Positions 1 to 64,000 of a stretch of 64,000 nucleotides of DNA are shown here, in pieces. The notes beneath the pieces are model-generated. The model made no database searches, was not told where the DNA came from, and saw nothing but the letters and a program-made list of their open reading frames with translations. The DNA is taken from contig JBGAWA010000001.1 of NCBI GenBank assembly GCA_044227805.1, positions 43,740 to 107,739 of the forward strand. The letters run 5' to 3'. The first letter of the stretch is position 1. The number at the start of each line of letters is the position of its first letter. The stretch comes from Chitinophagales bacterium. GTDB lineage: Bacteria > Bacteroidota > Bacteroidia > Chitinophagales > UBA10324. The position numbers and the translations under genes are program-made.

Positions 1-1110
1 AAAGAGATTGAGAAAATCACCAATCATGATGTGAAAGCGGTGGAATATTTCCTCCGGGAAAAATTTGAAATGATGGGATGCGGCGCATATATAGAGTACA
101 TACACTTCGGACTCACCTCACAGGATATCAACAACACGGCAATTCCACTTTTACTCAAGGAATATCTGACACAAGACTACCGGCAGATGCTCGGACAGGT
201 GATCGATCAGGTTACAGAAAGAGCATTGGCCTGGAAAAATGTCGCCATGCTGGCGCACACACACGGACAGCCTGCATCACCTACCATCTTAGGCAAAGAG
301 TTATATGTTTTTGCAGAGCGGCTGATGAGGCAGGTCGAACAGCTGGTTGCTATTCCCGCTTCAGCAAAATTTGGTGGCGCCACAGGAAACTTCAACGCAC
401 ATCATGCTGCTTTCCCGGACACCGACTGGAACGCATTCGCCAATTCTTTCGTGAATGAGACACTGGGGCTGAAACGATCTCAGCATACCACACAAATAGA
501 ACACTACGATAACCTGGCCGCCACCTTTGATGCTTTGAAAAGAATCAACACCATCCTGATTGACTTCTGCCGCGATGTGTGGATGTATATCTCCATGGAT
601 TATTTCAAACAGAAAATTAAAACCGGTGAAGTTGGATCTTCTGCCATGCCGCATAAAGTAAATCCGATCGATTTCGAAAATGCTGAAGGAAATCTCGGTA
701 TCGCGAATGCCCTCTTCGAGCATTTTTCGGCAAAGCTCCCAGTTTCGCGGCTGCAACGCGATCTGACCGATTCCACTGTATTGAGAAATACAGGCGTTCC
801 TATCGCACACACGGTTATTGCCTTGCAATCCATCCTGAAAGGATTTAATAAATTAATCTTAAATGAAGCTGCACTTCAGTTTGATCTCGACAACAACTGG
901 GCGGTAGTGGCAGAAGCAATTCAAACCATTCTGCGCCGCGAAAATTATCCCGATCCTTATACCAGCCTCAAAGAACTGACACGCCATAACCAGAAAATTA
1001 CGAAGCAGCAGATTGATGCATTCATACTTGCGCTGAACGTGAGTGATGCCGTTAAAGACGAATTGAGAAATATCACCCCGTTTAACTATACCGGCACCTT
1101 TACCCTCTAA
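1..1110 (+). CDS. purB: adenylosuccinate lyase, C-terminal ~370 aa (5' end outside window)
   Basis: Frame 1 is open from nt 1 (KEIEKITNHDVKAVEYF...). It carries the fumarate-lyase signature SSAMPHKVNPIDFEN and a typical PurB C-terminus. Confidence 0.95.
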   Translation, partial: KEIEKITNHDVKAVEYFLREKFEMMGCGAYIEYIHFGLTSQDINNTAIPLLLKEYLTQDYRQMLGQVIDQVTERALAWKNVAMLAHTHGQPASPTILGKELYVFAERLMRQVEQLVAIPASAKFGGATGNFNAHHAAFPDTDWNAFANSFVNETLGLKRSQHTTQIEHYDNLAATFDALKRINTILIDFCRDVWMYISMDYFKQKIKTGEVGSSAMPHKVNPIDFENAEGNLGIANALFEHFSAKLPVSRLQRDLTDSTVLRNTGVPIAHTVIALQSILKGFNKLILNEAALQFDLDNNWAVVAEAIQTILRRENYPDPYTSLKELTRHNQKITKQQIDAFILALNVSDAVKDELRNITPFNYTGTFTL

Positions 1111-1170
1111 TTTTGTTACCGGTTACTGTTTATTCACAGACAGGCGATCCGCTTATAAAACACCTGCACA

Positions 1171-1371
1171 ATGCATATGGCACCGTTAAAAGAAGGGATT
1201 GATTACTACATCAATGCTGACGGACTTTTTGTATTCACAGAAGCATACCATGTAAAAAGAGGATACTGTTGCAAAAGCGGTTGCCTGCACTGTCCATTTG
1301 GATTCAACCAGCAACCAGAAACACCAACTGCAACTTCTTCCGGTAACAATACTCCTCCCGATTTCACTTGA
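1171..1371 (+). CDS. small Cys-rich protein, DUF5522-like
   Basis: 66-aa ORF with KRGYCCKSGCLHCPFG, which matches my memory of the DUF5522 family. Its 3' end overlaps the convergent permease gene by 8 nt. Confidence 0.6.
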   Translation: MHMAPLKEGIDYYINADGLFVFTEAYHVKRGYCCKSGCLHCPFGFNQQPETPTATSSGNNTPPDFT

Positions 1372-2584
1372 AGCGGATAGCTTTCACCGGTGAGATGCGT
1401 GCAACAAGATAAGATGGAATAAACAGCGTCAACAGGCAGATGAGCATGGTCCCGGTATTGATAGCCAAAATATAGAACGGATCAATCAATACCGGCGCGA
1501 CAGAAACATAGTAAGACTCTTCAGGCAATGTAATGATCTGCAAATATTTTTGAACGAGACAGATTCCGACACCGACAACATTGCCCAGTAATAGGCCAAG
1601 GCCAGTTATGTACGCAGCATGATAAAGAAATATTTTGCGGATCATCCAATCTGATCCGCCCAGTGACTTTAATATCCCGATCATGTTGGTTCGTTCAAGA
1701 ATAAGGATAAGTAATACGGTTGTCATGTTTATTATCGCAACCAGTATCATGAGCAGGATGATCACTTTTTCATTCATCGTCTGAAGATCCAGCCAGTCGA
1801 ACAGGTTGGGATTCACCTGCTTCATGGATTTTGCTTCCAGTTCATGCCCGATGTATTCGCTGTTGATCAGGGCTCCCATTTGTTCCAGTTGGTTCACGTT
1901 ATTGATGAATATTTCAAAGCCACCGACTTCACTGTCCGTCCAGTTATTTATTCTCTGAAGCAAGGCTATATCAACAATAGCATAGAGCCGGTCATATTCA
2001 TCAAGCCCTGTTTTGTATATTCCGGTGACAGTGAGTTTCCGGTAGCGCATGGGTTGTTGTACAAAGTAAACTATGACCTCATCACCTACTTTTAACTGCA
2101 AGCGACTGGCAGTGGTTTTAGAGATCATGATCTGCCTGCGTGCGGCGGAATCACCGGCCGTGAGAATTTTTCCTTCCACCAGATAGTTTTTCAGAAAGGT
2201 CCAATCGAAATCACCGGCAATTCCCCGGAGCACCATGCCTTCCATTTCCTTATCTGTTTTCAGGATACCCGCCTTCGTAGCAAACACCTGAATATGCCTT
2301 ATACCTGGCACTTTCTCAATGCCCGGATAAAATGGCTGATTGATTGAAATGGGAACCTCACCATATGACCTGCCCTGTTCAATACTTCTGACCGTAACAT
2401 GTCCCCAGAATCCAAATACTTTCTCACTGATCTCCTGCTGAAAACCATTGACCACGGCCCCGGCTACTATCATTACGGCAACACTTAATGCGACTGCGGT
2501 AACCGCAACACGTACGATGAGCCGTGAAAATGATTTACCGGCAGAGAAAGCCAACCGTCGCGCAAGGAAATAGGAAATCTTCAT
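1364..2584 (-). CDS. FtsX/MacB-type ABC transporter permease (LolC/E-like)
   Basis: Track ORF is 1364..2638; I moved the start to ATG 2584 (MKISYFLARRLAF...). It has an N-terminal TM, a large extracytoplasmic loop and three C-terminal TMs. Confidence 0.85.
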   Translation of the reverse strand: MKISYFLARRLAFSAGKSFSRLIVRVAVTAVALSVAVMIVAGAVVNGFQQEISEKVFGFWGHVTVRSIEQGRSYGEVPISINQPFYPGIEKVPGIRHIQVFATKAGILKTDKEMEGMVLRGIAGDFDWTFLKNYLVEGKILTAGDSAARRQIMISKTTASRLQLKVGDEVIVYFVQQPMRYRKLTVTGIYKTGLDEYDRLYAIVDIALLQRINNWTDSEVGGFEIFINNVNQLEQMGALINSEYIGHELEAKSMKQVNPNLFDWLDLQTMNEKVIILLMILVAIINMTTVLLILILERTNMIGILKSLGGSDWMIRKIFLYHAAYITGLGLLLGNVVGVGICLVQKYLQIITLPEESYYVSVAPVLIDPFYILAINTGTMLICLLTLFIPSYLVARISPVKAIRFK

Positions 2585-2715
2585 GATGAGGAATCTGTCA
2601 CTATGCAATACAAAACTCTTTCCTGCCAGCGCTTTCAATTAAACTATAAGAAACGATTAACAACCAGTGCAGCAGGTTATCTTACCTTTGGCATTTTCAT
2701 ACCAGCGCTAAATTT

Positions 2716-3933
2716 ATGCAAATAAGCCATTCGCGCCTTACGTCGTCTTTCAGAAAAGCAGTAATGCTGCTGTTGGTCATCCCATTTAATTACTGCGTTC
2801 AGCCTTCTAAGGTTTCTGCACAAGTGATCGTTGGTGCCGAACGGATGGATCAATATTTATCTTCCCTCAACGGTAAAAACATTGCGCTTGTGGTGAATCA
2901 AACTTCTCTTGTTGGCACCAGGCATCTTGCGGATACACTGACTGATCGCGGCATCAGTATTAAGAAAATATTTGCACCTGAACATGGATTCAGGGGAGAT
3001 GCTGATGCCGGTGAAAATATTACAGGAAGCGTGGATGCCAGAACCAACATTCCCATCGTTTCCATCTATGGTAAAAAACTAAAACCAACAGCGGAAGACC
3101 TCAAAGGAATAGATTTAGTTGTATACGACATCCAGGACGTTGGCGTAAGATTCTATACCTATATCTCCACATTGCATTATGTAGTGGAGGCCTGTGCTGA
3201 AAACAAGATTCCGTTGCTTGTATTGGATCGTCCGAATCCGAATGGTTATTATGTGGATGGCCCGGTATTGCAACCCGAATTTTCTTCCTTTGTCGGCATG
3301 GATCCCGTGCCCATTGTTTATGGCATGACTCCGGCAGAATATGCGCAAATGTTAGTCGGTGAACAGTGGCTGGCAGCCAAAGCCTTCTGCAGGCTGAGTT
3401 TTGTATTATGCGAGGGATATGATCATTCCACCTTCTATGATTTGCCGGTTAATCCGTCTCCCAACCTTCGCTCCATGACGGCGATTCACCTGTATCCTTC
3501 GCTTTGTCTTCTGGAAGGAACACCAGTAAGTGTTGGCCGGGGCACTGACCGTCCGTTTATGCTGATCGGTTATCCGGGATTCGAAAAAGGAAATGCCGGC
3601 TTCAATCCCAAGAGTATGCCGGGCGCAAAAGAACCTCCCTACCTGAACCAGGTCTGTAAAGGATATGATCTTTCTGGTTTGAACACGGGATTCTTCAAAG
3701 AAAATCCAAGGTTGATGTTGCATTGGGTGGCAGATTTTTACACCTCGTATCCGGAAAAAGATAAATTTTTCACTTCCTTTTTTGATAAGCTGGCAGGCAC
3801 CGATCAGTTGCGCAAACAGATCATGGCAGGGACACCGGAAATGGAGATCCGGAGGAGCTGGGAACCGGCATTGACTCAATTCAAAGAGGTAAGAAAGAAA
3901 TATTTATTGTACCGTGATTTCGAAGGTGGCTGA
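2716..3933 (+). CDS. DUF1343 / NamZ-like exo-beta-N-acetylmuramidase family protein
   Basis: 405-aa ORF with a signal peptide and the motifs VNQTS, FAPEHGFRG, DIQDVGVRFYTYIST and LDRPNP, typical of DUF1343. Confidence 0.8.
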   Translation: MQISHSRLTSSFRKAVMLLLVIPFNYCVQPSKVSAQVIVGAERMDQYLSSLNGKNIALVVNQTSLVGTRHLADTLTDRGISIKKIFAPEHGFRGDADAGENITGSVDARTNIPIVSIYGKKLKPTAEDLKGIDLVVYDIQDVGVRFYTYISTLHYVVEACAENKIPLLVLDRPNPNGYYVDGPVLQPEFSSFVGMDPVPIVYGMTPAEYAQMLVGEQWLAAKAFCRLSFVLCEGYDHSTFYDLPVNPSPNLRSMTAIHLYPSLCLLEGTPVSVGRGTDRPFMLIGYPGFEKGNAGFNPKSMPGAKEPPYLNQVCKGYDLSGLNTGFFKENPRLMLHWVADFYTSYPEKDKFFTSFFDKLAGTDQLRKQIMAGTPEMEIRRSWEPALTQFKEVRKKYLLYRDFEGG

Positions 3934-3970
3934 ACAGCCTATTGCCGGATCAAAAGGGATCAGTTATCAA

Positions 3971-4903
3971 ATGAATACCACTGAAAAGAAACTTAAGATT
4001 GTATTTATGGGAACGCCTGAGTTTGCTGTTCCTTCCTTACAGATTTTGCTGCAACAGCAATATGATATTGTGGCCGTTGTAACTGCCCCGGACAAACCTG
4101 CAGGCCGCGGCCTGCATCTGCAACAATCAGCCGTAAAAAAATTTGCCCTTGAAAAAGGGTTGCACATTTTGCAGCCAGTTAAATTAAAAGAGGAGGCATT
4201 TGTTACTGCACTCCGCTCCTTGCAACCCGACCTGCAAATTGTAGTTGCCTTCAGGATGCTTCCTGAAATCATCTGGCAAATGCCTGCTTTGGGAACCTTC
4301 AACCTGCATGCATCGCTCCTGCCGCAGTACCGGGGCGCTGCACCCATCAACTGGGCCATCATGAATGGCGAAACAGAAACAGGCGTGACAACATTTTTCC
4401 TAAAACAGGAAATTGATACCGGCAAAATTCTCTTCCGCGAAAAGCTGTTAATTGGAGAAAATGAAACCGCAGGCGAATTACATGACCGTCTGAAGATGGC
4501 CGGTGCAGAACTGGTGTTAAAAACAGTTCGGGCCATTGAAAGTGGCAGTTACCCTCAGATCGAACAGGAGGAAAGCAATGAATTAAAAAAAGCTCCAAAG
4601 ATTTTCAACCAGCATTGCCGGATTGACTGGCATCATCCGGTGGAGGTTATATTCAACCAGATACGCGGATTGTCTCCCTACCCTGCTGCATTCACCATCA
4701 TGAAAGGCAAAATGGTGAAGATACTCTCGGCAAAAAAAATAATTACATTGCATGCGCGCTCCGCCGGCACCATCTCCACGGATGGAAAAATGTATTTGCA
4801 TTTTGCTGCTGCGGGTGGAATGATTGCAGTGGAAGAGTTGAAAATGGAAGGAAAAAAACAAATGCACGTGGAGGAATTTTTACGAGGATTCAGGCCGGAG
4901 TAG
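3971..4903 (+). CDS. fmt: methionyl-tRNA formyltransferase
   Basis: Track ORF is 3914..4903; I moved the start to ATG 3971 (MNTTEKKLKIVFMGTPEFAVPSL). It contains NLHASLLPQYRGAAPINWAI. Confidence 0.95.
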   Translation: MNTTEKKLKIVFMGTPEFAVPSLQILLQQQYDIVAVVTAPDKPAGRGLHLQQSAVKKFALEKGLHILQPVKLKEEAFVTALRSLQPDLQIVVAFRMLPEIIWQMPALGTFNLHASLLPQYRGAAPINWAIMNGETETGVTTFFLKQEIDTGKILFREKLLIGENETAGELHDRLKMAGAELVLKTVRAIESGSYPQIEQEESNELKKAPKIFNQHCRIDWHHPVEVIFNQIRGLSPYPAAFTIMKGKMVKILSAKKIITLHARSAGTISTDGKMYLHFAAAGGMIAVEELKMEGKKQMHVEEFLRGFRPE

Positions 4904-4929
4904 CCCATCAACTATTTCGCAATATAAAA

Positions 4930-5715
4930 TCAGATCTCCGCCATTCCTGTAAACACATGTTGTACCGGCCCTTCTAAAAAAATATTGGTGAAGTGCCCCG
5001 CCTCATTCTTGCTGAAGTACACTTTCAGTTTTCCGCCGGCGGCCTGAATGAAATACTCCTGTAAATGCAAATTATTTTTCTGATGGAGCGATGCCGCGAT
5101 AGCAACTGCCACAGTTCCCGTTCCACATGATAAGGTTTCGTCTTCCACTCCGCGCTCATACGTGCGCATACTCCATGCTGAACCGGCGAGGGAAGCAAAA
5201 TTGACATTGATACCTGTACTGCGATATGCTTCTGCATACCTAATTTTTTTTCCTTCAGTTACCACATCCAGGTCTTGAATATTATCAACAAACTTTACAA
5301 AATGCGGAGAGCCTGTGTTTAGAACATAGTTAGTTCCTGCGGCCTCCACATTGTTTACAGGGCACATTGAAAGTTTTACCTGATCTGTACCAGTTATTGC
5401 TGCAGTATGTGGCCCGTCAACTGCCAAAAAGTTAGCTGATTCATGAATTAAACCTGTTTTTCTGGCAAAAACAACGGCACATCTGCCACCATTTCCGCAC
5501 ATAGAACCCAGCCTGCCATCAGCATTATAATACAACATTTCAAAATCGAAGTCAGGGTGCTTCTCCAGCAGTATCAGACCATCTGCGCCAATTCCATAAC
5601 GGCGGTGGCATAGTTGCTCTATAAGCCGTTGTTCTTTGGGGAAATTTCGCAGCAAGTTGTCAACCAGGATGAAATCGTTACCTGCACCGTGGTATTTTTC
5701 AAATTCAATTTTCAT
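4930..5715 (-). CDS. dapF: diaminopimelate epimerase
   Basis: 261 aa, starting MKIEFEKYHGAGNDFILVD, with the two catalytic Cys contexts SMCGNGGRC and LSCGTGTVA. Confidence 0.95.
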   Translation of the reverse strand: MKIEFEKYHGAGNDFILVDNLLRNFPKEQRLIEQLCHRRYGIGADGLILLEKHPDFDFEMLYYNADGRLGSMCGNGGRCAVVFARKTGLIHESANFLAVDGPHTAAITGTDQVKLSMCPVNNVEAAGTNYVLNTGSPHFVKFVDNIQDLDVVTEGKKIRYAEAYRSTGINVNFASLAGSAWSMRTYERGVEDETLSCGTGTVAVAIAASLHQKNNLHLQEYFIQAAGGKLKVYFSKNEAGHFTNIFLEGPVQHVFTGMAEI

Positions 5716-5965
5716 GTAAATAGCTCAGATGCAAAGTTGGATTTTTCGGTGAATTTATATGCATATGGATGATTGCCATTCTAAAACAAGGCCTTTCACC
5801 TATCGACTGTTTGGAAAAGAAAAATGATCTATAGCGTTGCTTTCCACTTTCGTTGCCGTTAAAATTTAGTTAAAGTAAAAGCGCAGGAAATTTAAGTGTT
5901 CTACCTTCGTTCTTCGAGGCATATTTTTTGACAGAAACGAACATCCTTAAAAAACAATAAAAACT

Positions 5966-7450
5966 ATGAAATTGAGAAATCTGAGTCTTACAGCCTTTGT
6001 GGCCATTATGAGTGCACTGATTGCTGTTGGAGCATATCGTTATCTTGATAACAGTCAACCACGCACCTTTGAAGAAAAGCAAGCCAGTGCCGCACGATTT
6101 GCTCAAGTGAATTATGCAGGCAACAGTGAGGTACCTGCTACGCTGGATTTCAGGTTCGCAGCCAAACGCACCACACCAGGCGTTGTACATATCAAAACCA
6201 GTTATGCTCCGCGCCAGGTTTCGCGCAACGATCAGTATAATCCTTTCCGCGATTTTTTCGGTGATCAATTTGCACCTTTTGGCCAGCCGCAACCTGCTGA
6301 ATCATCGGGGTCAGGCGTGATTATCTCTGATGATGGTTATGTAGTGACGAATAATCATGTGATAGATGATGGAGATAAGATACAGGTAATACTTGCTGAC
6401 AAACAAAGCTATGAAGCGAAGGTCATCGGTACCGATCCCTCCACTGATATTGCCCTATTAAAAATTGATGAGAAGAACCTTCCGTTTATTGCTTTTGGCA
6501 ATTCAGATTCCGTGGAAGTAGGCCAGTGGGTATTGGCAGTCGGCAATCCGTTCAATCTTGAATCGACTGTAACCGCAGGTATTGTAAGTGCAAAAGGAAG
6601 AAACATCAACCTGTTAGCCAGCAGGGATACTGCCGCCGTGGAATCATTTATTCAAACAGATGCTGCGGTTAATCCGGGCAACAGTGGCGGCGCGCTGGTG
6701 AATATTAACGGTGAACTGATAGGGATCAATTCAGCGATTGCCACACCAACAGGCACCTTTGCCGGTTATTCTTTTGCGGTTCCGGTAAACATCGTTTCCA
6801 AAGTAGTGAATGACCTTATGAAATTCGGAATGGTGCAACGTGGTTTTCTCGGTGTGCAGATTGCCACCCTCAATGCCGAGCTGGCAAAGGAAAAAGGGCT
6901 TGATTCAAAAAACCTTACCGGCGTGTATGTTGATGGTGTGAAAGCAGGCGGCGCAGGTGAAACGGCTGGTCTGAAGGCAGGTGATATCATTACAAAGGTC
7001 AACAATACCATCGTCAATACTTCCCCTGAATTGCAGGAGCAGGTTTCGCGCTATCATCCGGGCGATAAAATCACGGTGACCTATCTGCGCGACGGCAAAG
7101 AAAAAACTGTGGATGTTATCTTAAAAAATAATGAAGGCAATACCTCTTATCTGAAAAAGGATGAATCATCCTCCATTGCCGCACTGGGCGCTGAATTCCA
7201 GAATTTAAGCGATAAGGAACTGAAGCAGCTGGGGCTGAGCGGAGGTGTGAGAGTAAGCAAACTGATGGATGGCAAACTCAGCGCCAATACCAATATGAAA
7301 GCCGGTTTCATTATTACCAAGATTGATAATAAACCGGTTACATCGGTTGAAGATCTAAAATCCATTCTTGCGAATAAGAAAGGTGGTGTGATGATAGAAG
7401 GAAGGTATCCTGATTATCCAGGTCAGTATTTTTACGCTTTTGGCCTTTGA
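5966..7450 (+). CDS. htrA: Do/HtrA-family periplasmic serine protease with two PDZ domains
   Basis: 494 aa with an N-terminal TM or signal, the catalytic triad contexts TNNHVI, DIALLK and GNSGGAL, and two PDZ-like C-terminal segments. Confidence 0.9.
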   Translation: MKLRNLSLTAFVAIMSALIAVGAYRYLDNSQPRTFEEKQASAARFAQVNYAGNSEVPATLDFRFAAKRTTPGVVHIKTSYAPRQVSRNDQYNPFRDFFGDQFAPFGQPQPAESSGSGVIISDDGYVVTNNHVIDDGDKIQVILADKQSYEAKVIGTDPSTDIALLKIDEKNLPFIAFGNSDSVEVGQWVLAVGNPFNLESTVTAGIVSAKGRNINLLASRDTAAVESFIQTDAAVNPGNSGGALVNINGELIGINSAIATPTGTFAGYSFAVPVNIVSKVVNDLMKFGMVQRGFLGVQIATLNAELAKEKGLDSKNLTGVYVDGVKAGGAGETAGLKAGDIITKVNNTIVNTSPELQEQVSRYHPGDKITVTYLRDGKEKTVDVILKNNEGNTSYLKKDESSSIAALGAEFQNLSDKELKQLGLSGGVRVSKLMDGKLSANTNMKAGFIITKIDNKPVTSVEDLKSILANKKGGVMIEGRYPDYPGQYFYAFGL

Positions 7451-7476
7451 TCGCAAATCATAGTTAATCATCAAAA

Positions 7477-7508
7477 GGGTTGCAGCATCACAACTGCAAC
7501 CCTTTTTT
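7477..7508 (+). terminator. rho-independent terminator after htrA
   Basis: GGGTTGCAG (7477-7485), an 8-nt loop, CTGCAACCC (7494-7502), then T6. It is preceded by AAAA. Confidence 0.7.
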
Positions 7509-7883
7509 ATGCTTAATACCATGGCTATCCCTTCAACCCCAATTTTCAACAGAAGGGTAACGCAATATTTCAAAGAACTACCTGAGGTGAGTGCCGTAGC
7601 CGTTTTTACTTCAAAATGCGTGTTGAGGAAATATCCTATCACCCTTCTTTTTGACTCTTCCGCAACCGGTTCTGGTCAGTCGAACTATGCACGAATCGGT
7701 AATATCGCTGATACACCCTGCACGCTTGTTCAGCATTGATACATACCGGCAAGTATTGAGATGAGTTGAGCGACACTTTGCTGTGTTTCATAGTGAGAAC
7801 CCGAATTATGTTACAGCAAATGGCACCAACTTAATGATATGAAGCCACTTTGTTTTAACTTCGCCGAAATTTGAGATTGTACC

Positions 7884-10556
7884 ATGAAAAGATTCTACCT
7901 CTTTAGCCTGTTGGTGTGTTGCTTAGCACTGAAATCATCGTTAGCCAACATCTACTATGTCACGAATAACAACCCAAGTGGGACCGGGTCATTAGGCGGC
8001 GCTATCACCAGCGCAAACAGCCATTTGGGAAAAGACTCCGTGTATTTCAATATACCGATTGGCAGTGTTGCCAGCCGAACCATCACATTAAGTTCAATCT
8101 TCCCATTGCCCTCTATAACCGATCCTCTCGTGATTGATGGTACATCGCAGCCGGCAGGTGGCAGCTTTGGAATCACCAATGCAAAAATACAAATCAAGGC
8201 AGCCGATTATCTCGCTTCAGCTTTAGTGATTGCTGCGGCTGATTGCGAGGTTTATGGTCTGTACATTCATCATTTTGTGGACGGCGTTATCATTTCCGGT
8301 GGTGATTTTAAATTCGGAGCCGTGAATTTCGGCAATGTCGTTAACGATTGTACTTCCAACTGTATAAAAGTAACCAGTGTCATTACCGGATCATTTCTTT
8401 CCCTGTTTGTGGGAACCGATACACTCGGTAGTTCAGGCAACGCTCCCACGGCCAACGGTATTTATATTTCAGGATCAAAAAAAATAACCATTGGAGGAAA
8501 ACAAGCCGGTGTACGAAATACCATTTCAGGCAATAAGAATGGGATATATGTGGCTGACAGTAAATTCATTGATATACAGGGAAACTATATCGGCACCGAT
8601 TATAACGGAGCATTTGCAGTTCCCAATACCAATGGAATTGTAATGACACAAGGAACTTATAACTGCGAAATAGGCGGCGATTCGGTGAAAGAAAGAAACC
8701 TCATTTCGGGCAACAGTGAAACAGGCTTTGATCTTGAAGTCTATTCTTCACTGATTGATGGAAATTATATCGGTGTGGACGCTACCGGTACATTACCGCT
8801 GGGCAATGGCACCTACGGCATTTACTTCCGCAATCTTTCACATGATAACGTGGTAGGTGGCACCACAGCCGGTGTAGGTAACACCATTGCTTATAATGGC
8901 AGCGAAGCAATTTATTTTCAGAATGATGGTGTAAAAAACATTTCCATCAGAACCAACCATATTTATTGCAACTCACAATCGGCCGGCACGGGCGGAATCG
9001 TCACCAACGGCGGTAACCAGGGCATCCTTCCTCCTATTATCGTGATTGTTACTCCAACCTATATCTCTGGCTATGCGCAGCCATATACACAGGTAGATGT
9101 TTATGCAGCCAGTGAATGCGTGCAGTGTGAAGGCGCCACTTTTCTGGCTACTGTTGATGTGGATGGAACAGGTGTTTTTATTGCCAATGTAGCTTCTTCG
9201 GGAAAGGTAACTGTTACGGCCAATGATGCAGCAGGTAACACTTCGGCCTTTGCTACCTGCCAGGATACTTCCAGCACCAATTGCATTATCGCCGGCTTCT
9301 CAGCCTCATCCAGCGAAGCTTGCAGTAATGTCAATATCACGTTTACTGATCAGTCGTTGCCTGCTCCGGGACTTTCCATTAACTCCTGGGAGTGGGATTT
9401 CGGAGACAACAGCTATTCTACGGAAAGCAATCCATCGCACGTTTATGCATTACCGGGAAATTACACCGTACAACTCGTAGTAGGCAGTTCATCAGGATGT
9501 ACCGATACAGCGTCGCTGATCATTACTATTGCTGAAGGTATTAATACCATTATATCCGCAGACAGCGTAGGTTGCGTTGGCACGCTGTTACACTTCAAAG
9601 ATGTGTCGATTCCAAGCAGCGGCACATTCATCGTTTCATGGTCATGGGATCTTGGCAATGGCACCACCTCTTTCTTCAATGAGTTTGATTACGCTTATGC
9701 CGATCCCGGATTTTATACAGTAGTGATGTCGGTACTGAACAGCGATGGTTGTCCAGGTACAGACACGCTGACGGTAAACATACAGGCCGCCCCTGCCGCG
9801 GATTTTTCAGTGTTGCCGCTGTTATGCCCGTTGCAGCCTGCATTATTCACAGATCTCTCTACCGCCGGTGTTGGCGACAGTGTGGTTGCATGGCATTGGG
9901 CTTTCGGTGACGGTGATACCAGTATCGTTCAAAACCCTGAACATACTTATGAGACTGCCGGCATCTATACTGTAGAATTAATTGTTGAAAACAGCTTAGG
10001 CTGCGCATCTACGGTGAGCAAACAGGTGGAGGTTGTTTCCGGCGGAGAGGCTGATTTTACTTATATTGTTTCCGGCAACACCGTTTTCTTTACCAACACC
10101 TCCGTATTTCCTGCTGATTTTGATATCAAATGGAAATTTGGAGATGGTACCACCAGCAACCAGGTTAGCCCAACCCATACCTTTCCATCCACTGATAACT
10201 ACCTGGTATGCATGATCGTGATAGACAATACCTGCGAACTCAACGATACCACCTGCAAAAATGTATTCGTTATTGTAGGTGTGGATGAACCGGCCTGGTT
10301 GAGCAATGTCAACGTGTATCCAAATCCAGCCACCGACAGGATTGTTATCGATAATCTTCCGGCATCAGCTGCTATTCAATCACTTCGGCTGATGAATACG
10401 GTTGGAGCAGAAATTGAAAGTTGGAATCTTTTTGATCAGCGCGGTCAGGCAATTATTTTAAATCTTCCGTCAACAGCCCCTGGTTTATATTACCTGGAAA
10501 TGAAGCTGAATGATAAGATCTACATGAAAAAAATACTAATACTTCAACAGGAATAA
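7884..10556 (+). CDS. secreted beta-helix repeat / 4x PKD / T9SS C-terminal-domain protein
   Basis: 890 aa with a signal peptide and an N-terminal CSLREA-like motif (GSLGGAITSAN). It has parallel beta-helix repeats (NxISGN..GI), four PKD-like units (WxFGDG...NPxHxY) and a C-terminal VYPNPATDRIVI...GLYYLEM sorting domain. Confidence 0.85.
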   Translation: MKRFYLFSLLVCCLALKSSLANIYYVTNNNPSGTGSLGGAITSANSHLGKDSVYFNIPIGSVASRTITLSSIFPLPSITDPLVIDGTSQPAGGSFGITNAKIQIKAADYLASALVIAAADCEVYGLYIHHFVDGVIISGGDFKFGAVNFGNVVNDCTSNCIKVTSVITGSFLSLFVGTDTLGSSGNAPTANGIYISGSKKITIGGKQAGVRNTISGNKNGIYVADSKFIDIQGNYIGTDYNGAFAVPNTNGIVMTQGTYNCEIGGDSVKERNLISGNSETGFDLEVYSSLIDGNYIGVDATGTLPLGNGTYGIYFRNLSHDNVVGGTTAGVGNTIAYNGSEAIYFQNDGVKNISIRTNHIYCNSQSAGTGGIVTNGGNQGILPPIIVIVTPTYISGYAQPYTQVDVYAASECVQCEGATFLATVDVDGTGVFIANVASSGKVTVTANDAAGNTSAFATCQDTSSTNCIIAGFSASSSEACSNVNITFTDQSLPAPGLSINSWEWDFGDNSYSTESNPSHVYALPGNYTVQLVVGSSSGCTDTASLIITIAEGINTIISADSVGCVGTLLHFKDVSIPSSGTFIVSWSWDLGNGTTSFFNEFDYAYADPGFYTVVMSVLNSDGCPGTDTLTVNIQAAPAADFSVLPLLCPLQPALFTDLSTAGVGDSVVAWHWAFGDGDTSIVQNPEHTYETAGIYTVELIVENSLGCASTVSKQVEVVSGGEADFTYIVSGNTVFFTNTSVFPADFDIKWKFGDGTTSNQVSPTHTFPSTDNYLVCMIVIDNTCELNDTTCKNVFVIVGVDEPAWLSNVNVYPNPATDRIVIDNLPASAAIQSLRLMNTVGAEIESWNLFDQRGQAIILNLPSTAPGLYYLEMKLNDKIYMKKILILQQE

Positions 10557-10582
10557 ATTACAGCATTAAAACAACCAATCAT

Positions 10583-12958
10583 ATGAGAATCGGAATTGCA
10601 GTCTGTTTCCTGCTGATAAGTATCATTCAACAGGCAAAAGCTGATGTGTTCGTTGTAATTAACAACCAGGACAGCGGCCCGGGATCACTGCGACAAGCCA
10701 TTACCGATGCTAACAACCATGCTGGTAGCGACAAGATTTATTTTGATATCCCGGAGGGTGATGTAGTTGCGAGAACTATTACGCTGCAAACCGTTCTTCC
10801 TGCACTGACCGGTCCAACCGTCATTGATGCTACCACGCAGCCTATGGGTAATTCATTCGGCATTTCTTATGCGCGCATTCAACTGACTGCGGAGGCAACC
10901 GGCCTTGGACAGGCTTTTACCTTTACAGCTGACTCCTGCGAAGCGTATGGATTCTTCATCAATAAATTTCAAAACGGAATTGTAGTTACCGGAACCTATT
11001 CAAAAGTAGGCGCCATTCAAAAAGGCAATGTGATATTCAATTGCAGCACAGCCGCCATTGATATTGAATTTACCAATCATGCAGCACTGCAGGGCAACCT
11101 GATTGGTGTGGATACCATGGGTGCGATGATGGCAGGTGCAACTGGTGACGGTATTAAGGTGGTGAATTCATACCTGGTAAGCATCGGCGGCAAAACATTG
11201 CTGGCTTACAATGTTATTTCGGGAAACAACAATGGCATCCGTTTGCAGAATGCCACATTTGTTGACATTAACAGCAATAATATTGGAACCAGTCCATCCG
11301 GGCTTCTTGCGCAGCCAAACGCTTACGGTATATACTGTACCGGCATCAACAATAATATCGAAGTAGGTGGCGATTCGCTGTTTGAAAGAAATCTTATTTC
11401 AGGAAATCTGAATGCCGGTATTTATGGTGTGCTTTCCAATTCAGCGATACAGGGCAATGTCATTGGATTAAACAGTGCCGGCGAAGCTTTAGGAAATGGA
11501 ACTTACGGCATCTATCTCACCTTCGGCTCATCAGATAATCTCATCGGAGGCGAATTACTGAAATCTAACGTGATAGCGAAAAACGGACAGGAAGCAATAG
11601 CTTTTCAGAACGGAACCTGTATTCACAATACAATTACAAGAAACAGCCTGTTCTGCAATTCAACTGCTTCCGGCAACGGCGGCATTAAACTTAATCAGGC
11701 AAACGGCGCGATTGCTTCTCCACAACTACTTGTGGTGACTCCGACAGGCCTTGCAGGCGCAACCATTCCGCTCGGTATCGTAGAAATTTTTACTAACGAC
11801 AGTTGCACTTTGTGTGAAGGAAGTTTATATCTGACAACCGTAACTGCCAATGCAAACGGGGTTTTCACCTATAATGCAACGATATCCGGATCCGTCACCG
11901 CCACCATTACAGATGCCATGGGAAACACTTCTTCATTTGCTGGTTGCGCAGATACAAGTTCATCCGTTTGCATCGTTGCAGAATTCATCACCACAGGATC
12001 TAAATGCGAGAACCAATTGATTTCATTTCTCGATCAGTCCGTTACCGAACCATCAACCAGCGTCAGTTCAAGGTTCTGGAATTTTGGTGATGGTGTAACT
12101 TCTACCTCTTCGTCACCTGTTCATGCCTATGCGACTCCAGGAACCTTTTCTGTCAAACTGATTGCTATCAGCGCAAGTGGTTGTACAGATACGATTGTGC
12201 ATGACCTGACTATCAATGCCGTTCCGAACGCTAATTACAATACCTTGCCCGTGTCCTGCACAGGAGAGGTCGTTCATTTTGATGATGCATCCAGCAGTGA
12301 TGTTACTCAGCGCTTCTGGGATTTTGGTGATGGTGGAACAAGCACCAGTACCAACCCATCGCATAGCTATGGTTCACCCGGAGTGTATGCCGTTACGCTT
12401 ACGGTAACCAATGCCTCAGGTTGTACTGATTCCAAATCAGGTAATATCGCTATAGCGCCGCAGCCTGTCGCCGGATTCACTGCCGTAGTTACCGATTTGA
12501 TGGTCAGCTTCACCAACACCTCCAGTTTTAACGGGCCACATTCCTTCTTCTGGAATTTTGATGATGGCAATACCAGTACACTCCAAAACCCGGAACATAC
12601 TTATGCTAATGCCGGGACCTACAATGTTTGCCTGAGCATTTATGATTCTGTTTGTCAGTCCGGAAGTATACTGTGCACCTTGATTGACGTGGTGACCGGT
12701 GTTGATGATCTGGCTTTGCATGAAACCATCAGCATTTATCCAAATCCTGCCAATAGTTACCTGGTTATTAAATGCGGCAATACTGCGGAAGAGATCCGAC
12801 TTACTACGATGGAAGGAAAAAATGTGCTTCATTTCATGAATCAGCAAGCTTTGCAGGATCCCCTTACACTTGCATTGCCTGCACTTGCTCCGGGACTGTA
12901 TCTTTTATATGTTGAAACAGATAAAGGAACCATTGCCAGGAAAGTGGTGATAAATTGA
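10583..12958 (+). CDS. paralogous secreted beta-helix repeat / 3x PKD / T9SS C-terminal-domain protein
   Basis: 791 aa with the same architecture and colinear motifs as 7884..10556 (GSLRQAITDAN, CTLCEG, GNTSSFAGC). It ends IYPNPANSYLVI...GLYLLYV. The gap to the upstream gene is 26 bp. Confidence 0.85.
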   Translation: MRIGIAVCFLLISIIQQAKADVFVVINNQDSGPGSLRQAITDANNHAGSDKIYFDIPEGDVVARTITLQTVLPALTGPTVIDATTQPMGNSFGISYARIQLTAEATGLGQAFTFTADSCEAYGFFINKFQNGIVVTGTYSKVGAIQKGNVIFNCSTAAIDIEFTNHAALQGNLIGVDTMGAMMAGATGDGIKVVNSYLVSIGGKTLLAYNVISGNNNGIRLQNATFVDINSNNIGTSPSGLLAQPNAYGIYCTGINNNIEVGGDSLFERNLISGNLNAGIYGVLSNSAIQGNVIGLNSAGEALGNGTYGIYLTFGSSDNLIGGELLKSNVIAKNGQEAIAFQNGTCIHNTITRNSLFCNSTASGNGGIKLNQANGAIASPQLLVVTPTGLAGATIPLGIVEIFTNDSCTLCEGSLYLTTVTANANGVFTYNATISGSVTATITDAMGNTSSFAGCADTSSSVCIVAEFITTGSKCENQLISFLDQSVTEPSTSVSSRFWNFGDGVTSTSSSPVHAYATPGTFSVKLIAISASGCTDTIVHDLTINAVPNANYNTLPVSCTGEVVHFDDASSSDVTQRFWDFGDGGTSTSTNPSHSYGSPGVYAVTLTVTNASGCTDSKSGNIAIAPQPVAGFTAVVTDLMVSFTNTSSFNGPHSFFWNFDDGNTSTLQNPEHTYANAGTYNVCLSIYDSVCQSGSILCTLIDVVTGVDDLALHETISIYPNPANSYLVIKCGNTAEEIRLTTMEGKNVLHFMNQQALQDPLTLALPALAPGLYLLYVETDKGTIARKVVIN

Positions 12959-12996
12959 TTTTTGCAGATTTCCTATTCCAGGCAGCTGAATGATGC

Positions 12997-13025
12997 GCCC
13001 CGCAGTTTGCCGGGGCTTTTTTTTT
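12997..13025 (+). terminator. rho-independent terminator after the second beta-helix gene
   Basis: GCCCCG, loop CAGTTTGC, CGGGGC, followed by T9. Confidence 0.75.
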
Positions 13026-13042
13026 GCGGATAGCCATAGCGG

Positions 13043-13201
13043 TTGCCCAGCATTTTTAGTTTCAAAACATTAATGGGTTTTGGCCCGGCAAAGCTTTACT
13101 TTGGATTGCGAAACATTTTATTTTTTGAAAAATATGAGTAAAAGTTTTCCCGCTTCCATGACCGGCAACGCTGGATTTTTCAATGGAAAAATCCGGCTTA
13201 A
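13043..13201 (-). repeat. diverged copy of the 162-bp TIR/hairpin element
   Basis: Colinear by eye with the reverse-oriented element. CATTTTTAGTTTCAAAA corresponds to CATTTTGCAATTCAAAG, GCGAAACATTTTATTTTT to GTGAAACATTTTCTTTT, and CTGGATTTTTCAATGGAAAAATCCGGCTTAA to CGGGATTTTTCCACTGAAAAATCCGGGTTGAA. Confidence 0.5.
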
Positions 13202-13348
13202 TCAATTCGTACCTATATCTTTGCAGCCGTACCTGCTTTTGCAAAAACTGATTTTTTTATAGGCAGGCACTATGAATTTTACTGTTGAAAAGGCAATGTC
13301 TAATTTTAATCTAATAACTATTTTTTAACCGATACCAAACAACTACAC

Positions 13349-14677
13349 ATGGAAGGAACAAAAATTACCATGAGCCGCGGAAATTTGAAAGTCCCCAATG
13401 ACCCGATCATTCCATTTATTGAAGGCGACGGCACAGGACCGGACATCTGGCGCTCAGCAGTGCGTGTAATGGATGCCGCGGTTGATAAAGCTTATAAAGG
13501 CAAAAAGAAAATTTACTGGAAAGAGGTGCTGGCGGGTGAGAAAGCCTTCAATCAAACCGGAAACTGGCTGCCCGACGCTACGTTAGATGCTTTTAAAGAA
13601 TACCTGGTGGGAATAAAAGGGCCTTTAACGACACCCATTGGCGGCGGTATCCGATCATTGAATGTAGCCTTGCGTCAGATCCTCGACCTGTATGTATGTC
13701 TCCGGCCGGTACGTTATTTCACCGGAGTCCCTTCGCCGGTGAAAAAACCAGAAGCGGTGGATATGGTCATCTTCCGCGAAAATACCGAAGACATTTATGC
13801 AGGAATAGAATATGCAGCCGGCACTCAGGAAGCGGAAAAGATTCTAAAGTTTTTCAAAAAGAACTTTCCGAAGGAATATGGAAAAATACGGTTCAATGAA
13901 AAGAAGCGAGGCAAGGAATTTCTGAAAATGACTAAGAGCAAGGCAAACCCTGACACCTGTGTGGGTATCGGATTCAAGCCTGTTTCACGCATTGGTTCTC
14001 AACGGCTGATTGGTGCTGCCATCGAATATGCTTTGATGCATAAAAGAAAAAGTGTAACTCTCGTACACAAGGGTAATATCATGAAGTTCACGGAAGGTGC
14101 ATTCCGCGACTGGGGTTACCAGCTGGCAGAAGAAAAATACGGCGACCAAGTATATACCTGGTCGCAGTGGGAACGAACTAAAAAAGAAAAAGGAGAAGAT
14201 ACTGCCAATGCTGAACAGAAAGCGGCCATGGACTCAGGCAAACTGCTGATTAAAGATGCCATTGCTGACATCACCTTGCAACAGGTGCTTACCCGGCCGG
14301 AAGACTTTGATGTAATCGCCACGCTGAACCTCAACGGAGATTATTTATCAGATGCCCTGGCAGCACAGGTAGGCGGAATCGGCATTGCGCCAGGTGCCAA
14401 CATCAACTATGTTACCGGCCATGCCATCTTTGAAGCCACGCATGGAACCGCTCCCAAATATGCAAACCAGGATAAAGTAAATCCGGGTTCAGTAATTCTT
14501 TCCGGAGCAATGATGTTTGAGCACTTAGGATGGTTACCGGCTGCAAAACTGATCTATGCTGGGCTTGAAAAATCCATTGCAATTAAGCGTGTTACTTATG
14601 ATTTTGAACGGCAGATGGAAGGAGCCACATTGCTGAAGTGCTCCGAGTTTGGCGACGAGATTATCAGGAATATGTAG
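13349..14677 (+). CDS. icd: NADP-dependent isocitrate dehydrogenase
   Basis: 442 aa. The N-terminus ([30 protein letters not shown]) is colinear with E. coli Icd, and it contains [20 protein letters not shown]. Confidence 0.95.
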
Positions 14678-14973
14678 TGATTATTACATACGACTGGTCA
14701 AGTAATAAGTATTTGTCATTCAGTAAAACCGGCGTGCATTTCCTGCATGTTGCATTGCCCGTAAAATGAAAGACCTGTTCATCCTGGCAGGGTCTTCAGC
14801 AATGGTCTGCTCACTTCTTAAAGGCGACAGAATCAACTTTATAGAAAGTTGAATCCGACAGTATCCATTGCATGTCTTACATTTTTAACCCTGGTTTTCA
14901 ATTGAAAAAACCCGGGCTAAAAATATAGGCAAAATCATTATATCGCGGAATCAATTTGATATTTTTACAGGAC

Positions 14974-16392
14974 ATGCAACCCATTACCATCCATGAATTA
15001 AAAAAGGTAATCGCACTCAGCGATTTACCCGATGAGCACCTGCAATGGCTCCTCGATCATTCAGAAACCGAAGAATATGAAGAGGGATCGGTGATAATGA
15101 AAACCGGCGAAATACCTGAGTACATGGTATTCATTGTGGAAGGCAAACTTTCATTTTACATGAATAACAATGGAACACTGGTGCATTATATTGATTTTGC
15201 CAACGACGAATCCACCGGTGGCGCAACCGGTTTATTGCCTTACTCCAGGATGAAAGTATCACCGGGCTATTCTATCGCCAATGGAAAACTGCGCAGTATC
15301 CGGTTGCATAAGAAGCACTTTGCCGCACTCGAGCAACTCAACCCTGATTTGATCCAGCGGCTGATCGGATACATGACAGAACGGGCAAGGTCATTTGCCA
15401 CTACGCAACTGCAGCATGAAAAGGTGAATGCATTGGGCAAGCTTGCCGCCGGCATAGCACATGAATTGAATAATCCGGCTGCTGCCATCAACAGGATCTC
15501 CGCTGAGCTGAGCAAGCGCCTGGATGAAAATTACCTCCTGACAGAAAAACTGCTGCAATACAATATCAGTCCGGAGCACCTCCGCAATATCCGCAGCATG
15601 GCCAATGAAAAAGAAAAAGAACGCAATAGCCATCCGAAGCTCAGCCCTTTGCAGCGACTGGAAAAAGAAGATGAAATCAATGACTGGCTTCATGAACAGG
15701 GGCCTGACGCCAATAAACTGACAGGCGAAACATTTGCTGACGCAGGATTTTCGGGTGCTGATCTCGAGAGCATCAGGGAAGATGCAGGCAAGGAAGCTTT
15801 CATACCTGTACTTTACTGGATTGAAAATTTGTTAAGTTCTCAGCGTGTCATCAAGGACCTGCATGAGGCCTCCTCGAGGATTTCCAATCTGGTTGGTGCC
15901 ATCAAAAGCCATGTACACATGGATCGAACCGCTGATCTGCAGCTGACGGATATTCACCGCGATATTGAAAACACCCTTACGCTGCTGGGATACAAACTGC
16001 GGGAGAAAAATATATCGGTGAAAAAAATATTCGCGGAAAACCTTCCTCCCATTCCAGCCTATGTGGGGGAACTTAACCAGGTATGGAACAATATTATTGA
16101 CAATGCGATCTTCGCGATGCCCAGGCAGGGTGAGTTGATTATTGAAACCGGCTTCAACAAGAAGAACGCAAATGTTAAATTTATTGATAACGGTCCGGGC
16201 ATCAGCCCAGAAATACTGTCCCGCATTTTTGATCCTTTTTTCACCACCAAAAAAGTAGGAGAAGGAACAGGGATAGGATTAGACCTGGTGAACCGTGCCA
16301 TCAAACACCACAATGGAGATATTAAAGTAAACTCAAAACCAGGCAGAACAGAGTTTTTGATCTGTCTCCCGGTAACGGAAGCAAAACAGTAA
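14974..16392 (+). CDS. sensor histidine kinase with an N-terminal cyclic-nucleotide-binding-like (CAP_ED) domain
   Basis: Track ORF starts at TTG 14956; the ATG is at 14974. It has an N-terminal beta-roll-like segment (GSVIMKTGEIPEYMVFIVEGKLSF), the H-box LGKLAAGIAHELNNPAAAI, and the HATPase_c motifs NIIDNAIFAM, DNGPGI and GTGIGL. No TM segment is evident. Confidence 0.85.
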   Translation: MQPITIHELKKVIALSDLPDEHLQWLLDHSETEEYEEGSVIMKTGEIPEYMVFIVEGKLSFYMNNNGTLVHYIDFANDESTGGATGLLPYSRMKVSPGYSIANGKLRSIRLHKKHFAALEQLNPDLIQRLIGYMTERARSFATTQLQHEKVNALGKLAAGIAHELNNPAAAINRISAELSKRLDENYLLTEKLLQYNISPEHLRNIRSMANEKEKERNSHPKLSPLQRLEKEDEINDWLHEQGPDANKLTGETFADAGFSGADLESIREDAGKEAFIPVLYWIENLLSSQRVIKDLHEASSRISNLVGAIKSHVHMDRTADLQLTDIHRDIENTLTLLGYKLREKNISVKKIFAENLPPIPAYVGELNQVWNNIIDNAIFAMPRQGELIIETGFNKKNANVKFIDNGPGISPEILSRIFDPFFTTKKVGEGTGIGLDLVNRAIKHHNGDIKVNSKPGRTEFLICLPVTEAKQ

Positions 16393-16396
16393 ACAG

Positions 16397-18058
16397 ATGA
16401 AACAACCCTTCATCATTCTGGTGGATGACGATGAGCAGGTGCTGCACGCCATTCAAAGGGATATCAGAAATGAATATCGTGATGCCTATCGCATCAGTGG
16501 CAATGCATCAGCCATAGAAGCCCTGGAGCTCATCAAAGCGCTTCACCTCAAAAATGAAACAATAGCCTTGATCATCTCCGATCAGCGCATGCCTGAAATG
16601 GAAGGCATTGATTTCCTTTCCAGGGCCAAAGAGATTTATCCTGATACGCGAACAATCTTACTCACGGCTTATTCTGATATCGAAGCGGCAATCAGGGCGA
16701 TCAACCTGATCAAACTGGACTATTACCTGCTGAAGCCCTGGAATCCACCGGAAGAAAAACTTTATCCTGTTGTAGATGATTTACTGGATGAATGGAACGC
16801 GCTTTATAAACCTGATCATGAAGGCATCCGCATAGTTGGGTTTCAATGGTCGCCCAAGTCACATAGGCTGAAAGAATTTCTTTCCGGAAACCTGATTCCC
16901 TTTTTATGGCTGGATGTTGAAACAAATAAAGGTGCTGAAAAATACCTTGCGAGCGCAAATGTGACCGCTGCTGAATTACCGCTGGTCATTCTGAAAGACG
17001 GCTCCTTCCTTTCAGACCCGGCTTTGCCAGATCTTGCAGCACATGTCGGGCTGCAACAAACCGCCAGCCACGAGGTATACGACGTATTGATTGCAGGAGC
17101 CGGGCCGGCAGGACTGGCCGCTTCGGTGTATGGCTCGTGCGAAGGGTTGAAGACCTTGCTGATTGAAAAAAATAACCCTGGCGGACAAGCCGGCAGCAGT
17201 GCGAGAATTGAAAATTATCTTGGCTTTCCCAAAGGCCTATCCGGCGCCGAACTCAGTCAGCGGGCCATTGCACAAACCCTCCGGTTCGGAACAGAAATAC
17301 TCACCCCCAAGAGTGTAAAAAACATTCGTATTCAGGACGGATATAAGATTGTGGAGATGACGGATGGTATGCAGGTAATGTGTAAATCCATCGTGATAGC
17401 AACAGGGGTTGAATACAGGAAGCTGGATATTCCCGGTATTGAAAACTTTACGGGTGCTGGCATTTATTATGGATCCGCTTCCGTGGAGGCGCGCGCCTGC
17501 AGAGATGAATGCGTTTATATTGTTGGAGGAGCTAACTCAGCTTGCCAGGCAGCACTTCACATCAGCAAGTTTGCCAGGGAAGTGAACCTGCTCATCAGAC
17601 GCGATTCCATAAAAAGCACTGCTGCCAATTACCTTGCTGAAAATATTGGCAAAACGCCGAATATCCATGTTCACCCACATACAGTGATCATCCGGGTGGA
17701 AGGCAATAAAGAACTGGAAAAAATTACACTGAAGAATGGAGCTACGGGAGAAGAAAAGACGGTGTCGGCCAAAGCGCTGTTTATTTATATCGGAGCCAAA
17801 CCCGGTACTACCTGGCTGAATGATCTGGTGCTGAAAGATGAAGCTGGTTTCATTGTTACCGGAAGCGACTTATTAAAAACAAAATCATTTAATTCGATCT
17901 GGAAACTTCAGCGGGAACCTTATATGGCGGAAACAAGTGTGCCCGGAATTTTTGCCTCAGGTGATGTGCGTTTCGGTGCCATGACTGGCATTTCTGCGGC
18001 GGTGGGAGAAGGCGCCATGGCTATTCGGTTTGTCCGGAAATACCTTAGTGAAATGTAA
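16397..18058 (+). CDS. response-regulator receiver fused to a thioredoxin-reductase-like FAD/NAD(P) oxidoreductase
   Basis: It starts 4 nt after the HK stop. The REC domain has DDD, SDQRMPEMEG and KP. The TrxR-like part has GAGPAGLAASVY, GGQ...IENYLGFP, VGGANSACQAALHISKF and GIFASGDV. The CATC active-site dithiol position reads GSAS. Confidence 0.85.
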   Translation: MKQPFIILVDDDEQVLHAIQRDIRNEYRDAYRISGNASAIEALELIKALHLKNETIALIISDQRMPEMEGIDFLSRAKEIYPDTRTILLTAYSDIEAAIRAINLIKLDYYLLKPWNPPEEKLYPVVDDLLDEWNALYKPDHEGIRIVGFQWSPKSHRLKEFLSGNLIPFLWLDVETNKGAEKYLASANVTAAELPLVILKDGSFLSDPALPDLAAHVGLQQTASHEVYDVLIAGAGPAGLAASVYGSCEGLKTLLIEKNNPGGQAGSSARIENYLGFPKGLSGAELSQRAIAQTLRFGTEILTPKSVKNIRIQDGYKIVEMTDGMQVMCKSIVIATGVEYRKLDIPGIENFTGAGIYYGSASVEARACRDECVYIVGGANSACQAALHISKFAREVNLLIRRDSIKSTAANYLAENIGKTPNIHVHPHTVIIRVEGNKELEKITLKNGATGEEKTVSAKALFIYIGAKPGTTWLNDLVLKDEAGFIVTGSDLLKTKSFNSIWKLQREPYMAETSVPGIFASGDVRFGAMTGISAAVGEGAMAIRFVRKYLSEM

Positions 18059-18263
18059 TATGCTGACTGCTGATAAAAAGAGAACCAATTTTGAGCAATT
18101 ACTTGAAGGATGCATTCAAGGCTCATCATCTACCATAGACTTGGTTCCGGACTTTTCCATTTTAAATTCCAAATAAATAAGACGACAAGCGGCTCGGCTG
18201 AGATAGATCGAATCGCCTCTCATTTCTTTCCATCTATCTTCATTTTCCCCAATAACACACGCT

Positions 18264-19235
18264 ATGACCAAGCAACAGGTGCTACATACCCTTAAAAAAC
18301 ATTTGCAAACGGCAATAGCACTCGAACATTCTACTTTACCACCCTACCTTACGGCTTATTGGAGTATTCAAGGCAATTCTGAAAATGCATTACATGTTAA
18401 AAATTATTTCCTCTCTGTAATACAGGAAGAAATGCTGCACATGGCAATGGCATGTAATATTCTGAATGCGATTGGCGGCACACCAAAAATCAATGATCCT
18501 TTGACTTTACCAGCATTTCCCTGTTCCTTGCCCGGCCATAGCAAAACCAACAATGCCTTTCTTGTGCACCTGGATAAATGCTGTCCGCAATCCGTAACCA
18601 ATTTTGTGCAGATAGAAATGCCGGAAGAATTCATGGGTAGCAAGCACCATGCAGACGGATGGTGTACCATTGGTGAATTTTATGATGAGATAACGACTTT
18701 GATACGGCACAATTCACTCAGTGATACTGATTTTACATTTGGAAAGCAGCTGGACAATTCCTTTAATCCCGGGAAAGGTAAATTATATAGCGTTCGAAAC
18801 AGGCAGGATGCGCTGAACGCATTGGATGAAATAATTGATCAGGGAGAAGGCCATTCCGGGAAACTTTATAATAAAGATCATGAACTCACGCATTACTGGA
18901 AATTTTTTGCCATCCGCGATCTGATGCAAAAGAACCTATGGCACTATGAAGAGGAAGTGATAAATATGGCCAGAGATCCGGATGAAAAATACTTTACAGC
19001 CGAAGCCAGGCAGCTCAATAACCATTTCAACATGCTCTACAGCGAGTTGCTGGACGCGATGCAAGCAGCATTCACCAGTGAGACACCATTACTTGATGAA
19101 CCGATAAGAATTATGTATTTGCTGAAAGAACCAGCCAGTGAACTCATGCAAATACCATTGGTAGGGAAAGAAGGTAATGCAGGTCCTACGTTCCGGTATA
19201 TGCGGCAGGACAAGAGAATCAGCTTGCTGCCATAG
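18264..19235 (+). CDS. ferritin-like domain protein (Pfam Ferritin-like, PF12902-type)
   Basis: 323 aa with LEHSTLPPYLTAYWSI and EEMLHMAMACNILNAIGG, as I remember for this family. Confidence 0.65.
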   Translation: MTKQQVLHTLKKHLQTAIALEHSTLPPYLTAYWSIQGNSENALHVKNYFLSVIQEEMLHMAMACNILNAIGGTPKINDPLTLPAFPCSLPGHSKTNNAFLVHLDKCCPQSVTNFVQIEMPEEFMGSKHHADGWCTIGEFYDEITTLIRHNSLSDTDFTFGKQLDNSFNPGKGKLYSVRNRQDALNALDEIIDQGEGHSGKLYNKDHELTHYWKFFAIRDLMQKNLWHYEEEVINMARDPDEKYFTAEARQLNNHFNMLYSELLDAMQAAFTSETPLLDEPIRIMYLLKEPASELMQIPLVGKEGNAGPTFRYMRQDKRISLLP

Positions 19236-19539
19236 CACAAATTCCTCATTCAAAGTTCGTTCAAAAAATTTTGCGACGTAATAACAATTTTCCTTTTATC
19301 CATCATTTACGCTGCAATCAGCAGTGACGTCAGATTATTTGAATGAAGCTTCCTGTTACAAATTAACTGCTGTGTATTCAATGGTCGCAACCCTTTCACC
19401 CTGTCCATTCACTCATTGTTAATGGTTACGTAATTTTATAGTATAAACACAAGCGAGAATGAAAATATTTCAACAAGTTGTTTCCGGGTTGGAAACGCAG
19501 GTTACCGCTCGTGCAACAGCTGTCTAAATCTTGTACAAC

Positions 19540-20811
19540 ATGGATACCAGTCATAAATTCAAGCCTGAGAGCCTGATGATGTCCTATGGTTATAAGCCAT
19601 CACTTTCAGAAGGTGCGATCAAGTCACCTGTTTTTCAGACCTCCACCTTTGTTTTCAAAAGCGCCGAAGAAGGCAAAGCTTTTTTTGAAGTCGCCTACGG
19701 TTTACGAGAAAAAAGAATTAACGAAAAGCCCGGTTTGATTTACAGCCGTATTAACAATCCTGATCTTGAAATTTTAGAAAACCGTTTAACCCTGTGGGAT
19801 GAAGCGGAAGACTGTGCTGTTTTTGAGAGTGGTATGTCCGCTATCAGCACGGTGTTGCTGGAGTTTCTGCAACCCGGAGACCTGCTGCTGTTCAGCACGC
19901 CGGTTTATGGTGGAACCGATCACCTCATTCATCATTTCCTCACAAGGTTCGGCATCCATGTATTGGCATTCAAGCCAGGAATGGATCAGCATGAAATCGA
20001 AAACCTGATTGAACAGACCGGATGGGCAGATAAACTGGCGATGATTTTTGTAGAGACACCTGCTAATCCCACCAATGCGCTCATTGATATTGCCTGTTGC
20101 AAGGCTATAGCGGATAAATACAGTACGAGAACCAGGCAGGTCTATTTGTCGGTTGACAACACCTATATGGGTCCTCTCTGGCAACACCCGTTGAAGTTAG
20201 GTGCGGATTTTTCAATTTATTCCGCTACCAAATATATTGGCGGTCATAGTGATGTAATTGCCGGTGCCTGTTGTGGAAATAAAACATTGATCGGCCGAGT
20301 AAAAACATTGCGGACATTTTTGGGAAACATGGCATCACCGCACACAGGCTGGTTACTGATGCGAAGCCTTGAAACCTTGAAAGTCAGAATGGAGCAACAA
20401 GCACTGAATGCGGAAAAAGTAGCTGAATTTTTAAGTTATCATCCTAAGATTGAACGGGTGAATTATCCGGGACTGATCTCAAAAGACACTAAGGAGTATG
20501 AAATCTTTAAAAGGCAATGCTCTTCACCAGGTGCCATGCTCTCATTTGAAATAGTGGGCGGCGAGCCTGAAGCATTTATGTTTATGAATTCATTAAAAAT
20601 GATCAAGCTGGCGGTAAGTCTTGGCGGTACTGAATCACTGGCTGAACACCCTGCAACCATGACACATGCCGGTGTGGAACCACATCAGCGGGAGGAGATG
20701 TCTATCACTGATAAGCTGATCAGGCTTTCCATTGGTGTGGAAAACTATAATGATATCATTTGGGACCTTCAGCAGGCATTAAGCAAAGTTCAACTGCTGG
20801 AGATAGCTTGA
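19540..20811 (+). CDS. Cys/Met-metabolism PLP-dependent enzyme (cystathionine gamma-synthase / beta-lyase / methionine gamma-lyase family)
   Basis: Track ORF starts at TTG 19531; the ATG is at 19540. It has the PLP-lysine context YSATKYIGGHSD and the typical C-terminal LIRLSIGVE. Confidence 0.85.
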   Translation: MDTSHKFKPESLMMSYGYKPSLSEGAIKSPVFQTSTFVFKSAEEGKAFFEVAYGLREKRINEKPGLIYSRINNPDLEILENRLTLWDEAEDCAVFESGMSAISTVLLEFLQPGDLLLFSTPVYGGTDHLIHHFLTRFGIHVLAFKPGMDQHEIENLIEQTGWADKLAMIFVETPANPTNALIDIACCKAIADKYSTRTRQVYLSVDNTYMGPLWQHPLKLGADFSIYSATKYIGGHSDVIAGACCGNKTLIGRVKTLRTFLGNMASPHTGWLLMRSLETLKVRMEQQALNAEKVAEFLSYHPKIERVNYPGLISKDTKEYEIFKRQCSSPGAMLSFEIVGGEPEAFMFMNSLKMIKLAVSLGGTESLAEHPATMTHAGVEPHQREEMSITDKLIRLSIGVENYNDIIWDLQQALSKVQLLEIA

Positions 20812-21073
20812 TGAAATAAGCTGAAGCAGACTGTGGTTCGGAATATTCATTCCAAAGAATTTTGTTGTGGCAGCACAAGATGGAAAGTTACAGGCTGAAG
20901 GTGCAATTCGAATATGCCTTGTCGACGTTTATGGATCTTCAATCGGGATCTTATCCATACACGCTGATTCTACAGTTGAAAGCATTGAGGTGATTTCTTC
21001 TGAAATAAAGTTGTTCATGATTCATCAAATACTTTTTGAACACATGAGAATACGCAAAATATTGCTACACCCA

Positions 21074-21118
21074 GGTTAAACCCGTTGCTATTTTGAACTG
21101 CCAAAAATGCGGATTGAA
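21074..21118 (+). repeat. solo right-end fragment of the 162-bp element
   Basis: GGTTAAACCCGTTGCTATTTTGAACTGCCAAAAATGCGGATTGAA matches the right ~45 bp of the element. The sequence upstream is unrelated. Confidence 0.6.
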
Positions 21119-21205
21119 CACGACATTTATTTTGTAGAATGACCATTATCATTTTTCATGGCTTTCATCAGTGCTAATTTTATGCTGAATTAAAACTTTT
21201 ATGCC

Positions 21206-22222
21206 ATGAAACTCCTACCAATTATTTCGCTGGCATTATGGCTTACGTTGCCATCTTATGCGCAAATTACATTGACCTCAGCGAATACTCCCGCAGCAGG
21301 TGACGATTATATCGCACAGGGATGTGATACGACCGGTGTTGAACCCGGAAACAGTGGTGCCAATGTCATGTGGGATTTCAGTGCCCTCATTCCGGAGGGG
21401 GAAGCCGTAACCGATCAGTACGTTACACCCGGCAGTACGCCTTATGCATCCTCTTTTCCCACTGCTACCATTGTTCAAAATGTGTATAACAGCTTATTCC
21501 TGTATTACAAAGTGACTGAAACAGCGCAGAGTTTTTTAGGAATGGGTAACTCTGTAATGCTGGAAATATATGATGATCCGGAATTGCTGATTTCCTTTCC
21601 TTTCACTTTCAATTCCACCTTAACGGATCCGTTTTCAGGCTCCTACGATGTGCTGGGAATTACCACCTATCACTTTGGAACCCATACACTCACAGCGGAT
21701 GCTTATGGCACGCTGATACTTCCTACCGGTACTTACAATAATGTGCTAAGGGTTAAATCGGTCAATGATGCGAAAGACTCGATGTATATTTTCGGTACAT
21801 CAAATGTCAATCATGATGTTAATGTCTCCTGGCTATGGTACACTGCCAGTGGCAGGTATCCCCTTTTTGAAATCGTGAAAACAACAAGCACTACACAAAG
21901 CGGAACTTATCACAGCAAGGCAGTAGCTTATAGAAGTGGCGGCACTTTCATTACCGAAAAAAATACATTGCACAGCATACTCATCAGCCCTAATCCTGTA
22001 GCCGATGCCGCCAACATTAAAGTGAACTGCAAGCATGCATGCTCTGCCATCATTAATGTTTTGGATCTTACCGGTAACAAGATGCAAAGTGTTTTTATTG
22101 GGTCACTACTTCCGGGTGTAAACGATTTTCATTTTAACAGGGGGCAGCTATCACCAGGCATGTACCTGCTGGAGGTAATTGCGGATGGAGTACGTGACGA
22201 GGCAAAAATCATCGTGCAATAA
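21206..22222 (+). CDS. secreted protein of unknown function with a T9SS C-terminal sorting domain
   Basis: 338 aa with a signal peptide (…LPSYAQ) and a C-terminal ISPNPVADAANI...GMYLLEV...KIIVQ. Confidence 0.7.
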   Translation: MKLLPIISLALWLTLPSYAQITLTSANTPAAGDDYIAQGCDTTGVEPGNSGANVMWDFSALIPEGEAVTDQYVTPGSTPYASSFPTATIVQNVYNSLFLYYKVTETAQSFLGMGNSVMLEIYDDPELLISFPFTFNSTLTDPFSGSYDVLGITTYHFGTHTLTADAYGTLILPTGTYNNVLRVKSVNDAKDSMYIFGTSNVNHDVNVSWLWYTASGRYPLFEIVKTTSTTQSGTYHSKAVAYRSGGTFITEKNTLHSILISPNPVADAANIKVNCKHACSAIINVLDLTGNKMQSVFIGSLLPGVNDFHFNRGQLSPGMYLLEVIADGVRDEAKIIVQ

Positions 22223-22323
22223 ATAAATGCAAACTGCAGCTGCTTACGTTCAATTTACAGATCAGGTTTATAACGTATTATTCCTGGAGGAGGAAAATTC
22301 CTCTGTTGTAGTGCCGAGCACAT

Positions 22324-22485
22324 TTGAACCCGGATTTTTCAGTGGAAAAATCCCGCTTTGCTGCGACTTAGAACTGCTAAGGGTTTGCTCAATTTGTCAA
22401 GAAAAGAAAATGTTTCACAAACCCTAAGCAGTTCTACGTCGGGGTTAAACCCGTTGCCGCTTTGAACTGCAAAATGTGGGTTGAA
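22324..22485 (+). repeat. 162-bp TIR/hairpin element, copy 1
   Basis: Direct sequence identity with the four other copies. It has terminal inverted repeats, a left hairpin and a long central stem. Confidence 0.9.
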
Positions 22486-22708
22486 ATTGCAAAGTACCTT
22501 CCTCACGAAATAAATCTCCCATGCTCAATAGCAACTGCAGTAACAACTGTTTGCATCCGTCCGTGATTGCTTTCAAATTTTTCTGCTACCTGGCGTATAT
22601 TTCAATCTATGTTTCGAACAGTATGCAAACCGGCTTAGTTACAGGTCAACTTTGCGCTTCAGTCCATCCGTTCCACCAGCAGCAGCAATTTGTGCTGATA
22701 ATAAGAAA

Positions 22709-25321
22709 ATGCAACACATGAATTTTCACCTTTTGTCGGTTGCTGAGATTTATAAATTGCTTGACAGCAGCGCTGAGGGACTGAGTGCTGAAGAGGGTGA
22801 ACAACGGTTACAGCAATACGGTCAAAACAGGTTAGCGGAAAGAAAAAAAGTATCGGCGGCAGTCCTGCTGTTATACCAGTTAAAAGAAGTTATGGTACTG
22901 ATACTGCTGGCCGCAGCAGCCATTTCAATGGTGACAGGCGATACAAAAGATGCCATTGTAATTATCGCTATTGTTATACTGAATGCCATCATTGGTTTTG
23001 TTCAGGAATACCGTGCCGGGAAAGCAATGGAAGCATTGAAGAAATTATCCGCATCCTATGCAACGGTCAGAAGGTCTGGCCATATCCGGCAATTACCGGC
23101 AACAGCAATAGTGCCTGGAGACGTTGTCATACTCGAAGCCGGTGTTATCGTACCGGCAGACATCCGGCTTACGCAGTCTCATTCATTAAGAATTGACGAA
23201 TCAGCACTTACCGGCGAAGCAAGCGCCGTGGAAAAATGTACGGAAGAAATAAATATTCCTCTTCTCCCGCTAGGCGATCGTCTTAACATGGCTTATAAAT
23301 CTACGATTGTAAGTTATGGGCGAGGTGAGGGAATGATAGTAGCTACAGGGATCAACACGGAAATCGGGCGTATCGCACAGCTGCTTGAGGCAGATGAACA
23401 ACAAACGCCACTGCAAAAAAGGTTAGCTGACTTTGGTAAAAAAATATCCATCATCGTCGTCATCATCTGCATGGTACTATTTGTTGCAGGATGGATGCGG
23501 GGAGAGGACACCATCAAAATGCTGCTCACCTCTATTTCCATCGCAGTAGCAGCTATTCCTGAAGCGTTGCCCGCTGTGATCACGATTGCATTGGCATTGG
23601 GTGCAAAACGGATGGTGCGGCAAAATGCGCTGATCAGAAAACTGACAGCCGTGGAGGCATTAGGTTCCGTCACCTACATCTGTTCTGATAAGACAGGTAC
23701 CATCACACAAAATCAGATGAAGGTGACCGATATGTGGCTCTCGCCTTCTTCCGGTGGCCTGTATGATTTATCAGCCAGAGATCTGTTGTTGCTGGCGATG
23801 GAAATGAATCATGATGTGGTAAAAGATGAAAACGATTCGCTGGTAGGAGACGCAACAGAAATTGCTCTCGCTAAATATGCGAGCAGTCATTTCCATCATG
23901 CAAAGTACTCCGATGGAAAGCGGACGCATGAGCTGCCCTTTGATCCGGGCAGAAAAAGGATGACGACTATTTACCCTTTTCAAAACAAATGGCTGATCGT
24001 AACCAAGGGTGCGGTTGAAACAGTACTGGCTATCTGCCATCCTTCCATTGATGATACAATAGCAGAAAAAGCAATAGACTTCGCAAAACAGGGCAAGCGG
24101 GTTTTGGCCTATGCCATCTGCGTTCTCGACAGGCTGCCGGATGTAATAGCCATTGAAACCATTGAACATCACTTGCAATGCATTGGCCTGGTAGCCATGA
24201 TGGACGCGCCAAGGGAAGGAGTTAAACAGGCTATCGCTGATTGCTACGAAGCCGGCATCACCCCCGTTATGATTACCGGTGATCATCCGGTAACGGCGAA
24301 AACAATTGCCATTGAAACCGGTATCATCCGGCATGAAACAGACAGGATCATGACCGGTCCGGAACTTGACGGATTACCTGACGGTGAATATGAAAGGTCC
24401 ATTGCCGATATTAAAGTGTATGCACGGGTTTCCCCTGAACAAAAACTCAGGATCATCAAGACGCTGCAACAAAAAAACGAGCTGGTGGCTATGACCGGTG
24501 ATGGTGTGAATGATGCCCCCGCATTGAAACGGGCAAACATTGGAATTGCCATGGGCATCACCGGCACGGAGGTGTCCAAAGAATCGGCTCATATGATTCT
24601 GCTCGATGACAATTTCACATCCATCATTCTTGCCGTGCGGGAAGGGAGAAGGATTTTTGACAACATCAGGAAATTCATAAAATATGTAATGGCCTGCAAT
24701 GGCGGTGAGCTATGGACCATCTGCCTGGCACCACTGGCGGGATTGCCTGTTCCGCTGCTGCCGGTACAAATTCTCTGGGTTAATCTCGTTACCGATGGAC
24801 TACCGGGTCTGGCATTCACAGTAGAACCGGCAGAAGAAAATGTACTCAAACGACTGCCGAGGAAACCCGGCGAGAGTTTTTTTGCCGGTGGACTTGGTGT
24901 TCACATTCTTTGGGTGGGTAGCCTGCTGGGCACCCTCTGTTTAGGAATTCAAGCCTGCACGTTTTACTTCGGTAACGATAACTGGCAAACCATGATTTTC
25001 ACCGTGCTGAGCATCTCACAACTCGGACATGCCATGGCTATCAGGAGTGATACGAAGTCACTATTCAAACAGGGAGTCTTTGGAAACAGACAATTGGCTT
25101 TGGCAGTATTACTTACATTGGGATTACAGATTGCCGCAGTGTATGTTCCTTTCATGCAAAACATGCTGGGCACTCAACCGCTTTCAATTCCTGAATTGCT
25201 AATCTGCATCCTGCTGTCCAGCATCGTATTCTGGGCGGTAGAAATTGAAAAATATTGTAAAAGAAACCGCATGCAAAAAAACACAGGATCATCTTTCAGG
25301 AAAAATGAATTTGCCCAGTAA
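22709..25321 (+). CDS. cation-transporting P-type ATPase (type II, Ca2+/Mg2+-like)
   Basis: Track ORF starts at 22652; the likely ATG is 22709 or 22718. Motifs: TGES-like TGEAS, phosphorylation site CSDKTGTITQNQM, TGDGVNDAPALK, IPEALPAV, and about 10 TMs. Confidence 0.9.
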   Translation: MQHMNFHLLSVAEIYKLLDSSAEGLSAEEGEQRLQQYGQNRLAERKKVSAAVLLLYQLKEVMVLILLAAAAISMVTGDTKDAIVIIAIVILNAIIGFVQEYRAGKAMEALKKLSASYATVRRSGHIRQLPATAIVPGDVVILEAGVIVPADIRLTQSHSLRIDESALTGEASAVEKCTEEINIPLLPLGDRLNMAYKSTIVSYGRGEGMIVATGINTEIGRIAQLLEADEQQTPLQKRLADFGKKISIIVVIICMVLFVAGWMRGEDTIKMLLTSISIAVAAIPEALPAVITIALALGAKRMVRQNALIRKLTAVEALGSVTYICSDKTGTITQNQMKVTDMWLSPSSGGLYDLSARDLLLLAMEMNHDVVKDENDSLVGDATEIALAKYASSHFHHAKYSDGKRTHELPFDPGRKRMTTIYPFQNKWLIVTKGAVETVLAICHPSIDDTIAEKAIDFAKQGKRVLAYAICVLDRLPDVIAIETIEHHLQCIGLVAMMDAPREGVKQAIADCYEAGITPVMITGDHPVTAKTIAIETGIIRHETDRIMTGPELDGLPDGEYERSIADIKVYARVSPEQKLRIIKTLQQKNELVAMTGDGVNDAPALKRANIGIAMGITGTEVSKESAHMILLDDNFTSIILAVREGRRIFDNIRKFIKYVMACNGGELWTICLAPLAGLPVPLLPVQILWVNLVTDGLPGLAFTVEPAEENVLKRLPRKPGESFFAGGLGVHILWVGSLLGTLCLGIQACTFYFGNDNWQTMIFTVLSISQLGHAMAIRSDTKSLFKQGVFGNRQLALAVLLTLGLQIAAVYVPFMQNMLGTQPLSIPELLICILLSSIVFWAVEIEKYCKRNRMQKNTGSSFRKNEFAQ

Positions 25322-25406
25322 CAGCAGGATATAAAATAAAGGTGTATCAGGCAACTTTTTTCCCCTTCACTTTATACCTTCAATGCGCAAATAAAAATTA
25401 TTCGCT

Positions 25407-26168
25407 ATGATAACCAACAAAATTGCCTTGATTACAGGAGGCAGCAGAGGACTGGGAAGAGATATGGCCATTCGGCTTGCTGAATACGGGCATGATGTGA
25501 TCATCACCTATCATACCCGCAAAGAACTTGCTCAGGAAGTGGCTACTGCCATTCAAAACCTCGGAAGAAAGTGCGCTATTCTGCAATTCGATGCTTCTAT
25601 ATTTGATTCCATTGATGCATTGCTAAAAAGCCTACAACAAACGCTGCAGGACAAATGGCAACGGTCACATTTCGATTTTTTGATCAACAACGGCGGTATT
25701 GGAGCCACCATTCCATTTTCGCAGGTGACGGAAGAAGACTTTGACCGCTTCCTCAACATCCATTTTAAAAGCATTTATTTCCTTACCCAACGGGCCTTGC
25801 CTTTGATTAATACCGGAGGAAGAATCATCAATATTTCAACAGGCACCACAAGGTTTTGCGTTCCGGGATATTCGGTTTATGCTTCTATGAAAGGAGCCAT
25901 CGAAACATTCACAAAATATCTTGCAAAAGAAGTGGGTGCGAGGGGAATAACCGCTAATGTGCTTGCACCCGGTCCTATTGAAACAGATTTCAACAATGCT
26001 GCACTCAGAAATAACCCGGACCGGAAAACACTGATGGCCACACTCACCGCATTGGGCAGAGTGGGTCAGCCGTCAGATATCGGTGGTATTGTTACGTTTC
26101 TTTGTTCAAATGATGCCGGCTGGATCACCGGACAAAGGATTGAAGCATCAGGTGGCATTAACTTGTAG
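25407..26168 (+). CDS. SDR-family oxidoreductase
   Basis: 253 aa with TGGSRGLG, NNGG and catalytic YASMKGA. Confidence 0.9.
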   Translation: MITNKIALITGGSRGLGRDMAIRLAEYGHDVIITYHTRKELAQEVATAIQNLGRKCAILQFDASIFDSIDALLKSLQQTLQDKWQRSHFDFLINNGGIGATIPFSQVTEEDFDRFLNIHFKSIYFLTQRALPLINTGGRIINISTGTTRFCVPGYSVYASMKGAIETFTKYLAKEVGARGITANVLAPGPIETDFNNAALRNNPDRKTLMATLTALGRVGQPSDIGGIVTFLCSNDAGWITGQRIEASGGINL

Positions 26169-26251
26169 TTACAATATTCGCTGGAGAATATGCTTTCTAA
26201 TACCATCAATCAATTCATACCATTCACCTCCGGTTCTTTAACTGAATATTT

Positions 26252-26833
26252 ATGCTATCACTGAACTTCACTCCTTTTCCTTCATTAATCACTGAGCATA
26301 TTGCATTGCGCCCTTTGACCGTTGCAGATGCCGGCGATGTTTATATTCACCGGTCTGATGAAAGAATCCTGAAATTTATTGACAGTCCCAGAGCAAAAAG
26401 CATTGATGATGCGATTGCATTTATTCTGAAAATAAATAAAGCTGTCGCTGATAACGAATCCATTTTCTGGGCTATCCAAGCCAGGAATAATCCTGGCATG
26501 ATCGGAAGCATCTGTTTATGGAAAATTAAGTTCGAGGAGGAAGAAGCGGAGGTTGGTTACGTATTACATCCGGACCACCAGGGAAAAGGCCTTATGCAGG
26601 AAGCCTTGCATACGGTGCTTGATTATGGATTTGATGAGATGCAGCTAAGGTGTATTCTCGCAGAAGTGCATCCAGACAATATCAGATCAATAGCATTGCT
26701 GGTCAGAAACGGATTCAGGCAACAATCCGTTGCTCCGGATACGGCGATTTATGCACTGGAACGCCAGTTCAGGATATCAACTGTAGCAAGCAAAAAATGC
26801 TGCTTTAGCCCGGATCGTTTTCCTTTAAGATAA
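26252..26833 (+). CDS. GNAT-family N-acetyltransferase (RimJ/RimL-like)
   Basis: 193 aa with HPDHQGKGLMQEAL and the typical acyl-CoA-binding core. Confidence 0.8.
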   Translation: MLSLNFTPFPSLITEHIALRPLTVADAGDVYIHRSDERILKFIDSPRAKSIDDAIAFILKINKAVADNESIFWAIQARNNPGMIGSICLWKIKFEEEEAEVGYVLHPDHQGKGLMQEALHTVLDYGFDEMQLRCILAEVHPDNIRSIALLVRNGFRQQSVAPDTAIYALERQFRISTVASKKCCFSPDRFPLR

Positions 26834-26868
26834 TGATACACGCCGGCATTGAACTGCAAAATCAAAGC

Positions 26869-27660
26869 TCATGACATCTTGCAGACCAGTTCCTTAAAAA
26901 ATTTATAGGCAACCATGGCTGTCATCTGATGCGAATCACGCAACGGATTATACTCAACAATATCCGCCGCCACAACAGGCACTTTTATTTTTTGAATCAT
27001 GTTAATCACATCCCGCGTAGTGAGCCCGCCAGGTTCATGATGTGAAACACCGGGCGCAAATGCCGGATCAAGCGCATCAAGATCGAGCGAAACATACAAA
27101 GGACCTTTCAGCTCATCTATACATGAATCATTGAACCCACTTGCTGGAATAATGCTGACACCAAATCTTTCTGCCTGTTCCCGCTGATGTGTATTTAAAG
27201 TCCGTATGCCAACCTGTGTCAGCGATGCAATGACGTTGCGTTCCATGATCCTGGCAAACGGAGAAGCATGTGAATATGGATTCTGATCAAAACTGTCATA
27301 CAGATCGGCATGCGCGTCAATATGAAGCACATGAAGCGGTTGATGGACCTCAGCCACAGCGGTAATGAGCGGATAGGAAACAGAATGGTCCCCTCCGAAA
27401 GAAAAAATTTTTGAATGCCGCGCCAGGAATTTTCTTGCACCATAAAGAATATGTTGAAAAGCAGCCTCAGGATCGGCCTGTTCAAATTCCAGGTCACCAC
27501 AATCGGTGAAGCTGAAACCTTCCCTGATTTCCATACCCTTCTCTGCAAATGCATTCGATGATCCGTCCTTCCACATCTGACGGATAACCGGCGGTGCCAG
27601 TGCGGCACCCCGCAGGAATGAAGAATTGGCATCGTAAGGAATTCCAACAAGTTGTACCAT
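26869..27660 (-). CDS. arginase/agmatinase-family ureohydrolase
   Basis: 263 aa with the Mn-binding motifs GGDHSVSYP, IDAHADL and SLDLDALDP. Confidence 0.85.
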   Translation of the reverse strand: MVQLVGIPYDANSSFLRGAALAPPVIRQMWKDGSSNAFAEKGMEIREGFSFTDCGDLEFEQADPEAAFQHILYGARKFLARHSKIFSFGGDHSVSYPLITAVAEVHQPLHVLHIDAHADLYDSFDQNPYSHASPFARIMERNVIASLTQVGIRTLNTHQREQAERFGVSIIPASGFNDSCIDELKGPLYVSLDLDALDPAFAPGVSHHEPGGLTTRDVINMIQKIKVPVVAADIVEYNPLRDSHQMTAMVAYKFFKELVCKMS

Positions 27661-27871
27661 CTAATCAAGAACATTCAAAAACATACAGTAGATCCTCCGA
27701 CCGAGGAGCAACCTTGCGTATCATCTTCAAAACACTGCACCAGTCCTTTCATCAAATAAATTTAACTATTTTACAAAGCGAAGCAATCACCTGATAGTTT
27801 TCAGTGGGTCAATGTAAGTACAGCATCCTTTCATCAGCAGTGCCAATGACCGCATTACCCTTTATCTCTCA

Positions 27872-28300
27872 ATGCTAAAAAACTATTACTTCTGGATCAA
27901 AACTGTCATTCTTTTGCAGACACTCACCTTCCTGGCGCATTCTATGAGTTTCTTTTTTACACCGGTGGGCGAGAATGACACCGAACGTCAATTAATTGAG
28001 CTGATGCAATCTTACCATTCGGATATGGGTGCCGGCTTTGTACCAACTACACAGGATATACTGACCGCATTCAGCGCCTGTTTTGTACTGCTGTACCTGT
28101 TGGGAGCGTTAATTAACTGGCAGTTGTTACGTGTGAAAGCCGATCTGATCACCTGGAAAGGCATCATCCACATCAATTTATTTGTGTATGGAATCAGCTT
28201 TGGGGTAATGGCCTTCTTTACTTTTTTACCACCTATCATACTCACCGGACTTGTATTTCTTTGTCTGCTGATCGCTAGATTTACCTTTCCAAAATCCTGA
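27872..28300 (+). CDS. small integral membrane protein, unknown function
   Basis: 142 aa with about 4 hydrophobic segments and no recognisable motif. Confidence 0.5.
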   Translation: MLKNYYFWIKTVILLQTLTFLAHSMSFFFTPVGENDTERQLIELMQSYHSDMGAGFVPTTQDILTAFSACFVLLYLLGALINWQLLRVKADLITWKGIIHINLFVYGISFGVMAFFTFLPPIILTGLVFLCLLIARFTFPKS

Positions 28301-28303
28301 CTG

Positions 28304-28924
28304 ATGTCCGTAATCAATCAACTGGCCACTTCGCTGGACCGCAGGGATGAAGAGCCGAATATTCACCTGGCCAAAAAGATAGCTGCCAGGGCAGACCATG
28401 AGGCTGTGGCCGAACTCATGGCATGCCTTCAGCACAAAGACAAAAATATCAGGCATGACTGCATCAAGGTTTTATATGAAGCAGCGGCCATTCAACCAGC
28501 ACTCATTGCACCCTACTACAAGAGGTTTCTTGAATTGCTGGAAACGGGCAGTACGAGGATGCTTTGGGGAGCCATGACTGCACTTGACTACGTAGCGCAA
28601 GAAATTCCCGGCGAGCTGTACAAAGCGCTGCCTAAAATTGTATCCGGTGCAGATAAAGATTCCGTTATTGCGCGCGACCATGCTGTTGGTATTTTTGCCA
28701 AACTCTCTTCGATGGAGCATTATGCTGGTAAAGCTTTTCCTGCGCTAATCAGGCAACTGCTGACATGTCCGCTCAATCAACTGCCGATGTATGCCGAGAT
28801 TGCATCGGCAAATGTCCTTAAGCAACACCGGCAAACATGCAGGGAAACGCTGCAAAAAAGACTTCCGGAAGTTGTAAAAGAATCGCAGCGCAAGCGATTG
28901 ATGAAAGTGCTGCGTAACTTATGA
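28304..28924 (+). CDS. hypothetical alpha-helical (HEAT/ARM-like) protein
   Basis: 206-aa ORF starting 3 nt after the upstream stop. Its composition is helical-repeat-like. The family is not recognised. Confidence 0.45.
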   Translation: MSVINQLATSLDRRDEEPNIHLAKKIAARADHEAVAELMACLQHKDKNIRHDCIKVLYEAAAIQPALIAPYYKRFLELLETGSTRMLWGAMTALDYVAQEIPGELYKALPKIVSGADKDSVIARDHAVGIFAKLSSMEHYAGKAFPALIRQLLTCPLNQLPMYAEIASANVLKQHRQTCRETLQKRLPEVVKESQRKRLMKVLRNL

Positions 28925-28988
28925 ATTACGTTTCCATGACCCTACATCATTCAGCTAAAAAGGGGTAGAAATCCCATGCCATCAAATC

Positions 28989-29552
28989 ATGAACGAAGAA
29001 TTAGGCTCAGCCCTTCTCAGGATTTCACCCTTTATCCTGCTGATTACTGTTATCAGCTTGTTTTTGCGGCTTAAGCGATTCAGCCGTAGCGACCTCCAGA
29101 TACAGCCTCCAGTTTCCTGGTTAATTTATGCCGGGTGGTGCCTTTCATTTTTACTATTTATTGCCGTTACTGAAGTTGTTATGCTCAAAATCGGCCTTCT
29201 GAAGACAGACTCCTGGCAGCATCCGTTCTTGCCTTCCATCATCAGGATAACAGGTGCAGTTATTCTGGCACCAGTGGCAGAAGAATTATTTTTCAGAGGA
29301 TTGCTTTTGTTCCGCCTGGAGCAATTGAAGATCCGACGGCCCATAATTATCGTTATACAGGCTATACTTTTTGTGATCTCCCACCATTTCGCTTATGAAA
29401 ATACAATGGAATCAAATATCGCTGTGGTGCAGACATTGGCAGACGCAACGCTGTATGCCTGTGCCAGGTACCACACCAAATCATTGCTGACACCGATAAC
29501 CATGCATATGTCTGGAAACATCATTGCGACGCTGGAGCGGTTCATTCTGTGA
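28989..29552 (+). CDS. CPBP-family intramembrane glutamic endopeptidase (CAAX protease-like)
   Basis: 187 aa, multi-TM, with EELFFRGLL and later His motifs (SHHF, TMHMSGN). Confidence 0.75.
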   Translation: MNEELGSALLRISPFILLITVISLFLRLKRFSRSDLQIQPPVSWLIYAGWCLSFLLFIAVTEVVMLKIGLLKTDSWQHPFLPSIIRITGAVILAPVAEELFFRGLLLFRLEQLKIRRPIIIVIQAILFVISHHFAYENTMESNIAVVQTLADATLYACARYHTKSLLTPITMHMSGNIIATLERFIL

Positions 29553-29820
29553 CACAAAAAGCAGCCGGGGGGTGCCATAGTAGTGGCACTTTCCGATCAT
29601 GCCCTTCTTGCGGTTACAGCAATCAATTTTTAATAAAAAGAATATCTTTCTGTGCAATTTGACGCAAGAAAGTGATTTGAACCGATTGGGGGAAATTCAC
29701 ATCATATCACATTGGATGTGTACTAGTGAGCGATAGTTCGGCTCCGCTCAGCATTACTTTCCACTGATTTATTTCAAAACAGATTTTTATATATTGTCAA
29801 CCGTTCAAAATACAGTTACC

Positions 29821-30210
29821 ATGAAAAGAGTGACAGGCATAGGTGGAATATTTTTTAAATGCGATGATACTGCCAGCCAGAAAGCCTGGTATGAAAAGCA
29901 TCTCGGCATGGAGATGTTTGATTGGGGTGGTACTATTTTCAAATGGCGCGATGTAGAACATCCTGAAAAGGAAGGAAGCACCACCTGGAGCACATTTAAA
30001 AAAGAGAGTCCCTACTTCGAACCCGGACAAAAACCCTTCATGATCAATTACCGGGTGGAGAATCTTGAAGAATTGTTAAAGGTGCTCAAAGATGAAGGGG
30101 TAGAGATCGTCGGCGAAATGCAAGTGTATGAATACGGCAAGTTTGGCTGGATCATGGATCCCGAAGGCAACAAGATTGAGCTATGGGAACCGGTTGATGA
30201 AAAATTATGA
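29821..30210 (+). CDS. VOC-family (glyoxalase/bleomycin-resistance-like) protein
   Basis: Track ORF starts at TTG 29794; the ATG is at 29821 (MKRVTGIGGIFFK). It ends DPEGNKIELWEP. Confidence 0.8.
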   Translation: MKRVTGIGGIFFKCDDTASQKAWYEKHLGMEMFDWGGTIFKWRDVEHPEKEGSTTWSTFKKESPYFEPGQKPFMINYRVENLEELLKVLKDEGVEIVGEMQVYEYGKFGWIMDPEGNKIELWEPVDEKL

Positions 30211-30426
30211 ATCGAAAATGACAGACTGCTGAAATCCTGTTTACCATTTTCCGGCTGCCGGCAGGGAATTCATGGGAGGATCAAGCACCAGCCGTTTTGA
30301 TAAGACAACGCAGAATTTCATAGTAGACCAATTCCATTTTAACAATAAAGCATTTTGAATTTTTGAAGAATTAATCCACGCTGTTCATAAAGCGGTCCAT
30401 TCAATTTCATCAGTTGGTATCATGCG

Positions 30427-31623
30427 ATGAGAAAGAGTAAACTTCGGACATTGTTGATCATTCCTCTATCGCTGTCTGTGCTGGCAGCCTATCAGTATTT
30501 TGTCTGCCCACACTACAATTTTGATAAAACCAGGCAATTTTCCGGGCCATCTTTCTACAATCCATACCAGGGCATTGACAGTTGCCTGTGGATCAAATGT
30601 AATTTTCATACACATACAAGAGCATGGAGTGGCCTGACCAATGGAACTTCTACAGCGGAAGTAGCAGACAGCATATATCATTTATTCGGTTATACCGTCC
30701 GGTGCATCTCCAACTATCATTGTATCGAGCAGTATGGTAACGGTAAACCTTATTACCTGGAAGCATATGAGCATGGGTATGGACTCCTGAAAAATCACCA
30801 GAATGTTTTAGGCAGTTCGAAAATTAACTGGACAGATTTCCTTTTTCCTCAAACAATTCATAACAAGCAATATATCATCGGGCAGTTGCAGGATGCTGAT
30901 AGTAATGTGATCATCATCAATCATCCGAACAACAGAAACGCCTATCCACCTGCTGATTTTTCATTGCTCGCAGGTTACCATTGCATTGAAATTTACCCGT
31001 CAGGTTCAACTGTAGCCTGGGATTCAGCATTATCAGCCGGAAAACCGGTCTTCTGTGTTGCCAATGATGATGCGCATGATGTAACCGATCCGAGGCTGGT
31101 AGGGCGAAATTACACCTGGGTCGGCGTAAAGGAATTGAATAAAAAAAATATCCTCAGTTCCTTAAAGTCGGGACGCAGCTATACCGTAATAGTGCCGGAG
31201 ATACCGGGTGAAACCATGGAAGAAAAGGCGGTACGGGCAAAAAAAGGAAACGTGTACATCAAAAAAGTAAAGGCCACCGGCGATTCACTGTATATTGCGG
31301 TAAGCGATACTGCATCCTTTCGATTTGTGGGACAAGGTGGAAAATTGCTGTCGGCCTTCAATAATTGCACAGAAGCATCGTATGCTATGCAAGTCGACGA
31401 TACTTATGTACGCACGCGCATTTTTTTCCATGACGGCAGTGAGATCAATGTGAATCCGGTTTTCAGGTATAACGGCGACGTACCATCCATGATGATGCCT
31501 GCCATAGATGAAAACAAAACGATGTGGTTCAGGTTGGCCGGCATATTGGTTATGGTGCTCATCAGTTTGTGGATAGGCATCCTGCTCATCGGTTATTTTT
31601 TTCAGTTGCGGCGAGCCAGTTGA
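30427..31623 (+). CDS. membrane-anchored PHP-like metal-dependent phosphoesterase (tentative)
   Basis: 398 aa with N- and C-terminal TM segments and a CNFHTHT motif, followed later by NHPN and NDDAHD, consistent with a PHP/CehA-like fold. Confidence 0.5.
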   Translation: MRKSKLRTLLIIPLSLSVLAAYQYFVCPHYNFDKTRQFSGPSFYNPYQGIDSCLWIKCNFHTHTRAWSGLTNGTSTAEVADSIYHLFGYTVRCISNYHCIEQYGNGKPYYLEAYEHGYGLLKNHQNVLGSSKINWTDFLFPQTIHNKQYIIGQLQDADSNVIIINHPNNRNAYPPADFSLLAGYHCIEIYPSGSTVAWDSALSAGKPVFCVANDDAHDVTDPRLVGRNYTWVGVKELNKKNILSSLKSGRSYTVIVPEIPGETMEEKAVRAKKGNVYIKKVKATGDSLYIAVSDTASFRFVGQGGKLLSAFNNCTEASYAMQVDDTYVRTRIFFHDGSEINVNPVFRYNGDVPSMMMPAIDENKTMWFRLAGILVMVLISLWIGILLIGYFFQLRRAS

Positions 31624-31635
31624 ATTTCAACATAT

Positions 31636-31780
31636 AAAGCCGCATTTTGCAGTTCAAAATAATAGCGGACAGAAACCTGGCCTGGCGTTGCAAAGGTTTT
31701 GAAAAACGTTTGACTTTTTTAAAGCAGCAACAGCACCTTTGCTGCTCAACCATTCAGTGGAACTAATTTTTCAGTTAAAT
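31636..31780 (-). repeat. strongly diverged copy of the 162-bp element (tentative)
   Basis: CCGCATTTTGCAGTTCAAA matches the element's right TIR in reverse orientation. Internal GCAAAGGT / ACCTTTGC arms flank an A/T-rich loop. The far end is poorly alignable. Confidence 0.35.
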
Positions 31781-31816
31781 ATTCAGGATTAGAGTTACCA
31801 GTCAATAGCATTGATC

Positions 31817-33451
31817 ATGATGTCTCTCAGAACGATTCTTCTGCCTTTGCTGATCGCTTTTTTCGGCGTATTATTTTTCATCCCATTCCTGGGCGCGGTA
31901 CATCTGTTTGACTGGGATGAAATCAATTTCGCGGAGAGTGCACGTGAGATGATTGCCACCGGCAACTATGCACAGGTGCAAATCAATTATCAGCCATTCT
32001 GGGAAAAACCTCCATTGTTTATTTGGCTACAGGTCATCAGCATGCATTTTTTTGGCATTACTGAATTCGCTGCCAGATTTCCTGATGCTGTTACAGGTAT
32101 CATTACGCTCCTCACATTTTTCCTCATTGGGAGAAAATACTACAGCGATCGTTTGGGGCTTCTATGGTGCCTTTGTATGGGTGGTTCGTTGCTGCCACAT
32201 CTTTATTTCAAATCAGGCATTATTGATCCGGTATTTAACTATTTTATTTTTCTCGGCATTTTTCAACTGCAGGTGATGGCATCTAATTACAATCGCTCCA
32301 CCAGTAATAAGGAAGCCATCCTTGCCGGTATATTCATTGGCCTTGGAACACTCACAAAGGGCCCCGTGGCACTGCTGGTTTTTCTCCTCTGCGGAGCCAC
32401 TTACTGGATTATTACACGATTCCGGCCATTGGTTACGATCAAAGAAATGTTGCTTTTCACGCTTGCCTTTATGGCTACCACCGGTACCTGGCTATTAACC
32501 GATATCTATCAAAACGGATGGGCATTCACATCACAATTTATCAGCTACCAGGTTGAACTGCTTACACAACCGGTGGCAGGTCACAGTGGTCCGTTGTACT
32601 ATCATTTCGTGGTTGTATTACTCGGATGTTTCCCGATGTCCATTATCGCGCTTCCGGCTTTGTTCAACAGGCATCCGAAGAAAGAAACGATTGACATGCA
32701 CCGATGGATGCTGATTCTTTTCTGGGTTGTGATTATTTTGTTTTCAATCGTTAAAACCAAGATTGTTCACTATTCTTCACTTACCTATTTTCCGCTTTCC
32801 TTCCTGGCAGCCAAGGTGCTTGATGGGGCGTGGCAGCAAAATCAGGCTATCAGCAAAGGATTGCTTCTACTGACGGTTATCATGGGAACGGTCATTTCCA
32901 TTTTATTTACTGCCGCACCCTGGGTGGCGCAACACCCGTCAATGTTGATACCTTACCTGAACGATCCTTTTGCAGTTGACTGTCTTAGCACACCCGTGGC
33001 CTGGACGGGCTTTGAAAGCTTTATTGGCATTGTCTATTGGCTTTTAATTTTAGCGGCAGTATGGATGCTCTGGAAAAAGCAGATCCGTAACGGAAGCTTT
33101 TTGCTTTTTGGTTCCACTGCTCTTTTCCTGCTGGTTTATCTGAAGGCGGTTGTTCCAAAAATTGAATCCTATTCACAGGGTCCTGCGATAAAATTTTATA
33201 AAGCACAGCAAGGAAAAGATGTGTATGTTCTTCCCGTAGGTTTTAAAAGTTATGCGCATTATTTCTACTTTCAGAAGCCTCCCGGCTGCAGGCCGGAAAG
33301 CAATTCAGAGCAATGGTTAACAGAAGGCGCATTGGATCGCCCTGCCTATTTTGTGATTAAAACCAGTCACCTGGAAAAGATGCAAGAGCATGAAAAGCTG
33401 ACTTTCCTTTACAGCGAAGGAGGATTCGCCTTTTTCAAACGGGAACCGTAA
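31817..33451 (+). CDS. ArnT/PMT-like (GT39/GT83) membrane glycosyltransferase
   Basis: About 544 aa, polytopic, with the N-terminal-loop motif WDEINFAESAREM typical of undecaprenyl/dolichyl-phosphate-sugar transferases. Confidence 0.8.
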   Translation: MMSLRTILLPLLIAFFGVLFFIPFLGAVHLFDWDEINFAESAREMIATGNYAQVQINYQPFWEKPPLFIWLQVISMHFFGITEFAARFPDAVTGIITLLTFFLIGRKYYSDRLGLLWCLCMGGSLLPHLYFKSGIIDPVFNYFIFLGIFQLQVMASNYNRSTSNKEAILAGIFIGLGTLTKGPVALLVFLLCGATYWIITRFRPLVTIKEMLLFTLAFMATTGTWLLTDIYQNGWAFTSQFISYQVELLTQPVAGHSGPLYYHFVVVLLGCFPMSIIALPALFNRHPKKETIDMHRWMLILFWVVIILFSIVKTKIVHYSSLTYFPLSFLAAKVLDGAWQQNQAISKGLLLLTVIMGTVISILFTAAPWVAQHPSMLIPYLNDPFAVDCLSTPVAWTGFESFIGIVYWLLILAAVWMLWKKQIRNGSFLLFGSTALFLLVYLKAVVPKIESYSQGPAIKFYKAQQGKDVYVLPVGFKSYAHYFYFQKPPGCRPESNSEQWLTEGALDRPAYFVIKTSHLEKMQEHEKLTFLYSEGGFAFFKREP

Positions 33452-33565
33452 CAGGGAGCATTTTCATTCCCGGCGGAGTTGGTTAGAGAAGCATCGCTGT
33501 TCGACTGGCAATATCTTCATCCCGGATTTTTTCATTCCAACCTCCTGGTTTTTTGTATAATCAGG

Positions 33566-34459
33566 CTACAAGCCATATCGCAGAGAAAATGAAGCTGCTA
33601 TCCCAAACCTGCTGGCAAATGATTCACCGTTCAGGTACACTTGCTTGCTCAGCTTGCCTTCTATATGAGCGAATATGCTGATCTGATCAGCTATCCGGAG
33701 TGAACCTCCGAACGGAAATCTCAACTCCACCAGGAAAGATGCTGCCGAAGGAATATCCTGCTTCATATCATTGATGCTTTCAAAATACTGAACTATATTG
33801 ATTCCGTTTGAAAAAGTATCGGAAACAATGGTTTGTGAAAAACTGCCGTAATTCTCCAATATCGATGGGTGAACAGCCGCTCCAACTGCTGCTCCCATGC
33901 CGAAAAATGCTCCTGCTCTTTTTGACGGATCCGTTTTAAACACATAATCCGCTGTAAGTCCCAATACAGGAGACCACTCTGTGTAATAGGCGTAATTTCC
34001 AATAATAGAATCGACACGTATTGTATCGCGATTCATAAAATTGGTATTGTGTACAACGTATGGCTGATAATATAATCCGAAAAGCAGTTCACGCTGATAG
34101 AGATATTGCCCCTTTGTTTTGCGGTAAGGAACAAATCCGGCCTGGCAATAGAAGCGCATGGAGTTAAGCGCAGTGGAAGTATTCACCTTATCGCCGGGTA
34201 AAATAAAAGGGACTCCGGTTTTGCTGCTTCCGCTGATTTTCACCAACCCTTCATGGTAATCAGAAAGATCAATCGCCGTAAAATCATTCTCATCTTTAGC
34301 CAATAACATGATTTTATTCAGCGATGCCGGTTCTGATGGCGACCAGAGTTGCAGTCCTGCGCTCACCGATGAAAATTGAAGAAAAGGTGTACGCTGGGCA
34401 TTGGCAAGAGTTGCCGATAACATGCCAATAAACAATATAATATGCCCGACAGGTTTCAA
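33566..34459 (-). CDS. secreted, OM beta-barrel-like hypothetical protein
   Basis: 297 aa with a TTG start and a good signal peptide (…ATLANAQ). It has alternating aromatic/glycine-rich strands and ends SFSLRYGL. It lies 88 bp downstream of gldD. Confidence 0.5.
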   Translation of the reverse strand: MKPVGHIILFIGMLSATLANAQRTPFLQFSSVSAGLQLWSPSEPASLNKIMLLAKDENDFTAIDLSDYHEGLVKISGSSKTGVPFILPGDKVNTSTALNSMRFYCQAGFVPYRKTKGQYLYQRELLFGLYYQPYVVHNTNFMNRDTIRVDSIIGNYAYYTEWSPVLGLTADYVFKTDPSKRAGAFFGMGAAVGAAVHPSILENYGSFSQTIVSDTFSNGINIVQYFESINDMKQDIPSAASFLVELRFPFGGSLRIADQISIFAHIEGKLSKQVYLNGESFASRFGIAASFSLRYGL

Positions 34460-34546
34460 GAGTTACTATTAGAAAAATGAAAGTGCATGTATAACAAATA
34501 TACGGGGTGGTTACAAATTAAGAACGGCACCCTTCTCCGCCTGCTG

Positions 34547-35194
34547 TCAATCCTTCCATTTCAAGGTGCTGATCAATTCAATAATATCCGGTTTAATGAA
34601 ATCCACTACGGGCGCAATGGAGTCGGCATTTGGTGTGTTATAAAAATAGAGAGAGCCGCGTAAAAAATGTTTGATGCTATCGGTTACAAAAAACTGTACG
34701 GCTGAAGCGGCATTACCACCTACTTCATAGTAAATGCCATACACATGATTGGGTGTACGCAGCAGATTTTCATCTATATAATCGGCCTTAATCGTGTGTT
34801 TGAAAGTGAGTTGATGGGCGTCCTCCACCAATTGCTGCAGCATATTTTTGCCGGTCATCTCCTTGTAGCTGAGGTACAAATTTCCGTTCAGCGCCGGAAA
34901 AGAAATATTAAACCAGCAGGGATTGTCGGGAACGGTATCGAGGAAAACCGTGTCACGGTTGATGACACCATAGGTTGGATACTCAAAAGTAAACGGGCAG
35001 GTTTCACTTTCAAAATGCTGATACCCTCTCTGCGGCATGATGATTTTGAAATAGCCCCGCGGCTTAGGCGTATAGGAATTGCCGCAACCCATCACGAACA
35101 TACAGCTAATGAAAAAATAAACGGTTGATAAGGTTGCCTGCTTCCGCAACAGAGAAGCGATGGTATTGATATACAGTGCAACGTAGCTTTTCAT
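34547..35194 (-). CDS. gldD: gliding-motility lipoprotein GldD
   Basis: 215 aa with the lipobox VMGC and PKPRGYFKI just after the Cys. Its position immediately after gldE (ATGA overlap), next to ssb-mutY, matches the Flavobacterium arrangement. Confidence 0.75.
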   Translation of the reverse strand: MKSYVALYINTIASLLRKQATLSTVYFFISCMFVMGCGNSYTPKPRGYFKIIMPQRGYQHFESETCPFTFEYPTYGVINRDTVFLDTVPDNPCWFNISFPALNGNLYLSYKEMTGKNMLQQLVEDAHQLTFKHTIKADYIDENLLRTPNHVYGIYYEVGGNAASAVQFFVTDSIKHFLRGSLYFYNTPNADSIAPVVDFIKPDIIELISTLKWKD

Positions 35195-36549
35195 GCTGAT
35201 TCATCCGGATTGTTTTCCATCCGCGTTACCTTAACCGAGGTGATACGGTAGTTTTCAACCGATAGTACAGTGAAGAGGAAATTCTCATACTGAACGGTTT
35301 CATTGGGTTGTGGGATGGTACCGCGAATCTCCAGTATCAAACCGCCGAGTGAATCAGTATCGCTCTTCACATCATCAAAAAAATCTTCTGGCAGGTTCAT
35401 CAGCTTGCAAAAATCATTGATCGGTACTTTTGCCTCGAAAATAAAATTGTTTTCATCCACCTTGGTGTACTCCAGTTCAATTTTTTCATCCGTTTCATCA
35501 CGTATGTCACCGATAATTTCTTCCACGATATCTTCGAGTGTCACCAGTCCTGCCGTTCGGCCATATTCATCAATCACCACTGCCATGTGGCGCTGATTGC
35601 TTTGTAACTCCAGCAGCAGCTGCGATATTTTTTTTCCTTCGGGAACAAAGTAAGCCTCCCTGATCAGTTGCTGCCAGTTTTGATTGGCAGGTTCCTGCAG
35701 AAAAGCAAGCAGGTCTTTTGTGTAGAAAATGCCGATGATGTGATCGAGGTTCTCGCGGTATACAGGCAGTCTTGAGTATCCTACTTCCCGCACAGTTTTG
35801 AGCAGCTGCGCGAAATCCGTTTTTTCATTCACACAAAACATATCAATTCGCGACTTCATAATCTGCCGAACAACAATTGTCCGGAATTTGAGAATGCCCT
35901 GCATGATTGGAATACCATCATCATGGCCTGTTGACTCTTCCACTAACTGCTCTTCCGGCTTTTCCATCACTTCTTCTTCAAGCCCTTCGTTGATCCTGCT
36001 GAAACGCTTCTCAATAAAGTACGAGGATTCAATAATGAATTCGGTGAAAGGATAGAAGAGCCTGCTCAGCAAAAAAAGGGGTGTGCCCATGGTCTTCGAC
36101 CACATGATATTATTCTTTCCGCCAAAAAATTTAGGAAGGATTTCCTGAAAGACGAGCAACAATAAGATTAAAGCCAATATTTCAAGGAGGTATTCAAGCC
36201 AGGAAAAAGAAGAGCCCCCGAAAAGGTGAATGCCGATTCTTACCGCAATGAAAAGCACGGTTACATTCACTACCATCTGCAACATCTTCACCAGCACCAG
36301 CAGTTGACGCGGCCTGGCCATCAGGTGTTGAATATGGCGAAAAGTGCGGGGACTCTTCTTCTCTAAATCAGCCAACTCACTGGACGTAAGCGAGAAAAGT
36401 GCATGCTCTCCTCCTGAAACCAGGAAAGAGATAAAAAGCAGCAGCAGTACAGAAACCGAGAATAATGATACATCTACCGGAACCGAATAAATAAGTGCCA
36501 ATGGCACCGTCAATCGATCCGAAACTGTCACACTGCCTGTAAGATCCAA
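35191..36549 (-). CDS. gldE: gliding-motility protein GldE (DUF21/CNNM TM domain + 2 CBS + CorC_HlyC)
   Basis: 452 aa with the typical hemolysin/CorC-like architecture. The start codon is uncertain (TTG at 36549). Confidence 0.85.
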   Translation of the reverse strand: MDLTGSVTVSDRLTVPLALIYSVPVDVSLFSVSVLLLLFISFLVSGGEHALFSLTSSELADLEKKSPRTFRHIQHLMARPRQLLVLVKMLQMVVNVTVLFIAVRIGIHLFGGSSFSWLEYLLEILALILLLLVFQEILPKFFGGKNNIMWSKTMGTPLFLLSRLFYPFTEFIIESSYFIEKRFSRINEGLEEEVMEKPEEQLVEESTGHDDGIPIMQGILKFRTIVVRQIMKSRIDMFCVNEKTDFAQLLKTVREVGYSRLPVYRENLDHIIGIFYTKDLLAFLQEPANQNWQQLIREAYFVPEGKKISQLLLELQSNQRHMAVVIDEYGRTAGLVTLEDIVEEIIGDIRDETDEKIELEYTKVDENNFIFEAKVPINDFCKLMNLPEDFFDDVKSDTDSLGGLILEIRGTIPQPNETVQYENFLFTVLSVENYRITSVKVTRMENNPDESA

Positions 36550-36575
36550 ATGAGTTTTGCTTTAGTCAGACAACT

Positions 36576-36974
36576 TTAGAAAGGAAGGTCATCCGCTACT
36601 GTAGCATCGACAGTTTCATTGATTGATGTCTCTGAACCATCGGGCTTACGATCGAGCATATTAAATGTGTCGACCACAATTTCGGTAAAGTAGCGCTTAA
36701 TGTTTTCCTTGTCTGTGTAACTGCGGCTCCTGATTTTACCTTCAAGGTAAATGGCGCTGCCTTTCTTAAGGAATTTCTCCGCCAGTTCAGCGGTTTTCCG
36801 CCAGCACACGATGTTGTGCCATTCGGTTTGTTCCTTGCGTTCGCCGTTCTTGTCATTGTACACCTCTGTAGTGGCCAATGTAAATTTTGCAACGGCAATT
36901 CCACCTTCAAGGTGATTTACTTCGGGATCTTTTCCAAGATGCCCAACGAGGATAACTTTGTTAATGCCTCTCAT
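36576..36974 (-). CDS. ssb: single-stranded DNA-binding protein
   Basis: 132 aa starting MRGINKVILVGHLGKDPEV, with TEWHNIV and an acidic C-terminal DDLPF tip. Confidence 0.95.
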   Translation of the reverse strand: MRGINKVILVGHLGKDPEVNHLEGGIAVAKFTLATTEVYNDKNGERKEQTEWHNIVCWRKTAELAEKFLKKGSAIYLEGKIRSRSYTDKENIKRYFTEIVVDTFNMLDRKPDGSETSINETVDATVADDLPF

Positions 36975-37089
36975 AAGAATAAAATTTTGGGTTAAGAAAT
37001 AAATACAAAGCTAAAATAGCATTTTTTTAATTCGTAGGGTGAAAAAAATAGTATTACAGCTTCATTGGGAGGTTATGATCAACAGCGTG

Positions 37090-37214
37090 TTGAACCCCCT
37101 ACATAACACCGCTAAAAGTTTGCAAAACATTTCCTTTTACTGTAAAAATGAGCAACCTTTTAGCAGATCATTGTCGCAGCGAAGAAGGCTTTTTCCAGAT
37201 TAAATCCGGATTAA
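37090..37214 (-). repeat. diverged, internally shortened copy of the 162-bp element
   Basis: TTGAACCC ... GCTAAAAGTTTGCAAAACATTTCCTTTT ... GAGCAACCTTTTAGCAG ... GTCGCAGCGAAG ... GGCTTTTTCCAGATTAAATCCGGATTAA is colinear with the reverse-oriented element. The stem positions are changed in a compensatory way. Confidence 0.6.
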
Positions 37215-37375
37215 CTGATAAGCAGTAAAGCAACGAGGTTCAATGGTACGTTTCAGAAAGGATATGATTCCTCATTATAATGAAGGGACTATTTACCTTT
37301 TCTCTCTTAACAAAATCTGATTAACCCGTACCGATCCTCAACAAGAGAAGCCTGCTACATGTAAACATTCTTTGT

Positions 37376-38434
37376 TCACTCCAGAACCTCTGTCAAATAT
37401 TTCCTGATCAACACCGGAAAGGCGATGCCTGGCAAAGAAGACTTCTTCACCATTTGCCAGCCTGCCGGTAATCGCTGCTGGTGACCCTGCAACTTCACCG
37501 TGAAAAACTGTGCATAAATGGTTTGATGGGTCAACTGCTGAAGCATTATTCTTGAAACCGATTTGAGGAGTATTTTTTTTCCGTAAAAAAACGGATGACT
37601 CTTCCAAAAGCGCAGAAACTTGTTCTCCGTTTGAGCGGCATTCGTTTCAATCAATGGAAACTGATACAATCCCTTCCAGATGTCTTTGTTATTTCTTCTC
37701 TCGATAATGATTTCCCTTTCATTTTCCATTATCAAAAAGTTGAACCACCTGTTCCGTACACTTGCCTTTTTTTCCTTCACCGGAAAATCCATCACGGCAT
37801 TCTTAAGAAAGGCGACACAGGTCTTGTTGAAGATGCAGGTATCGCAAGCCGGATTGGCGGGCCGGCAAACCAAAGCGCCAAAATTCATGATGGCCTGATT
37901 GTAGTCTGCCGGATGATTTTTATCAAGCAGGTCATGCGCCAGCTTTGCGAATAATTTTTTGCCGGCCGTAGAATCAACGGCATTGCTGATGCCGAAATAC
38001 CTGGCCAGCACACGAAAGACATTGCCATCCACTACAGCGTGTGGAAGGTCGAAGGCGAAAGAAGCAATCGCCGCCGCTGAGTAAGCACCCACTCCTTTCA
38101 GCTTCAGTATTTCCTCATAGGTTGATGGAAACACTCCATGGTAATCTTGCAACACTTGCCGGGCAGCACTGTGCAGGTTGCGAGCACGGGTATAGTAACC
38201 CAGCCCTTCCCATAACTGCAGCACTTCATCTTCTGCGGCATTAGCGAGATGATATACCGTTGGAAATTTTTTAGAGATGCGTTCATAATATGGAAGCCCT
38301 TGCGCTACGCGGGTTTGCTGTAGGATAATTTCCGAGAGCCAGATATGGTAAGGGTCTTTTGTTTCTTTCCAGGGCATACTGCGCGGATTGGCCGCATACC
38401 ATTTTAATAGCCTCCTTCGGAATGAAATGTTCAT
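37376..38434 (-). CDS. mutY: A/G-specific adenine DNA glycosylase
   Basis: Track ORF starts at GTG 38437; the ATG is at 38434. It has PWKETKDPYHIWLSEIILQQTRV, a HhH-GPD domain, a 4-Cys cluster (CRPANPACDTCIFNKTC) and a NUDIX-like C-terminal domain. Confidence 0.95.
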   Translation of the reverse strand: MNISFRRRLLKWYAANPRSMPWKETKDPYHIWLSEIILQQTRVAQGLPYYERISKKFPTVYHLANAAEDEVLQLWEGLGYYTRARNLHSAARQVLQDYHGVFPSTYEEILKLKGVGAYSAAAIASFAFDLPHAVVDGNVFRVLARYFGISNAVDSTAGKKLFAKLAHDLLDKNHPADYNQAIMNFGALVCRPANPACDTCIFNKTCVAFLKNAVMDFPVKEKKASVRNRWFNFLIMENEREIIIERRNNKDIWKGLYQFPLIETNAAQTENKFLRFWKSHPFFYGKKILLKSVSRIMLQQLTHQTIYAQFFTVKLQGHQQRLPAGWQMVKKSSLPGIAFPVLIRKYLTEVLE

Positions 38435-38511
38435 CACAGAGCAAGAACCATAATATTCATGAAGAGTTCAACCGCCATTAAATCCGGCTTTTTTCAGGAG
38501 GCAAATGCAGA

Positions 38512-38916
38512 TTACTTCTTTTTGCCCGCCAGGCATGCCTTCCACCTGTTCCAATAATACGTAGTCCATCCCTTCCTGATGCTGTCTGCATATTTATCCG
38601 GCACATTGGCATGCACCATCATCAGCAAGGCATCCTTATCTTTTTGCTCCAATGTGAGCAGGAAGATAGAGTCCTGTTCTTCTTTATCCCATTCAGCCGC
38701 ACGCCACGTTTGTAAAATCATTTTATTCTTAATGAGCACGAGGTTTTTTCCGGTGATATAATCGCCGCTCACCGTAAACCGGGTTCCTTCCTTATCTGTA
38801 ATCTCTGCAGGATAACCAGTTGACACTGCATGCTTTTTCGCATGCATATACAGTTCATACAAAACCCTCGTGGTGGTGTTTTTGAAAATCACTTTCTGCG
38901 TAATGCTTTTGGCCAT
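38512..38916 (-). CDS. SRPBCC/AHSA1-family protein
   Basis: Track ORF extends to 38985; the likely start is ATG 38916 (MAKSITQKVIFK). The family assignment comes from overall similarity as remembered. Confidence 0.65.
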   Translation of the reverse strand: MAKSITQKVIFKNTTTRVLYELYMHAKKHAVSTGYPAEITDKEGTRFTVSGDYITGKNLVLIKNKMILQTWRAAEWDKEEQDSIFLLTLEQKDKDALLMMVHANVPDKYADSIRKGWTTYYWNRWKACLAGKKK

Positions 38917-39115
38917 ACCACTGCCTTTTGTTTTGACCAAGATAAGTTTTTGCGTAGTAAATGCTGAATGAGCAATTGTTCCCAATGCCTGAAACCTGGC
39001 ACCACCGGAATTTATTGCGTCCGTTCCAATTGTGCCTGTTCATTATGTTGGTCGTGAGATGAACGGATGTTAATTTTCGGGTAAGCATATTTTGATTGGA
39101 TTGAAAATGCAACTA

Positions 39116-39277
39116 TTCAACCCGGATTTTTCAGTGGAAAAATCCCGCTTCGCTGCGACTTAGAACTGCTAAGGGTTTGCTCAATTTGTATAGAAAAGAA
39201 AATGTTTCACAAACCCTAAGCTGTTCTACGTCGGGGTTAAACCCGTTGCCGCTTTGAACTGCAAAATGCGGGTTCAA
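39116..39277 (+). repeat. 162-bp TIR/hairpin element, copy 2
   Basis: Direct identity with the other copies. It lies 75 bp downstream of the DtxR-family gene stop. Confidence 0.9.
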
Positions 39278-39352
39278 ACGGCCGGAGTAAACATTGCTGC
39301 AGCTGAGCGTACAGGTGATTAAAAATCAGGATTAGCTGCTCAGTTCCAACTG

Positions 39353-40006
39353 TTAGTTCTCCACCAGTAAGCTGCTGCTCACGTCAAGGCTGAGTGTTTC
39401 CGACACGTGCCTGCCGTAACTCACCACCATGGTGCGGTCGAATGGTTCAACGGATCTGATCTTCATCCTGGTTCCCAGCTTCAGGTCGCGGCTGTTCAGG
39501 AATTTCAGAAATTCCACTGAAGTATTGTTGACAGCAGCCAGTTTTACCGAACTGCCTGCCTTACATTCATTGAGGTGCTTGAAGGTCTTCCTTTCCATTT
39601 TACCATGCTTATCCGGAATGGGTGATCCATGCGGATCGAGTTTTGGATAACCCAGCAACTCATCCATCTTCTCAAAAAATTCTGTCGATTGGATATGCTC
39701 AACCTGTTCCGCAATGGCATGAACCGTCTCCCACCCGATCCCCATTCTTTGAACCAGGAACATCTCTGTCAGCCTGTGCTTGCGAATGATGATGCTGGCC
39801 ACTCTCTTCCCTCTTTCCGTAAGACGGAGAGGTTTATACCGCTGATAATGCACCAGCTTCTCCTCCGATAACTTTTTCATCATGCTTGTAACAGTAGGCA
39901 TCTTGATATGCAGTTGACTGGAGAGCTGATTTACAGTTACCTGCTCCGACTTGCCGGACAGGATAAACAGCGTCTTCAGGTAGTTCTCTTCAGTGAAGGT
40001 ATTCAT
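39353..40006 (-). CDS. DtxR/MntR-family metal-dependent transcriptional regulator with a FeoA/SH3-like C-terminal domain
   Basis: 217 aa starting MNTFTEENYLKTLFIL, with RGKRVASIIIRKHRLTEMFL and PHGSPIP. Confidence 0.9.
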   Translation of the reverse strand: MNTFTEENYLKTLFILSGKSEQVTVNQLSSQLHIKMPTVTSMMKKLSEEKLVHYQRYKPLRLTERGKRVASIIIRKHRLTEMFLVQRMGIGWETVHAIAEQVEHIQSTEFFEKMDELLGYPKLDPHGSPIPDKHGKMERKTFKHLNECKAGSSVKLAAVNNTSVEFLKFLNSRDLKLGTRMKIRSVEPFDRTMVVSYGRHVSETLSLDVSSSLLVEN

Positions 40007-40069
40007 GATGTGGATGTCGACGGAGGCAATGGTTATGCTGCCTGCGCGGATAAAGGTAAAAAAATATTT

Positions 40070-40085
40070 GTTAGATTCATCTAAC
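40070..40085. promoter_or_regulatory. candidate operator: perfect 7-2-7 palindrome GTTAGAT-TC-ATCTAAC
   Basis: It sits in the 112-bp divergent region between the regulator start (40006) and the di-haem gene start (40119). It has TTAG/CTAA half-sites like DtxR-family boxes. Confidence 0.4.
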
Positions 40086-40118
40086 TTTCTACTTTTACAA
40101 CTCTTTCATTACAATACC

Positions 40119-41324
40119 ATGATACGTAAACCCCTCATCACTTTTTTTGCCGTTCTGCTGGCGCCTGCGCTTTTTTTTCAGGCATGTGAGAAGATTACTC
40201 CGGCAGCACCTGCTGATGATGCGATACTGGATGGCCCGGTTGAAGGGCTTACTGCAGCCGAATATGGGCGTTTCATCAACGGTGATATCGCTTTCAATGA
40301 TGAAGTATTTACGGTGGAAACCGGTCTCGGTCCGCTGTTCGTCGCAAGCAGTTGTGGCAGCTGTCATGCCGGTGATGGCAAAGGGCATCCGTTTACCACG
40401 CTCACACGTTTTGGACAAAGCGACAGTTCCGGAAACAAATACCTTTCACAGGGAGGGCCGCAGTTGCAGAACCGTGCCATTCCAGGGTATGTGCCCGAGC
40501 AGATACCCGCCGGTGCGACCTCGTCCCGCTTTCTTCCACCTGCCAATACAGGTCTTGGTTACTTTGAACTGGTCAGCGATGCTGACATTTTCAAAATGGC
40601 TGATCCATATGACTTTAATGGCGATGGCATCAGTGGTGTGCCCAACTTCGGCATACTTCCATCGTACATCACACCGGCTGTCAATGCACTTCCGCAGGGC
40701 GGTAAATTTGTTTTCCGGTTTGGTAAGAAAGCTGGCGCTTACAATCTTTTTCATCAGACGGTGAATGCCTACAACCAGGATATGGGCATTGCTTCAGCGT
40801 ATGAACCTCAAGATACCTACACTGGCCTGGATGTGGAAGCTGAGGTAGGTGAAAATACAATCGGGGATATCGTCTTCTACCTGCAAACACTTAAAGCGCC
40901 TATTCAAAGAAATCAGGATGACCCACAGGTGCAGCAAGGCAAAAGCCTGTTTATAAGCATTGGATGTGAAAGTTGTCACAAAGAAACCCTGTACACCGGC
41001 AGTTCACCGGTTGCTGCACTATCCAACAAGGCATTTCATCCTTATACGGATTTGCTGTTACACGACATGGGTAGCGGGCTTGATGATGGTTATACGGAAG
41101 GAACGGCGAAAACCTATGAATGGCGTACGCCACCGCTTTGGGGGTTGGGATTGTCACCCGATTCGCAGGGAGGACAATATTACCTGTTGCATGATGGAAG
41201 GGCAAGATCCATTCAGGAAGCCATTGAATGGCATGGAGGAGAAGCTGCAGCAAGTGCAGGCAGGTACCACGACCTCACACAATCCGAAAAGGAAATGTTA
41301 CTGAAATTCCTCGAATCACTGTAA
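40119..41324 (+). CDS. di-haem cytochrome c lipoprotein, DUF1111 ('di-haem oxidoreductase / thiol oxidoreductase') family
   Basis: Track ORF starts at 39993; I moved the start to ATG 40119 (MIRKPLITFFAVLLAPALFFQAC lipobox). It has two CxxCH motifs (CGSCH, CESCH) and a C-terminal LHDGRARSIQEAIEWHGGEA. Confidence 0.85.
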   Translation: MIRKPLITFFAVLLAPALFFQACEKITPAAPADDAILDGPVEGLTAAEYGRFINGDIAFNDEVFTVETGLGPLFVASSCGSCHAGDGKGHPFTTLTRFGQSDSSGNKYLSQGGPQLQNRAIPGYVPEQIPAGATSSRFLPPANTGLGYFELVSDADIFKMADPYDFNGDGISGVPNFGILPSYITPAVNALPQGGKFVFRFGKKAGAYNLFHQTVNAYNQDMGIASAYEPQDTYTGLDVEAEVGENTIGDIVFYLQTLKAPIQRNQDDPQVQQGKSLFISIGCESCHKETLYTGSSPVAALSNKAFHPYTDLLLHDMGSGLDDGYTEGTAKTYEWRTPPLWGLGLSPDSQGGQYYLLHDGRARSIQEAIEWHGGEAAASAGRYHDLTQSEKEMLLKFLESL

Positions 41325-41328
41325 CGCC

Positions 41329-41778
41329 ATGCATAGAAAAGAATTCATAAGAGTGTGCTCCGCCATATGTTTGGGTGGAAGCGCTATGGCCGTGCTTCCG
41401 CAGGGTTGCGCATCGGCAAATTATTATGCTGCTACGGAGCTGTCAGGCAACCAGCTGATCATCCGGAAATCGGCGTTCAGCCTGGAAGAGCAGTATAAGC
41501 CGGCTTACAGAAAACACGTGCTGGTGAATATATCAGCCTTTAATTACCCGATAATCGTTTACCGGTTTGACGGAGAAACGTATTCAGCATTGCTGCTGGA
41601 ATGCACGCATAAAAGCTGTGAATTGCTGCCACAGGGCGATTACCTGGTTTGTCCTTGCCATGGCAGCGAGTTTTCCAACAGAGGCATCGTACAGAATCCG
41701 CCCGCCGAACAGAATTTAAGAACATTTCAGGTTAAACAGGATGAAGAAAATGTATACATACAATTACGGGTATCTTAA
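41329..41778 (+). CDS. Rieske [2Fe-2S] domain protein, exported
   Basis: 149 aa with the Rieske motif CTHKSC...CPCHGSEF and the leader MHRKEFIRVCSAICLGGSAMAVLPQGC (RK Tat-like plus possible lipobox). It starts 4 nt after the upstream stop. Confidence 0.85.
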   Translation: MHRKEFIRVCSAICLGGSAMAVLPQGCASANYYAATELSGNQLIIRKSAFSLEEQYKPAYRKHVLVNISAFNYPIIVYRFDGETYSALLLECTHKSCELLPQGDYLVCPCHGSEFSNRGIVQNPPAEQNLRTFQVKQDEENVYIQLRVS

Positions 41779-42991
41779 TGCAATATTGCTAATGCTTTGC
41801 TTTGCTTCCGCTGCACATGCGCAATCAGACACTGCATTCATCCATCGGGTTGCGGCCGATACCTCAACATCACAACTAAGCATGGATGCTGTGTATGACA
41901 GGCCGTTTCTCACAGCCGGCAAACTGCCGATTGCCATTGGCGGTTATTTTGAGGCCAACTCTGAATATGCGTCAACAGATGGCATTTCAGATGGCTTGTC
42001 ATTTCAGTTTAGGAGGATGTCCCTATTTCTTTCATCAACCATCAGCCAGAAAATCAGGTTTTTGGCAGAGCTGGAATTTGAAGATGGCACAAGCGAAATA
42101 AACCTCGAATATGCATCTATGGATGTAGCCTTTCATCCCGCGATTAATTTCAAAGCGGGCATTCTGCTCAACCCGATCGGCACCTTCAACCAGAACCATG
42201 ACGGTCCCAAATGGGAGTTTGTTGACCGGCCCATTTCATCCACCACCGTTTTGCCGGCTACTCTTTCCACTGCGGGATTTGGTGTTCATGGTAAATTTTT
42301 CGTGAACAACTGGATATTTGGATATGAAACCTGCCTGACTAACGGGTTTGATGACCGTGTGATCTCCAACCACCAGGACAGGACCTCGCTGGCTGCCGGA
42401 AAAATCAATGCCGGCAAGTTTGAAGAAAGTTTTAACGGCATTCCAATGCTTACGGCAAAACTTGCGATCAGGAACCGGAAAATCGGCGAAGCGGGATTGT
42501 CCTTTCTAACTGGTACCTACAATAAATGGAAGTTGGAAGGAGTGGAGATAGATGAAAAAAGAAGTGCGAGTGCGCTGGCTTTTGATTTTTCAACATCTCT
42601 TTTAAAAGACCGATTGAATATCACCACTGAAATAGCAAAGGTTTATGTAGAAGTGCCGGCAACCTATAGTCAAACCTACGGGACAAGACAGCTGGGTGCG
42701 TTCCTTGATTTTACTGCCACCATCTTTCAGCACCAGATGATGGGATGGAAGAATGCCAAAGTGAATCTCGCCATGCGGTTTGAGTACTGTGATTACAACC
42801 AGGGTACTTTCAAGGAAACCGGCGGTACTATCTCCGATGACGTCTGGGCCATCGTGCCGGCTATATCGTTCCGTCCTTCCGGGGCTACGGTATTCCGTTT
42901 CAACTACCGTTTTCAGACACAGCAGGATCTGCTGGGTAACCCGCCTTCCAAAACAGGTGTGATTCAGTTCGGCGTAGCTTCCTATTTCTAA
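41741..42991 (+). CDS. OM beta-barrel / porin-like protein, unknown family
   Basis: 416 aa with a signal peptide (…SAAHAQ), alternating-strand composition and a C-terminal ...IQFGVASYF. It overlaps the Rieske gene by 38 nt. Confidence 0.6.
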   Translation: MKKMYTYNYGYLNAILLMLCFASAAHAQSDTAFIHRVAADTSTSQLSMDAVYDRPFLTAGKLPIAIGGYFEANSEYASTDGISDGLSFQFRRMSLFLSSTISQKIRFLAELEFEDGTSEINLEYASMDVAFHPAINFKAGILLNPIGTFNQNHDGPKWEFVDRPISSTTVLPATLSTAGFGVHGKFFVNNWIFGYETCLTNGFDDRVISNHQDRTSLAAGKINAGKFEESFNGIPMLTAKLAIRNRKIGEAGLSFLTGTYNKWKLEGVEIDEKRSASALAFDFSTSLLKDRLNITTEIAKVYVEVPATYSQTYGTRQLGAFLDFTATIFQHQMMGWKNAKVNLAMRFEYCDYNQGTFKETGGTISDDVWAIVPAISFRPSGATVFRFNYRFQTQQDLLGNPPSKTGVIQFGVASYF

Positions 42992-43316
42992 ATAGCCAGT
43001 ATTGAACGCAACCGAAGCCGGAATACCGCGACCTGCATTCATGCTTGGTGATTTATACGATTACGTTTTTTCAACCCGCATTTTCCGGTTAAAAACCACC
43101 TCTTATGATAGGCATGCTGCATTGAGGACAACATGGAAGCCATGAATTAAAGCAAGACTTTTTTAGGGTAAGAGTGGATACAAAAAGAAAAAAAGAGAGG
43201 GTGATTCACTTAAAATTGAACTTATTCTTCCCTGTTCGGATTTTTTTTCGAAATTTGCGCCCTTAACTTTTTACAAAACCGATTAATAGTTAGTCAGTTA
43301 TAAATCAAATTACTCC

Positions 43317-43610
43317 ATGAGAAAAGCGGATTTAATTACAAAGATTTCAGATAAAACCGGTATTGCCAAGGTTGATGTATTGGTAACCCTCGAGTCTTTT
43401 TTCAAGGAGATTAAAGAATCGCTCAAGCAGGGTGAAAACATTTATGTGAGGGGATTCGGAAGTTTTATTGTTAAAAAACGCCGTCAGAAGATCGGCCGTA
43501 ATATCAAGAAGAACGAAGCCATTATCATTCCTGAGCATTTTATTCCTGCCTTTAAGCCTGCCAAAACCTTTATGGATAAGGTGAAAAGTGCCGTTCCGCC
43601 CAAAAAATAA
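43317..43610 (+). CDS. HU/IHF-family DNA-binding protein
   Basis: 97 aa starting MRKADLITKISDKTGI, with RGFGSF..KKR and the arm RNIKKNEAIIIP. Confidence 0.9.
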   Translation: MRKADLITKISDKTGIAKVDVLVTLESFFKEIKESLKQGENIYVRGFGSFIVKKRRQKIGRNIKKNEAIIIPEHFIPAFKPAKTFMDKVKSAVPPKK

Positions 43611-43616
43611 GATGTT

Positions 43617-44468
43617 TTGAGAATTCAACAAATCATTTTGCTGGTAACAGGTGTCGCTCTTGTAGCGGTGCTCTATGTCTTCGGTGTCACCAAATCGCCC
43701 AAGCAGCCGGAAACAGCCATGCCTGGCGCTATGCAGGCCACGGCTACTACCGGCAGCGCAAGTATTGATTTCAGCTCCATCCACGAAAAGGCCCTGGCAG
43801 CTTTGTCGGAAAAGCAGCGAGATACCATGGCCATGGCCGAAATGAAAATGGAAAAAATTCGGGGTGAGGCAGACAAGGTAAAAGCACTGCAAGTCCTTGG
43901 CGAAGAATGGTCAAAAACAGGTAGCACTATTGTGGCAGCCAGGTATTATGCGGAAGCCGCCGCCATTAACAATGATATCAAATTATGGGAAGAAGCAGCC
44001 AACCGTTTCTTCATGGGTTTTCCCACAGCGGCAGATTCACTTGTTAAAATGTATGCCGTACAGGAAGCGATCAGGTGTTACGAACAATTACGTAAACTGG
44101 ATACATCCAATATGGAATATCCTGTGCGGGAAGCCATCTGTTATGTGGATGGACAAGGCCAGATCATGCAAGGTGTTACCTTGTTGAAGGGCGTAGAGAA
44201 AAAGGATCCTGACAACAAGGACATGAACCTGATACTGGGCAGATTATCCGTTGTCTCCGGGCAGTATGATAAAGCGGTTGCCCGCCTGGAACACCTGGTA
44301 AAGATTGACCCGAACAACGCAGAGGCCTACTTTCATTTAGCAGAAGCCTATCGCGCAGTCGGAAGAAAAGATGATGCTATTAAAGCACTGGAAACGTGCA
44401 AGTCGCTCGTAAAAGATGAAGACTTTCGCGCCCAGATCGATTCATATATTAATCAAATCAAAAATTAA
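43617..44468 (+). CDS. TPR-repeat protein with an N-terminal membrane anchor
   Basis: 283 aa with a TTG start, an N-terminal TM and TPR-like helices (AEAYFHLAEAYRAVGRKDDAIKALE). Confidence 0.7.
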   Translation: MRIQQIILLVTGVALVAVLYVFGVTKSPKQPETAMPGAMQATATTGSASIDFSSIHEKALAALSEKQRDTMAMAEMKMEKIRGEADKVKALQVLGEEWSKTGSTIVAARYYAEAAAINNDIKLWEEAANRFFMGFPTAADSLVKMYAVQEAIRCYEQLRKLDTSNMEYPVREAICYVDGQGQIMQGVTLLKGVEKKDPDNKDMNLILGRLSVVSGQYDKAVARLEHLVKIDPNNAEAYFHLAEAYRAVGRKDDAIKALETCKSLVKDEDFRAQIDSYINQIKN

Positions 44469-44474
44469 GTAACA

Positions 44475-44570
44475 ATGCCATCAGGTAAGAAGAGAAAAAG
44501 ACATAAAATGGCTACCCACAAGCGGAAAAAACGTTTGCGCAAAAACCGTCATAAGAAGAAGTCACGATAG
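44475..44570 (+). CDS. 31-aa highly basic peptide, bS22 (AURKAIP1/COX24-like) small ribosomal protein
   Basis: It is not in the ORF track because it is under 60 aa. ATG 44475 to TAG 44568-44570 encodes MPSGKKRKRHKMATHKRKKRLRKNRHKKKSR. Confidence 0.7.
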   Translation: MPSGKKRKRHKMATHKRKKRLRKNRHKKKSR

Positions 44571-45015
44571 ATTTCTGCATGCAGTTTTTTTGCGGGAAGA
44601 GTATTTGCCGTTTGCCGGTGATTTCAGCTTACACACTACCGCTGAAATACCCGGATTATTACGATACAGTTCCTGGCAACTCTTCCATCAAGACTTTCCC
44701 GGCATGTGACAATTTCAAGACAACACTACGTTCTGCGGCTAATACGTTCCGCAACATAAGTTTGTGTTGAATCCACATACCCGGAATTTTCAAACCGCTA
44801 TAAGCACACTGCCTTACGCAGGCCATCATTAAACCCGTAAGAACAAATTGATTGCGACCCTTATCAGCCTTGAGCGCTTTTCGCGTCAACTGTGCAGTTG
44901 TTTTACGCCTATTTGCCTGTTTTGCTATTGAAAGGCATTACAGGTTATGCTGATTTCTTTTTGATTAGCTGCATGGCACATTTCCCGCAAGGGAATAACC
45001 TTTAATTGTGGTGTC

Positions 45016-46512
45016 GTGAACAGGGAACTTATTATTGACTCCGGATCGAACGGAGCAGAGATTGCGTTGCTGGAAGATAAAGTGCTGGTGGAACTTCACC
45101 AGGAGAAACTAAACCAGAACATCGCTATTGGTGATATTATTTTGGCCAAGGTGGGTAAAATATTGCCTGGCCTGAATGCGGCTTTTGTGGATATAGGCCA
45201 GCCTAAGAACGGCTTCCTTCATTACTCTGACCTCGGACCACAAGTCAGGTCGGCGCAGAAATTTACCAAACTGGCTATCGATGGCGTGATGCCGCCTGAC
45301 CTGAATGATTTCAAGTTGGAGCCTGAGACACAAAAGACCGGCAAGATCGCCAATACGATATCGAAAAGGGTACCGCTGCTGGTGCAGATCACCAAAGAAC
45401 CTATCTCCACCAAAGGCCATCGGTTGTCTTGTGACATCTCGTTGCCGGGACGTTTTATCGTGCTGATTCCTTTTATCAATTCCGTCAGCATATCCAAAAA
45501 GATCAACTCACCCGAAGAAAGAAAACGGCTGAGCAGGCTGATGGAAAGCATAAAGCCTAAAAATTTTGGAGTGATTGTGCGCACGCTGGCCGAAGGCAAA
45601 TCGGTGCAGGAACTGCATGAAGACATGACGCATCTTACCGAGAAGTGGAAACAGCTGACCACAGAACTTAAAGGAGCAGAAGCTCCCAAGAAAGTGATGA
45701 GTGAGATGAGCAAGACCTCCACCCTGCTGCGCGATATGCTGAATCCTTCCTTCAACCGCATTATGGTGAATTCGAAAGAGATGTTCCAGGAGATAAGGAA
45801 CTATATCGGCCGCATTGCCCCTGAGAAGGAAAACATCGTTCAGCTCTACACCGGACGCACACCGATTTTTGATCAGTTCGACATTACCAAACAGATCAAG
45901 GTTGCCTTCGGGAAAACGGTTAACCTGAAAAGCGGCGCTTATCTCGTCATTGAACATACGGAAGCATTGCACGTGATTGATGTGAACAGCGGGCATAAGA
46001 TGGCCGGCGATGACACACAGGAAGCCAATGCCATGACGGTGAATATGGAAGCGGCGGAAGAAATTGCCAGGCAACTGCGGCTACGCGATATCGGCGGCAT
46101 CATCGTAATAGATTTTATTGATGTAAGAAGCCCGGAAAACAAAAGGTTGCTGAATAAGAAGATGACCGATATGATGAAGCTCGACAAGGCGCGTCATACC
46201 ATTCTTCCATTGAGCCGGTTCGTCATATTACAAATCACCCGTCAGCGGGTGAAGCCACAGGTTACGATTGTGACCGACGAAAATTGTCCGGCCTGTGGCG
46301 GTACAGGCAAAATCGGTCCGTCCATCCTGGTGATGGATGATATTCAGAAAAATATTGATCACCTGATCACTAAAAACAATCAGCGTAAGATCACTTTGCT
46401 GATACATCCTTACCTGGAGGCCTTTATCAGGCATGGATTCATCTTGACTCGAGCGATAATATCAGCATTATGGAATATCACTTTTATGATAAGCAGGGTG
46501 AAGAGATTTTGA
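45016..46512 (+). CDS. rng: ribonuclease G/E family (Rng), with an aberrant 3' end
   Basis: GTG start (MNRELIIDSG...). It has an S1 domain, a catalytic core (HVIDVNSG), the Zn-link CPACGGTG, and a last ~23 aa that appear out of frame (see findings). Confidence 0.9.
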   Translation: MNRELIIDSGSNGAEIALLEDKVLVELHQEKLNQNIAIGDIILAKVGKILPGLNAAFVDIGQPKNGFLHYSDLGPQVRSAQKFTKLAIDGVMPPDLNDFKLEPETQKTGKIANTISKRVPLLVQITKEPISTKGHRLSCDISLPGRFIVLIPFINSVSISKKINSPEERKRLSRLMESIKPKNFGVIVRTLAEGKSVQELHEDMTHLTEKWKQLTTELKGAEAPKKVMSEMSKTSTLLRDMLNPSFNRIMVNSKEMFQEIRNYIGRIAPEKENIVQLYTGRTPIFDQFDITKQIKVAFGKTVNLKSGAYLVIEHTEALHVIDVNSGHKMAGDDTQEANAMTVNMEAAEEIARQLRLRDIGGIIVIDFIDVRSPENKRLLNKKMTDMMKLDKARHTILPLSRFVILQITRQRVKPQVTIVTDENCPACGGTGKIGPSILVMDDIQKNIDHLITKNNQRKITLLIHPYLEAFIRHGFILTRAIISALWNITFMISRVKRF

Positions 46513-46677
46513 TGAGTTGACAGAAGCCGGCAGTACCAGTTGCCATGCAGAATCGTCAGTATAACTTTTAAAGATGAATTGCCGTTTCCAACTAACAGCT
46601 AACCTCGTGCACTGCGAAGAACCAATCACATCCGGAGGTTTCTCTGTAACTTGAACATTGAAAATCCCCACTTATTA

Positions 46678-48177
46678 ATGACTAAACCCCTTCTTGCACT
46701 CTCATTCGTTTGCATCTCTTGTTTTGGTTTCTCACAGGCGGGTAAAACTTATAGCGGGAAGTATGACGAGCCATATCGTCCCGCTTTTCATTTCACGCCA
46801 CAAACAGGCTGGATGAATGACCCCAACGGATTGGTTTTTCTTAACGGCAAATACCACCTTTTCTTTCAATATTATCCAGATGATATCGTTTGGGGACCCA
46901 TGCACTGGGGTCATGCTGTGAGTACTGATCTGATTCACTGGCAGCATCTGCCCATTGCGCTGTTTCCGGATAGTGCAGGATGGATCTTTTCAGGAAGCGC
47001 GGTGATTGACAAAGACAACACAGCAGGCTTTGGCAAAAACGCAATGGTGGCGGTATTTACCTATCACAGTGATGCTCGCTGGAAGAAGGGATTTAAAAAT
47101 ACGGAAAACCAGGCGCTGGCTTACAGTAATGATGAAGGAAAGACCTGGATAAAATACAAGGGGAACCCTGTACTACAGAATGCAGGCGAGCAGGATTTCA
47201 GAGACCCGAAGGTATTCTGGAACGATGAAATCAAAAGGTGGAACCTTGTGCTGGCGGCGGGGAATATTATCAAAATATTTTCTTCTCCTGATTTAAAGAA
47301 CTGGCAGCATGAAAGCGATTACACTCCGTCGGTACAAGGTGACTTTGGCGTGTGGGAATGCCCTGACCTTTTTAAAATGAAAGTAGGAAGAGAAGAAAAA
47401 TGGATACTGCTGATCAGCCAGACAATGAATGCGCCGAATGGTGGCGTGGGCAACCGTTATTTCGTTGGTGATTTTAATGGAAAAGTGTTTTCGAATGTTG
47501 AAGGTGGCGACTGGCTGGATTATGGAAAAGATTTTTACGCGGCGGCGACCTTTAACAATGTAAACGAAAATAAGCGGATCCTTATAGCCTGGATGAGCAA
47601 CTGGCAGTATGCCGATAAAACACCTGCATCAGTGTGGCGATGTTCCATGACATTACCGAGAAGCATGACGCTCATTAAAACAAATGGCCGATACTATTTG
47701 AAGCAGGAAATAGTTAAGCAATTTCAATCACTCACCACCAATTTCAACAGCACTAAGCAGGTGTCAACACCGTTTAAGGCATCCGGCAACAATCTTTCAC
47801 AGGCTGAAATCAGTTTTGCAATTGATTCCACCACATCAAATCTCACGATAGAAGTTTCGAATGTAGCAGGAGAATCCTTTACTATAGATATGAATGGCAA
47901 ACAATTGATGATTGACAGAACCAAATCAGGCAACACCGGCTTCAGTGATAAGTTTGCCGCTGAACCACAATCAATGCCGTTACAGGAAAAAATTTATCAT
48001 TTCCAAATCATCCTCGACAAATCATCTGTTGAAGTTCTGGTAAACAATGGAAGATATTCCATGACTAATCAGTTGTTTCCCGAACACAACTATACTGATA
48101 TCAGCATTTCAGGGGTTGGCAACACTGCTATTAAGAACCTGCAAATAAACGAGGTCAGGAGTTGTTGGATTGATTAA
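46678..48177 (+). CDS. GH32 beta-fructofuranosidase (levanase/invertase family), secreted
   Basis: Track ORF starts at TTG 46651; the ATG is at 46678 with a signal peptide. Motifs: WMNDPNG, FRDPKV and WECPD. Confidence 0.9.
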   Translation: MTKPLLALSFVCISCFGFSQAGKTYSGKYDEPYRPAFHFTPQTGWMNDPNGLVFLNGKYHLFFQYYPDDIVWGPMHWGHAVSTDLIHWQHLPIALFPDSAGWIFSGSAVIDKDNTAGFGKNAMVAVFTYHSDARWKKGFKNTENQALAYSNDEGKTWIKYKGNPVLQNAGEQDFRDPKVFWNDEIKRWNLVLAAGNIIKIFSSPDLKNWQHESDYTPSVQGDFGVWECPDLFKMKVGREEKWILLISQTMNAPNGGVGNRYFVGDFNGKVFSNVEGGDWLDYGKDFYAAATFNNVNENKRILIAWMSNWQYADKTPASVWRCSMTLPRSMTLIKTNGRYYLKQEIVKQFQSLTTNFNSTKQVSTPFKASGNNLSQAEISFAIDSTTSNLTIEVSNVAGESFTIDMNGKQLMIDRTKSGNTGFSDKFAAEPQSMPLQEKIYHFQIILDKSSVEVLVNNGRYSMTNQLFPEHNYTDISISGVGNTAIKNLQINEVRSCWID

Positions 48178-48316
48178 CACCATGTCTTCCTTTTTTTCCG
48201 TTGACGATCTTCAAGTGCAACGTAATATGTACATTGATGCCATGAATACACCGCCACATGGCTTACCACCTGGCAAAACAATTAGAAAAAGATTCATTTT
48301 TTTGCGGAAATCAGTC

Positions 48317-49267
48317 ATGAGCAACCGGCATAGATACATTGCAGCACTCTCCATCGCTGCCTGGCTGCTTGCAGCAGGCTGCACCGCTGATGTTGCAGCA
48401 CCTCAGTTTCCCGTAAAAAACATTGTTGTAGTGGTTATTGACGGACCGCGCTATACAGAAACATGGGGCGATCCAATCCAACAATATATTCCTTATCAAT
48501 CAGGCATCTTAAAATCACGTGGCGTGTTTTTCACCCACTTTCTAAATGACAGCATTACTTATACTACTGCCGGCCATGATCAATTGGTAACAGGTGTGAA
48601 GGAATTTATTGAAAATACCGGAACGCAGCTTCCAGGCTTCCCTTCCTTTTTTCAATATTGGCGGAAGCAGACGGGTGCGGCAAAAACGGATGCCTGGATC
48701 ATCACCTCAAAAGATAAGCTGCAAGTACTCGCCGATTGCAACGATGATTCTTTTCATCAGCAGTACAACCCCTCTGCCGATTGTGGCATTTCCGGACTGG
48801 CTTCCGGCTACCGGCATGACACCGTTACACTCAGTCATGCTTTGCAAGTGCTGCAACAGTATCATCCCCGCCTGCTGCTGATACAGTTTAAAGAACCTGA
48901 TAACAGCGCGCATAAAAATGACTGGGCCGGTTATATTAACGGCATTCAGCAGACAGACGGATACATTAAGATCATCGATGAGTTTCTTCAAAATGATGCA
49001 TTCTATAGTGGCAGCACTGATTTAATCATTACCAATGATCATGGACGACACAGTGAGGGATGGAAAGATGGATTTGTAAGTCATGGTGACAGCTGCGATG
49101 GATGCCGCCATATTTCGCTGCTTGCTGCCGGCCCGCATTTCAATACGCACCAGGTGGTGACAGACACGTTTAATTTATGTGACCTCAATGCCACCATCAA
49201 TTACCTGCTGTCTGTCAATAATCCATATAGTGAAGGCAAGGTGATGCATGTTGCCCTGAGAAAATGA
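48317..49267 (+). CDS. alkaline-phosphatase-superfamily lipoprotein (tentative)
   Basis: Track ORF starts at 48170; I moved the start to ATG 48317 (…WLLAAGC lipobox). Motifs: VVVIDGPRYTE, PDNSAHKNDW and TNDHGRH. Confidence 0.6.
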   Translation: MSNRHRYIAALSIAAWLLAAGCTADVAAPQFPVKNIVVVVIDGPRYTETWGDPIQQYIPYQSGILKSRGVFFTHFLNDSITYTTAGHDQLVTGVKEFIENTGTQLPGFPSFFQYWRKQTGAAKTDAWIITSKDKLQVLADCNDDSFHQQYNPSADCGISGLASGYRHDTVTLSHALQVLQQYHPRLLLIQFKEPDNSAHKNDWAGYINGIQQTDGYIKIIDEFLQNDAFYSGSTDLIITNDHGRHSEGWKDGFVSHGDSCDGCRHISLLAAGPHFNTHQVVTDTFNLCDLNATINYLLSVNNPYSEGKVMHVALRK

Positions 49268-49376
49268 AATGCCTGCCTGTTTGACGAAAGACCACAATCT
49301 GTAAATCATTGCACCTTAGCAGGGACGGCATGCTGAAAACTATTTCCGGCTTCCTTCTTCAACCCCCATTTTTAAG

Positions 49377-49539
49377 TTCAACCCGGATTTTTCAGTAGAA
49401 AAATCCCGCTTCGCTACGACTTATAACTGCTAAGGGTTTGCTCATCTTTTTCAAGAAAAGAAAATGTTTCGCAAACCCTAAGCAGTTCTACGTCGGGGTT
49501 AAACCCGGCGTCGTTTTGAATTGCAAAATGTGGGTTCAA
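49377..49539 (+). repeat. 162-bp TIR/hairpin element, copy 3
   Basis: Direct identity with the other copies, although it is the most substituted of the five. A 16-bp duplicate of the left end lies at 49358-49373, and an inverted left-end module lies at 49631-49672. Confidence 0.9.
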
Positions 49540-49860
49540 AGCAGCAGCAGATTTAACCTGAAGCTGAACTGTTTATGGTTTATGATTTTTTTCCTTTATG
49601 AAAAGGACCAACCTCTTGGCAGTTCTTTGATGCAGCGAATCGGAAATTTTCAATAGAAAAATCCAGGTTCCATGCTGACTCAAGCGAAAGCGGTAAGCAT
49701 GAATAAAAATCGAAATTCATATCATTCTGTAAAGCAAATACACCTTTCAGTGCGAATGATCAACGTCACTTTCCGGCATGACTAAGATCATGTATTGGCA
49801 TACCGGAGCAGCCTACTTTTGAGTATAATTTCCTCTCTCCAAAAACCAAAATTTACTACT

Positions 49861-51855
49861 ATGAAAACAAGATTTTTAGTGCTCATGATCAGCACACTGC
49901 TGGCGACAGGTGCCAGTGCCCAATGGACCATTGACTCATTAGGCATTGCCGGTTTGTATCCATACAGTGCAGCAACCACCAGCAAAGCCGTTTTCACCAA
50001 TGGCAGCAACTGGGATATATTCGATGCCAATACCAATCTCCATACAACCGGCCTCTTATCATTTTCAAGACCACAAATCAGAGTGGTTAGCTATGGTGAG
50101 AAGGTGTATCTCGGTGGTGGCAAATACGGTTATTTCGCCGACCCGCAATACTCCAAAAATGTGGATGTATACAATGCAGCAACCGATAGCTGGACTACTT
50201 TATTTCTAACAAAGAACCGTGAAGTGGGCGGTGCAGGTGCAGCCGGAAATAAGATTGTATTTGCTGGTGGTACAGGCCGGACTGATATCAGCGGACCGGT
50301 ATATATGTATGCTACCGCTGATATTTTTGACGCTAACACCGGAGCAAGAACTACCGGAAAACTTTCCAAAGCACGTTCGAATATCGCTGTTGGAGCGGCT
50401 GGCAATAAAATAGTTTTCGCCGGCGGCTGGTTTTGGGATATGAGTTACAATCGAGTGCCTTCCAATGCAGTGGATATTTATGATGCTTCTACAGGAACTT
50501 GGACCAAAACAACGCTGTCACAAAAACGGGAAGACCTGGCTGTTGCTGTGGTAGGAAACAAAATTATTTTCGCCGGCGGAAGCAGCAATGTTGGAACGGT
50601 TAAAAATGTAGATGTGTACGACGTATCCACCGATACCTGGACGACTTCTATGCTGCCTACTGCCAGATATGCCATGAAATCAGCAGTGGTGGGCACCAAC
50701 GCCTATTTTGCAGGTGGTGCCTTTGACGCGATAGAAAATGAAGTTGACATTTATAACACCGTGACCAATACGTGGAGCACGATCTACATGCCGGTTTCCT
50801 TATCTTCCTTTTCGATGAGTGTGATTAACGACAAAATATATTTTGCCGGTGGTTATATTTCATCTTCTTCTGTTTATTCAAACCTCGTACAGGTTTACGA
50901 TCCGGCCACCGCAACATGGATTAGTGACTATCTGTCGATCGGAAGAATCGGTATTGCAGCACTCGTTTGCGGCAACAAAGGATATTTTGCAGGAGGAACC
51001 ATTGCCTATGGCTATCCTGTTCCGCCAACAACCAAGAGGGTTGACATACTCGGCACACTCAGTCCTATCGCTGATTTCAGTGCAAACGTCACCAACATCA
51101 CTGCCGGTCAATCTGTAGATTTCACTGACCTCAGTACCAATACTCCATCGTACTGGACCTGGACGTTTACAGGCGGCACGCCTGCTTCCTCATCCATCCA
51201 AAATCCATCGGTGGTTTACAATGCAGCGGGCACTTATGATGTTACGCTAACCGCTGGTAATGCAGTTGGTTCAAGCACCATCACCAAGACAAGTTTCATC
51301 ACCGTAAATCCTGCTCCTTGCCTATTCCCGGATGGATTAATCACAACGGATATCACCCCAACCTCCGCCACCTTTAACTGGAATGCAGCCAATGGAGCTA
51401 TCAAGTATAAACTGAGTTACAAGGTCAGTGGAAACAATCCATGGTTAACTACCACGGTTACCACCAATACCCTTCAGTTGAGCGGACTGGCGCCTAATAC
51501 CAACTACAACTGGAAAGTAAAAACCATTTGCAGCAACTCGCCCAGCATCAGTTCTGATTTCTCGCCTATCGCGAGTTTCAAGACAGGGCCTGCCAGGCTG
51601 ACGGAACCAACCATGCAAACGGGCATTGAAGTTTATCCTAATCCTGTAGGTGACCAATTACAAATTTCGTTAAGCAATGAAATGACATTCCCGCTCACCT
51701 GCATGATTTATGATTTATATGGGAGAATGCTGATATCGGCTAAAATTGCAGAACCGCTCATAACGATAGATGTGAAGGATTTAGCTTCAGGAAATTACTT
51801 CATCACGGTTGTGAGCGCAGATAACCAAAGATGGAGTGCGAAATTCATGAAATAA
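49861..51855 (+). CDS. secreted Kelch-repeat / PKD / FN3 protein with a T9SS C-terminal sorting domain
   Basis: Track ORF starts at 49795; the ATG is at 49861 with a signal peptide. It has about 7 repeats of GNK(I/V)xFAGG...DIYD..T..W, then one PKD unit, one FN3-like unit, and VYPNPVGDQLQI...GNYFITV. Confidence 0.85.
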   Translation: MKTRFLVLMISTLLATGASAQWTIDSLGIAGLYPYSAATTSKAVFTNGSNWDIFDANTNLHTTGLLSFSRPQIRVVSYGEKVYLGGGKYGYFADPQYSKNVDVYNAATDSWTTLFLTKNREVGGAGAAGNKIVFAGGTGRTDISGPVYMYATADIFDANTGARTTGKLSKARSNIAVGAAGNKIVFAGGWFWDMSYNRVPSNAVDIYDASTGTWTKTTLSQKREDLAVAVVGNKIIFAGGSSNVGTVKNVDVYDVSTDTWTTSMLPTARYAMKSAVVGTNAYFAGGAFDAIENEVDIYNTVTNTWSTIYMPVSLSSFSMSVINDKIYFAGGYISSSSVYSNLVQVYDPATATWISDYLSIGRIGIAALVCGNKGYFAGGTIAYGYPVPPTTKRVDILGTLSPIADFSANVTNITAGQSVDFTDLSTNTPSYWTWTFTGGTPASSSIQNPSVVYNAAGTYDVTLTAGNAVGSSTITKTSFITVNPAPCLFPDGLITTDITPTSATFNWNAANGAIKYKLSYKVSGNNPWLTTTVTTNTLQLSGLAPNTNYNWKVKTICSNSPSISSDFSPIASFKTGPARLTEPTMQTGIEVYPNPVGDQLQISLSNEMTFPLTCMIYDLYGRMLISAKIAEPLITIDVKDLASGNYFITVVSADNQRWSAKFMK

Positions 51856-51875
51856 AAAGTGTAGCGTTTTAGTTT

Positions 51876-51911
51876 AAAAAAAAACGGCAGCGAACCTGCC
51901 GTTTTTTTTTT
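51876..51911. terminator. bidirectional rho-independent terminator
   Basis: A9, CGGCAG, loop CGAAC, CTGCCG, then T10, starting 20 bp after the stop of the Kelch gene. Confidence 0.8.
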
Positions 51912-51932
51912 GCACGATTGCATCGTGGCCAT

Positions 51933-52094
51933 TTGAACCCACATTTTGCAATTCAAAGCGGCAACGGGTTTAACCCCGACGTAGAGCTGCTTAGGGTTTG
52001 TGAAACATTTTCTTTTCTTGACAAATTGAGCAAACCCTTAGCAGCTCTAAGTCGCAGCGAAGCGGGATTTTTCCACTGAAAAATCCGGGTTGAA
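51933..52094 (-). repeat. 162-bp TIR/hairpin element, copy 4 (reverse orientation)
   Basis: Its reverse complement is near-identical to copies 1, 2 and 5. It is followed by an extra ~33-bp duplicate of the hairpin end module at 52095-52128. Confidence 0.9.
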
Positions 52095-52323
52095 CCAGGA
52101 AATTTCCATTGAAAAATCCGGGTGAAAGGAAATCGTTATATCAAATTGGCTCTATTACTTATCTGCATCCAGCCATGCAAGGATATGACAACACAGCTCA
52201 ATGGTAATCAGGTTAATCTTCCCGGAACTGGTTGTCGGCAAGCCTTCAAATAAAAGAGTGTTAAAATTACTATACAGGTAGGATACACCGGCATCCATGC
52301 AAAAAACCTTGCTTATCCTGAAT

Positions 52324-52822
52324 TCATATCCGCATCCGGATCATATAACCGACATCATTGTTTCCCCAGTTGCCTGTTGTTATGGATGCGACAGGCGAAG
52401 GGTCGGGCGCCGCTTTGTTATAGGAAGTGTAAGCTGCCAGGCCACAGCCCGTTTTTGCGTAGAAGTTATTCTTATCGAACGGAAAAAAACTTATCGTAAA
52501 CAGGAAGGCATTGCGTCTCAATTTATCTGATAACATATCCGGCGTATTATCGAATGCCTGCCAGGCCGGTGATACAGGTTAGCGGTTCCGAGGGCTGTCT
52601 CTAACCGGTGATTGAAACAAAACCGACCTTCGCTGAAAAGCTTATGCCGGTTTACAATCCCGACTCATATACACTTTTCATGGGTGAAGCCATTCCAAAA
52701 CCGGGAGCGATGCCAATCACAAACCCTCTTTCGACAACCGGTGCAGCTTGTTGCGCCATCAGGTGTTTCATCATGAAGATGAATAATAGTGCAATAAACA
52801 AGAGACGATTACAGCTACTCAT
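52324..52822 (-). pseudogene. disrupted gene for a signal-peptide, OM-like protein
   Basis: ATG 52822 gives MSSCNRLLFIALLFIFMMKHLMAQQ... and then an in-frame TAA at 52652. The same frame continues TGISFSAKVGFVSITG and hits a TAG. The remaining beta-strand-like ORF piece (52324-52536) is in another frame. Confidence 0.4.
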
Positions 52823-52933
52823 TTCTATGTAAGCTAAGTTGCATTCACGTTACCATTTAACTTTATAAGCTGTTCATTTCCAGAACCTTCTTGTAAGTCC
52901 CGTATTGATTAATCATTGCTGCCAAATCCAAAT

Positions 52934-53500
52934 TCAACATAGCCATTCCATTTTTTCCATAGCTGAGTTGCCAAACGGGTTCAGCTGACCTGCCGGAATA
53001 AGGCCGGCACTTAATGTTCCCGCAGGATTTATGGTACCATGGCTACCAACACTGCCGACACCTATGGACAGACCGGAATAGAACACAAAGTTTTCACGCT
53101 GGCAATAGCGGTAATCAAACCTCGCGGTGATATTCGTAACAGTATAATGGTTCTCATAAGCTTCCGGGTCTGTTCCGACTAAAGTGATGGCTTCTAAAGA
53201 CAACTCACCTCCTACGCTGATGCCATGTGATAAAAACCTGTTATAGCCTGCTCGAAAAATACCACTGCTCTGTATATCAGGTGGCGCATAAAACATAATG
53301 GTAATGGCACCGGAAAATTCAAGCATGACATCAGCTAAGGATGCGCGGCCATAACCTGCATACACTTCATTTTTAGGGGCAAGAGGGATTGCACTCTGTG
53401 CGAAACAACAGCCTGCCGCAGGCAGTAGCAGCCACAATATGGCAATAGCACTGTATAAAACCTTCCATCGAGCCCTTACCGGTATCCACCATGTTTTCAT
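52934..53500 (-). CDS. OM beta-barrel-like protein, probably with a frameshifted C-terminus
   Basis: 188 aa with a signal peptide (…GCCFAQ). The end ...AMEKMEWLC is atypical. After the A6 run (plus-strand T6 at 52951-52956), another frame reads WNGYVEFGFGSND and stops at 52909. Confidence 0.5.
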   Translation of the reverse strand: MKTWWIPVRARWKVLYSAIAILWLLLPAAGCCFAQSAIPLAPKNEVYAGYGRASLADVMLEFSGAITIMFYAPPDIQSSGIFRAGYNRFLSHGISVGGELSLEAITLVGTDPEAYENHYTVTNITARFDYRYCQRENFVFYSGLSIGVGSVGSHGTINPAGTLSAGLIPAGQLNPFGNSAMEKMEWLC

Positions 53501-53797
53501 ATTTCATCCGGCGCCATGCGGTCGCATTAATTTGAAAATTTTTTCTCCACCGCTATTGGCCACTTCAAAAAGCGGGTTGGAGCAACTCCAAAAAAAGCGG
53601 ACAACATTCTTAGGCAAAATTCCAACACAATGGACATCAGAAAAATGATATAAATTAGGAAATGCGTTTATGCAATACTATTGTACAACACATCATAGCA
53701 TTCATAGACTACTACACTGTACTTCGCTGCCGTTCTTAGCAAATGACAGATTACAGAAGCCGCTTGCAGATATGAAAAAGTAAAAGCAAGGTAGTCA

Positions 53798-55950
53798 ATG
53801 GTTCAGCATTTACTGTTATTTTACCAACCATTTCCAATACCAAATTCAAAAACGCCAGCAGTGAAAAGTGAAATCATTCTACTTGCCTTCGTTTTTCAGT
53901 GCATCTCCTTCCTACTGATTGCAGGTGATAAACAGCCGGTATTTTTTCTTAACGATTCGCTTTTGCATCAGGCAACACCCTTCAGAAATTCATACTTAGA
54001 AATTGTCCACAACTGGAGATATAAAAGCGACAGTTCGGGTGCACAGGCTGCCGATTTTGCAAGCCCTGATTTTGATGACAGTTTATGGGAACCCGTAAAT
54101 TCAACATTACCTATTGACAGTTTGCCGGCAAGCGGATGGCGAGGCAGCGGATGGTTCCGGCTGCGCCTTGTAATTGATTCTCAGTTATTGAATAAGGCAC
54201 TTGTGATAAACCTGATACACTATGGTGCATCAGACCTTTATGTTGATGGAAAACTTTTGTACAGCTTCGGACATGTCGGCACTTCCGTTGCGGATGAACA
54301 AGGTTATTCTTCCTTCACTCAAGCACCGGGAAGTGTGGTATTTAACCAATGTGAGCATGTTATTGCAGTCCACTATTCCGGTTTCTGCATCCTTCATCAC
54401 CGGCCACCGATTAAACGTGAACTGGGTTTTTCACTGGCTATCGGAGATCCCGATCTTGTAAACAGGCAACTTATCAGGGCAACGCGTTTTTCAAACCGGA
54501 GGCATTAAAGGTTATTGCCGTACCCTTCATATTTGCATTGATTCATTTTATTTTATTCCTGTTCTACCGCAGGGAGAAAAAGCAACTTCATTTTTCTCTT
54601 TTGCTCGTTATTGTTTAACGAGAACAGAATCGTTCGCCAGTCGTGATGCTGAACTGTCACTTATCGTTGTGAAGATCGATGATAATCTCTACCTGGCGCT
54701 GATGCCGGTTACAGGTATCCTGTCTGCGGTATTCTCTTCCGGCAAGGTGATACCGTTTCAGTTTTATAATTTCCTGGTGGTGGCCATAGTAGTGGCCATA
54801 ATTTCCTGGTATTCTTCGGTTTTGCCCGGTTTCACTTCGTGGCTCTTCCGTTGTCAACAGGCAGAAATGCTCAGACGGTAGCAGTGTCCATCCGGCAAGG
54901 CATGCAGGGAGCATGGATCATCGGCACCGGCTTCGGCGTTTTTGCGAGCGTCCAGCACCTGCTCGCGGAGGCATACTTCAACCGGCAATTTTTCACTGTT
55001 GCAGCTTCCGGTACCGTTGACCCATTCAACTCAGGTATTACCCGCATTGTTGTCGATGTCTGTATCTCTCCATGCGCATTGCAGGAACGCACCGGACGCT
55101 TGAATCGCAGATGAAAAAAACGATGGAGCTGGAGATTGAAAATGCCCGTAAAGAAGCCGAACTGAAAAAAGCGGTGGAATTGCAAGAAGCCTATCATGCC
55201 CTGGAAAACGCGCATCGCACATTAAAAGAGACACAGGCGCAGCTGATTCATTCGGAAAAGATGGCATCACTCGGTGAGCTGACAGCCGGCATCGCCCATG
55301 AAATTCAAAATCCGCTGAACTTCGTCAATAATTTTTCTGAAGTAAACAAAGAACTGATTGGCGAGATGAGGCAGGAAATTGAACAGGAACACTATGAAGA
55401 AGTAAAAGCCATTTCAAAAGACATTGAAGAAAACGAAGAAAAAATCAACCTGCATGGCAAACGTGCCGCCGCCATCGTAAAAGGGATGCTGCAACATTCA
55501 CGAGGCAGCAGCGGCGTGAAAGAGTTGACCGATATAAATGCTTTGTGCGATGAATTCCTGCGATTAAGTTATCATGGATTACGGGCGAAAGACAAGTCAT
55601 TCAACGTGACGATGAAAACAGAATTTGACGAGTCAATCGGCAGTAGCAATATCAATCCACAGGATATCGGACGGGTGATCCTCAACCTGCTCACCAACGC
55701 TTTTTACGCGGTAAATGAAAAAAGAAATCAGGCATTGAAAATTATGAACCTACCGTCACGGTGAGCACGAGGAAGAAAGGTGACAAAACAGTCATCTCCG
55801 TTACGGATAACGGCAATGGGATTCCGCAGAAAATTGCCGACAAGATTTTTCAACCGTTTTTTACGACGAAGCCTTCCGGGCAGGGTACCGGACTGGGGCT
55901 TATCATTCGACATCATCACCAAAGGTCATGGCGGTGAATTGATTATTTGA
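53798..55950 (+). pseudogene. 7TMR-DISM-type sensor histidine kinase, pseudogene 1
   Basis: A DISMED2-like N-terminal domain (FDDSLWEPV...GWRGSGWFRLRL...DLYVDGKLL), TM segments, the H-box SEKMASLGELTAGIAHEIQNPLNF and HATPase_c ([15 protein letters not shown]) are spread over at least 5 frame changes. Confidence 0.8.
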
Positions 55951-56020
55951 AACAAAGGAAAATGAGCTTTACACGGTTTACGATAACCTTGTAATTTTAA
56001 TAGCTGCTAAAGTCATTCGT

Positions 56021-57400
56021 ATGTCCCCAACTCTTGCATCTCTGCTGGTCAGTTTGCTCATGTCGCAACGGCTTCGAAAGTATGCAAGTGCCAACAACAA
56101 GAAAGGTTGGGAATTTTTATTTACGGTCAACCTCTTTTTTTCATCGATTTTGTTCTTGACGCAGTTCGCCTTCCACTCTCCCATGTTCTTCAGGCTGGTT
56201 TGGGACGTATTGCTCGTCTCTATCAGTCACCTTTATGCTGAAAAAGGAGCTTCGTCCATTAGAGATGTTTACTTGGGCGTTTATTCCGTTTATCGCGGTG
56301 TTGGTGGCAGGCCACCTCGCCGAATTAATAAGCGTTGATTTCTACAATGAATGGATCACCTATTTTACCAATGTAAGGACGCTCATGCTGATCTGGATGG
56401 CTGCCATTTTATTCAGCCAAAACCGACAGCAAAAGCGCTGGAAAAAGAACGCATCAGGAGACAAAAAAAGATGAACTGAACAGGGCAATTGCCTTGCGAA
56501 AGGTGGAGCTGGAAGGGTTGGTTGCGGAGCGTACGCTGGAACTGACCGGGCAGAAAGAAGAGTTACAACGAACGCTGACGGAGTTACGCAGCAGCAAAAT
56601 CAATTGATACAATCGGAGAAGATGGCTGCTAGTGAGCTCACCGCCGGCATCGCACATGAAATACAAAACCCTTTAAACTTCGTGAACTAATTTTTCGGAA
56701 GTGAGCAATGAGTTACTCGCCGAAATGAGAACCGAGCTGACCAATGGCCATACCAAAGAAGCTATGGCGCTTGCTGCTGATGTGGGTCAAAATCTTGAAA
56801 AAATCATTCATCATGGTAAGCGTGCCGACGCCATTGTAAAGGGAATGCCGCAACATTCGCGCGCCAGCACCGGTAAGAAAGAACTGACGGATATCACCGT
56901 GCTGGCTTGATGAATACCCCCGCAGACTCGCTTACCACGGCCTGAGGGCGAAAGACAAGTCCTTCAATGCCACCCTGAAATCAGACTTCGACCCGTCGCT
57001 TGGGAAAATAAATGTCATTCCGCAAGACATCGGCCGTGTTATTCTCAATTTGCTGACCAATGCATTTTATGCCGTGATGGAAAAAAAGAAAATGACCGGC
57101 AACCAATCGCCTGTATCGGCGTATGAACCCTCCGTCTCGGTCACAACCAGAAAAGCAGGTGGCAAAGCGGAGATCAGCATCAGCGATAATGGCAATGGAA
57201 TTCCAAAACAGGCAATGGATAAAATATTTCAACCATTCTTTACCACCAAGCCAACCGGCCAGGGAACAGGGTTAGGACTTTCCATTTCCTACGACATTAT
57301 CACGAAAGGCCATGGCGGCGAACTGACTGTGCATACCGAGGAAGGAGCGGAACGACCTTTACTATTACTTTACCAGCCTCATAAAATAAAAACTACGTGA
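56021..57400 (+). pseudogene. paralogous sensor histidine kinase, pseudogene 2 (no DISMED2 domain)
   Basis: TM pieces, a coiled coil, the H-box SEKMAASELTAGIAHEIQNPLNFVN followed by a stop, and HATPase_c ([16 protein letters not shown]) lie in several frames. An alternate frame from 57349 reads GTTFTITLPAS-stop, the canonical terminus. Confidence 0.75.
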
Positions 57401-57771
57401 TGAAAATACTGGTGGTTGATGATGAGCATGATATTCAATTGCTCTTTGAACAGCGTTTCAGAAAAGAAATTCGGGAACACCAAATGGAGTTCGCTTTCAG
57501 CTTTTCAGGTGAAGAGGCATTGTCTTATCTTCATCAGCATCATCATGAAGCTGTACTCATTCTTTCAGATATAAACATGCCGGGCATGAGCGGCCTTGAG
57601 TTGCTGAAGCATATCAAGCAGGAGTATGCAACCCCCCCTCCCGTGGTGATGATCATTACCGCATACGGTGACGAGGAAAACTACAAACGGGCTAAATCAG
57701 CGGATGATTTTCTCACCAAGCCACTCGACTTCACTGCATTAAAGCAAAAACTGAAATCCAGAATCCTATGA
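57400..57771 (+). CDS. stand-alone response-regulator receiver (CheY-like), intact
   Basis: MKILVVDDEHD..., LSDINMPGMSG, ITAYGD, LTKP. All receiver hallmark residues are present. Confidence 0.85.
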   Translation: MKILVVDDEHDIQLLFEQRFRKEIREHQMEFAFSFSGEEALSYLHQHHHEAVLILSDINMPGMSGLELLKHIKQEYATPPPVVMIITAYGDEENYKRAKSADDFLTKPLDFTALKQKLKSRIL

Positions 57772-58801
57772 CAAAAATCTTTGGTAGCCGATGATGAAGC
57801 GGACCTGGAGGTACTCATCAAGCAGAAGTTCCGCCAGAAAATAAGAGAGAAAAAATATGAGTTTGTATTTGCCATCAACGGCAAAGATGCACTGATCAAA
57901 ATTCAGCAACATCCTGATGTGGCTATCATCCTGCTCGACATCAATATGCCTGAAATGGACGGGCTGACGCTGCTCTCCAGGATTAGTGAGGATTCACCGC
58001 TGATAAAAGCCGTCATGGTTTCCGCTTATGGCGATATGGACAACATCCGCACCGCCATCAACCGAGGCGCATTTGACTTTGTGACCAAACCCGTCAATTT
58101 TGAAGACCTTGAACTGACCATGGAGAAAACTATTCAGCATGTGGATCAGATCAGGAAAACACTGGAAGCGATTAAGGAAAAAAATATCCTTAAAATGTAT
58201 GTGGACGAAAATGTGCTGAAATTCATGGGGAGCATCGAATACGAAGTATCGCTCATGGCCAATGAAACGGTAGAAGCAACAGTTGCTTTCGTGGATATCT
58301 GCAGCTTCACTTCCATTAGTGAGAAGGAGACACCGGATGTGGTGGTGTCGCTGCTAAACCGTTACTTCGATCTGATGGCCAAAGAAATTATAGCGCAGAA
58401 CGGCATCATTGATAAATTTATCGGTGACTGTGTGATGGCTGTTTTCAAAGGCGCCTACCACTTAGACCGTGCGATTGATGCCTGTCTCTCCATACGCGAT
58501 AAAGATAGAGGCCTTACCGGTTGCCGGTAATAATTTTGCGCCAAAGGTCTCCATTGGTATCAACAGTGGTGAAATGATTTCAGGCAACATTGGATCCGCC
58601 ACGATAAAAAGGCTGGACTATACTGTGATCGGCGATGCGGTCAATACAGCGCAAAGACTGCAGTCGGCGGCAAGAGTAGGACAGATTTTAATTAATGAAG
58701 CCTGTTATGAAAGTGAAACAATCTTTTAATGCAAATTGATCGGACCCGTGCAGCTCAAAAATAAATCGCAACCTGTGGTTGTGTATGAAGTGCTTAACTG
58801 A
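57768..58801 (+). pseudogene. receiver + class III nucleotidyl cyclase, pseudogene
   Basis: ATG 57768 overlaps the upstream stop (ATGA). There is a 1-nt T-run insertion at about 57780-57782, an extra G at 58504 and an in-frame TAA at 58727-58729. The restored reading is MTKILVADDE...FVDICSFT...FIGDCVMAVF...IGINSGEMISGNIG...GDAVNTAQRL...VVVYEVLN. Confidence 0.8.
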
Positions 58802-58812
58802 AAAGCGTACAA

Positions 58813-58973
58813 TAAACCCGGATTTTTCAGTGGAAAAATCCCGCTTCGCTGCGACTCAGAACTGCTAAGGGTTTGCTCAATTTGTCAAGAAATGAAAATG
58901 TTTCACAAACCCTAAGCAGTTCTACGTCGGGGTTAAACCCGTTGCCGCTTTGAACTGCAAAATGTGGGATTAA
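58813..58973 (+). repeat. 162-bp TIR/hairpin element, copy 5
   Basis: Direct identity with the other copies. Its outermost TIR bases are degraded (TAAACCC... and ...GGGATTAA). It lies between convergent gene ends. Confidence 0.9.
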
Positions 58974-59019
58974 TTGGCATTACTGCTCAGCCACTCGCCT
59001 GTAATCAGCAGGTGAACGC

Positions 59020-60114
59020 TCATTGCTTCTTACCCAACACTTCATATAACTGTAGCATCTCCTTCTTCCCTTTAACTGTCACCGGCTCCCATTGTTTCAA
59101 TTCAAAAAGTTCACTGACATGATCCCGGGTTGACTGGTTGATGAGTATTGAATCGGGGAAATCCTTTGTCAGGCTTTCGATACGCTTTGCAATATTCACC
59201 GTATCACCGGTAATGGAATATTCAATCCTGTAGTCGGAGCCAAGATTTCCGGCCACCACAAGACCTGTGTTGATGCCGATGCCGATATGTATTTTCTGTT
59301 TAATTTTTCCTTTCACCGATTCATTGATTGCCTCAAGCCCTTTCACCATATCAAGCGCGCAGTACACGGCATTGCTGTGATTTTCCGGATACGTCAGCGG
59401 CGCGCCAAAGCTGGCAAAAATTTCGTCGCCTATATATTGATTCACATAACCATTATGACGCATGACAGACTGCGACATAACCGTATAAAAATCATTCAGG
59501 AGTTTCACCACTTCCGTCGGGATCAGTTCGCTGCTGATCTCCGTAAAATTGCGGATATCACAAAACAAAGCAGAGACTTCAATCAACTCACCCTGGAAGA
59601 TACCTGCTTCATCGGCTGCGGATAAGGTTCGTTCAATCACCGGTTCAGGCACATACTTCCTGAACAGGCGAAGTGTCTTTTCCATCTCATTCAGGCGAAG
59701 ATTCAGGTTGCTCAGCAGTTCTTTATTCTTTTGCTGAAGCTTGTACAAGTTGATCGCATTATCAATAGTCATGTGCAGTTCATTCTCATCCCACGGCTTG
59801 GTGATGTAACGGAAGATACGCCCTGTATTGATGGCCTGCACGATGGCTTCTATATCGCTGAAACCGGTGAGAATCATGCGTATAGAATCCGGAAATTCAG
59901 GTAATATTTTTTCAAGAAACTGAACACCCGTCATTTCCGGCATACGCTGATCCGTAATAATAATGGGAATCCAGTTTTGCCGCAACAACTGAATGGCTTC
60001 CATGGCAGACTTGGCGGTAAACACCTGGTAATAATGGCGGAAGGTGGCACGGAAAGAAGTGAGGTTATGTTCCTCATCATCAACATAGAGCACGCTGAAT
60101 TTAGAACTGTCCAT
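59020..60114 (-). CDS. response-regulator receiver + class III adenylate/guanylate cyclase domain protein
   Basis: 364 aa. REC motifs: YVDDEE, ITDQRMPEMTG, TKP. A coiled-coil linker follows. Cyclase motifs: FCDIRNFT, YIGDEIFASFG, GDTVNIAKRIE. Confidence 0.9.
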   Translation of the reverse strand: MDSSKFSVLYVDDEEHNLTSFRATFRHYYQVFTAKSAMEAIQLLRQNWIPIIITDQRMPEMTGVQFLEKILPEFPDSIRMILTGFSDIEAIVQAINTGRIFRYITKPWDENELHMTIDNAINLYKLQQKNKELLSNLNLRLNEMEKTLRLFRKYVPEPVIERTLSAADEAGIFQGELIEVSALFCDIRNFTEISSELIPTEVVKLLNDFYTVMSQSVMRHNGYVNQYIGDEIFASFGAPLTYPENHSNAVYCALDMVKGLEAINESVKGKIKQKIHIGIGINTGLVVAGNLGSDYRIEYSITGDTVNIAKRIESLTKDFPDSILINQSTRDHVSELFELKQWEPVTVKGKKEMLQLYEVLGKKQ

Positions 60115-60143
60115 ATATGCGGTTAATTATGTATTGAAGATAT

Positions 60144-63100
60144 CTATTTATTCTGCTGAAGCGGTAGAAGAATAATGAATTCCGTGCCTGCTCCCGGTTC
60201 ACTTTTCACCTCAATTTTTCCATCGTGCTTTTCAATGATACCATAGCTGATTGATAAGCCAAGTCCTGTTCCTTCGCCGACTTGTTTGGTCGTGAAGAAC
60301 GGATCAAATATGTGCTGCTTGATTTCATCAGTCATCCCCTTTCCGGTGTCTTTAATCGAAACAATTACCTGATTATTGCTGACACGTGTTGCAATAGTAA
60401 TTTTTCCCTGCGCGGGAATAGCCTGTATGGCATTATTGAGAATATTGAGGAACACCTGGTTTAACTGTCCGGGATAACATTCAACAAGTGGTAAATCACC
60501 GTATGATTTTACAATTTCGATGCGACCCTTTGTTTTATTTTGCAGGATCGTAAGTGTGGAATCGAGCGCATCGTTCAACTGTGTCATTTTCAATTCACTC
60601 TCATCTGTGCGGGAGAAATTACGCAGTCCCTTAACGATTTCTGTAGTCCGCCTGGCTCCTTCATCAATTCCCGAAAGCAGCTTTCCAATTTCATCCACAA
60701 TCAGCTTCAGGTCAGCATGCTCCCTGAGCTTAATTAATGGCTGCATGGCCTCATCATTCCTTTTTTGATCAATTACCGCATCATACTTGTTGATCAGGTC
60801 AAGCAGTTCGCCGATATCATTTCGCAATGGCGTTACATTGCCTGAAATAAAATTGATAGGGTTATTCAATTCATGGGCAATGCCGGCCGTTAACTGTCCA
60901 AGTGATGCCATCTTTTCTGACTGCACCAGGTGTGATTGCGCCTGCTTGAGGTCATCCAGCGTTTTCTCCAATTCTGCCGATTTATTTTCGACCTTCTGCT
61001 TCTCCAGCTCAATCACTTCTTTCTGATGCAGCACCTGGCTGGTACGTTCCTTCACCGTTGATTCCAGCCTCAGCTTTGCTTCTTTATACCTCCAGACATT
61101 GATCCTCACAATGGCTACTATAGCGAGATACCCAAGCAGAATATAAGTCAGGTAGGCCCACCATGTCCTGTACCACGGCGGAAGGATCACAAATTCAAAA
61201 ACAGATTCACTGCTTTCAATACCATACAGGTTACGCGACTTCACCTTAAACTTATATTCCCCTTCATGCAGGTTGGTGAACTCTTTCTGTGTGGCATTGC
61301 TCCATTCAGACCAGTTAGTGTTTCTGCCTTCCAGGATAAAAGAATATTCCGGAGACTCTTTGGCATTATAGGTGGCTGCTGAAAAACGAAAGGCGATATC
61401 ATTCAATTCATAAGGTATCCTGATGGCAGGCACGTGCGGAGGGGCATTTGTAAAATATCCTGCCGTATTGGTGAAACTGCCGAAAAATATTGTTGAATCA
61501 CCATTAAGTTTTACTGAACGGATAAAACAATTGAAATCAAGCGGCTGGCCGGAATCATGTGCCGGGTTGTAAACAAAAATGCCTTTCTCGCTTCCGATCC
61601 AAATGTAATTTCGCGCATCGCAGAATATACTCCAGACACCTGCTACCGGAAGCCTCGCCAGCGGAACGGTATCCCAAGTTACCGTTCCGTTCATGTATCT
61701 GACAATACCTGTACGTTTTTCAGAATGAACAAGGATATTTCCTCTGCGATCTTCACTGATGACGCTCGCTTCCCTTGTATGCGCGGCGAGCAATTTGCCA
61801 AATGAACTGTCCTGGGAGATCTGCTTTAGTTTTTCATTATAAGAATAAGTGCCTTTCCAGGTTCCGAAATATATTTTATTCCTGACCTTAGAAACCTCCA
61901 ACACCACTAACTCATCTCTCCATCCATGCGACTTGTCTAATGCAATTACTTCTGGATTCAGGTTGATGGTGCCTTGAAAGTTAATCAGGAAGCCACATCC
62001 ATATCCTCCTGCCCACAGCCTTCCAACGGAATCGAACTGTAATGTCTTAATGTCCGATGTTATTCCGTTAATCATACCCATCAACTTCCAGGCCTGCCCA
62101 TTTGGTTGCTGCATGATGCCAATGCCATCTTCCAGTCCGAGAAATACATATTCAGCGTGGAGGGTATCATGTAAAATACATGAAACTCCTTTCGACAAAA
62201 TATTTTTGAAATGTTTTCCGTCATAAACGAGCAGGCTGTCACCACAGCCAACCCAGATACCATCAGGCATCTGTTTCACCACCCACACCTTGCCAGAAAT
62301 CTCTCCCAAGCGTGATACCCGGATAAAATCTTCATTCAGACTGGCCTGGTAGAAACCATTGGTAGTTCCTGCATACAACATGTCGTTAACCCGGCAGATT
62401 GCCAGCACGGTGCCGTCAAGTCCATTGGAATAATCAATAAACGACACGCTGGCGGGATACTCAATCCTGCTTAGTCCGCTGGAAAGGGCAGCCCAGATGC
62501 CATGGTGCTTATCTTCAAAAAGTCCATTCACCTGGTTATCGTTCAGTCCTGATATTTTATTCACTTTTTTAAGCAGTGATCCGCTTTCGCTGATAAAGAA
62601 AACACCTTCCGTTTCTGTTGCCAGCGCAACAGGGCCTGCACTCAGCCTGATGGCTGCATTGATCCTGATATGGATAGGCGATCCGATGGATAAAGCAACC
62701 GACAACATTTTTCCTTTCGCGTCAAACAGGAAAACGCCCTTATCGGCCGTAACTACCATCAATTTATTCTCACCACTCTTTTTATCTTTTATCCTGAACA
62801 TTGTTACGATGTCGGGATTGCCCGGTATAGAAAATGGCCATGTCAATATTTTTCCTTTCACGATATGATAAATACCCTTATCCGTTTGGAAACAGAGTTC
62901 ATCATCAAGCAGCCAACTTGCGCGAAAATCTCCCGGAAGTTCCAGCTTACTGATACGGTGCTGATCATACAGCAACAGGAAATTTTTGGCAATGAAGTAA
63001 ACGGTATCGTGGACGACGTCAGTTTTCAGAACTTCAAAGCTGGAATCCTTTGAGGCTAACAACTCCTTCAGCGGATAAAATACTGTTTGCCCAACGGCAT

Positions 63101-63440
63101 CCGCACCCAGGTATCCAAAGTTGTCCTTGCCACCGAGAAAGATCCTGCCTTTTGTATCCATCACAAGGTTTTCAGAGCCAAGGTAAAGAGCGTCTTCATT
63201 CTCTATTCCCCCCCATTGAGTGCCATCAAATTCCATGAGTGCGCTGCTATTTGCGACATAAATAATACCGCGTTGGTCCTCTATAACATCCCAATTCTGA
63301 GGGCTGGAGCCATATACAAAATCCTGATAGTCCTCCAGTGGAAAATTCCTGATGAAAAGATTACCGGGTTGCGCGAAAAGAGGGACGGCTGTCAACAGGA
63401 TAAGTAAGAGCATCAACACCGTCTTGCCCGGATAAATCAT
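60144..63440 (-). CDS. large sensor histidine kinase: periplasmic two-component-regulator beta-propeller repeats + Y_Y_Y domain + TM + HisKA/HATPase_c
   Basis: 1098 aa with a signal peptide, about 700 aa of propeller-like repeats, YKFKVKSRNLYG (Y_Y_Y), the TM WWAYLTYILLGYLAIVAIV, a coiled coil, the H-box SEKMASLGQLTAGIAHELNNPINF, and DTGKGM and GEGTGLGLS. It has no receiver or HTH domain. It lies 29 bp upstream of the receiver-cyclase gene. Confidence 0.9.
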   Translation of the reverse strand: MIYPGKTVLMLLLILLTAVPLFAQPGNLFIRNFPLEDYQDFVYGSSPQNWDVIEDQRGIIYVANSSALMEFDGTQWGGIENEDALYLGSENLVMDTKGRIFLGGKDNFGYLGADAVGQTVFYPLKELLASKDSSFEVLKTDVVHDTVYFIAKNFLLLYDQHRISKLELPGDFRASWLLDDELCFQTDKGIYHIVKGKILTWPFSIPGNPDIVTMFRIKDKKSGENKLMVVTADKGVFLFDAKGKMLSVALSIGSPIHIRINAAIRLSAGPVALATETEGVFFISESGSLLKKVNKISGLNDNQVNGLFEDKHHGIWAALSSGLSRIEYPASVSFIDYSNGLDGTVLAICRVNDMLYAGTTNGFYQASLNEDFIRVSRLGEISGKVWVVKQMPDGIWVGCGDSLLVYDGKHFKNILSKGVSCILHDTLHAEYVFLGLEDGIGIMQQPNGQAWKLMGMINGITSDIKTLQFDSVGRLWAGGYGCGFLINFQGTINLNPEVIALDKSHGWRDELVVLEVSKVRNKIYFGTWKGTYSYNEKLKQISQDSSFGKLLAAHTREASVISEDRRGNILVHSEKRTGIVRYMNGTVTWDTVPLARLPVAGVWSIFCDARNYIWIGSEKGIFVYNPAHDSGQPLDFNCFIRSVKLNGDSTIFFGSFTNTAGYFTNAPPHVPAIRIPYELNDIAFRFSAATYNAKESPEYSFILEGRNTNWSEWSNATQKEFTNLHEGEYKFKVKSRNLYGIESSESVFEFVILPPWYRTWWAYLTYILLGYLAIVAIVRINVWRYKEAKLRLESTVKERTSQVLHQKEVIELEKQKVENKSAELEKTLDDLKQAQSHLVQSEKMASLGQLTAGIAHELNNPINFISGNVTPLRNDIGELLDLINKYDAVIDQKRNDEAMQPLIKLREHADLKLIVDEIGKLLSGIDEGARRTTEIVKGLRNFSRTDESELKMTQLNDALDSTLTILQNKTKGRIEIVKSYGDLPLVECYPGQLNQVFLNILNNAIQAIPAQGKITIATRVSNNQVIVSIKDTGKGMTDEIKQHIFDPFFTTKQVGEGTGLGLSISYGIIEKHDGKIEVKSEPGAGTEFIILLPLQQNK

Positions 63441-63509
63441 GCAACAGTTGAAATTAATACCTGATTAAATTAAAATATTTATTATTATCTTTCAGAAAAC
63501 TTATCAACT

Positions 63510-63803
63510 ATGCCAAAAGGAATTATTAAGAAGGTAATCCTTACCAACGGCGGATCATCTGATGTTGCTAATATAAGGAATACGGGAATATTAACGGTGC
63601 AGGATAACATAGACGATCCTGCCTGTCCTCCCCCACCTAACGAGATGTTGTTTGCCTCCACAATTCCAGTTCAGGAATCACCCATAAAGCAATATTGGTT
63701 TAGGTACGTGAACCTTGGCGAAGGGAATGACGTGGCGGTAGTTTTTGCTGAAGTTGTTGATATGATTTTCAGACCGGCAGGTAATGCAAAACAACTGGAT
63801 TGA
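63510..63803 (+). CDS. hypothetical 97-aa protein (MPKGIIK family, member 1)
   Basis: The ORF is divergent from the kinase gene. No motif is recognised. Its N-terminus is shared with the next ORF. Confidence 0.45.
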   Translation: MPKGIIKKVILTNGGSSDVANIRNTGILTVQDNIDDPACPPPPNEMLFASTIPVQESPIKQYWFRYVNLGEGNDVAVVFAEVVDMIFRPAGNAKQLD

Positions 63804-63896
63804 AAAGAACCTTACGGAATTAGCTGAACCAATTAAGATCACTCAGGCCACAATTAAATGAGAGACCGGCAATTCATTCACTTAAATAAATTCCCA

Positions 63897-64000
63897 TGCC
63901 AAAAGGTATAATTAAAAGTATCAATTTAACAGACAGTTTTACCATTGCTGACAGCACTTACTACTTCGGTGTCCTGGAATGTACCGATCCCGAAGGCGAC
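63897..64000 (+). CDS. hypothetical protein (MPKGIIK family, member 2), truncated by the window end
   Basis: ATG 63897 gives MPKGIIKSINLTDSFTIADSTYYFGVLECTDPEGD..., with the same first 7 residues as 63510..63803. Confidence 0.4.

Follow-up and report, generated by a model that had tools for sequence, protein, structure and literature searches.

Bacterial MITEs have a size of about 50-800 bp (PMC11602168). They are known to be numerous in Bacteroidota, where automatic cataloguing has listed millions of them (PMC11602168; reviewed in PMC10969869). Bacterial MITEs in general, for example the Correia elements (CREE) of Neisseria, RUP of Streptococcus pneumoniae, MITEAba12 and the catalogued elements of Bacteroidota, have a number of properties in common. 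They are 100-200 bp long and non-coding, have terminal inverted repeats, duplicate their target site and lie between genes. They also fold strongly, occur in many copies, can be nested in one another and are moved by a transposase supplied in trans. Clustering of repeats has been described for the pneumococcal repeats (PMC10969869). The REP/BIME repeats and the palindromic elements derived from IS200/IS605 are likewise intergenic, hairpin-rich repeats near gene ends, but they have neither a target-site duplication nor terminal inverted repeats. The Correia element duplicates TA and has a 26-bp terminal repeat of defined Neisseria sequence.

Here we describe a repeat that agrees with bacterial MITEs in size, lack of coding capacity, ends, target-site duplication, location, folding, copy number, nesting and clustering, would likewise be moved by a transposase supplied in trans, and is very probably a non-autonomous DNA transposon (MITE) of an uncultured Chitinophagales bacterium. 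In contrast to the REP/BIME and IS200/IS605-derived repeats, it has both a target-site duplication and terminal inverted repeats. Its sequence is unrelated to those of the named bacterial MITE families that were testable here. The family sequence looks undescribed, while MITEs are a well-known kind of element, and the general understanding of MITEs is unchanged by it.

The window, by which we mean the whole 64,000-nt stretch of DNA that was analysed, is a core chromosomal region of a member of the Bacteroidota with a G+C content of 44-45%. It encodes proteins with T9SS sorting domains, GldD, Icd, SSB, MutY and RNase G, and no tRNA gene was found in it. The closest named homologues of its Icd come from Chitinophagales MAGs.

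Young copies in the window

An earlier note, made from the sequence alone, had reported five near-identical copies of about 162 bp in the window. All five were recovered on the strands given there, four of them at exactly the same coordinates; only c5 had to be corrected, as with its 5-bp flank it begins at 58812 and not at 58813 (Table 1). In an alignment that included 20 bp of flank on each side, identity begins and ends sharply at the ends of the element. Two sub-patterns of 28-36 nt each have exactly five matches at up to three mismatches, where none is expected (100 shuffles). The 152-bp bodies of c1-c5 differ from one another at 3-16 positions, or at 2-16 when a sixth copy (c6, see below) is added, and c3 is the most diverged young copy of the window.

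Every one of the five copies is intergenic, in agreement with the earlier note, and both orientations are seen relative to the flanking genes. The c2 copy lies on the plus strand between two minus-strand genes and is therefore antisense to local transcription. An MntR-like gene adjoins it, for which the protein look-up returned no record. The c5 copy lies 11 bp past the stop codon of a response-regulator/cyclase gene, as this gene is annotated in the metagenome contig L036, where it is intact.

The body is non-coding. The reading frames that cross the element vary from copy to copy and none of them is conserved, as had been proposed for the small ORFs. A query with a concatenated six-frame pseudo-protein had no match, and the internal 48-aa ORF, in its c4 version, had no record in the protein look-up. 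The view that the repeat belongs to no recognised family was also upheld, with no Rfam match at gathering thresholds over the whole window; the sub-threshold matches were generic hairpins (miRNA-type) only. No description of the family was found in the literature on its ends, on TTCAA duplications or on Chitinophagales MITEs, a comparison that took in the main text of PMC11602168.

The left hairpin (GGATTTTTC-AGTG-GAAAAATCC) and the central stem of about 24 bp that had been recognised by eye are both present in the minimum-free-energy fold of either strand. One strand folds at -58 kcal/mol (z = -5.4) and the other at -59 kcal/mol (z = -6.0), which none of 200 shuffles equalled. Besides the left hairpin, with a 9-bp stem, and the central stem, which encloses an A/T-rich loop, the fold includes a small GGG/CCC hairpin. 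In a simple scan, whose promoter part covered sigma-70-like and not Bacteroidota-type promoters, no copy was consistently flagged as a promoter or as an intrinsic terminator.

Table 1. Copies of the element, fragments and similar elements. Positions are those of the window unless a locus is named.
Feature	Position	Strand	Flanks (left/right)	Remarks
c1, young copy	22324..22485	+	TTGAA/TTGAA	152-bp body 22329-22480
c2, young copy	39116..39277	+	TTCAA/TTCAA	minus-strand gene on either side
c3, young copy	49377..49539	+	TTCAA/TTCAA	sits within older copy d1
c4, young copy	51933..52094	-	TTCAA/TTCAA	paired change A45G/T105C in central stem; abuts 28-bp mini-palindrome
c5, young copy	58812..58973	+	ATAAA/ATTAA	body 58817-58968; imperfect 5-bp duplication
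c6, young copy	L012, L014		TTCAA/TTCAA	site empty in window
c7, young copy	L046		TTGAA/TTGAA	gyrB locus
c8, young copy	L046		TTTAA/TTTAA	gyrB locus
d1, older copy, main piece	49535..49670	-		~72% identical to young copies; interrupted by c3
d1, right-end piece	49358..49381	-		TTGAACTTAAAAATGGGGGTTGAA on minus strand; immediately left of c3, the rest of d1 immediately right
d2, older copy	37062..37214	-		~73% identity; long central stem kept with different sequence
d3, older copy	13046..13201	-		directly after terminator-like hairpin of upstream PKD/T9SS gene
d4, old decayed copy	31637..31790	-		nhmmer E = 2e-11
3'-end fragment	21052..21117	+		model positions 98-161
28-bp mini-palindrome	52092..52123	-		two terminal repeats (CCCGGATTTTTCAATGGAAATTTCCTGG); directly abuts c4
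Solo mini-palindrome	14885..14915	+		CCCTGGTTTTCAATTGAAAAAACCCGGG; weak evidence
Right-end-like fragment	43070..43099	-		TTTTAACCGGAAAATGCGGGTTGAA; weak evidence
Right-end-like fragment	7584..7625	+		very weak evidence
Empty target site TTGAA	20976-20980	.		c6 here in L012/L014, with TTGAA duplicated
Element in Elusimicrobia	L007:5549-5724		CTAC/CTAC	left end CCCGGATTTTTCAGTTGAAAAATCC
Element in Omnitrophota	L011:about 960-1137	-	CTTAA and TTTAA	ends in ...GTGCAAAATTCGGG
Units in one Omnitrophota MAG	L002:3231-3399; L006:1439-1575			137-169 bp, ending in perfect GAAAAATCCGGG; no evident duplication
Bare palindrome	L004:6743-6770			28 bp, two terminal repeats

Boundaries and target-site duplication

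The element proper is 152 bp long (CCCGG...GTGGG) and its target is TTNAA. The earlier note had described its ends as inverted repeats matching at 17 of 20 positions. Imperfect inverted repeats are indeed present, but the outermost TTCAA/TTGAA belongs to the target-site duplication and not to the repeat. The true terminal repeat, CCCGGATTTTTCAGT against CCCACATTTTGCAGT (the reverse complement of the right end), matches at 12 of 15 positions and at 8 of the first 10. The pair of ends can be written as CCCGGATTTTTC...GCAAAATNNGGG, and the left hairpin is this terminal repeat followed directly by its own inverted copy (CCCGGATTTTTC / GAAAAATCCCGC). The doubling of the left repeat into a hairpin, and a long central stem that is separate from the terminal repeats, distinguish the element from other bacterial MITEs.

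A comparison with empty sites, which the earlier note had suggested, was carried out and gave a 5-bp target-site duplication. The additional young copy c6 is found in contigs of the same species (L012 and L014), between a Cys/Met-metabolism gene and a T9SS gene and upstream of the latter, whereas the same site is empty in the window and in L015. The empty site of the window is ...CTACAG TTGAA AGCATT..., compared with ...CTACAG TTGAA [152 bp] TTGAA AGCATT... at the filled site, a difference of exactly 157 bp (152 + 5). The nested copy c3 is a second case. It divides the older copy d1 precisely at the internal TTGAA that is part of the family consensus, and c3 is flanked by TTCAA on the left and on the right. 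The filled and empty sites, together with the nested copy, prove insertion with a 5-bp duplication.

The flanking pentamers of the other copies agree with this, apart from the imperfect pair at c5. The left and right pentamers co-vary within each copy (Table 1), and because TTTAA, found on both sides of c8, is not its own reverse complement, the pentamers are direct repeats, as a target-site duplication is. Every clean target is TTNAA. The sequences would therefore be identical if only the 3 bp TNA were duplicated and the terminal repeat were longer by one A...T pair, and the two cases are formally indistinguishable.

Older copies and fragments

The figure of five copies in 64 kb proved too low. 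Searches of the window with blastn and with an nhmmer profile of the family revealed four older full-length copies (d1-d4) and several fragments, among them mini-palindromes that consist of two terminal repeats (Table 1). The identity of the older copies is about 72-75% where it was measured. The family therefore comprises at least two generations, a recent burst and a set of older, decaying copies.

In d1 and d3-d5, the last of which is described below, the central stem has disappeared in part or altogether. Among the young copies, c4 and c7 have the paired change A45G/T105C in common, and the stem stays intact in both. This change represents a single inherited event and is compatible either with selection for the stem in master copies or with quasi-palindrome template switching. 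RNAalifold gave a poor consensus for young and old copies together, as the old copies align poorly and have decayed in part, and the covariation evidence is limited to d2 and to the paired change of c4 and c7.

Immediately before d3, at 13000-13046, there is a GC-rich hairpin with a run of T (GCGCCCCGCAGTTTGCCGGGGCTTTTTTTT). It is likely to be the terminator of the upstream PKD/T9SS gene, and it is conserved in a relative with 90% Icd identity that is without d3.

Copies in the species and its relatives

The same species is present in many ENA and Logan metagenome assemblies. The expectation of further copies beyond the five was confirmed both in the window and elsewhere in this species. In about 90 kb of its DNA there are eight young copies. 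To these are added the four older full-length copies of the window and, in L013 and L046, others that are old or partial. The L046 contig, a gyrB locus that was reached through a spurious 66-aa ORF crossing the element, contains the young copies c7 and c8 and an old, internally deleted copy about 55 bp from c7. Of the eight young insertions, three are situated in or beside older members of the family: c3 in d1, c4 at the mini-palindrome and c7 close to the old copy just mentioned. Such a pattern suggests that the element prefers to insert close to its own ends, or else that permissive sites were shared.

The element has been active recently in the population and is well supported as still mobile. 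In this uncultured environmental lineage of Chitinophagales, insertion polymorphism is directly visible between metagenome assemblies, and the copies could be used as strain-level markers. The element is also seen in the way the assemblies break. Eight of the ten contigs that carry the gene upstream of c1 end 28-138 nt into the element, and seven of nine end inside c5. Short-read assemblers usually break at repeats; therefore, the element accounts for the fragmentation of short-read assemblies of the species at these points. One contig, L013 (1399-1560 and downstream), joins c1 to another region, with a heavy-metal P-type ATPase, Crp-type regulators and a nos cluster, and this region carries another old copy, d5. 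The join is either a recombination between copies of the element or an assembly chimera through the repeat, and the element may cause chimeric or rearranged contigs of this kind.

The relative with 98% Icd identity (L030) carries d3 at the orthologous position. No match to the family was found, even at E = 10, in a locus of about 21 kb from each of three further relatives, whose Icd identities are 90% (L031), 89% (L028, JGI) and 86% (L029, GCA_013816805.1); L028 and L031 are syntenic with the window. Three scans of a viral collection gave no family match, and neither did a strict and a permissive scan (left hairpin plus right end) of the JGI metagenome collection. A blastn search of plasmids with the whole element and with its left end returned chance matches only.

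Nature of the element

The repeat is small and without a transposase gene, has terminal inverted repeats and a target-site duplication, and is dispersed in multiple copies. These are the features of a MITE, and the earlier description of a MITE-like dispersed element holds with respect to its inverted ends, its lack of coding capacity and its insertion with duplication. The same note had seen a resemblance to Correia elements and REP/BIME units. As membership, this is excluded by the length and the sequence of the duplication. A Correia element is ruled out by the 5-bp duplication at TTNAA, and the host is a Chitinophagales bacterium.

Three other readings were weighed against that of a MITE. 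An IS200/IS605-type derivative would be moved as single-stranded DNA by a Y1 TnpA and inserted 3' of TTNAA; the right TTNAA would then belong to the element, and there would be no true duplication. Hairpins at the ends and a strong fold on both strands would suit such an element, and the filled and empty sites of c6, taken alone, would fit insertion 3' of TTGAA. However, a right end borne by the element would be constant, and the right pentamer instead changes with the left flank, as c1, c7 and c8 show when they are compared with c2-c4. This co-variation largely refutes the reading, to which the terminal inverted repeats and the lack of a Y1 or TnpB gene in the window are also opposed, and we consider it very improbable. 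It is hardly credible, too, that the copies are REP/BIME-like host palindromes, kept by a RAYT and serving mRNA stability or termination with no transposition. They are intergenic, palindromic, clustered and mostly situated just past stop codons, as such palindromes are, but strains differ by a precise 157-bp insertion with a 5-bp duplication, and the unit is 152 bp long with terminal inverted repeats. No copy was consistently flagged in the simple terminator scan. A RAYT or TnpA(Y1) gene flanked by the hairpin, for which the earlier note had proposed a search, was looked for in the window and none was found.

The strong folding (z about -5 to -6) might rather indicate a structured small RNA or a cis-regulatory RNA, the structure of which is under selection and which mobility merely spreads. 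The central stem kept by d2 with a different sequence, and the change A45G/T105C common to c4 and c7, would be in line with this. However, the copies stand in both orientations relative to transcription, d3, d4 and d5 have lost the stem, there is no Rfam match, and neither sigma-70-like promoters nor terminators are consistently associated with the copies. The paired change goes back to a single event, which was inherited and which template switching within a quasi-palindrome could produce without selection. We give such an RNA family only a slim chance, and a functional role of the structure is not proven.

Search for an autonomous parent

As a MITE, the element would depend on a transposase encoded elsewhere. 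We infer that this enzyme would be of the DDE type, bind the ends of the element and insert it at TTNAA through a 5-bp staggered cut, from which the 5-bp direct duplication would result. No transposase was found in the window. A search for an autonomous IS bounded by matching ends, which covered the window, 48 other loci and the viral, plasmid and JGI collections, was negative. In the 89% relative, an IS3-family (rve) transposase pair is encoded at L028:17606-18861; the search for the end sequences found no paired ends in this locus, and nhmmer found no family match.

Insertion sequences of the IS1380 family, for example ISEcp1, have ends that start with CC and duplicate 4-5 bp of their target; the family is common in Bacteroidota and frequent in Bacteroides. 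We take it to be the best-fitting parent family, IS1634, ISH3, Tn3 and IS3 presumably being worse on the ends. On plasmid pC15-1a, the ends of ISEcp1, CCTAGATTCTACGT and CCTAAATTCCACGT, lie beside an annotated IS1380-like transposase. They have CC...ATT...C in common with the left end of the element, and the duplication length and the CC start also fit. However, about 6-7 of 12 end positions match, which is not significant, and neither an IS1380-type transposase nor a full-length element with the ends of the MITE was found. IS1380 is therefore only a lead. The TTNAA target, the doubled terminal repeat and the ends seen in other phyla, which are described below, together provide a handle for finding the responsible transposase.

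Similar ends in Elusimicrobia and Omnitrophota

Loci from other phyla were obtained by scanning genome contigs for the hairpin pattern. As the pattern itself demanded the hairpin, independent evidence comes solely from the CCC extension and from the right ends. About half of the matches listed are chance hairpins; five are plain hairpins without the CCC extension or any other resemblance.

The elements in Elusimicrobia and Omnitrophota are all intergenic, and their left end is identical to that of the MITE over 25 nt (CCCGGATTTTTCAGTNGAAAAATCC). Similar right ends follow 135-176 bp away, with AACTGCAGAATTCGGG in L007, GTGCAAAATTCGGG in L011 and GAAAAATCCGGG in L002 and L006, compared with AACTGCAAAATGTGGG in the Chitinophagales element. 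The interiors, in contrast, are unrelated to it, and none of these elements has a clear target-site duplication (Table 1). About 176 bp downstream in L007, ...CAACTGCAGAATTCGGG matches ...GAACTGCAAAATGTGGG of the Chitinophagales element at 13 of 17 positions. According to a rough calculation of our own, a right end this similar would turn up by chance within about 100 positions with a probability of roughly 1e-3 per locus. At this level of chance the ends look homologous across the phyla, which would point to a shared type of transposase.

The only Rfam family in the Elusimicrobia and Omnitrophota loci is represented by a tRNA gene (L007, 5375-5448). In a Pfam search with 31 ORFs of these loci, no transposase was among the best 25 of the 50 families matched. 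A wider reading would see in the ends, that is, in the doubled-repeat hairpin CCCGGATTTTTC-AGTN-GAAAAATCC together with the right end ...CTGCAAAATNNGGG, the signature of an undescribed or unlinked transposase lineage that moves unrelated elements without cargo in three or more phyla (Bacteroidota, Elusimicrobiota and Omnitrophota). We regard this as rather unlikely. If it were true, the 28-bp palindromes of two repeats would be minimal substrates of that transposase.

In Omnitrophota MAGs from four studies, the hairpin is followed by a conserved structured stretch of about 100 nt, GCCCTGAGC...GAAGGGCCGCA.GGACAAACTC...GAGTTTGTCC...TTTGCGGGG, which has no Rfam match. It is found in the L002, L006 and L011 elements of Table 1 and in L009 (about 500-676), where it lies directly upstream of an ORF start. 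The stretch may represent either a family of MITEs or an RNA motif that has not been described.

Other features of the window

A block of about 15.5 kb (about 14900-30300) is lineage-specific, because in the relative with 90% Icd identity (L031, L032) icd directly precedes the orthologue of the gene at 30427-31623. The solo mini-palindrome is located at the left edge of this block. The genes in it encode a histidine kinase, a response regulator/oxidoreductase, a ferritin-like protein, a Cys/Met enzyme and a T9SS protein, and further a Ca-ATPase, an SDR, a GNAT and an arginase.

Four diverged 77-nt direct repeats (9897-12627) are found within two large T9SS-sorted proteins that are adjacent to each other, and they correspond to repeated PKD domains. 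The response-regulator/guanylate-cyclase gene (57779-58729) has four indels of 1-2 bp with respect to L036 and L037, near 57779, 58501, 58708 and 58729. It encodes 344 aa in L036, compared with an ORF of 249 aa (57781-58530) in the window. The indels are either errors of a long-read assembly or the marks of a real pseudogene. A 155-nt direct repeat with 72% identity (55569-55723 and 56932-57086) lies in a cluster of small histidine-kinase ORFs and probably reflects paralogous or fragmented kinase genes; where the window has these short ORFs, L036 has a single kinase of 455 aa.

Follow-up and report, generated by a model that had tools for sequence, protein, structure and literature searches.

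What common task would place a di-haem cytochrome lipoprotein, a small Rieske protein and an outer-membrane barrel opposite a metal-dependent regulator? The locus in question lies in a 64,000-nucleotide stretch of a Chitinophagales genome, referred to here as the window. A preliminary description had proposed a metal-repressed extracytoplasmic redox module acting on iron or manganese and had likened it to porin-cytochrome electron conduits.

A conserved three-gene operon

The four open reading frames (Table 1) were found as first described, including the 4 nt gap between the DHOR (DUF1111) and Rieske genes (41325-41328) and the 38 nt overlap of the Rieske and porin genes (41741-41778). The divergent regulator and DHOR genes are separated by 112 nt. 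The mechanically called reading frame of the DHOR gene starts with GTG at 39993 and runs into the regulator gene; as its homologues are 398-401 residues long and begin with the signal peptide, we place the true start at the ATG at 40119 (MIRKPL...FFQAC).

Table 1. Features of the locus, in window coordinates.
Feature	Position	Strand	Length or sequence	Basis
DtxR/MntR-family regulator	39353-40006	-	217 aa	Pfam domains
Putative Bacteroidota-type promoter	40067-40097	+	-33 TTTG (40067-40070); -7-like TACTTTTA (40090-40097)	
Candidate operator	40070-40085	strandless	palindrome GTTAGAT-TC-ATCTAAC; core TTAG-N6-CTAA	
DHOR/DUF1111 di-haem c-type cytochrome lipoprotein	40119-41324	+	401 aa	Pfam PF06537
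Small bc-type Rieske [2Fe-2S] protein	41329-41778	+	149 aa	Pfam Rieske
Outer-membrane porin, modelled with 16 strands, unannotated family	41741-42991	+	416 aa	AlphaFold2 and Foldseek

DHOR, Rieske protein and barrel are encoded together in 67 of the 69 related loci with at least 1750 nt of upstream DNA, an adjacency that far exceeds chance. Both exceptions (L016 and L018) lie on 'tig'-named MAG contigs and look frameshifted; in L016 the DHOR match is split, and in L018 the Rieske match is partial and a DHOR match is absent. The loci belong to Chitinophagales, Saprospiraceae, Flavobacteriales, Cytophagales and Sphingobacteriales, mostly aerobic lineages as it appears, and also to MAGs labelled Ignavibacteria and Kapaibacterium. 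Most spacings between the genes fall within -4 to +4 nt or are overlaps of 4 or 26 nt. Among divergent relatives, the gene order is permuted to barrel-Rieske-DHOR in L083, while L089 and L092 retain DHOR and barrel without a Rieske gene. Genes for Cu/Zn/Cd efflux adjoin some of the loci. The trio is a real three-gene operon, conserved across Bacteroidota and uncharacterised; the literature searched contained neither a published description nor a matching characterised system, in line with the initial failure to place it in a pathway.

A predicted diffusion porin as third member

Pfam and NCBIfam provide no family assignment for the 416-residue protein, and its more than 4100 homologues are all unnamed. 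It has a signal peptide (...AHA/Q28) and ends in ...SYF. The barrel that had been expected was recovered in the AlphaFold2 model (16 strands, pLDDT 74.8), for which Foldseek returned OmpT, PorB, OmpF, OprP and OprO with a probability of 1.0 and TM-scores of 0.5-0.56; weak Pfam matches in the family are to BBP2, in 17 of 21 members, and to Porin_O_P. Besides a conserved N-terminal extension (LxMDAVYxRPFL) and an acidic patch, ELEFEDG, at residues 110-116, the protein carries a most highly conserved motif, FNQNHDGPxWxFxDRP (149-164), within the extended segment that links strands 5 and 6, the site of the internal loop in porins. Residues P55, G67-G68-Y69, E114, P145, G147, H153 and P164 are invariant even at 24-36% identity.

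This fold bears on the suggested likeness to MtrAB, PioAB or Pcc conduits, which would exchange electrons across the outer membrane with insoluble minerals of Fe or Mn. Genes for a barrel, a haem protein and an FeS protein do share a metal-controlled locus here, and for cells short of Mn, MnO2 outside the cell would make sense as a target. However, the barrel aligns with classical diffusion porins having an internal loop, DHOR holds two haems in ~380 mature residues and thus no multihaem wire, and an extracellular multihaem partner is absent from all 80 loci. The surface-export signals of Bacteroidota, acidic residues, lie directly after the lipid cysteine; the nine positions at this place in DHOR (EKITPAAPA) contain none. 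The analogy was rejected, as 16 strands form a barrel too small to sheath a protein and the haems number two, not eight to ten, and we regard a conduit as very improbable. The protein is better modelled as a porin than as a cytochrome-sheathing barrel.

Two redox proteins with predicted export signals

The lipoprotein with two CxxCH motifs matches DHOR/PF06537, as the preliminary description had read it (E 6.7e-57), with the best stretch at positions 221-499 of the 499-position model. Its haem motifs are C79-G-S-C-H83 and C283-E-S-C-H287. All their cysteines and histidines (C79, C82, H83, C283, C286, H287) and the lipobox Cys23 are invariant in 40 homologues; the homologues number more than 8000 and are ~70% identical across Bacteroidota. 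No solved structure related by sequence was found, and because the AlphaFold2 model (pLDDT 42.7) is unusable, haem ligation and active site are guesses. An invariant Met317 lies near the C-terminal haem, and 8 of 40 family members give weak, sub-threshold matches to CCP_MauG (PF03150; best E 0.0049).

Pfam likewise identifies the 149-residue protein as the Rieske protein it had been taken for, with the cluster boxes C92-T-H94-x-x-C97 and C108-P-C110-H111-G-S and a Tat-like R3-K4-x-F6 motif at the N-terminus. All 24 homologues compared share R3, F6, C27 and the cluster residues, and at least 90% have K4. Cys27 is a possible lipobox residue, and the motifs predict export and lipidation. The top solved relative is 5cxm, a 110-residue 'cytochrome b6/f iron-sulfur subunit'.

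The two proteins could serve in peroxide defence under Mn starvation, with DHOR as a CCP-like enzyme that reduces periplasmic H2O2 with Rieske electrons and offsets the lost Mn-dependent antioxidant protection, the porin being merely a Mn channel of the same regulon. The Pfam label of PF06537, 'putative peroxidase', and the weak CCP_MauG matches would suit this, as would the apparently aerobic carriers; small periplasmic donors typically supply the electrons of di-haem peroxidases, and a high-potential Rieske protein could be such a donor. We nevertheless consider it unlikely. The strict, phylum-wide and translationally coupled pairing of DHOR and porin, even without a Rieske gene, points to one joint task, and the conserved upstream site is of the DtxR type, with no OxyR/PerR-type signal seen. 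Furthermore, a different redox module takes the place of DHOR beside related porins in Gemmatimonadaceae, where the partners are FMN_bind, a membrane protein and ApbE, a set which we take to be a flavin module of the type delivering electrons outward.

A regulator resembling manganese sensors and its candidate operator

The regulator comprises the Pfam domains Fe_dep_repress, Fe_dep_repr_C and FeoA, corresponding to a winged helix, a metal-binding/dimerisation domain and a C-terminal FeoA/SH3-like domain. Its top NCBIfam match is MntR (NF047407) with 143 bits, against 84 bits for DtxR, both below their cut-offs. The nearest solved structures are 5zr4 ('metal-dependent transcriptional regulator'), ScaR, SloR and 6o5c with 94-112 bits, whereas IdeR/DtxR structures reach only 44-70 bits. 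Candidate ligands H77, E81, H96, E100, E103, H104, D124 and H126 are near-universal in cluster-linked regulators, where they are accompanied by Asn8 in EENYLK. They would correspond to DtxR/MntR ligands; at the discriminating position, presumably, the regulator carries Glu where DtxR has Cys102. By sequence it scores best as a relative of the Mn sensors MntR, ScaR and SloR. Since its scores stay below the MntR cut-offs and the Bacteroidota regulators linked to the trio carry Asn at the Asp8/Met10 position, it may sense Fe(II) or both metals.

The palindrome upstream of the DHOR gene is the sole TTAG-N6-CTAA site in the 64 kb window (0.52 expected). Of 70 homologous regions upstream of DHOR genes, 44 contain the core without mismatch, compared to 1.1-1.7% of controls, and it recurs in relatives with a G+C content of 0.53-0.73 (L081, L092, L095, L098). 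The variant GTTAG..CTAAC goes with a regulator subtype like that of the window (L005, L016, L052, L065). The palindrome, a candidate DtxR-type operator for the trio, fills the spacer of the putative promoter, which we assigned assuming the published Bacteroidetes promoter consensus, and many loci have a TAnnTTTG-like box 3' of it, e.g. L003, L016, L052, L056 and L080. L089 is MarR-linked rather than DtxR-linked, and a clear operator is absent from L083.

Where a function has been proposed for DUF1111, it lies in iron uptake (PMC3143127; bioRxiv 10.1101/072470), and Fe(II) is bound, besides Mn, by PgMntR itself (PMC4805248). DHOR might accordingly be a ferroxidase that oxidises Fe(II) entering via the porin and hands the electrons to the Rieske protein or H2O2. 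It would thereby serve Fe uptake, the role suggested for EfeUOB and for imelysin-DUF1111 clusters, or shield Mn(II) from Fe(II) competition at NRAMP, and Fe might be what the regulator senses. The trio of L098 has flanking FeoB-like genes, the pairs of DHOR and porin without Rieske gene suit a peroxide-driven oxidase, and the operator core looks to us like the DtxR/IdeR iron box. Against this, the regulator scores clearly higher to Mn sensors than to IdeR/DtxR and has Glu, not Cys, at the presumed discriminating position, the transporter adjoining the module is MntH, and a recurrent fifth gene, whether imelysin/EfeO-like, DUF1513, EfeU/Ftr1-like or other, is absent from the 80 loci. Iron handling therefore seems decidedly unlikely.

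Linkage to manganese import

A mntH/NRAMP gene adjoins the module in four independent loci. Flavobacterium gawalongense (L078) has mntR and MntH (585 bits, NCBIfam cut-off 430) divergent from the trio, with a 91-nt region containing one operator between them; the layout of L025 is similar. In the high-G+C locus L092, abutting reading frames for DHOR, porin, MntR (with the Asp8-type motif RQDYVK) and NRAMP (Nramp match E 3e-65) lie on one strand, and L100 shows the same layout at 31-43% identity. Control of a Mn importer by a DtxR-family MntR is documented in Bacteroidota for PgMntR (PMC4805248), and outer-membrane Mn channels such as MnoP are known (PMC9334652). The likeness of the regulator to Mn sensors and the four adjacencies narrow the 'Fe or Mn' of the preliminary description to manganese, while its repressor-linked module with a barrel of its own is retained. 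Trio and regulator probably constitute an MntR-controlled Mn-acquisition module. That just 2 of the 80 Bacteroidota loci adjoin mntH counts against this assignment, as do the non-DtxR-linked variants L089 and L083 and the neighbouring efflux genes, which hint at a broader metal context.

Proposed mechanism

With plentiful Mn(II), the MntR-type regulator would sit on the palindrome in the promoter spacer and repress the operon, and upon Mn scarcity the three translationally coupled proteins would be produced. The dedicated porin would act as a cation (Mn) channel by means of its invariant His/Asp/Asn-rich motif and the acidic ELEFEDG, an MnoP-like role being the likeliest by analogy. DHOR, with Sec as its predicted export route, and the bc-type Rieske protein, with Tat as its own, may form a short periplasmic electron-transfer pair under the porin, in which Rieske electrons would reach a His/Met-type C-terminal haem of DHOR as from the small donors of di-haem peroxidases. 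The N-terminal haem could then reduce oxidised Mn, e.g. Mn(III)-ligand complexes admitted via the porin, and the resulting Mn(II) would be imported by the inner-membrane MntH/NRAMP.

The flavin module beside the Gemmatimonadaceae porins counts for the reductive direction, as do Met317 and the CCP_MauG similarity of DHOR, while the pairs without Rieske gene suit a peroxide-driven oxidase equally well as a reductase. The lack of a cytochrome b to feed a putatively lipid-anchored Rieske protein counts against the mechanism. A reduction of oxidised Mn, though the redox step that we favour, is as a specific claim rather doubtful. We offer the complete explanation, a Mn-responsive envelope module with a reductive step, tentatively, with a chance slightly short of even. 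The trio suggests that envelope redox chemistry helps Bacteroidota to acquire manganese.

Comparison with known systems

Compared by description, the porin most resembles MnoP of Bradyrhizobium japonicum, a Mn-regulated outer-membrane Mn2+ channel (Hohle et al. 2011, via PMC9334652, PMC6011978): like MnoP, it would be a beta-barrel channel under a Mn-responsive repressor and upstream of MntH. MnoP, however, stands alone and is controlled by Mur (Fur family), whereas the porin here is coupled to DHOR and Rieske protein behind a DtxR-family site. PgMntR of Porphyromonas gingivalis, which acts with FeoB2, shares with the regulator the DtxR family, a C-terminal FeoA domain, a connection to Mn import and the phylum, but has twin FeoA domains and targets an inner-membrane transporter instead of an envelope redox/porin operon (PMC4805248).

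In agreement with the initial mention of imelysin-type neighbours, DUF1111 proteins are known from imelysin/EfeO-like-DUF1111-imelysin-DUF1513 clusters (PMC3143127; bioRxiv 10.1101/072470). These and EfeUOB likewise place a DHOR protein in a metal-regulated extracytoplasmic uptake operon without its own inner-membrane permease, with redox-assisted metal acquisition as the working idea. The trio differs in its partners, a Rieske protein and a porin, its DtxR-type site, its MntH importer and a DHOR of ~400 residues that matches only part of the Pfam model; the 80 loci showed no recurrent imelysin-like, DUF1513 or other additional gene. With CCP, MauG and MbnH (PF03150), DHOR has in common two c-type haems, a periplasmic and sometimes lipid-anchored location and a small redox partner, yet it falls below the threshold of that family and belongs to PF06537.

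In porin-cytochrome conduits, too, the genes for a barrel and a c-type cytochrome stand together and metal redox chemistry may be involved; in MtrCAB, PioAB/MtoAB and Geobacter Pcc, barrels of ~20-26 strands surround a multihaem wire, in contrast to the modelled 16-strand diffusion porin and two-haem enzyme here. The stand-alone small Rieske proteins of the b6f/bc1 type (5cxm being closest, with 8hn2, 9rk3 and 9rk4) resemble the Rieske protein of the trio in size, bc-type boxes, disulfide cysteines and the lack of a cytochrome b partner encoded nearby. The latter is set apart by its Tat-like RK motif, the conserved Cys27, a Phe instead of Tyr two residues past CPCHGS and its fixed place in an operon with DHOR and porin.

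Gene content and conservation of the locus

The ORF listing and the profile scans agree with the four-gene content given in the preliminary description, and the 4-nt gap and the 38-nt overlap claimed there for the trio are both exact (table). The homologues of the di-haem protein are 398-401 aa long and begin at the signal peptide, hence the start of this gene is placed at an ATG (MIRKPL...FFQAC) inside the mechanical ORF. The neighbours in the window, an AHSA1-domain protein, a TPR protein and MutY-, SSB- and HU-like ORFs (the last three named from translations), look like housekeeping genes. G+C is flat throughout the region, Chitinophagales MAGs are the nearest named homologues, and the region is core chromosome of a Chitinophagales-like member of the Bacteroidota.

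Two hairpins were observed on the far side of the regulator. A non-coding stretch of 367 nt separates the stop codon of the regulator gene from the AHSA1/SRPBCC-like gene; the larger hairpin, an inverted repeat, lies in it and may terminate transcription of the regulator or be an element of another kind. The window as a whole gave no hits in an Rfam scan and hence has no Mn riboswitch.

Coordinates of features in the window and at related loci (L-numbers: contigs with homologues of the trio genes)
Sequence	Feature	Position	Strand	Details
Window	Second hairpin	39119-39150		14-nt
Window	Inverted repeat	39156-39233		24-nt arms, 88% complementary, 30 nt between
Window	DtxR-family regulator	39353-40006	minus	Fe_dep_repress, Fe_dep_repr_C and FeoA domains (profile scan)
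Window	Predicted operator	40070-40085		GTTAGAT-TC-ATCTAAC
Window	DHOR gene	40119-41324		ATG 40119; mechanical ORF 39993-41324; Pfam DHOR/DUF1111
Window	Rieske protein	41329-41778		149 aa
Window	Fourth ORF (porin)	41741-42991		416 aa; no assigned Pfam or NCBIfam family
Window	N-terminal porin segment	41822-41911		residues 28-57
L016	Split DHOR match	4392-5580
L018	Partial Rieske match	5708-6007
L044	Heavy-metal efflux genes near trio	7967-10501
L054	Heavy-metal efflux genes near trio	261-3321
L065	Heavy-metal efflux genes near trio	7725-12128
L078	MntH	2393-4264		623 aa
L085	Porin relative and redox genes	6001-9449		Gemmatimonadaceae
L089	DHOR-porin pair	3177-6200
L090	DHOR-porin pair	167-3190
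L098	Trio with divalent-metal genes	931-14907		metagenomic, G+C 0.53

One genome per species was scanned, giving 80 loci, followed by tblastn and ORF clustering. The DHOR, Rieske and barrel genes occur in this order in 67 of the 69 loci whose upstream sequence is 1750 nt or longer; the claimed adjacency is thus conserved and a chance adjacency is rejected. Most DHOR-Rieske intervals fall between -4 and +4 nt, Rieske and barrel tend to overlap by 4 or 26 nt, and such near-zero or overlapping intervals imply translational coupling. The regulator lies divergently upstream of the trio in 44 loci. When all ORFs within 6 kb were clustered across the 80 loci, only the barrel, Rieske, DHOR and regulator genes recurred, and no recurrent fifth gene was found around the trio.

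The trio is found in Chitinophagales, Saprospiraceae, Sphingobacteriales, Flavobacteriales (Flavobacterium, Lutibacter, Allomuricauda, Aquimarina) and Cytophagales (Nibrella, Ohtaekwangia), as well as in MAGs labelled Ignavibacteria and Kapaibacterium. Cultured carriers include Flavobacterium cauense, F. gawalongense, Chitinophaga japonensis, Niastella spp., Pedobacter foliorum, Dyadobacter flavalbus and Lacibacter. The only two loci without an intact trio, L016 with a split DHOR match and L018 with a partial Rieske match and no DHOR match, are on MAG contigs with 'tig' names, where frameshifts introduced by assembly are a likelier cause than true loss of genes.

Heavy-metal efflux genes lie within 6 kb of the trio in roughly 10-15 of the 80 Bacteroidota loci. 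They comprise CopA-like (CPC...MSFSS) and CadA/ZntA-like (SCPC...ADVG) P1B ATPases, CusAB-like RND pumps, ArsR and MerT/HMA proteins; besides the loci in the table, efflux genes are near the trio in L024, L030-L032, L058, L062, L074, L075 and L079. This proximity is commoner than our chance expectation, yet the partners are not constant. A link to copper or heavy-metal resistance was not adopted, since these genes are not conserved as partners and come with regulators of their own, and the operator that is conserved belongs to the DtxR type.

A conserved operator in the divergent promoter region

The 112-nt divergent region contains a perfect palindrome, and its core, TTAG-N6-CTAA, is unique to that site within the 64 kb. 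A perfect core is present in 44 of 70 homologous DHOR upstream regions and at least seven of the eight specified positions are matched in 53; random 200-nt segments contain a perfect core at a rate of 1.7%, and upstream regions after shuffling at 1.1%. The site also occurs at loci without an adjacent regulator. The consensus, wwTTAGryTwryCTAAww, has the same core as the DtxR/IdeR box. Judged by this sequence conservation, the trio promoter carries a predicted DtxR-type operator.

The GTTAG..CTAAC flavour of the site goes with the regulator subtype nearest to that of the window (L005, L016, L052, L065). The operator is also found upstream of DHOR in contigs with a G+C of 0.53-0.73 (L081, L092, L095, L098), where it is unlikely to arise by chance as the site is AT-rich against that composition. 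It occupies the spacer between TTTG and a TAnnTTTG-like box, presumably a Bacteroidota promoter. A scan for sigma-70 promoters and terminators gave counts at or below the shuffle expectation, with a sigma-70 model that does not cover Bacteroidota promoters.

The regulator and its neighbourhoods point to manganese

Among NCBIfam models the regulator is matched best by MntR, with 143 bits versus 84 bits for DtxR, both scores being under their cut-offs. Its closest solved relatives are 5zr4, ScaR, SloR and 6o5c (94-112 bits); IdeR/DtxR reach 44-70 bits. Almost every linked regulator retains residues H77, E81, H96, E100, E103, H104, D124 and H126, and Glu100 aligns with Cys102 of DtxR, a position that is Glu in Mn sensors. 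The Asp8/Met10 position is ambiguous, as it is occupied by Asn where MntR has Asp8; high-G+C relatives have Asp there (RQDYVK in L092, with Asp at position 8).

Independent evidence on the metal comes from the gene neighbourhoods. A gene for a manganese importer (MntH/NRAMP) adjoins the module in L078, L025, L092 and L100, and there is no NRAMP match in the window itself. The trio of Flavobacterium gawalongense (L078) has a divergent mntR-mntH pair next to it, with one operator in the 91 nt that separate the two; the MntH of this pair reaches 585 bits (cut-off 430). The neighbourhood in L025 is similar. In L092 (G+C 0.73), DHOR, porin, an MntR-type regulator and NRAMP (E 3e-65) lie on one strand with abutting ORFs, and L100 shows this layout again at 31-43% identity. 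A porin-MntR arrangement is present in L099. Control of a Mn importer by a DtxR-family MntR is documented in Bacteroidota (PMC4805248). Sequence comparisons and neighbourhoods together suggest that the locus is probably an MntR-controlled Mn-acquisition module.

Two further features of these neighbourhoods were observed. The NRAMP match of the L078 MntH stops at about residue 425, leaving a C-terminal extension of about 200 aa, and L025 has a 624-aa counterpart. In L098 the trio is surrounded by genes for three DtxR-like regulators, an HMA-domain P-type ATPase and two FeoB-like proteins, and the region resembles an island densely packed with divalent-metal genes.

The third protein of the trio is a predicted porin

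The third protein had been proposed to be an outer-membrane barrel, and an AlphaFold2 model built from 62 homologues indeed predicts one, with 16 strands and a pLDDT of 74.8. Foldseek against the PDB gave a probability of 1.0 to OmpT, PorB, OmpF, OmpC, OprP and OprO, with TM scores of ~0.5-0.56. The protein ends in SYF and has a signal peptide cleavage site AHA|Q. At the sequence level its membership in a named Pfam porin family is weak, with weak matches to BBP2 in 17 of 21 family members and to Porin_O_P; the model nevertheless points to a classical 16-strand porin fold. The family is large and has no name, with more than 4,100 matches in 90% clusters and 1,631 representative clusters at E <= 1e-3.

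Conservation is highest in the motif FNQNHDGPxWxFxDRP (residues 149-164), located in the long strand 5-6 stretch, which the strand map suggests as the site of the internal constriction loop. An acidic patch, ELEFEDG (110-116), and an N-terminal extension, LxMDAVYxRPFL, are also conserved, and P55, G67-G68-Y69, E114, P145, G147, H153 and P164 are invariant down to relatives of 24-36% identity. The mature protein would start at Gln28 after AHA, and the segment with LxMDAVYxRPFL is modelled at low confidence; this segment may serve as a plug, or as a peptide on which the lipoproteins dock.

The analogy to porin-cytochrome electron conduits drawn in the preliminary description fails. In MtrAB-like conduits, a barrel of about 20-26 strands surrounds a cytochrome with 8-10 haems. 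Here the model has 16 strands, the fold matches are classical porins and the cytochrome has two haems, so that barrel size and haem number lead us to reject a conduit with a cytochrome-sheath barrel.

The Rieske and di-haem proteins

Assignment of the second protein as a Rieske protein is borne out by the two boxes of the bc type, C92-T-H94-K-S-C97 and C108-P-C110-H111-G-S, in which 24 homologues show no variation at the cluster and disulfide residues. In the PDB it is matched best by small Rieske subunits of the b6f/bc1 type, e.g. 5cxm. In place of the usual membrane anchor, the N-terminus has a Tat-like motif and a conserved cysteine: the motif M-x-R-K-E-F-I-K, in which R3 and F6 do not vary and K4 is kept in at least 90%, is like a twin-arginine motif of the RK kind, and Cys27, invariant and following a hydrophobic stretch, is a candidate lipobox cysteine. 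The family has Phe where Tyr usually comes after the second box, a substitution from which a moderately high potential is predicted. Across the 80 loci, the genes within 6 kb include no recurrent cytochrome b-like one.

The first protein was correctly assigned to DUF1111 (PF06537, E 6.7e-57, 193.5 bits against a cut-off of 22). The cysteines and the histidine of both CxxCH motifs (C79, C82, H83; C283, C286, H287) are invariant in 40 homologues, as is Cys23, and identity is ~70% phylum-wide. Sequence and profile searches of the PDB returned no solved DHOR relative, only generic cytochrome c segments, and no solved CCP or MauG. The AlphaFold2 model from a 40-sequence alignment had a pLDDT of 42.7. 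Only 8 of the 40 family members match the CCP_MauG profile PF03150 at all (best E 0.0049) and none reaches its gathering score; by profile, the di-haem protein is a true DHOR family member and not a PF03150 peroxidase. The invariant Met317, 30 residues past the second haem motif, and a DPxDxNGDGISG loop would fit a putative His/Met electron-transfer haem and a putative cation site.

Variants of the module

DHOR and porin form the most constant pair, occurring without a Rieske gene in L089/L090 and L092-L095. Such Rieske-less variants are compatible with a peroxide-driven oxidase of Fe(II) or Mn(II), or with a plain peroxidase. The L089/L090 variant, on a low-G+C contig (0.34) with a T9SS-tail neighbour, is divergent from a MarR-family regulator. 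The order is permuted to porin-Rieske-DHOR in L083, and some distant porin relatives stand alone (L082).

In Gemmatimonadaceae (L085, L086, L087), the porin relatives are followed by genes for FMN_bind (RnfG-like), an Aq_1264_TM membrane protein and the flavin transferase ApbE, so that FMN_bind/ApbE genes take the place of the DHOR and Rieske genes; the upstream DNA showed no operator of the DtxR type. Judged by the DHOR, Rieske and FMN_bind/ApbE variants, the porin family has repeatedly been coupled to periplasmic redox modules of differing chemistry, which argues that the porin substrate benefits from periplasmic redox conversion.

Proposed mechanism

Returning to manganese acquisition, the module could work as follows. 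At Mn scarcity, with Mn as the presumed effector, the MntR-type repressor would leave its conserved operator site. The porin, its fold taken from the predicted structure, would provide an entry route that may be cation-selective. The Rieske protein would pass electrons to the C-terminal haem of DHOR, and the N-terminal haem would reduce oxidised manganese to Mn(II) for MntH. The redox direction is the weakest link, and reduction of oxidised Mn as the redox step is a tentative and rather doubtful assignment. In its widest form, the proposal is that Bacteroidota and some other phyla have a dedicated reductive Mn-assimilation pathway, in which a Mn-starvation porin admits oxidised or ligand-bound Mn and a periplasmic Rieske-to-di-haem chain yields Mn(II) for MntH, with flavin-based FMN_bind/ApbE instead in Gemmatimonadaceae; taken as a whole, we consider this speculative and unlikely. 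The functional claims are inferred from sequence, one predicted structure and gene neighbourhoods.

Significance and comparison with known systems

In oxic soils and waters much of the manganese is present as Mn(III)-ligand complexes or Mn(III/IV) oxide, and we know of no explanation for how aerobic heterotrophs obtain Mn(II) from these oxidised forms. The operon, very widespread and with distant versions in high-G+C lineages and Gemmatimonadaceae, puts haem and FeS redox centres into a presumed Mn regulon. Confirmation would assign functions to three families that now have no annotation or a generic one, bring a redox step into Mn homeostasis and yield a set of marker genes for Mn limitation among environmental Bacteroidota. 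A reductive pathway, if true, would be the manganese counterpart of reductive iron uptake, and neither a DUF1111 enzyme nor a stand-alone periplasmic Rieske protein of the bc type would have been assigned a biochemical role before it.

As anticipated, no characterised system was matched: the literature searched, outside which most subscription journals lie, contained neither a DUF1111-Rieske link nor a description of the operon. Known bacterial Mn uptake comprises inner-membrane MntH, MntABC and ZIP, one characterised porin, MnoP, and a TonB-dependent/T6SS route (PMC9334652), and none of these routes involves redox proteins. The outer-membrane components named in a 2022 review on Mn homeostasis are limited to MnoP, OmpU and MnoT/T6SS.

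The operon is a coherent and widespread variant among envelope uptake systems under metal control, and it can be tested in cultured carriers. The Rieske protein is similar to bc1/b6f Rieske proteins in its cluster site and differs from them in having no cytochrome b partner. Imelysin-DUF1111 clusters and EfeUOB are alike in redox-assisted metal uptake (PMC3143127; bioRxiv 10.1101/072470), but the module is not a member of this group, and imelysin/EfeO-like and DUF1513 genes were not found beside the trio among the ORFs within 6 kb in the 80 loci. MnoP together with MntH is alike at the level of the channel (PMC9334652), and the module is not a member of this system either.

Follow-up and report, generated by a model that had tools for sequence, protein, structure and literature searches.

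The stretch at positions 51933-52094 of the window (the whole 64,000-nt piece of Chitinophagales DNA that was analysed) holds one copy, here called copy 4, of a palindromic repeat that is a MITE recently multiplied in an uncultured Bacteroidota genome. The change of an A-T into a G-C pair in the central stem of this copy is an inherited subfamily marker, common to at least four loci. According to the reading that we favour, to which a probability of roughly three in four is given, pairing has been kept at most in the propagating lineage of this MITE and the host does not keep up the hairpin as an RNA. Pairing of the two arms, or equally their identity, would matter at most for copies that still propagate; after insertion, the hairpin would not be maintained by the host at individual loci and the copies would decay neutrally. 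Possible routes to the paired change are selection of a DNA hairpin or cruciform in transposition, two symmetric subterminal protein sites, and mutation templated by the first substitution. The biology as it stands is ordinary, and both the kind of element and hairpin-preserving changes in small palindromic mobile repeats have already been described. The family itself is previously undescribed, belongs to an uncultured Bacteroidota lineage and has an unusual 5-bp TTNAA duplication.

Copies, ends and insertion sites of the MITE

Copies of the repeat were collected by way of its translations. A search of these in a protein database returned 21 spurious 'proteins', each with a different N-terminus derived from the flanking DNA. 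The DNA around the spurious ORFs was fetched (loci L011-L039, from the MAG GCA_964600605.1 and several ENA metagenome assemblies) and a sequence-only nhmmer profile was applied to ~356 kb, which yielded 18 young loci, all distinct, and a further ~11 that are diverged or fragmentary. The young loci have a mean column identity of 97%; 5 young and about 5 old copies lie in the window, and young and old alike are intergenic. The near-identical stretches of the four young copies other than copy 4 start at 22327, 39119, 49381 and 58815. A complete genome is expected to hold an estimated one hundred or more copies. Many of the extra loci stem from short-read metagenome assemblies and are possibly chimeric over 152 nt, with the covarying sites just 59 nt apart. 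The copies, fragments and hairpins of the window that are referred to below are the following.

51938 to 52089, minus strand: copy 4, of the G-C subfamily; covariance-model score 201.5 bits, full length (1-152)
51933 to 51937: first target-site duplication of copy 4, TTGAA on the plus strand and TTCAA in the orientation of the element
52090 to 52094: second target-site duplication of copy 4, TTGAA
51978 to 52053: central hairpin of copy 4, with arms at 51978-52001 and 52030-52053, conserved T·C and A·A mismatches and a loop of ~30 nt
52062 to 52086, minus strand: hairpin 1, a terminal hairpin of 9 bp, GGATTTTTC-AGTG-GAAAAATCC, at the 5' end of the element
52095 to 52125, minus strand: solo 5'-end fragment, CCCGGATTTTTCAATGGAAATTTCC, directly abutting copy 4
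22329 to 22480, plus strand: copy 1, with the consensus stem; TTGAA duplication at 22324-22328 and 22481-22485
39121 to 39272, plus strand: copy 2, with 3' arm GCTGTTCTA and a T·T mismatch at pair 7; TTCAA duplication
49382 to 49534, plus strand: copy 3, with 5' arm TATAACTGC, a loop variant; TTCAA duplication; inserted in an older copy
58817 to 58968, plus strand: copy 5, with 5' arm CAGAACTGC and a C·A mismatch at pair 1; flanks ATAAA and ATTAA
49540 to 49668, minus strand: d6, an older diverged copy split by copy 3; remaining 3' end at 49363-49376
37059 to 37210, minus strand: d5, a diverged copy with pairs 13 and 14 changed from G-C to A-T, the A·A mismatch changed to A-T and the outer stem broken
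13047 to 13197, minus strand: d9, strongly diverged, with hairpin 1 intact and a central palindrome of different sequence
31639 to 31788, minus strand: d11, strongly diverged, with the inner palindrome GCAAAGG/CCTTTGC
21057 to 21122, plus strand: fragment consisting of the 3' end only

The element is 152 nt long (151-153 nt among the young copies) and reads CCCGG...GTGGG. It is bordered by imperfect inverted repeats with the sequences CCCGGATTTTTCAGT and ACTGCAAAATGTGGG, and comparison of CCCGGATTTTTCAGT with the reverse complement of the right end, CCCACATTTTGCAGT, gives identity at 12 of 15 positions. The MITE is a quasi-palindrome overall, as it matches its own reverse complement over the full length with ~45-50 bits. 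Conservation is lower in the terminal inverted repeats than in the internal palindrome, a pattern not usually seen in MITEs derived by deletion.

All frames of the MITE are interrupted by stops, with longest open stretches of ~45-47 codons, and two nearly open frames cross the repeat. The ORFs called over it in public assemblies contain no Pfam domain. By Pfam, no transposase, the Y1/HUH type included, is present among the 40 ORFs of the window, and the ~356 kb (window Pfam and gene tables of L011-L039) yielded no autonomous element whose ends match. Searches of the plasmid (PLSDB) and phage (INPHARED) collections by blastn in distant mode gave no match to the repeat. Rfam 15 gave none at gathering thresholds, and with an E-value threshold only sub-threshold chance matches of miRNA-like and sRNA-like kind appeared. 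The exact pattern of hairpin 1 occurs 0 times in genome, metagenome and viral contig collections, and the only match of the 3'-end pattern in metagenome contigs (L027) lies within coding sequence and is due to chance.

Mobility is documented by the flanks. Identical 5-bp flanks border 15 of the 17 scorable young copies and differ in sequence from copy to copy (TTCAA, TTGAA, TTTAA, TTAAA, TTTAT, ATCAA and ATTAA, with the consensus TTNAA). These 5-mers are true target-site duplications at a TTNAA-like target, and the span 51933-52094 comprises exactly the copy 4 element and both its duplications. Two nested insertions with duplications provide evidence for past movement of the repeat. In the window, young copy 3 sits within the 3' part of the ~30%-diverged copy d6, bordered by a TTCAA duplication, and once copy 3 and one TTCAA are removed, d6 aligns end to end with the consensus. 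In L013, a G-C copy (L013:10098-10249) splits an older copy, d10, in its loop, again at TTCAA. Short, non-coding, multi-copy and intergenic, with a fixed-length target-site duplication, terminal inverted repeats and a history of mobility, the repeat has the properties by which MITEs are recognised. It may be mobilised in trans by a DDE-type transposase that is encoded elsewhere and makes cuts staggered by 5 bp; the one feature that points to such an enzyme is the fixed length of the duplication.

The MITE leaves traces in public records, where short-read assemblies break at its edges. NCBI and ENA gene calls render it as hypothetical proteins of 40-81 aa, which are spurious read-through ORFs in two frames (P0001-P0021; for example L011:10001-10237, L013:10001-10234 and window 49438-49656). 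Such calls are a useful handle for locating copies of the MITE. Two Logan contigs (L002/L003, with ends at window ~22351) stop ~25 nt into copy 1, and their breaking at the repeat edge points to a multi-copy repeat in a de Bruijn assembly.

Other solo fragments of hairpin 1 are found at L011:5415-5464 and L017:8937-8983. Weak covariance-model matches of 13-30 bits (L022:19443-19539, L038:3805-3882 and window 7538-7622, 13170-13252 and 14855-14915) could be ancient remnants of the family or could be due to chance. The comparisons of L038 with L039, L029 with L031 and L036/L037 with L028 show two kinds of discordance: short-read contigs that agree in one flank differ in the other, and one locus has two different loop variants depending on the sample. 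Either the assemblies are chimeric across the 152-nt repeat, or copies have undergone recombination or gene conversion with one another. The ORFs of the window are chromosomal Bacteroidota genes, among them those for GldD, RNase E/G and T9SS C-terminal sorting-domain proteins with PKD or Kelch repeats, and related loci carry SusC/SusD pairs.

The paired change in the central stem

The central stem described in the original prediction is present and proved longer than had been stated, with 22 Watson-Crick pairs and a loop of ~30 nt. It is built from CGAC/GTCG, a T·C mismatch, ten pairs (TAGAACTGCT), an A·A mismatch and eight pairs (AGGGTTTG). The two strands of the element are predicted to fold as RNA with -72.1 and -70.2 kcal/mol (z = -7.7 and -6.7), and as DNA the value is -44 kcal/mol.

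A joint change of both arms from A-T to G-C had been claimed for copy 4, and direct reading of the sequence bears it out. The arm at 51982-51990 reads TAGAGCTGC and contains G51986, and the partner arm at 52041-52049 reads GCAGCTCTA and contains C52045; the consensus has TAGAACTGC and GCAGTTCTA, respectively. The changed pair is pair 5 of the 19-position central stem. A pattern search of the window retrieved both arms of copy 4 and no further G-variant arm. The companion statement that copies 1, 2 and 5 have consensus arms is true of copy 1 only. The 5' arm of copy 5 reads CAGAACTGC, in which a T-to-C change leaves a C·A mismatch that had been overlooked; the same pair-1 C·A variant occurs in three other loci. 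The uncompensated changes ascribed to copies 2 and 3 do exist, in the 3' arm (GCTGTTCTA) and the 5' arm (TATAACTGC), respectively; they had been placed elsewhere in the stem, whereas that of copy 2 sits within the quoted 9-mer.

The pair of arms TAGAGCTGC/GCAGCTCTA is present at four loci with unrelated flanks, namely copy 4, L013:10098-10249, L017:10062-10213 and L034:1-151, of which the L013 locus is reproduced in four independent assemblies and the L017 locus in five. A double change private to copy 4 is rejected on this ground. Pair 5 is A-U in 13 of the 18 young loci, G-C in 4 and affected by a deletion in 1; none of the loci is half-changed. The identical double at four loci and the complete lack of intermediates point to a single origin and spread by transposition: the double change would have arisen once in a source copy and then been carried to further loci. 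As one inherited event is concerned, it would be pseudo-replication to count each of the four copies as an observation. More generally, a 'compensatory' pair seen in one copy of a dispersed palindromic repeat may be an inherited subfamily marker, so that copies are not independent observations for covariation tests.

How readily such a double arises by chance was assessed by randomisation. The 37 substitution events of the 18 young loci were redistributed in 200,000 trials, in which the distributions over copies were kept and the position and derived base were randomised. A perfectly linked compensated double was obtained in 4.1% of the trials; the share falls to 0.23% if presence in at least 2 loci is required. 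This result is suggestive and rests on a single evolutionary event noticed post hoc.

The other variants of the young loci are of a different kind. Pair 5 is the sole covarying pair, and 22 of 31 pairs are invariant. Uncompensated variants of pair 1 are common to several loci (T to C in 4, copy 5 included, and T to A in 2). Changes confined to single loci comprise a G·T at pair 2, a T·G at pair 6, mismatches at pairs 3 and 7, and one 1-nt deletion. Altogether 11 of the 37 substitution events fall in paired columns, which make up 62 of the 152, and the rate is thus about the same as elsewhere.

Pairing in diverged copies and rival explanations

In the diverged copies, one-sided changes prevail. 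A MAFFT alignment contains 126 of them and 32 both-sided changes, against 27 expected under independence, and 13 of these 32 are Watson-Crick, near the expected one-third. An alignment made by the covariance model, which leans towards structure, has 84 one-sided changes; both-sided ones number 34, where 22.5 are expected, and 23 of the 34 are Watson-Crick. The excess of both-sided changes in this alignment may reflect some real constraint on pairing, at one level or another. Single copies provide examples. In d5 (37059-37210), GG has become AA together with CC to TT, so that pairing is kept. The copy at L011:19178 and the split L013 copy have an A-T to C-G change at pair 4 and the classical intermediate G·T at pair 5. 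This G·T is retained in the older copies d4 and d10, the latter being the split L013 copy.

When all 29 sequences are considered, 86% of the cells are paired and the both-sided pairs number 12, against 5.8 in shuffles (1 of 500). Sliding the partner columns by 1-3 positions gives 10-16 both-sided pairs, as compared to the 12 of the true partners, and covariation scores of 0.04-0.07, as compared to 0.117. The covariation signal of the whole family is weak, and relatedness alone can yield a signal of such size. RNAalifold, applied to the whole family, predicts 0 pairs in one orientation and, in the other, 14 pairs with an energy of -6 kcal/mol and a covariation term of ~0. Folding in both orientations, which had been proposed as a way to find the better-supported strand, revealed no conserved structure and favoured neither strand. 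For the whole family this comes close to the lack of significant covariation that the original prediction had named as speaking against it, and the young copies show one pair that goes back to a single event.

Coincidence, that is two independent neutral substitutions at partner positions in the ancestor of the subfamily, is an improbable account of the double change. It would fit a single event found post hoc, the 4% of the broad randomisation and the similar both-sided counts of the slid-partner controls in the full alignment (10-16 vs 12). A shared, perfectly linked and complementary double has, however, a probability of 0.23%, and the diverged copies hold additional compensated pairs.

The wider claim that the hairpin itself is maintained survives in part. 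The double change does keep the pair, two independent neutral hits are an unlikely source of it (0.23-4.1%), and some diverged copies are compensated; on the other hand, a single inherited event is concerned, the other shared variants are uncompensated and old copies have changed mostly on one side. The share of events in paired columns (11/37), the mostly one-sided changes of old copies and the lack of a conserved structure by RNAalifold argue against upkeep after insertion.

The same observations bear on a role in the host cell. A host-level structured RNA, for instance an sRNA, a 3'-UTR stabiliser or a processing site, with the hairpin under purifying selection at each locus, is about as improbable as coincidence. 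One could invoke the very stable predicted folds (z = -7.7, -6.7), the one compensated pair and the fact that comparable repeats such as bcr1 are reported to be transcribed and to carry compensatory changes (PMC3184786). This explanation is at odds, however, with the decay of old copies, chiefly through one-sided changes, with substitution rates that are alike in stem and non-stem columns, and with the lack of both an Rfam match and a family-wide structure by RNAalifold. It would also predict a preferred strand. The mismatch cells comprise 33 G·T vs 31 A·C in the MAFFT alignment and 22 vs 15 in the covariance-model alignment, A·C being the wobble of the other strand, and G·U shows no asymmetry over A·C. 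Orientation with respect to flanking genes is random: in tandem contexts, 4 copies are co-oriented with the neighbouring genes and 5 opposed, and all others have convergent or divergent neighbours. A strand-specific RNA was rejected, as neither mismatches, folds nor gene orientation show any asymmetry. Nothing in the data discriminates between RNA and DNA or favours either strand.

Templated mutation, through template-switching in the quasi-palindrome or gene conversion within the element, would have copied the first substitution into the other arm, with no selection involved. Gene conversion from a single palindromic template had been named in the original prediction as an alternative. It is compatible with the identity of the repeat as a MITE and is a rival only as to why both sites changed. 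Template-switch mutagenesis of quasi-palindromes is established in E. coli (PMC7202029), and template switching has been proposed as a source of apparently compensatory changes in hairpins (PMC8794818). In terms of the arms both changes are identical, TAGAACTGC having become TAGAGCTGC on both; half-changed young copies number zero, and the two adjacent pairs that changed together in d5 (GG to AA with CC to TT) look like a single templated tract. The same process should, however, erase the A·A and T·C mismatches, and these persist in all 18 young copies as well as in several diverged copies. Moreover, the uncompensated pair-1 variants have spread to 4 and 2 loci uncorrected, and d4 and d10 keep the G·T at pair 5. 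Persisting mismatches and spread one-sided variants argue against a very efficient templated correction, and we regard templated mutation as a possible but not a likely origin of the double.

The arms might instead serve as symmetric protein sites. Placed at positions 36-59 and 90-113 of the 152, each ~40 nt from an end of the element, they would bind the same transposase or host protein as double-stranded DNA, and pairing between them would be of no consequence. The symmetric placement, the match of the whole element to its own reverse complement (~45-50 bits) and the fact that wobble is not preferred over A·C (33 vs 31), as if pairing were irrelevant, are in agreement with this proposal. Yet the conserved A·A and T·C positions make the arms non-identical, one-sided variants of pair 1 have propagated to several loci, and no cognate protein is known, so that symmetric sites appear doubtful as an explanation.

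A comparably doubtful proposal is that the central palindrome is required for transposition, for example as a cruciform or single-strand hairpin recognised by a transposase that makes 5-bp duplications. Source copies would then compensate via G·T, the state seen in d4 and d10, and inserted copies decay. Such a hairpin-dependent mode is not typical of DDE MITEs, and in a further variant the hairpin may act as RNA in both orientations. If the hairpin is needed for mobility, this MITE family would be a tractable system for structure-dependent transposition. For the linked double of the MITE subfamily, hairpin selection, symmetric protein sites and templated mutation cannot be separated from sequence alone, as the complementarity of the arms is inseparable from their identity or from templated mutation.

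Related elements and neighbouring features

Bacterial MITEs such as Correia/NEMIS, Nezha, ERIC and RUP, as well as MITE239/293/464/700 and BrickBuilt of P. gingivalis, resemble the element described here in being short, non-coding, intergenic and multi-copy, and in having terminal inverted repeats, target-site duplications and a long stable stem-loop (PMC3184786; PMC4596501). Most of the named families have target-site duplications of TA, 2-4 bp or 8-9 bp, whereas here 5 bp are duplicated at TTNAA. The P. gingivalis MITEs, which also come from Bacteroidota, differ from our element in their ends and duplications (PMC4596501). Unlike the named bacterial MITEs, our element is more conserved in its internal palindrome than at its termini.

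REPINs, which are doublets of REP sequences mobilised by RAYT, are likewise palindromic and non-autonomous, and their hairpin belongs to the replicating unit. They are associated with a RAYT (Y1/HUH) gene and are not known to make target-site duplications. In the present element 5-bp duplications are the rule, and no RAYT-type gene is found among the 40 ORFs of the window. A REPIN/RAYT or IS200/IS605-type element was rejected, as the two flanks carry matching, true target-site duplications whose sequence varies. Compensatory changes on both sides of the hairpin have been described as common in REPINs (PMC3116915).

Duplications of 5 bp are also known from the IMU and NFM2 MITEs (PMC3184786). 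MITEs of Tn3 type, or TIMEs, have the 5-bp duplication in common with our element. The Tn3 family makes AT-rich target-site duplications of 5 bp, and its ends, about 38 bp long, begin with GGGG. A Tn3-derived TIME is not supported, as the ends of the repeat, read from outside, are CCCGG and CCCAC instead of GGGG.

Of the known repeats, the one most closely analogous is bcr1 of the Bacillus cereus group, a dispersed and apparently mobile repeat of ~155 bp with 5-bp direct repeats (TTTAT motif) and without transposase, for which compensatory base changes that preserve the double-stranded structure have been reported (PMC3184786, PMC6542083). The likeness includes the size and the 5-bp duplications, and one of the copies described here is also flanked by TTTAT. 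The host of bcr1 belongs to the Firmicutes and not to the Bacteroidota, and bcr1 is reported to be transcribed. The relation to bcr1, with which our element was compared by description, is one of analogy and not of membership.

Some other features of the window were noted. Between the Kelch/PKD T9SS gene at 49795-51855 and copy 4, just after the gene and 20 nt before the copy, lies a terminator-like hairpin (51868-51911; A9-CGGCAG-CGAAC-CTGCCG-T10) that looks bidirectional. A consensus terminator scan did not report the hairpin at 51868-51911, presumably as the A and T runs extend its stem. The region 52100-57700 contains few genes recognisable by Pfam. The 77-nt units of the direct-repeat family D2 (9897-12627; 62-75% identity) coincide with PKD domains arranged in tandem, which are encoded by two adjacent genes for secreted T9SS sorting-domain proteins (7884-10556 and 10583-12958). 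Further diverged repeats of 72% identity, which are distinct from the MITE, link 55569-55723 with 56932-57086, 55229-55322 with 60850-60943, and 15410-15476 with 60859-60925, and are probably paralogous histidine-kinase segments.
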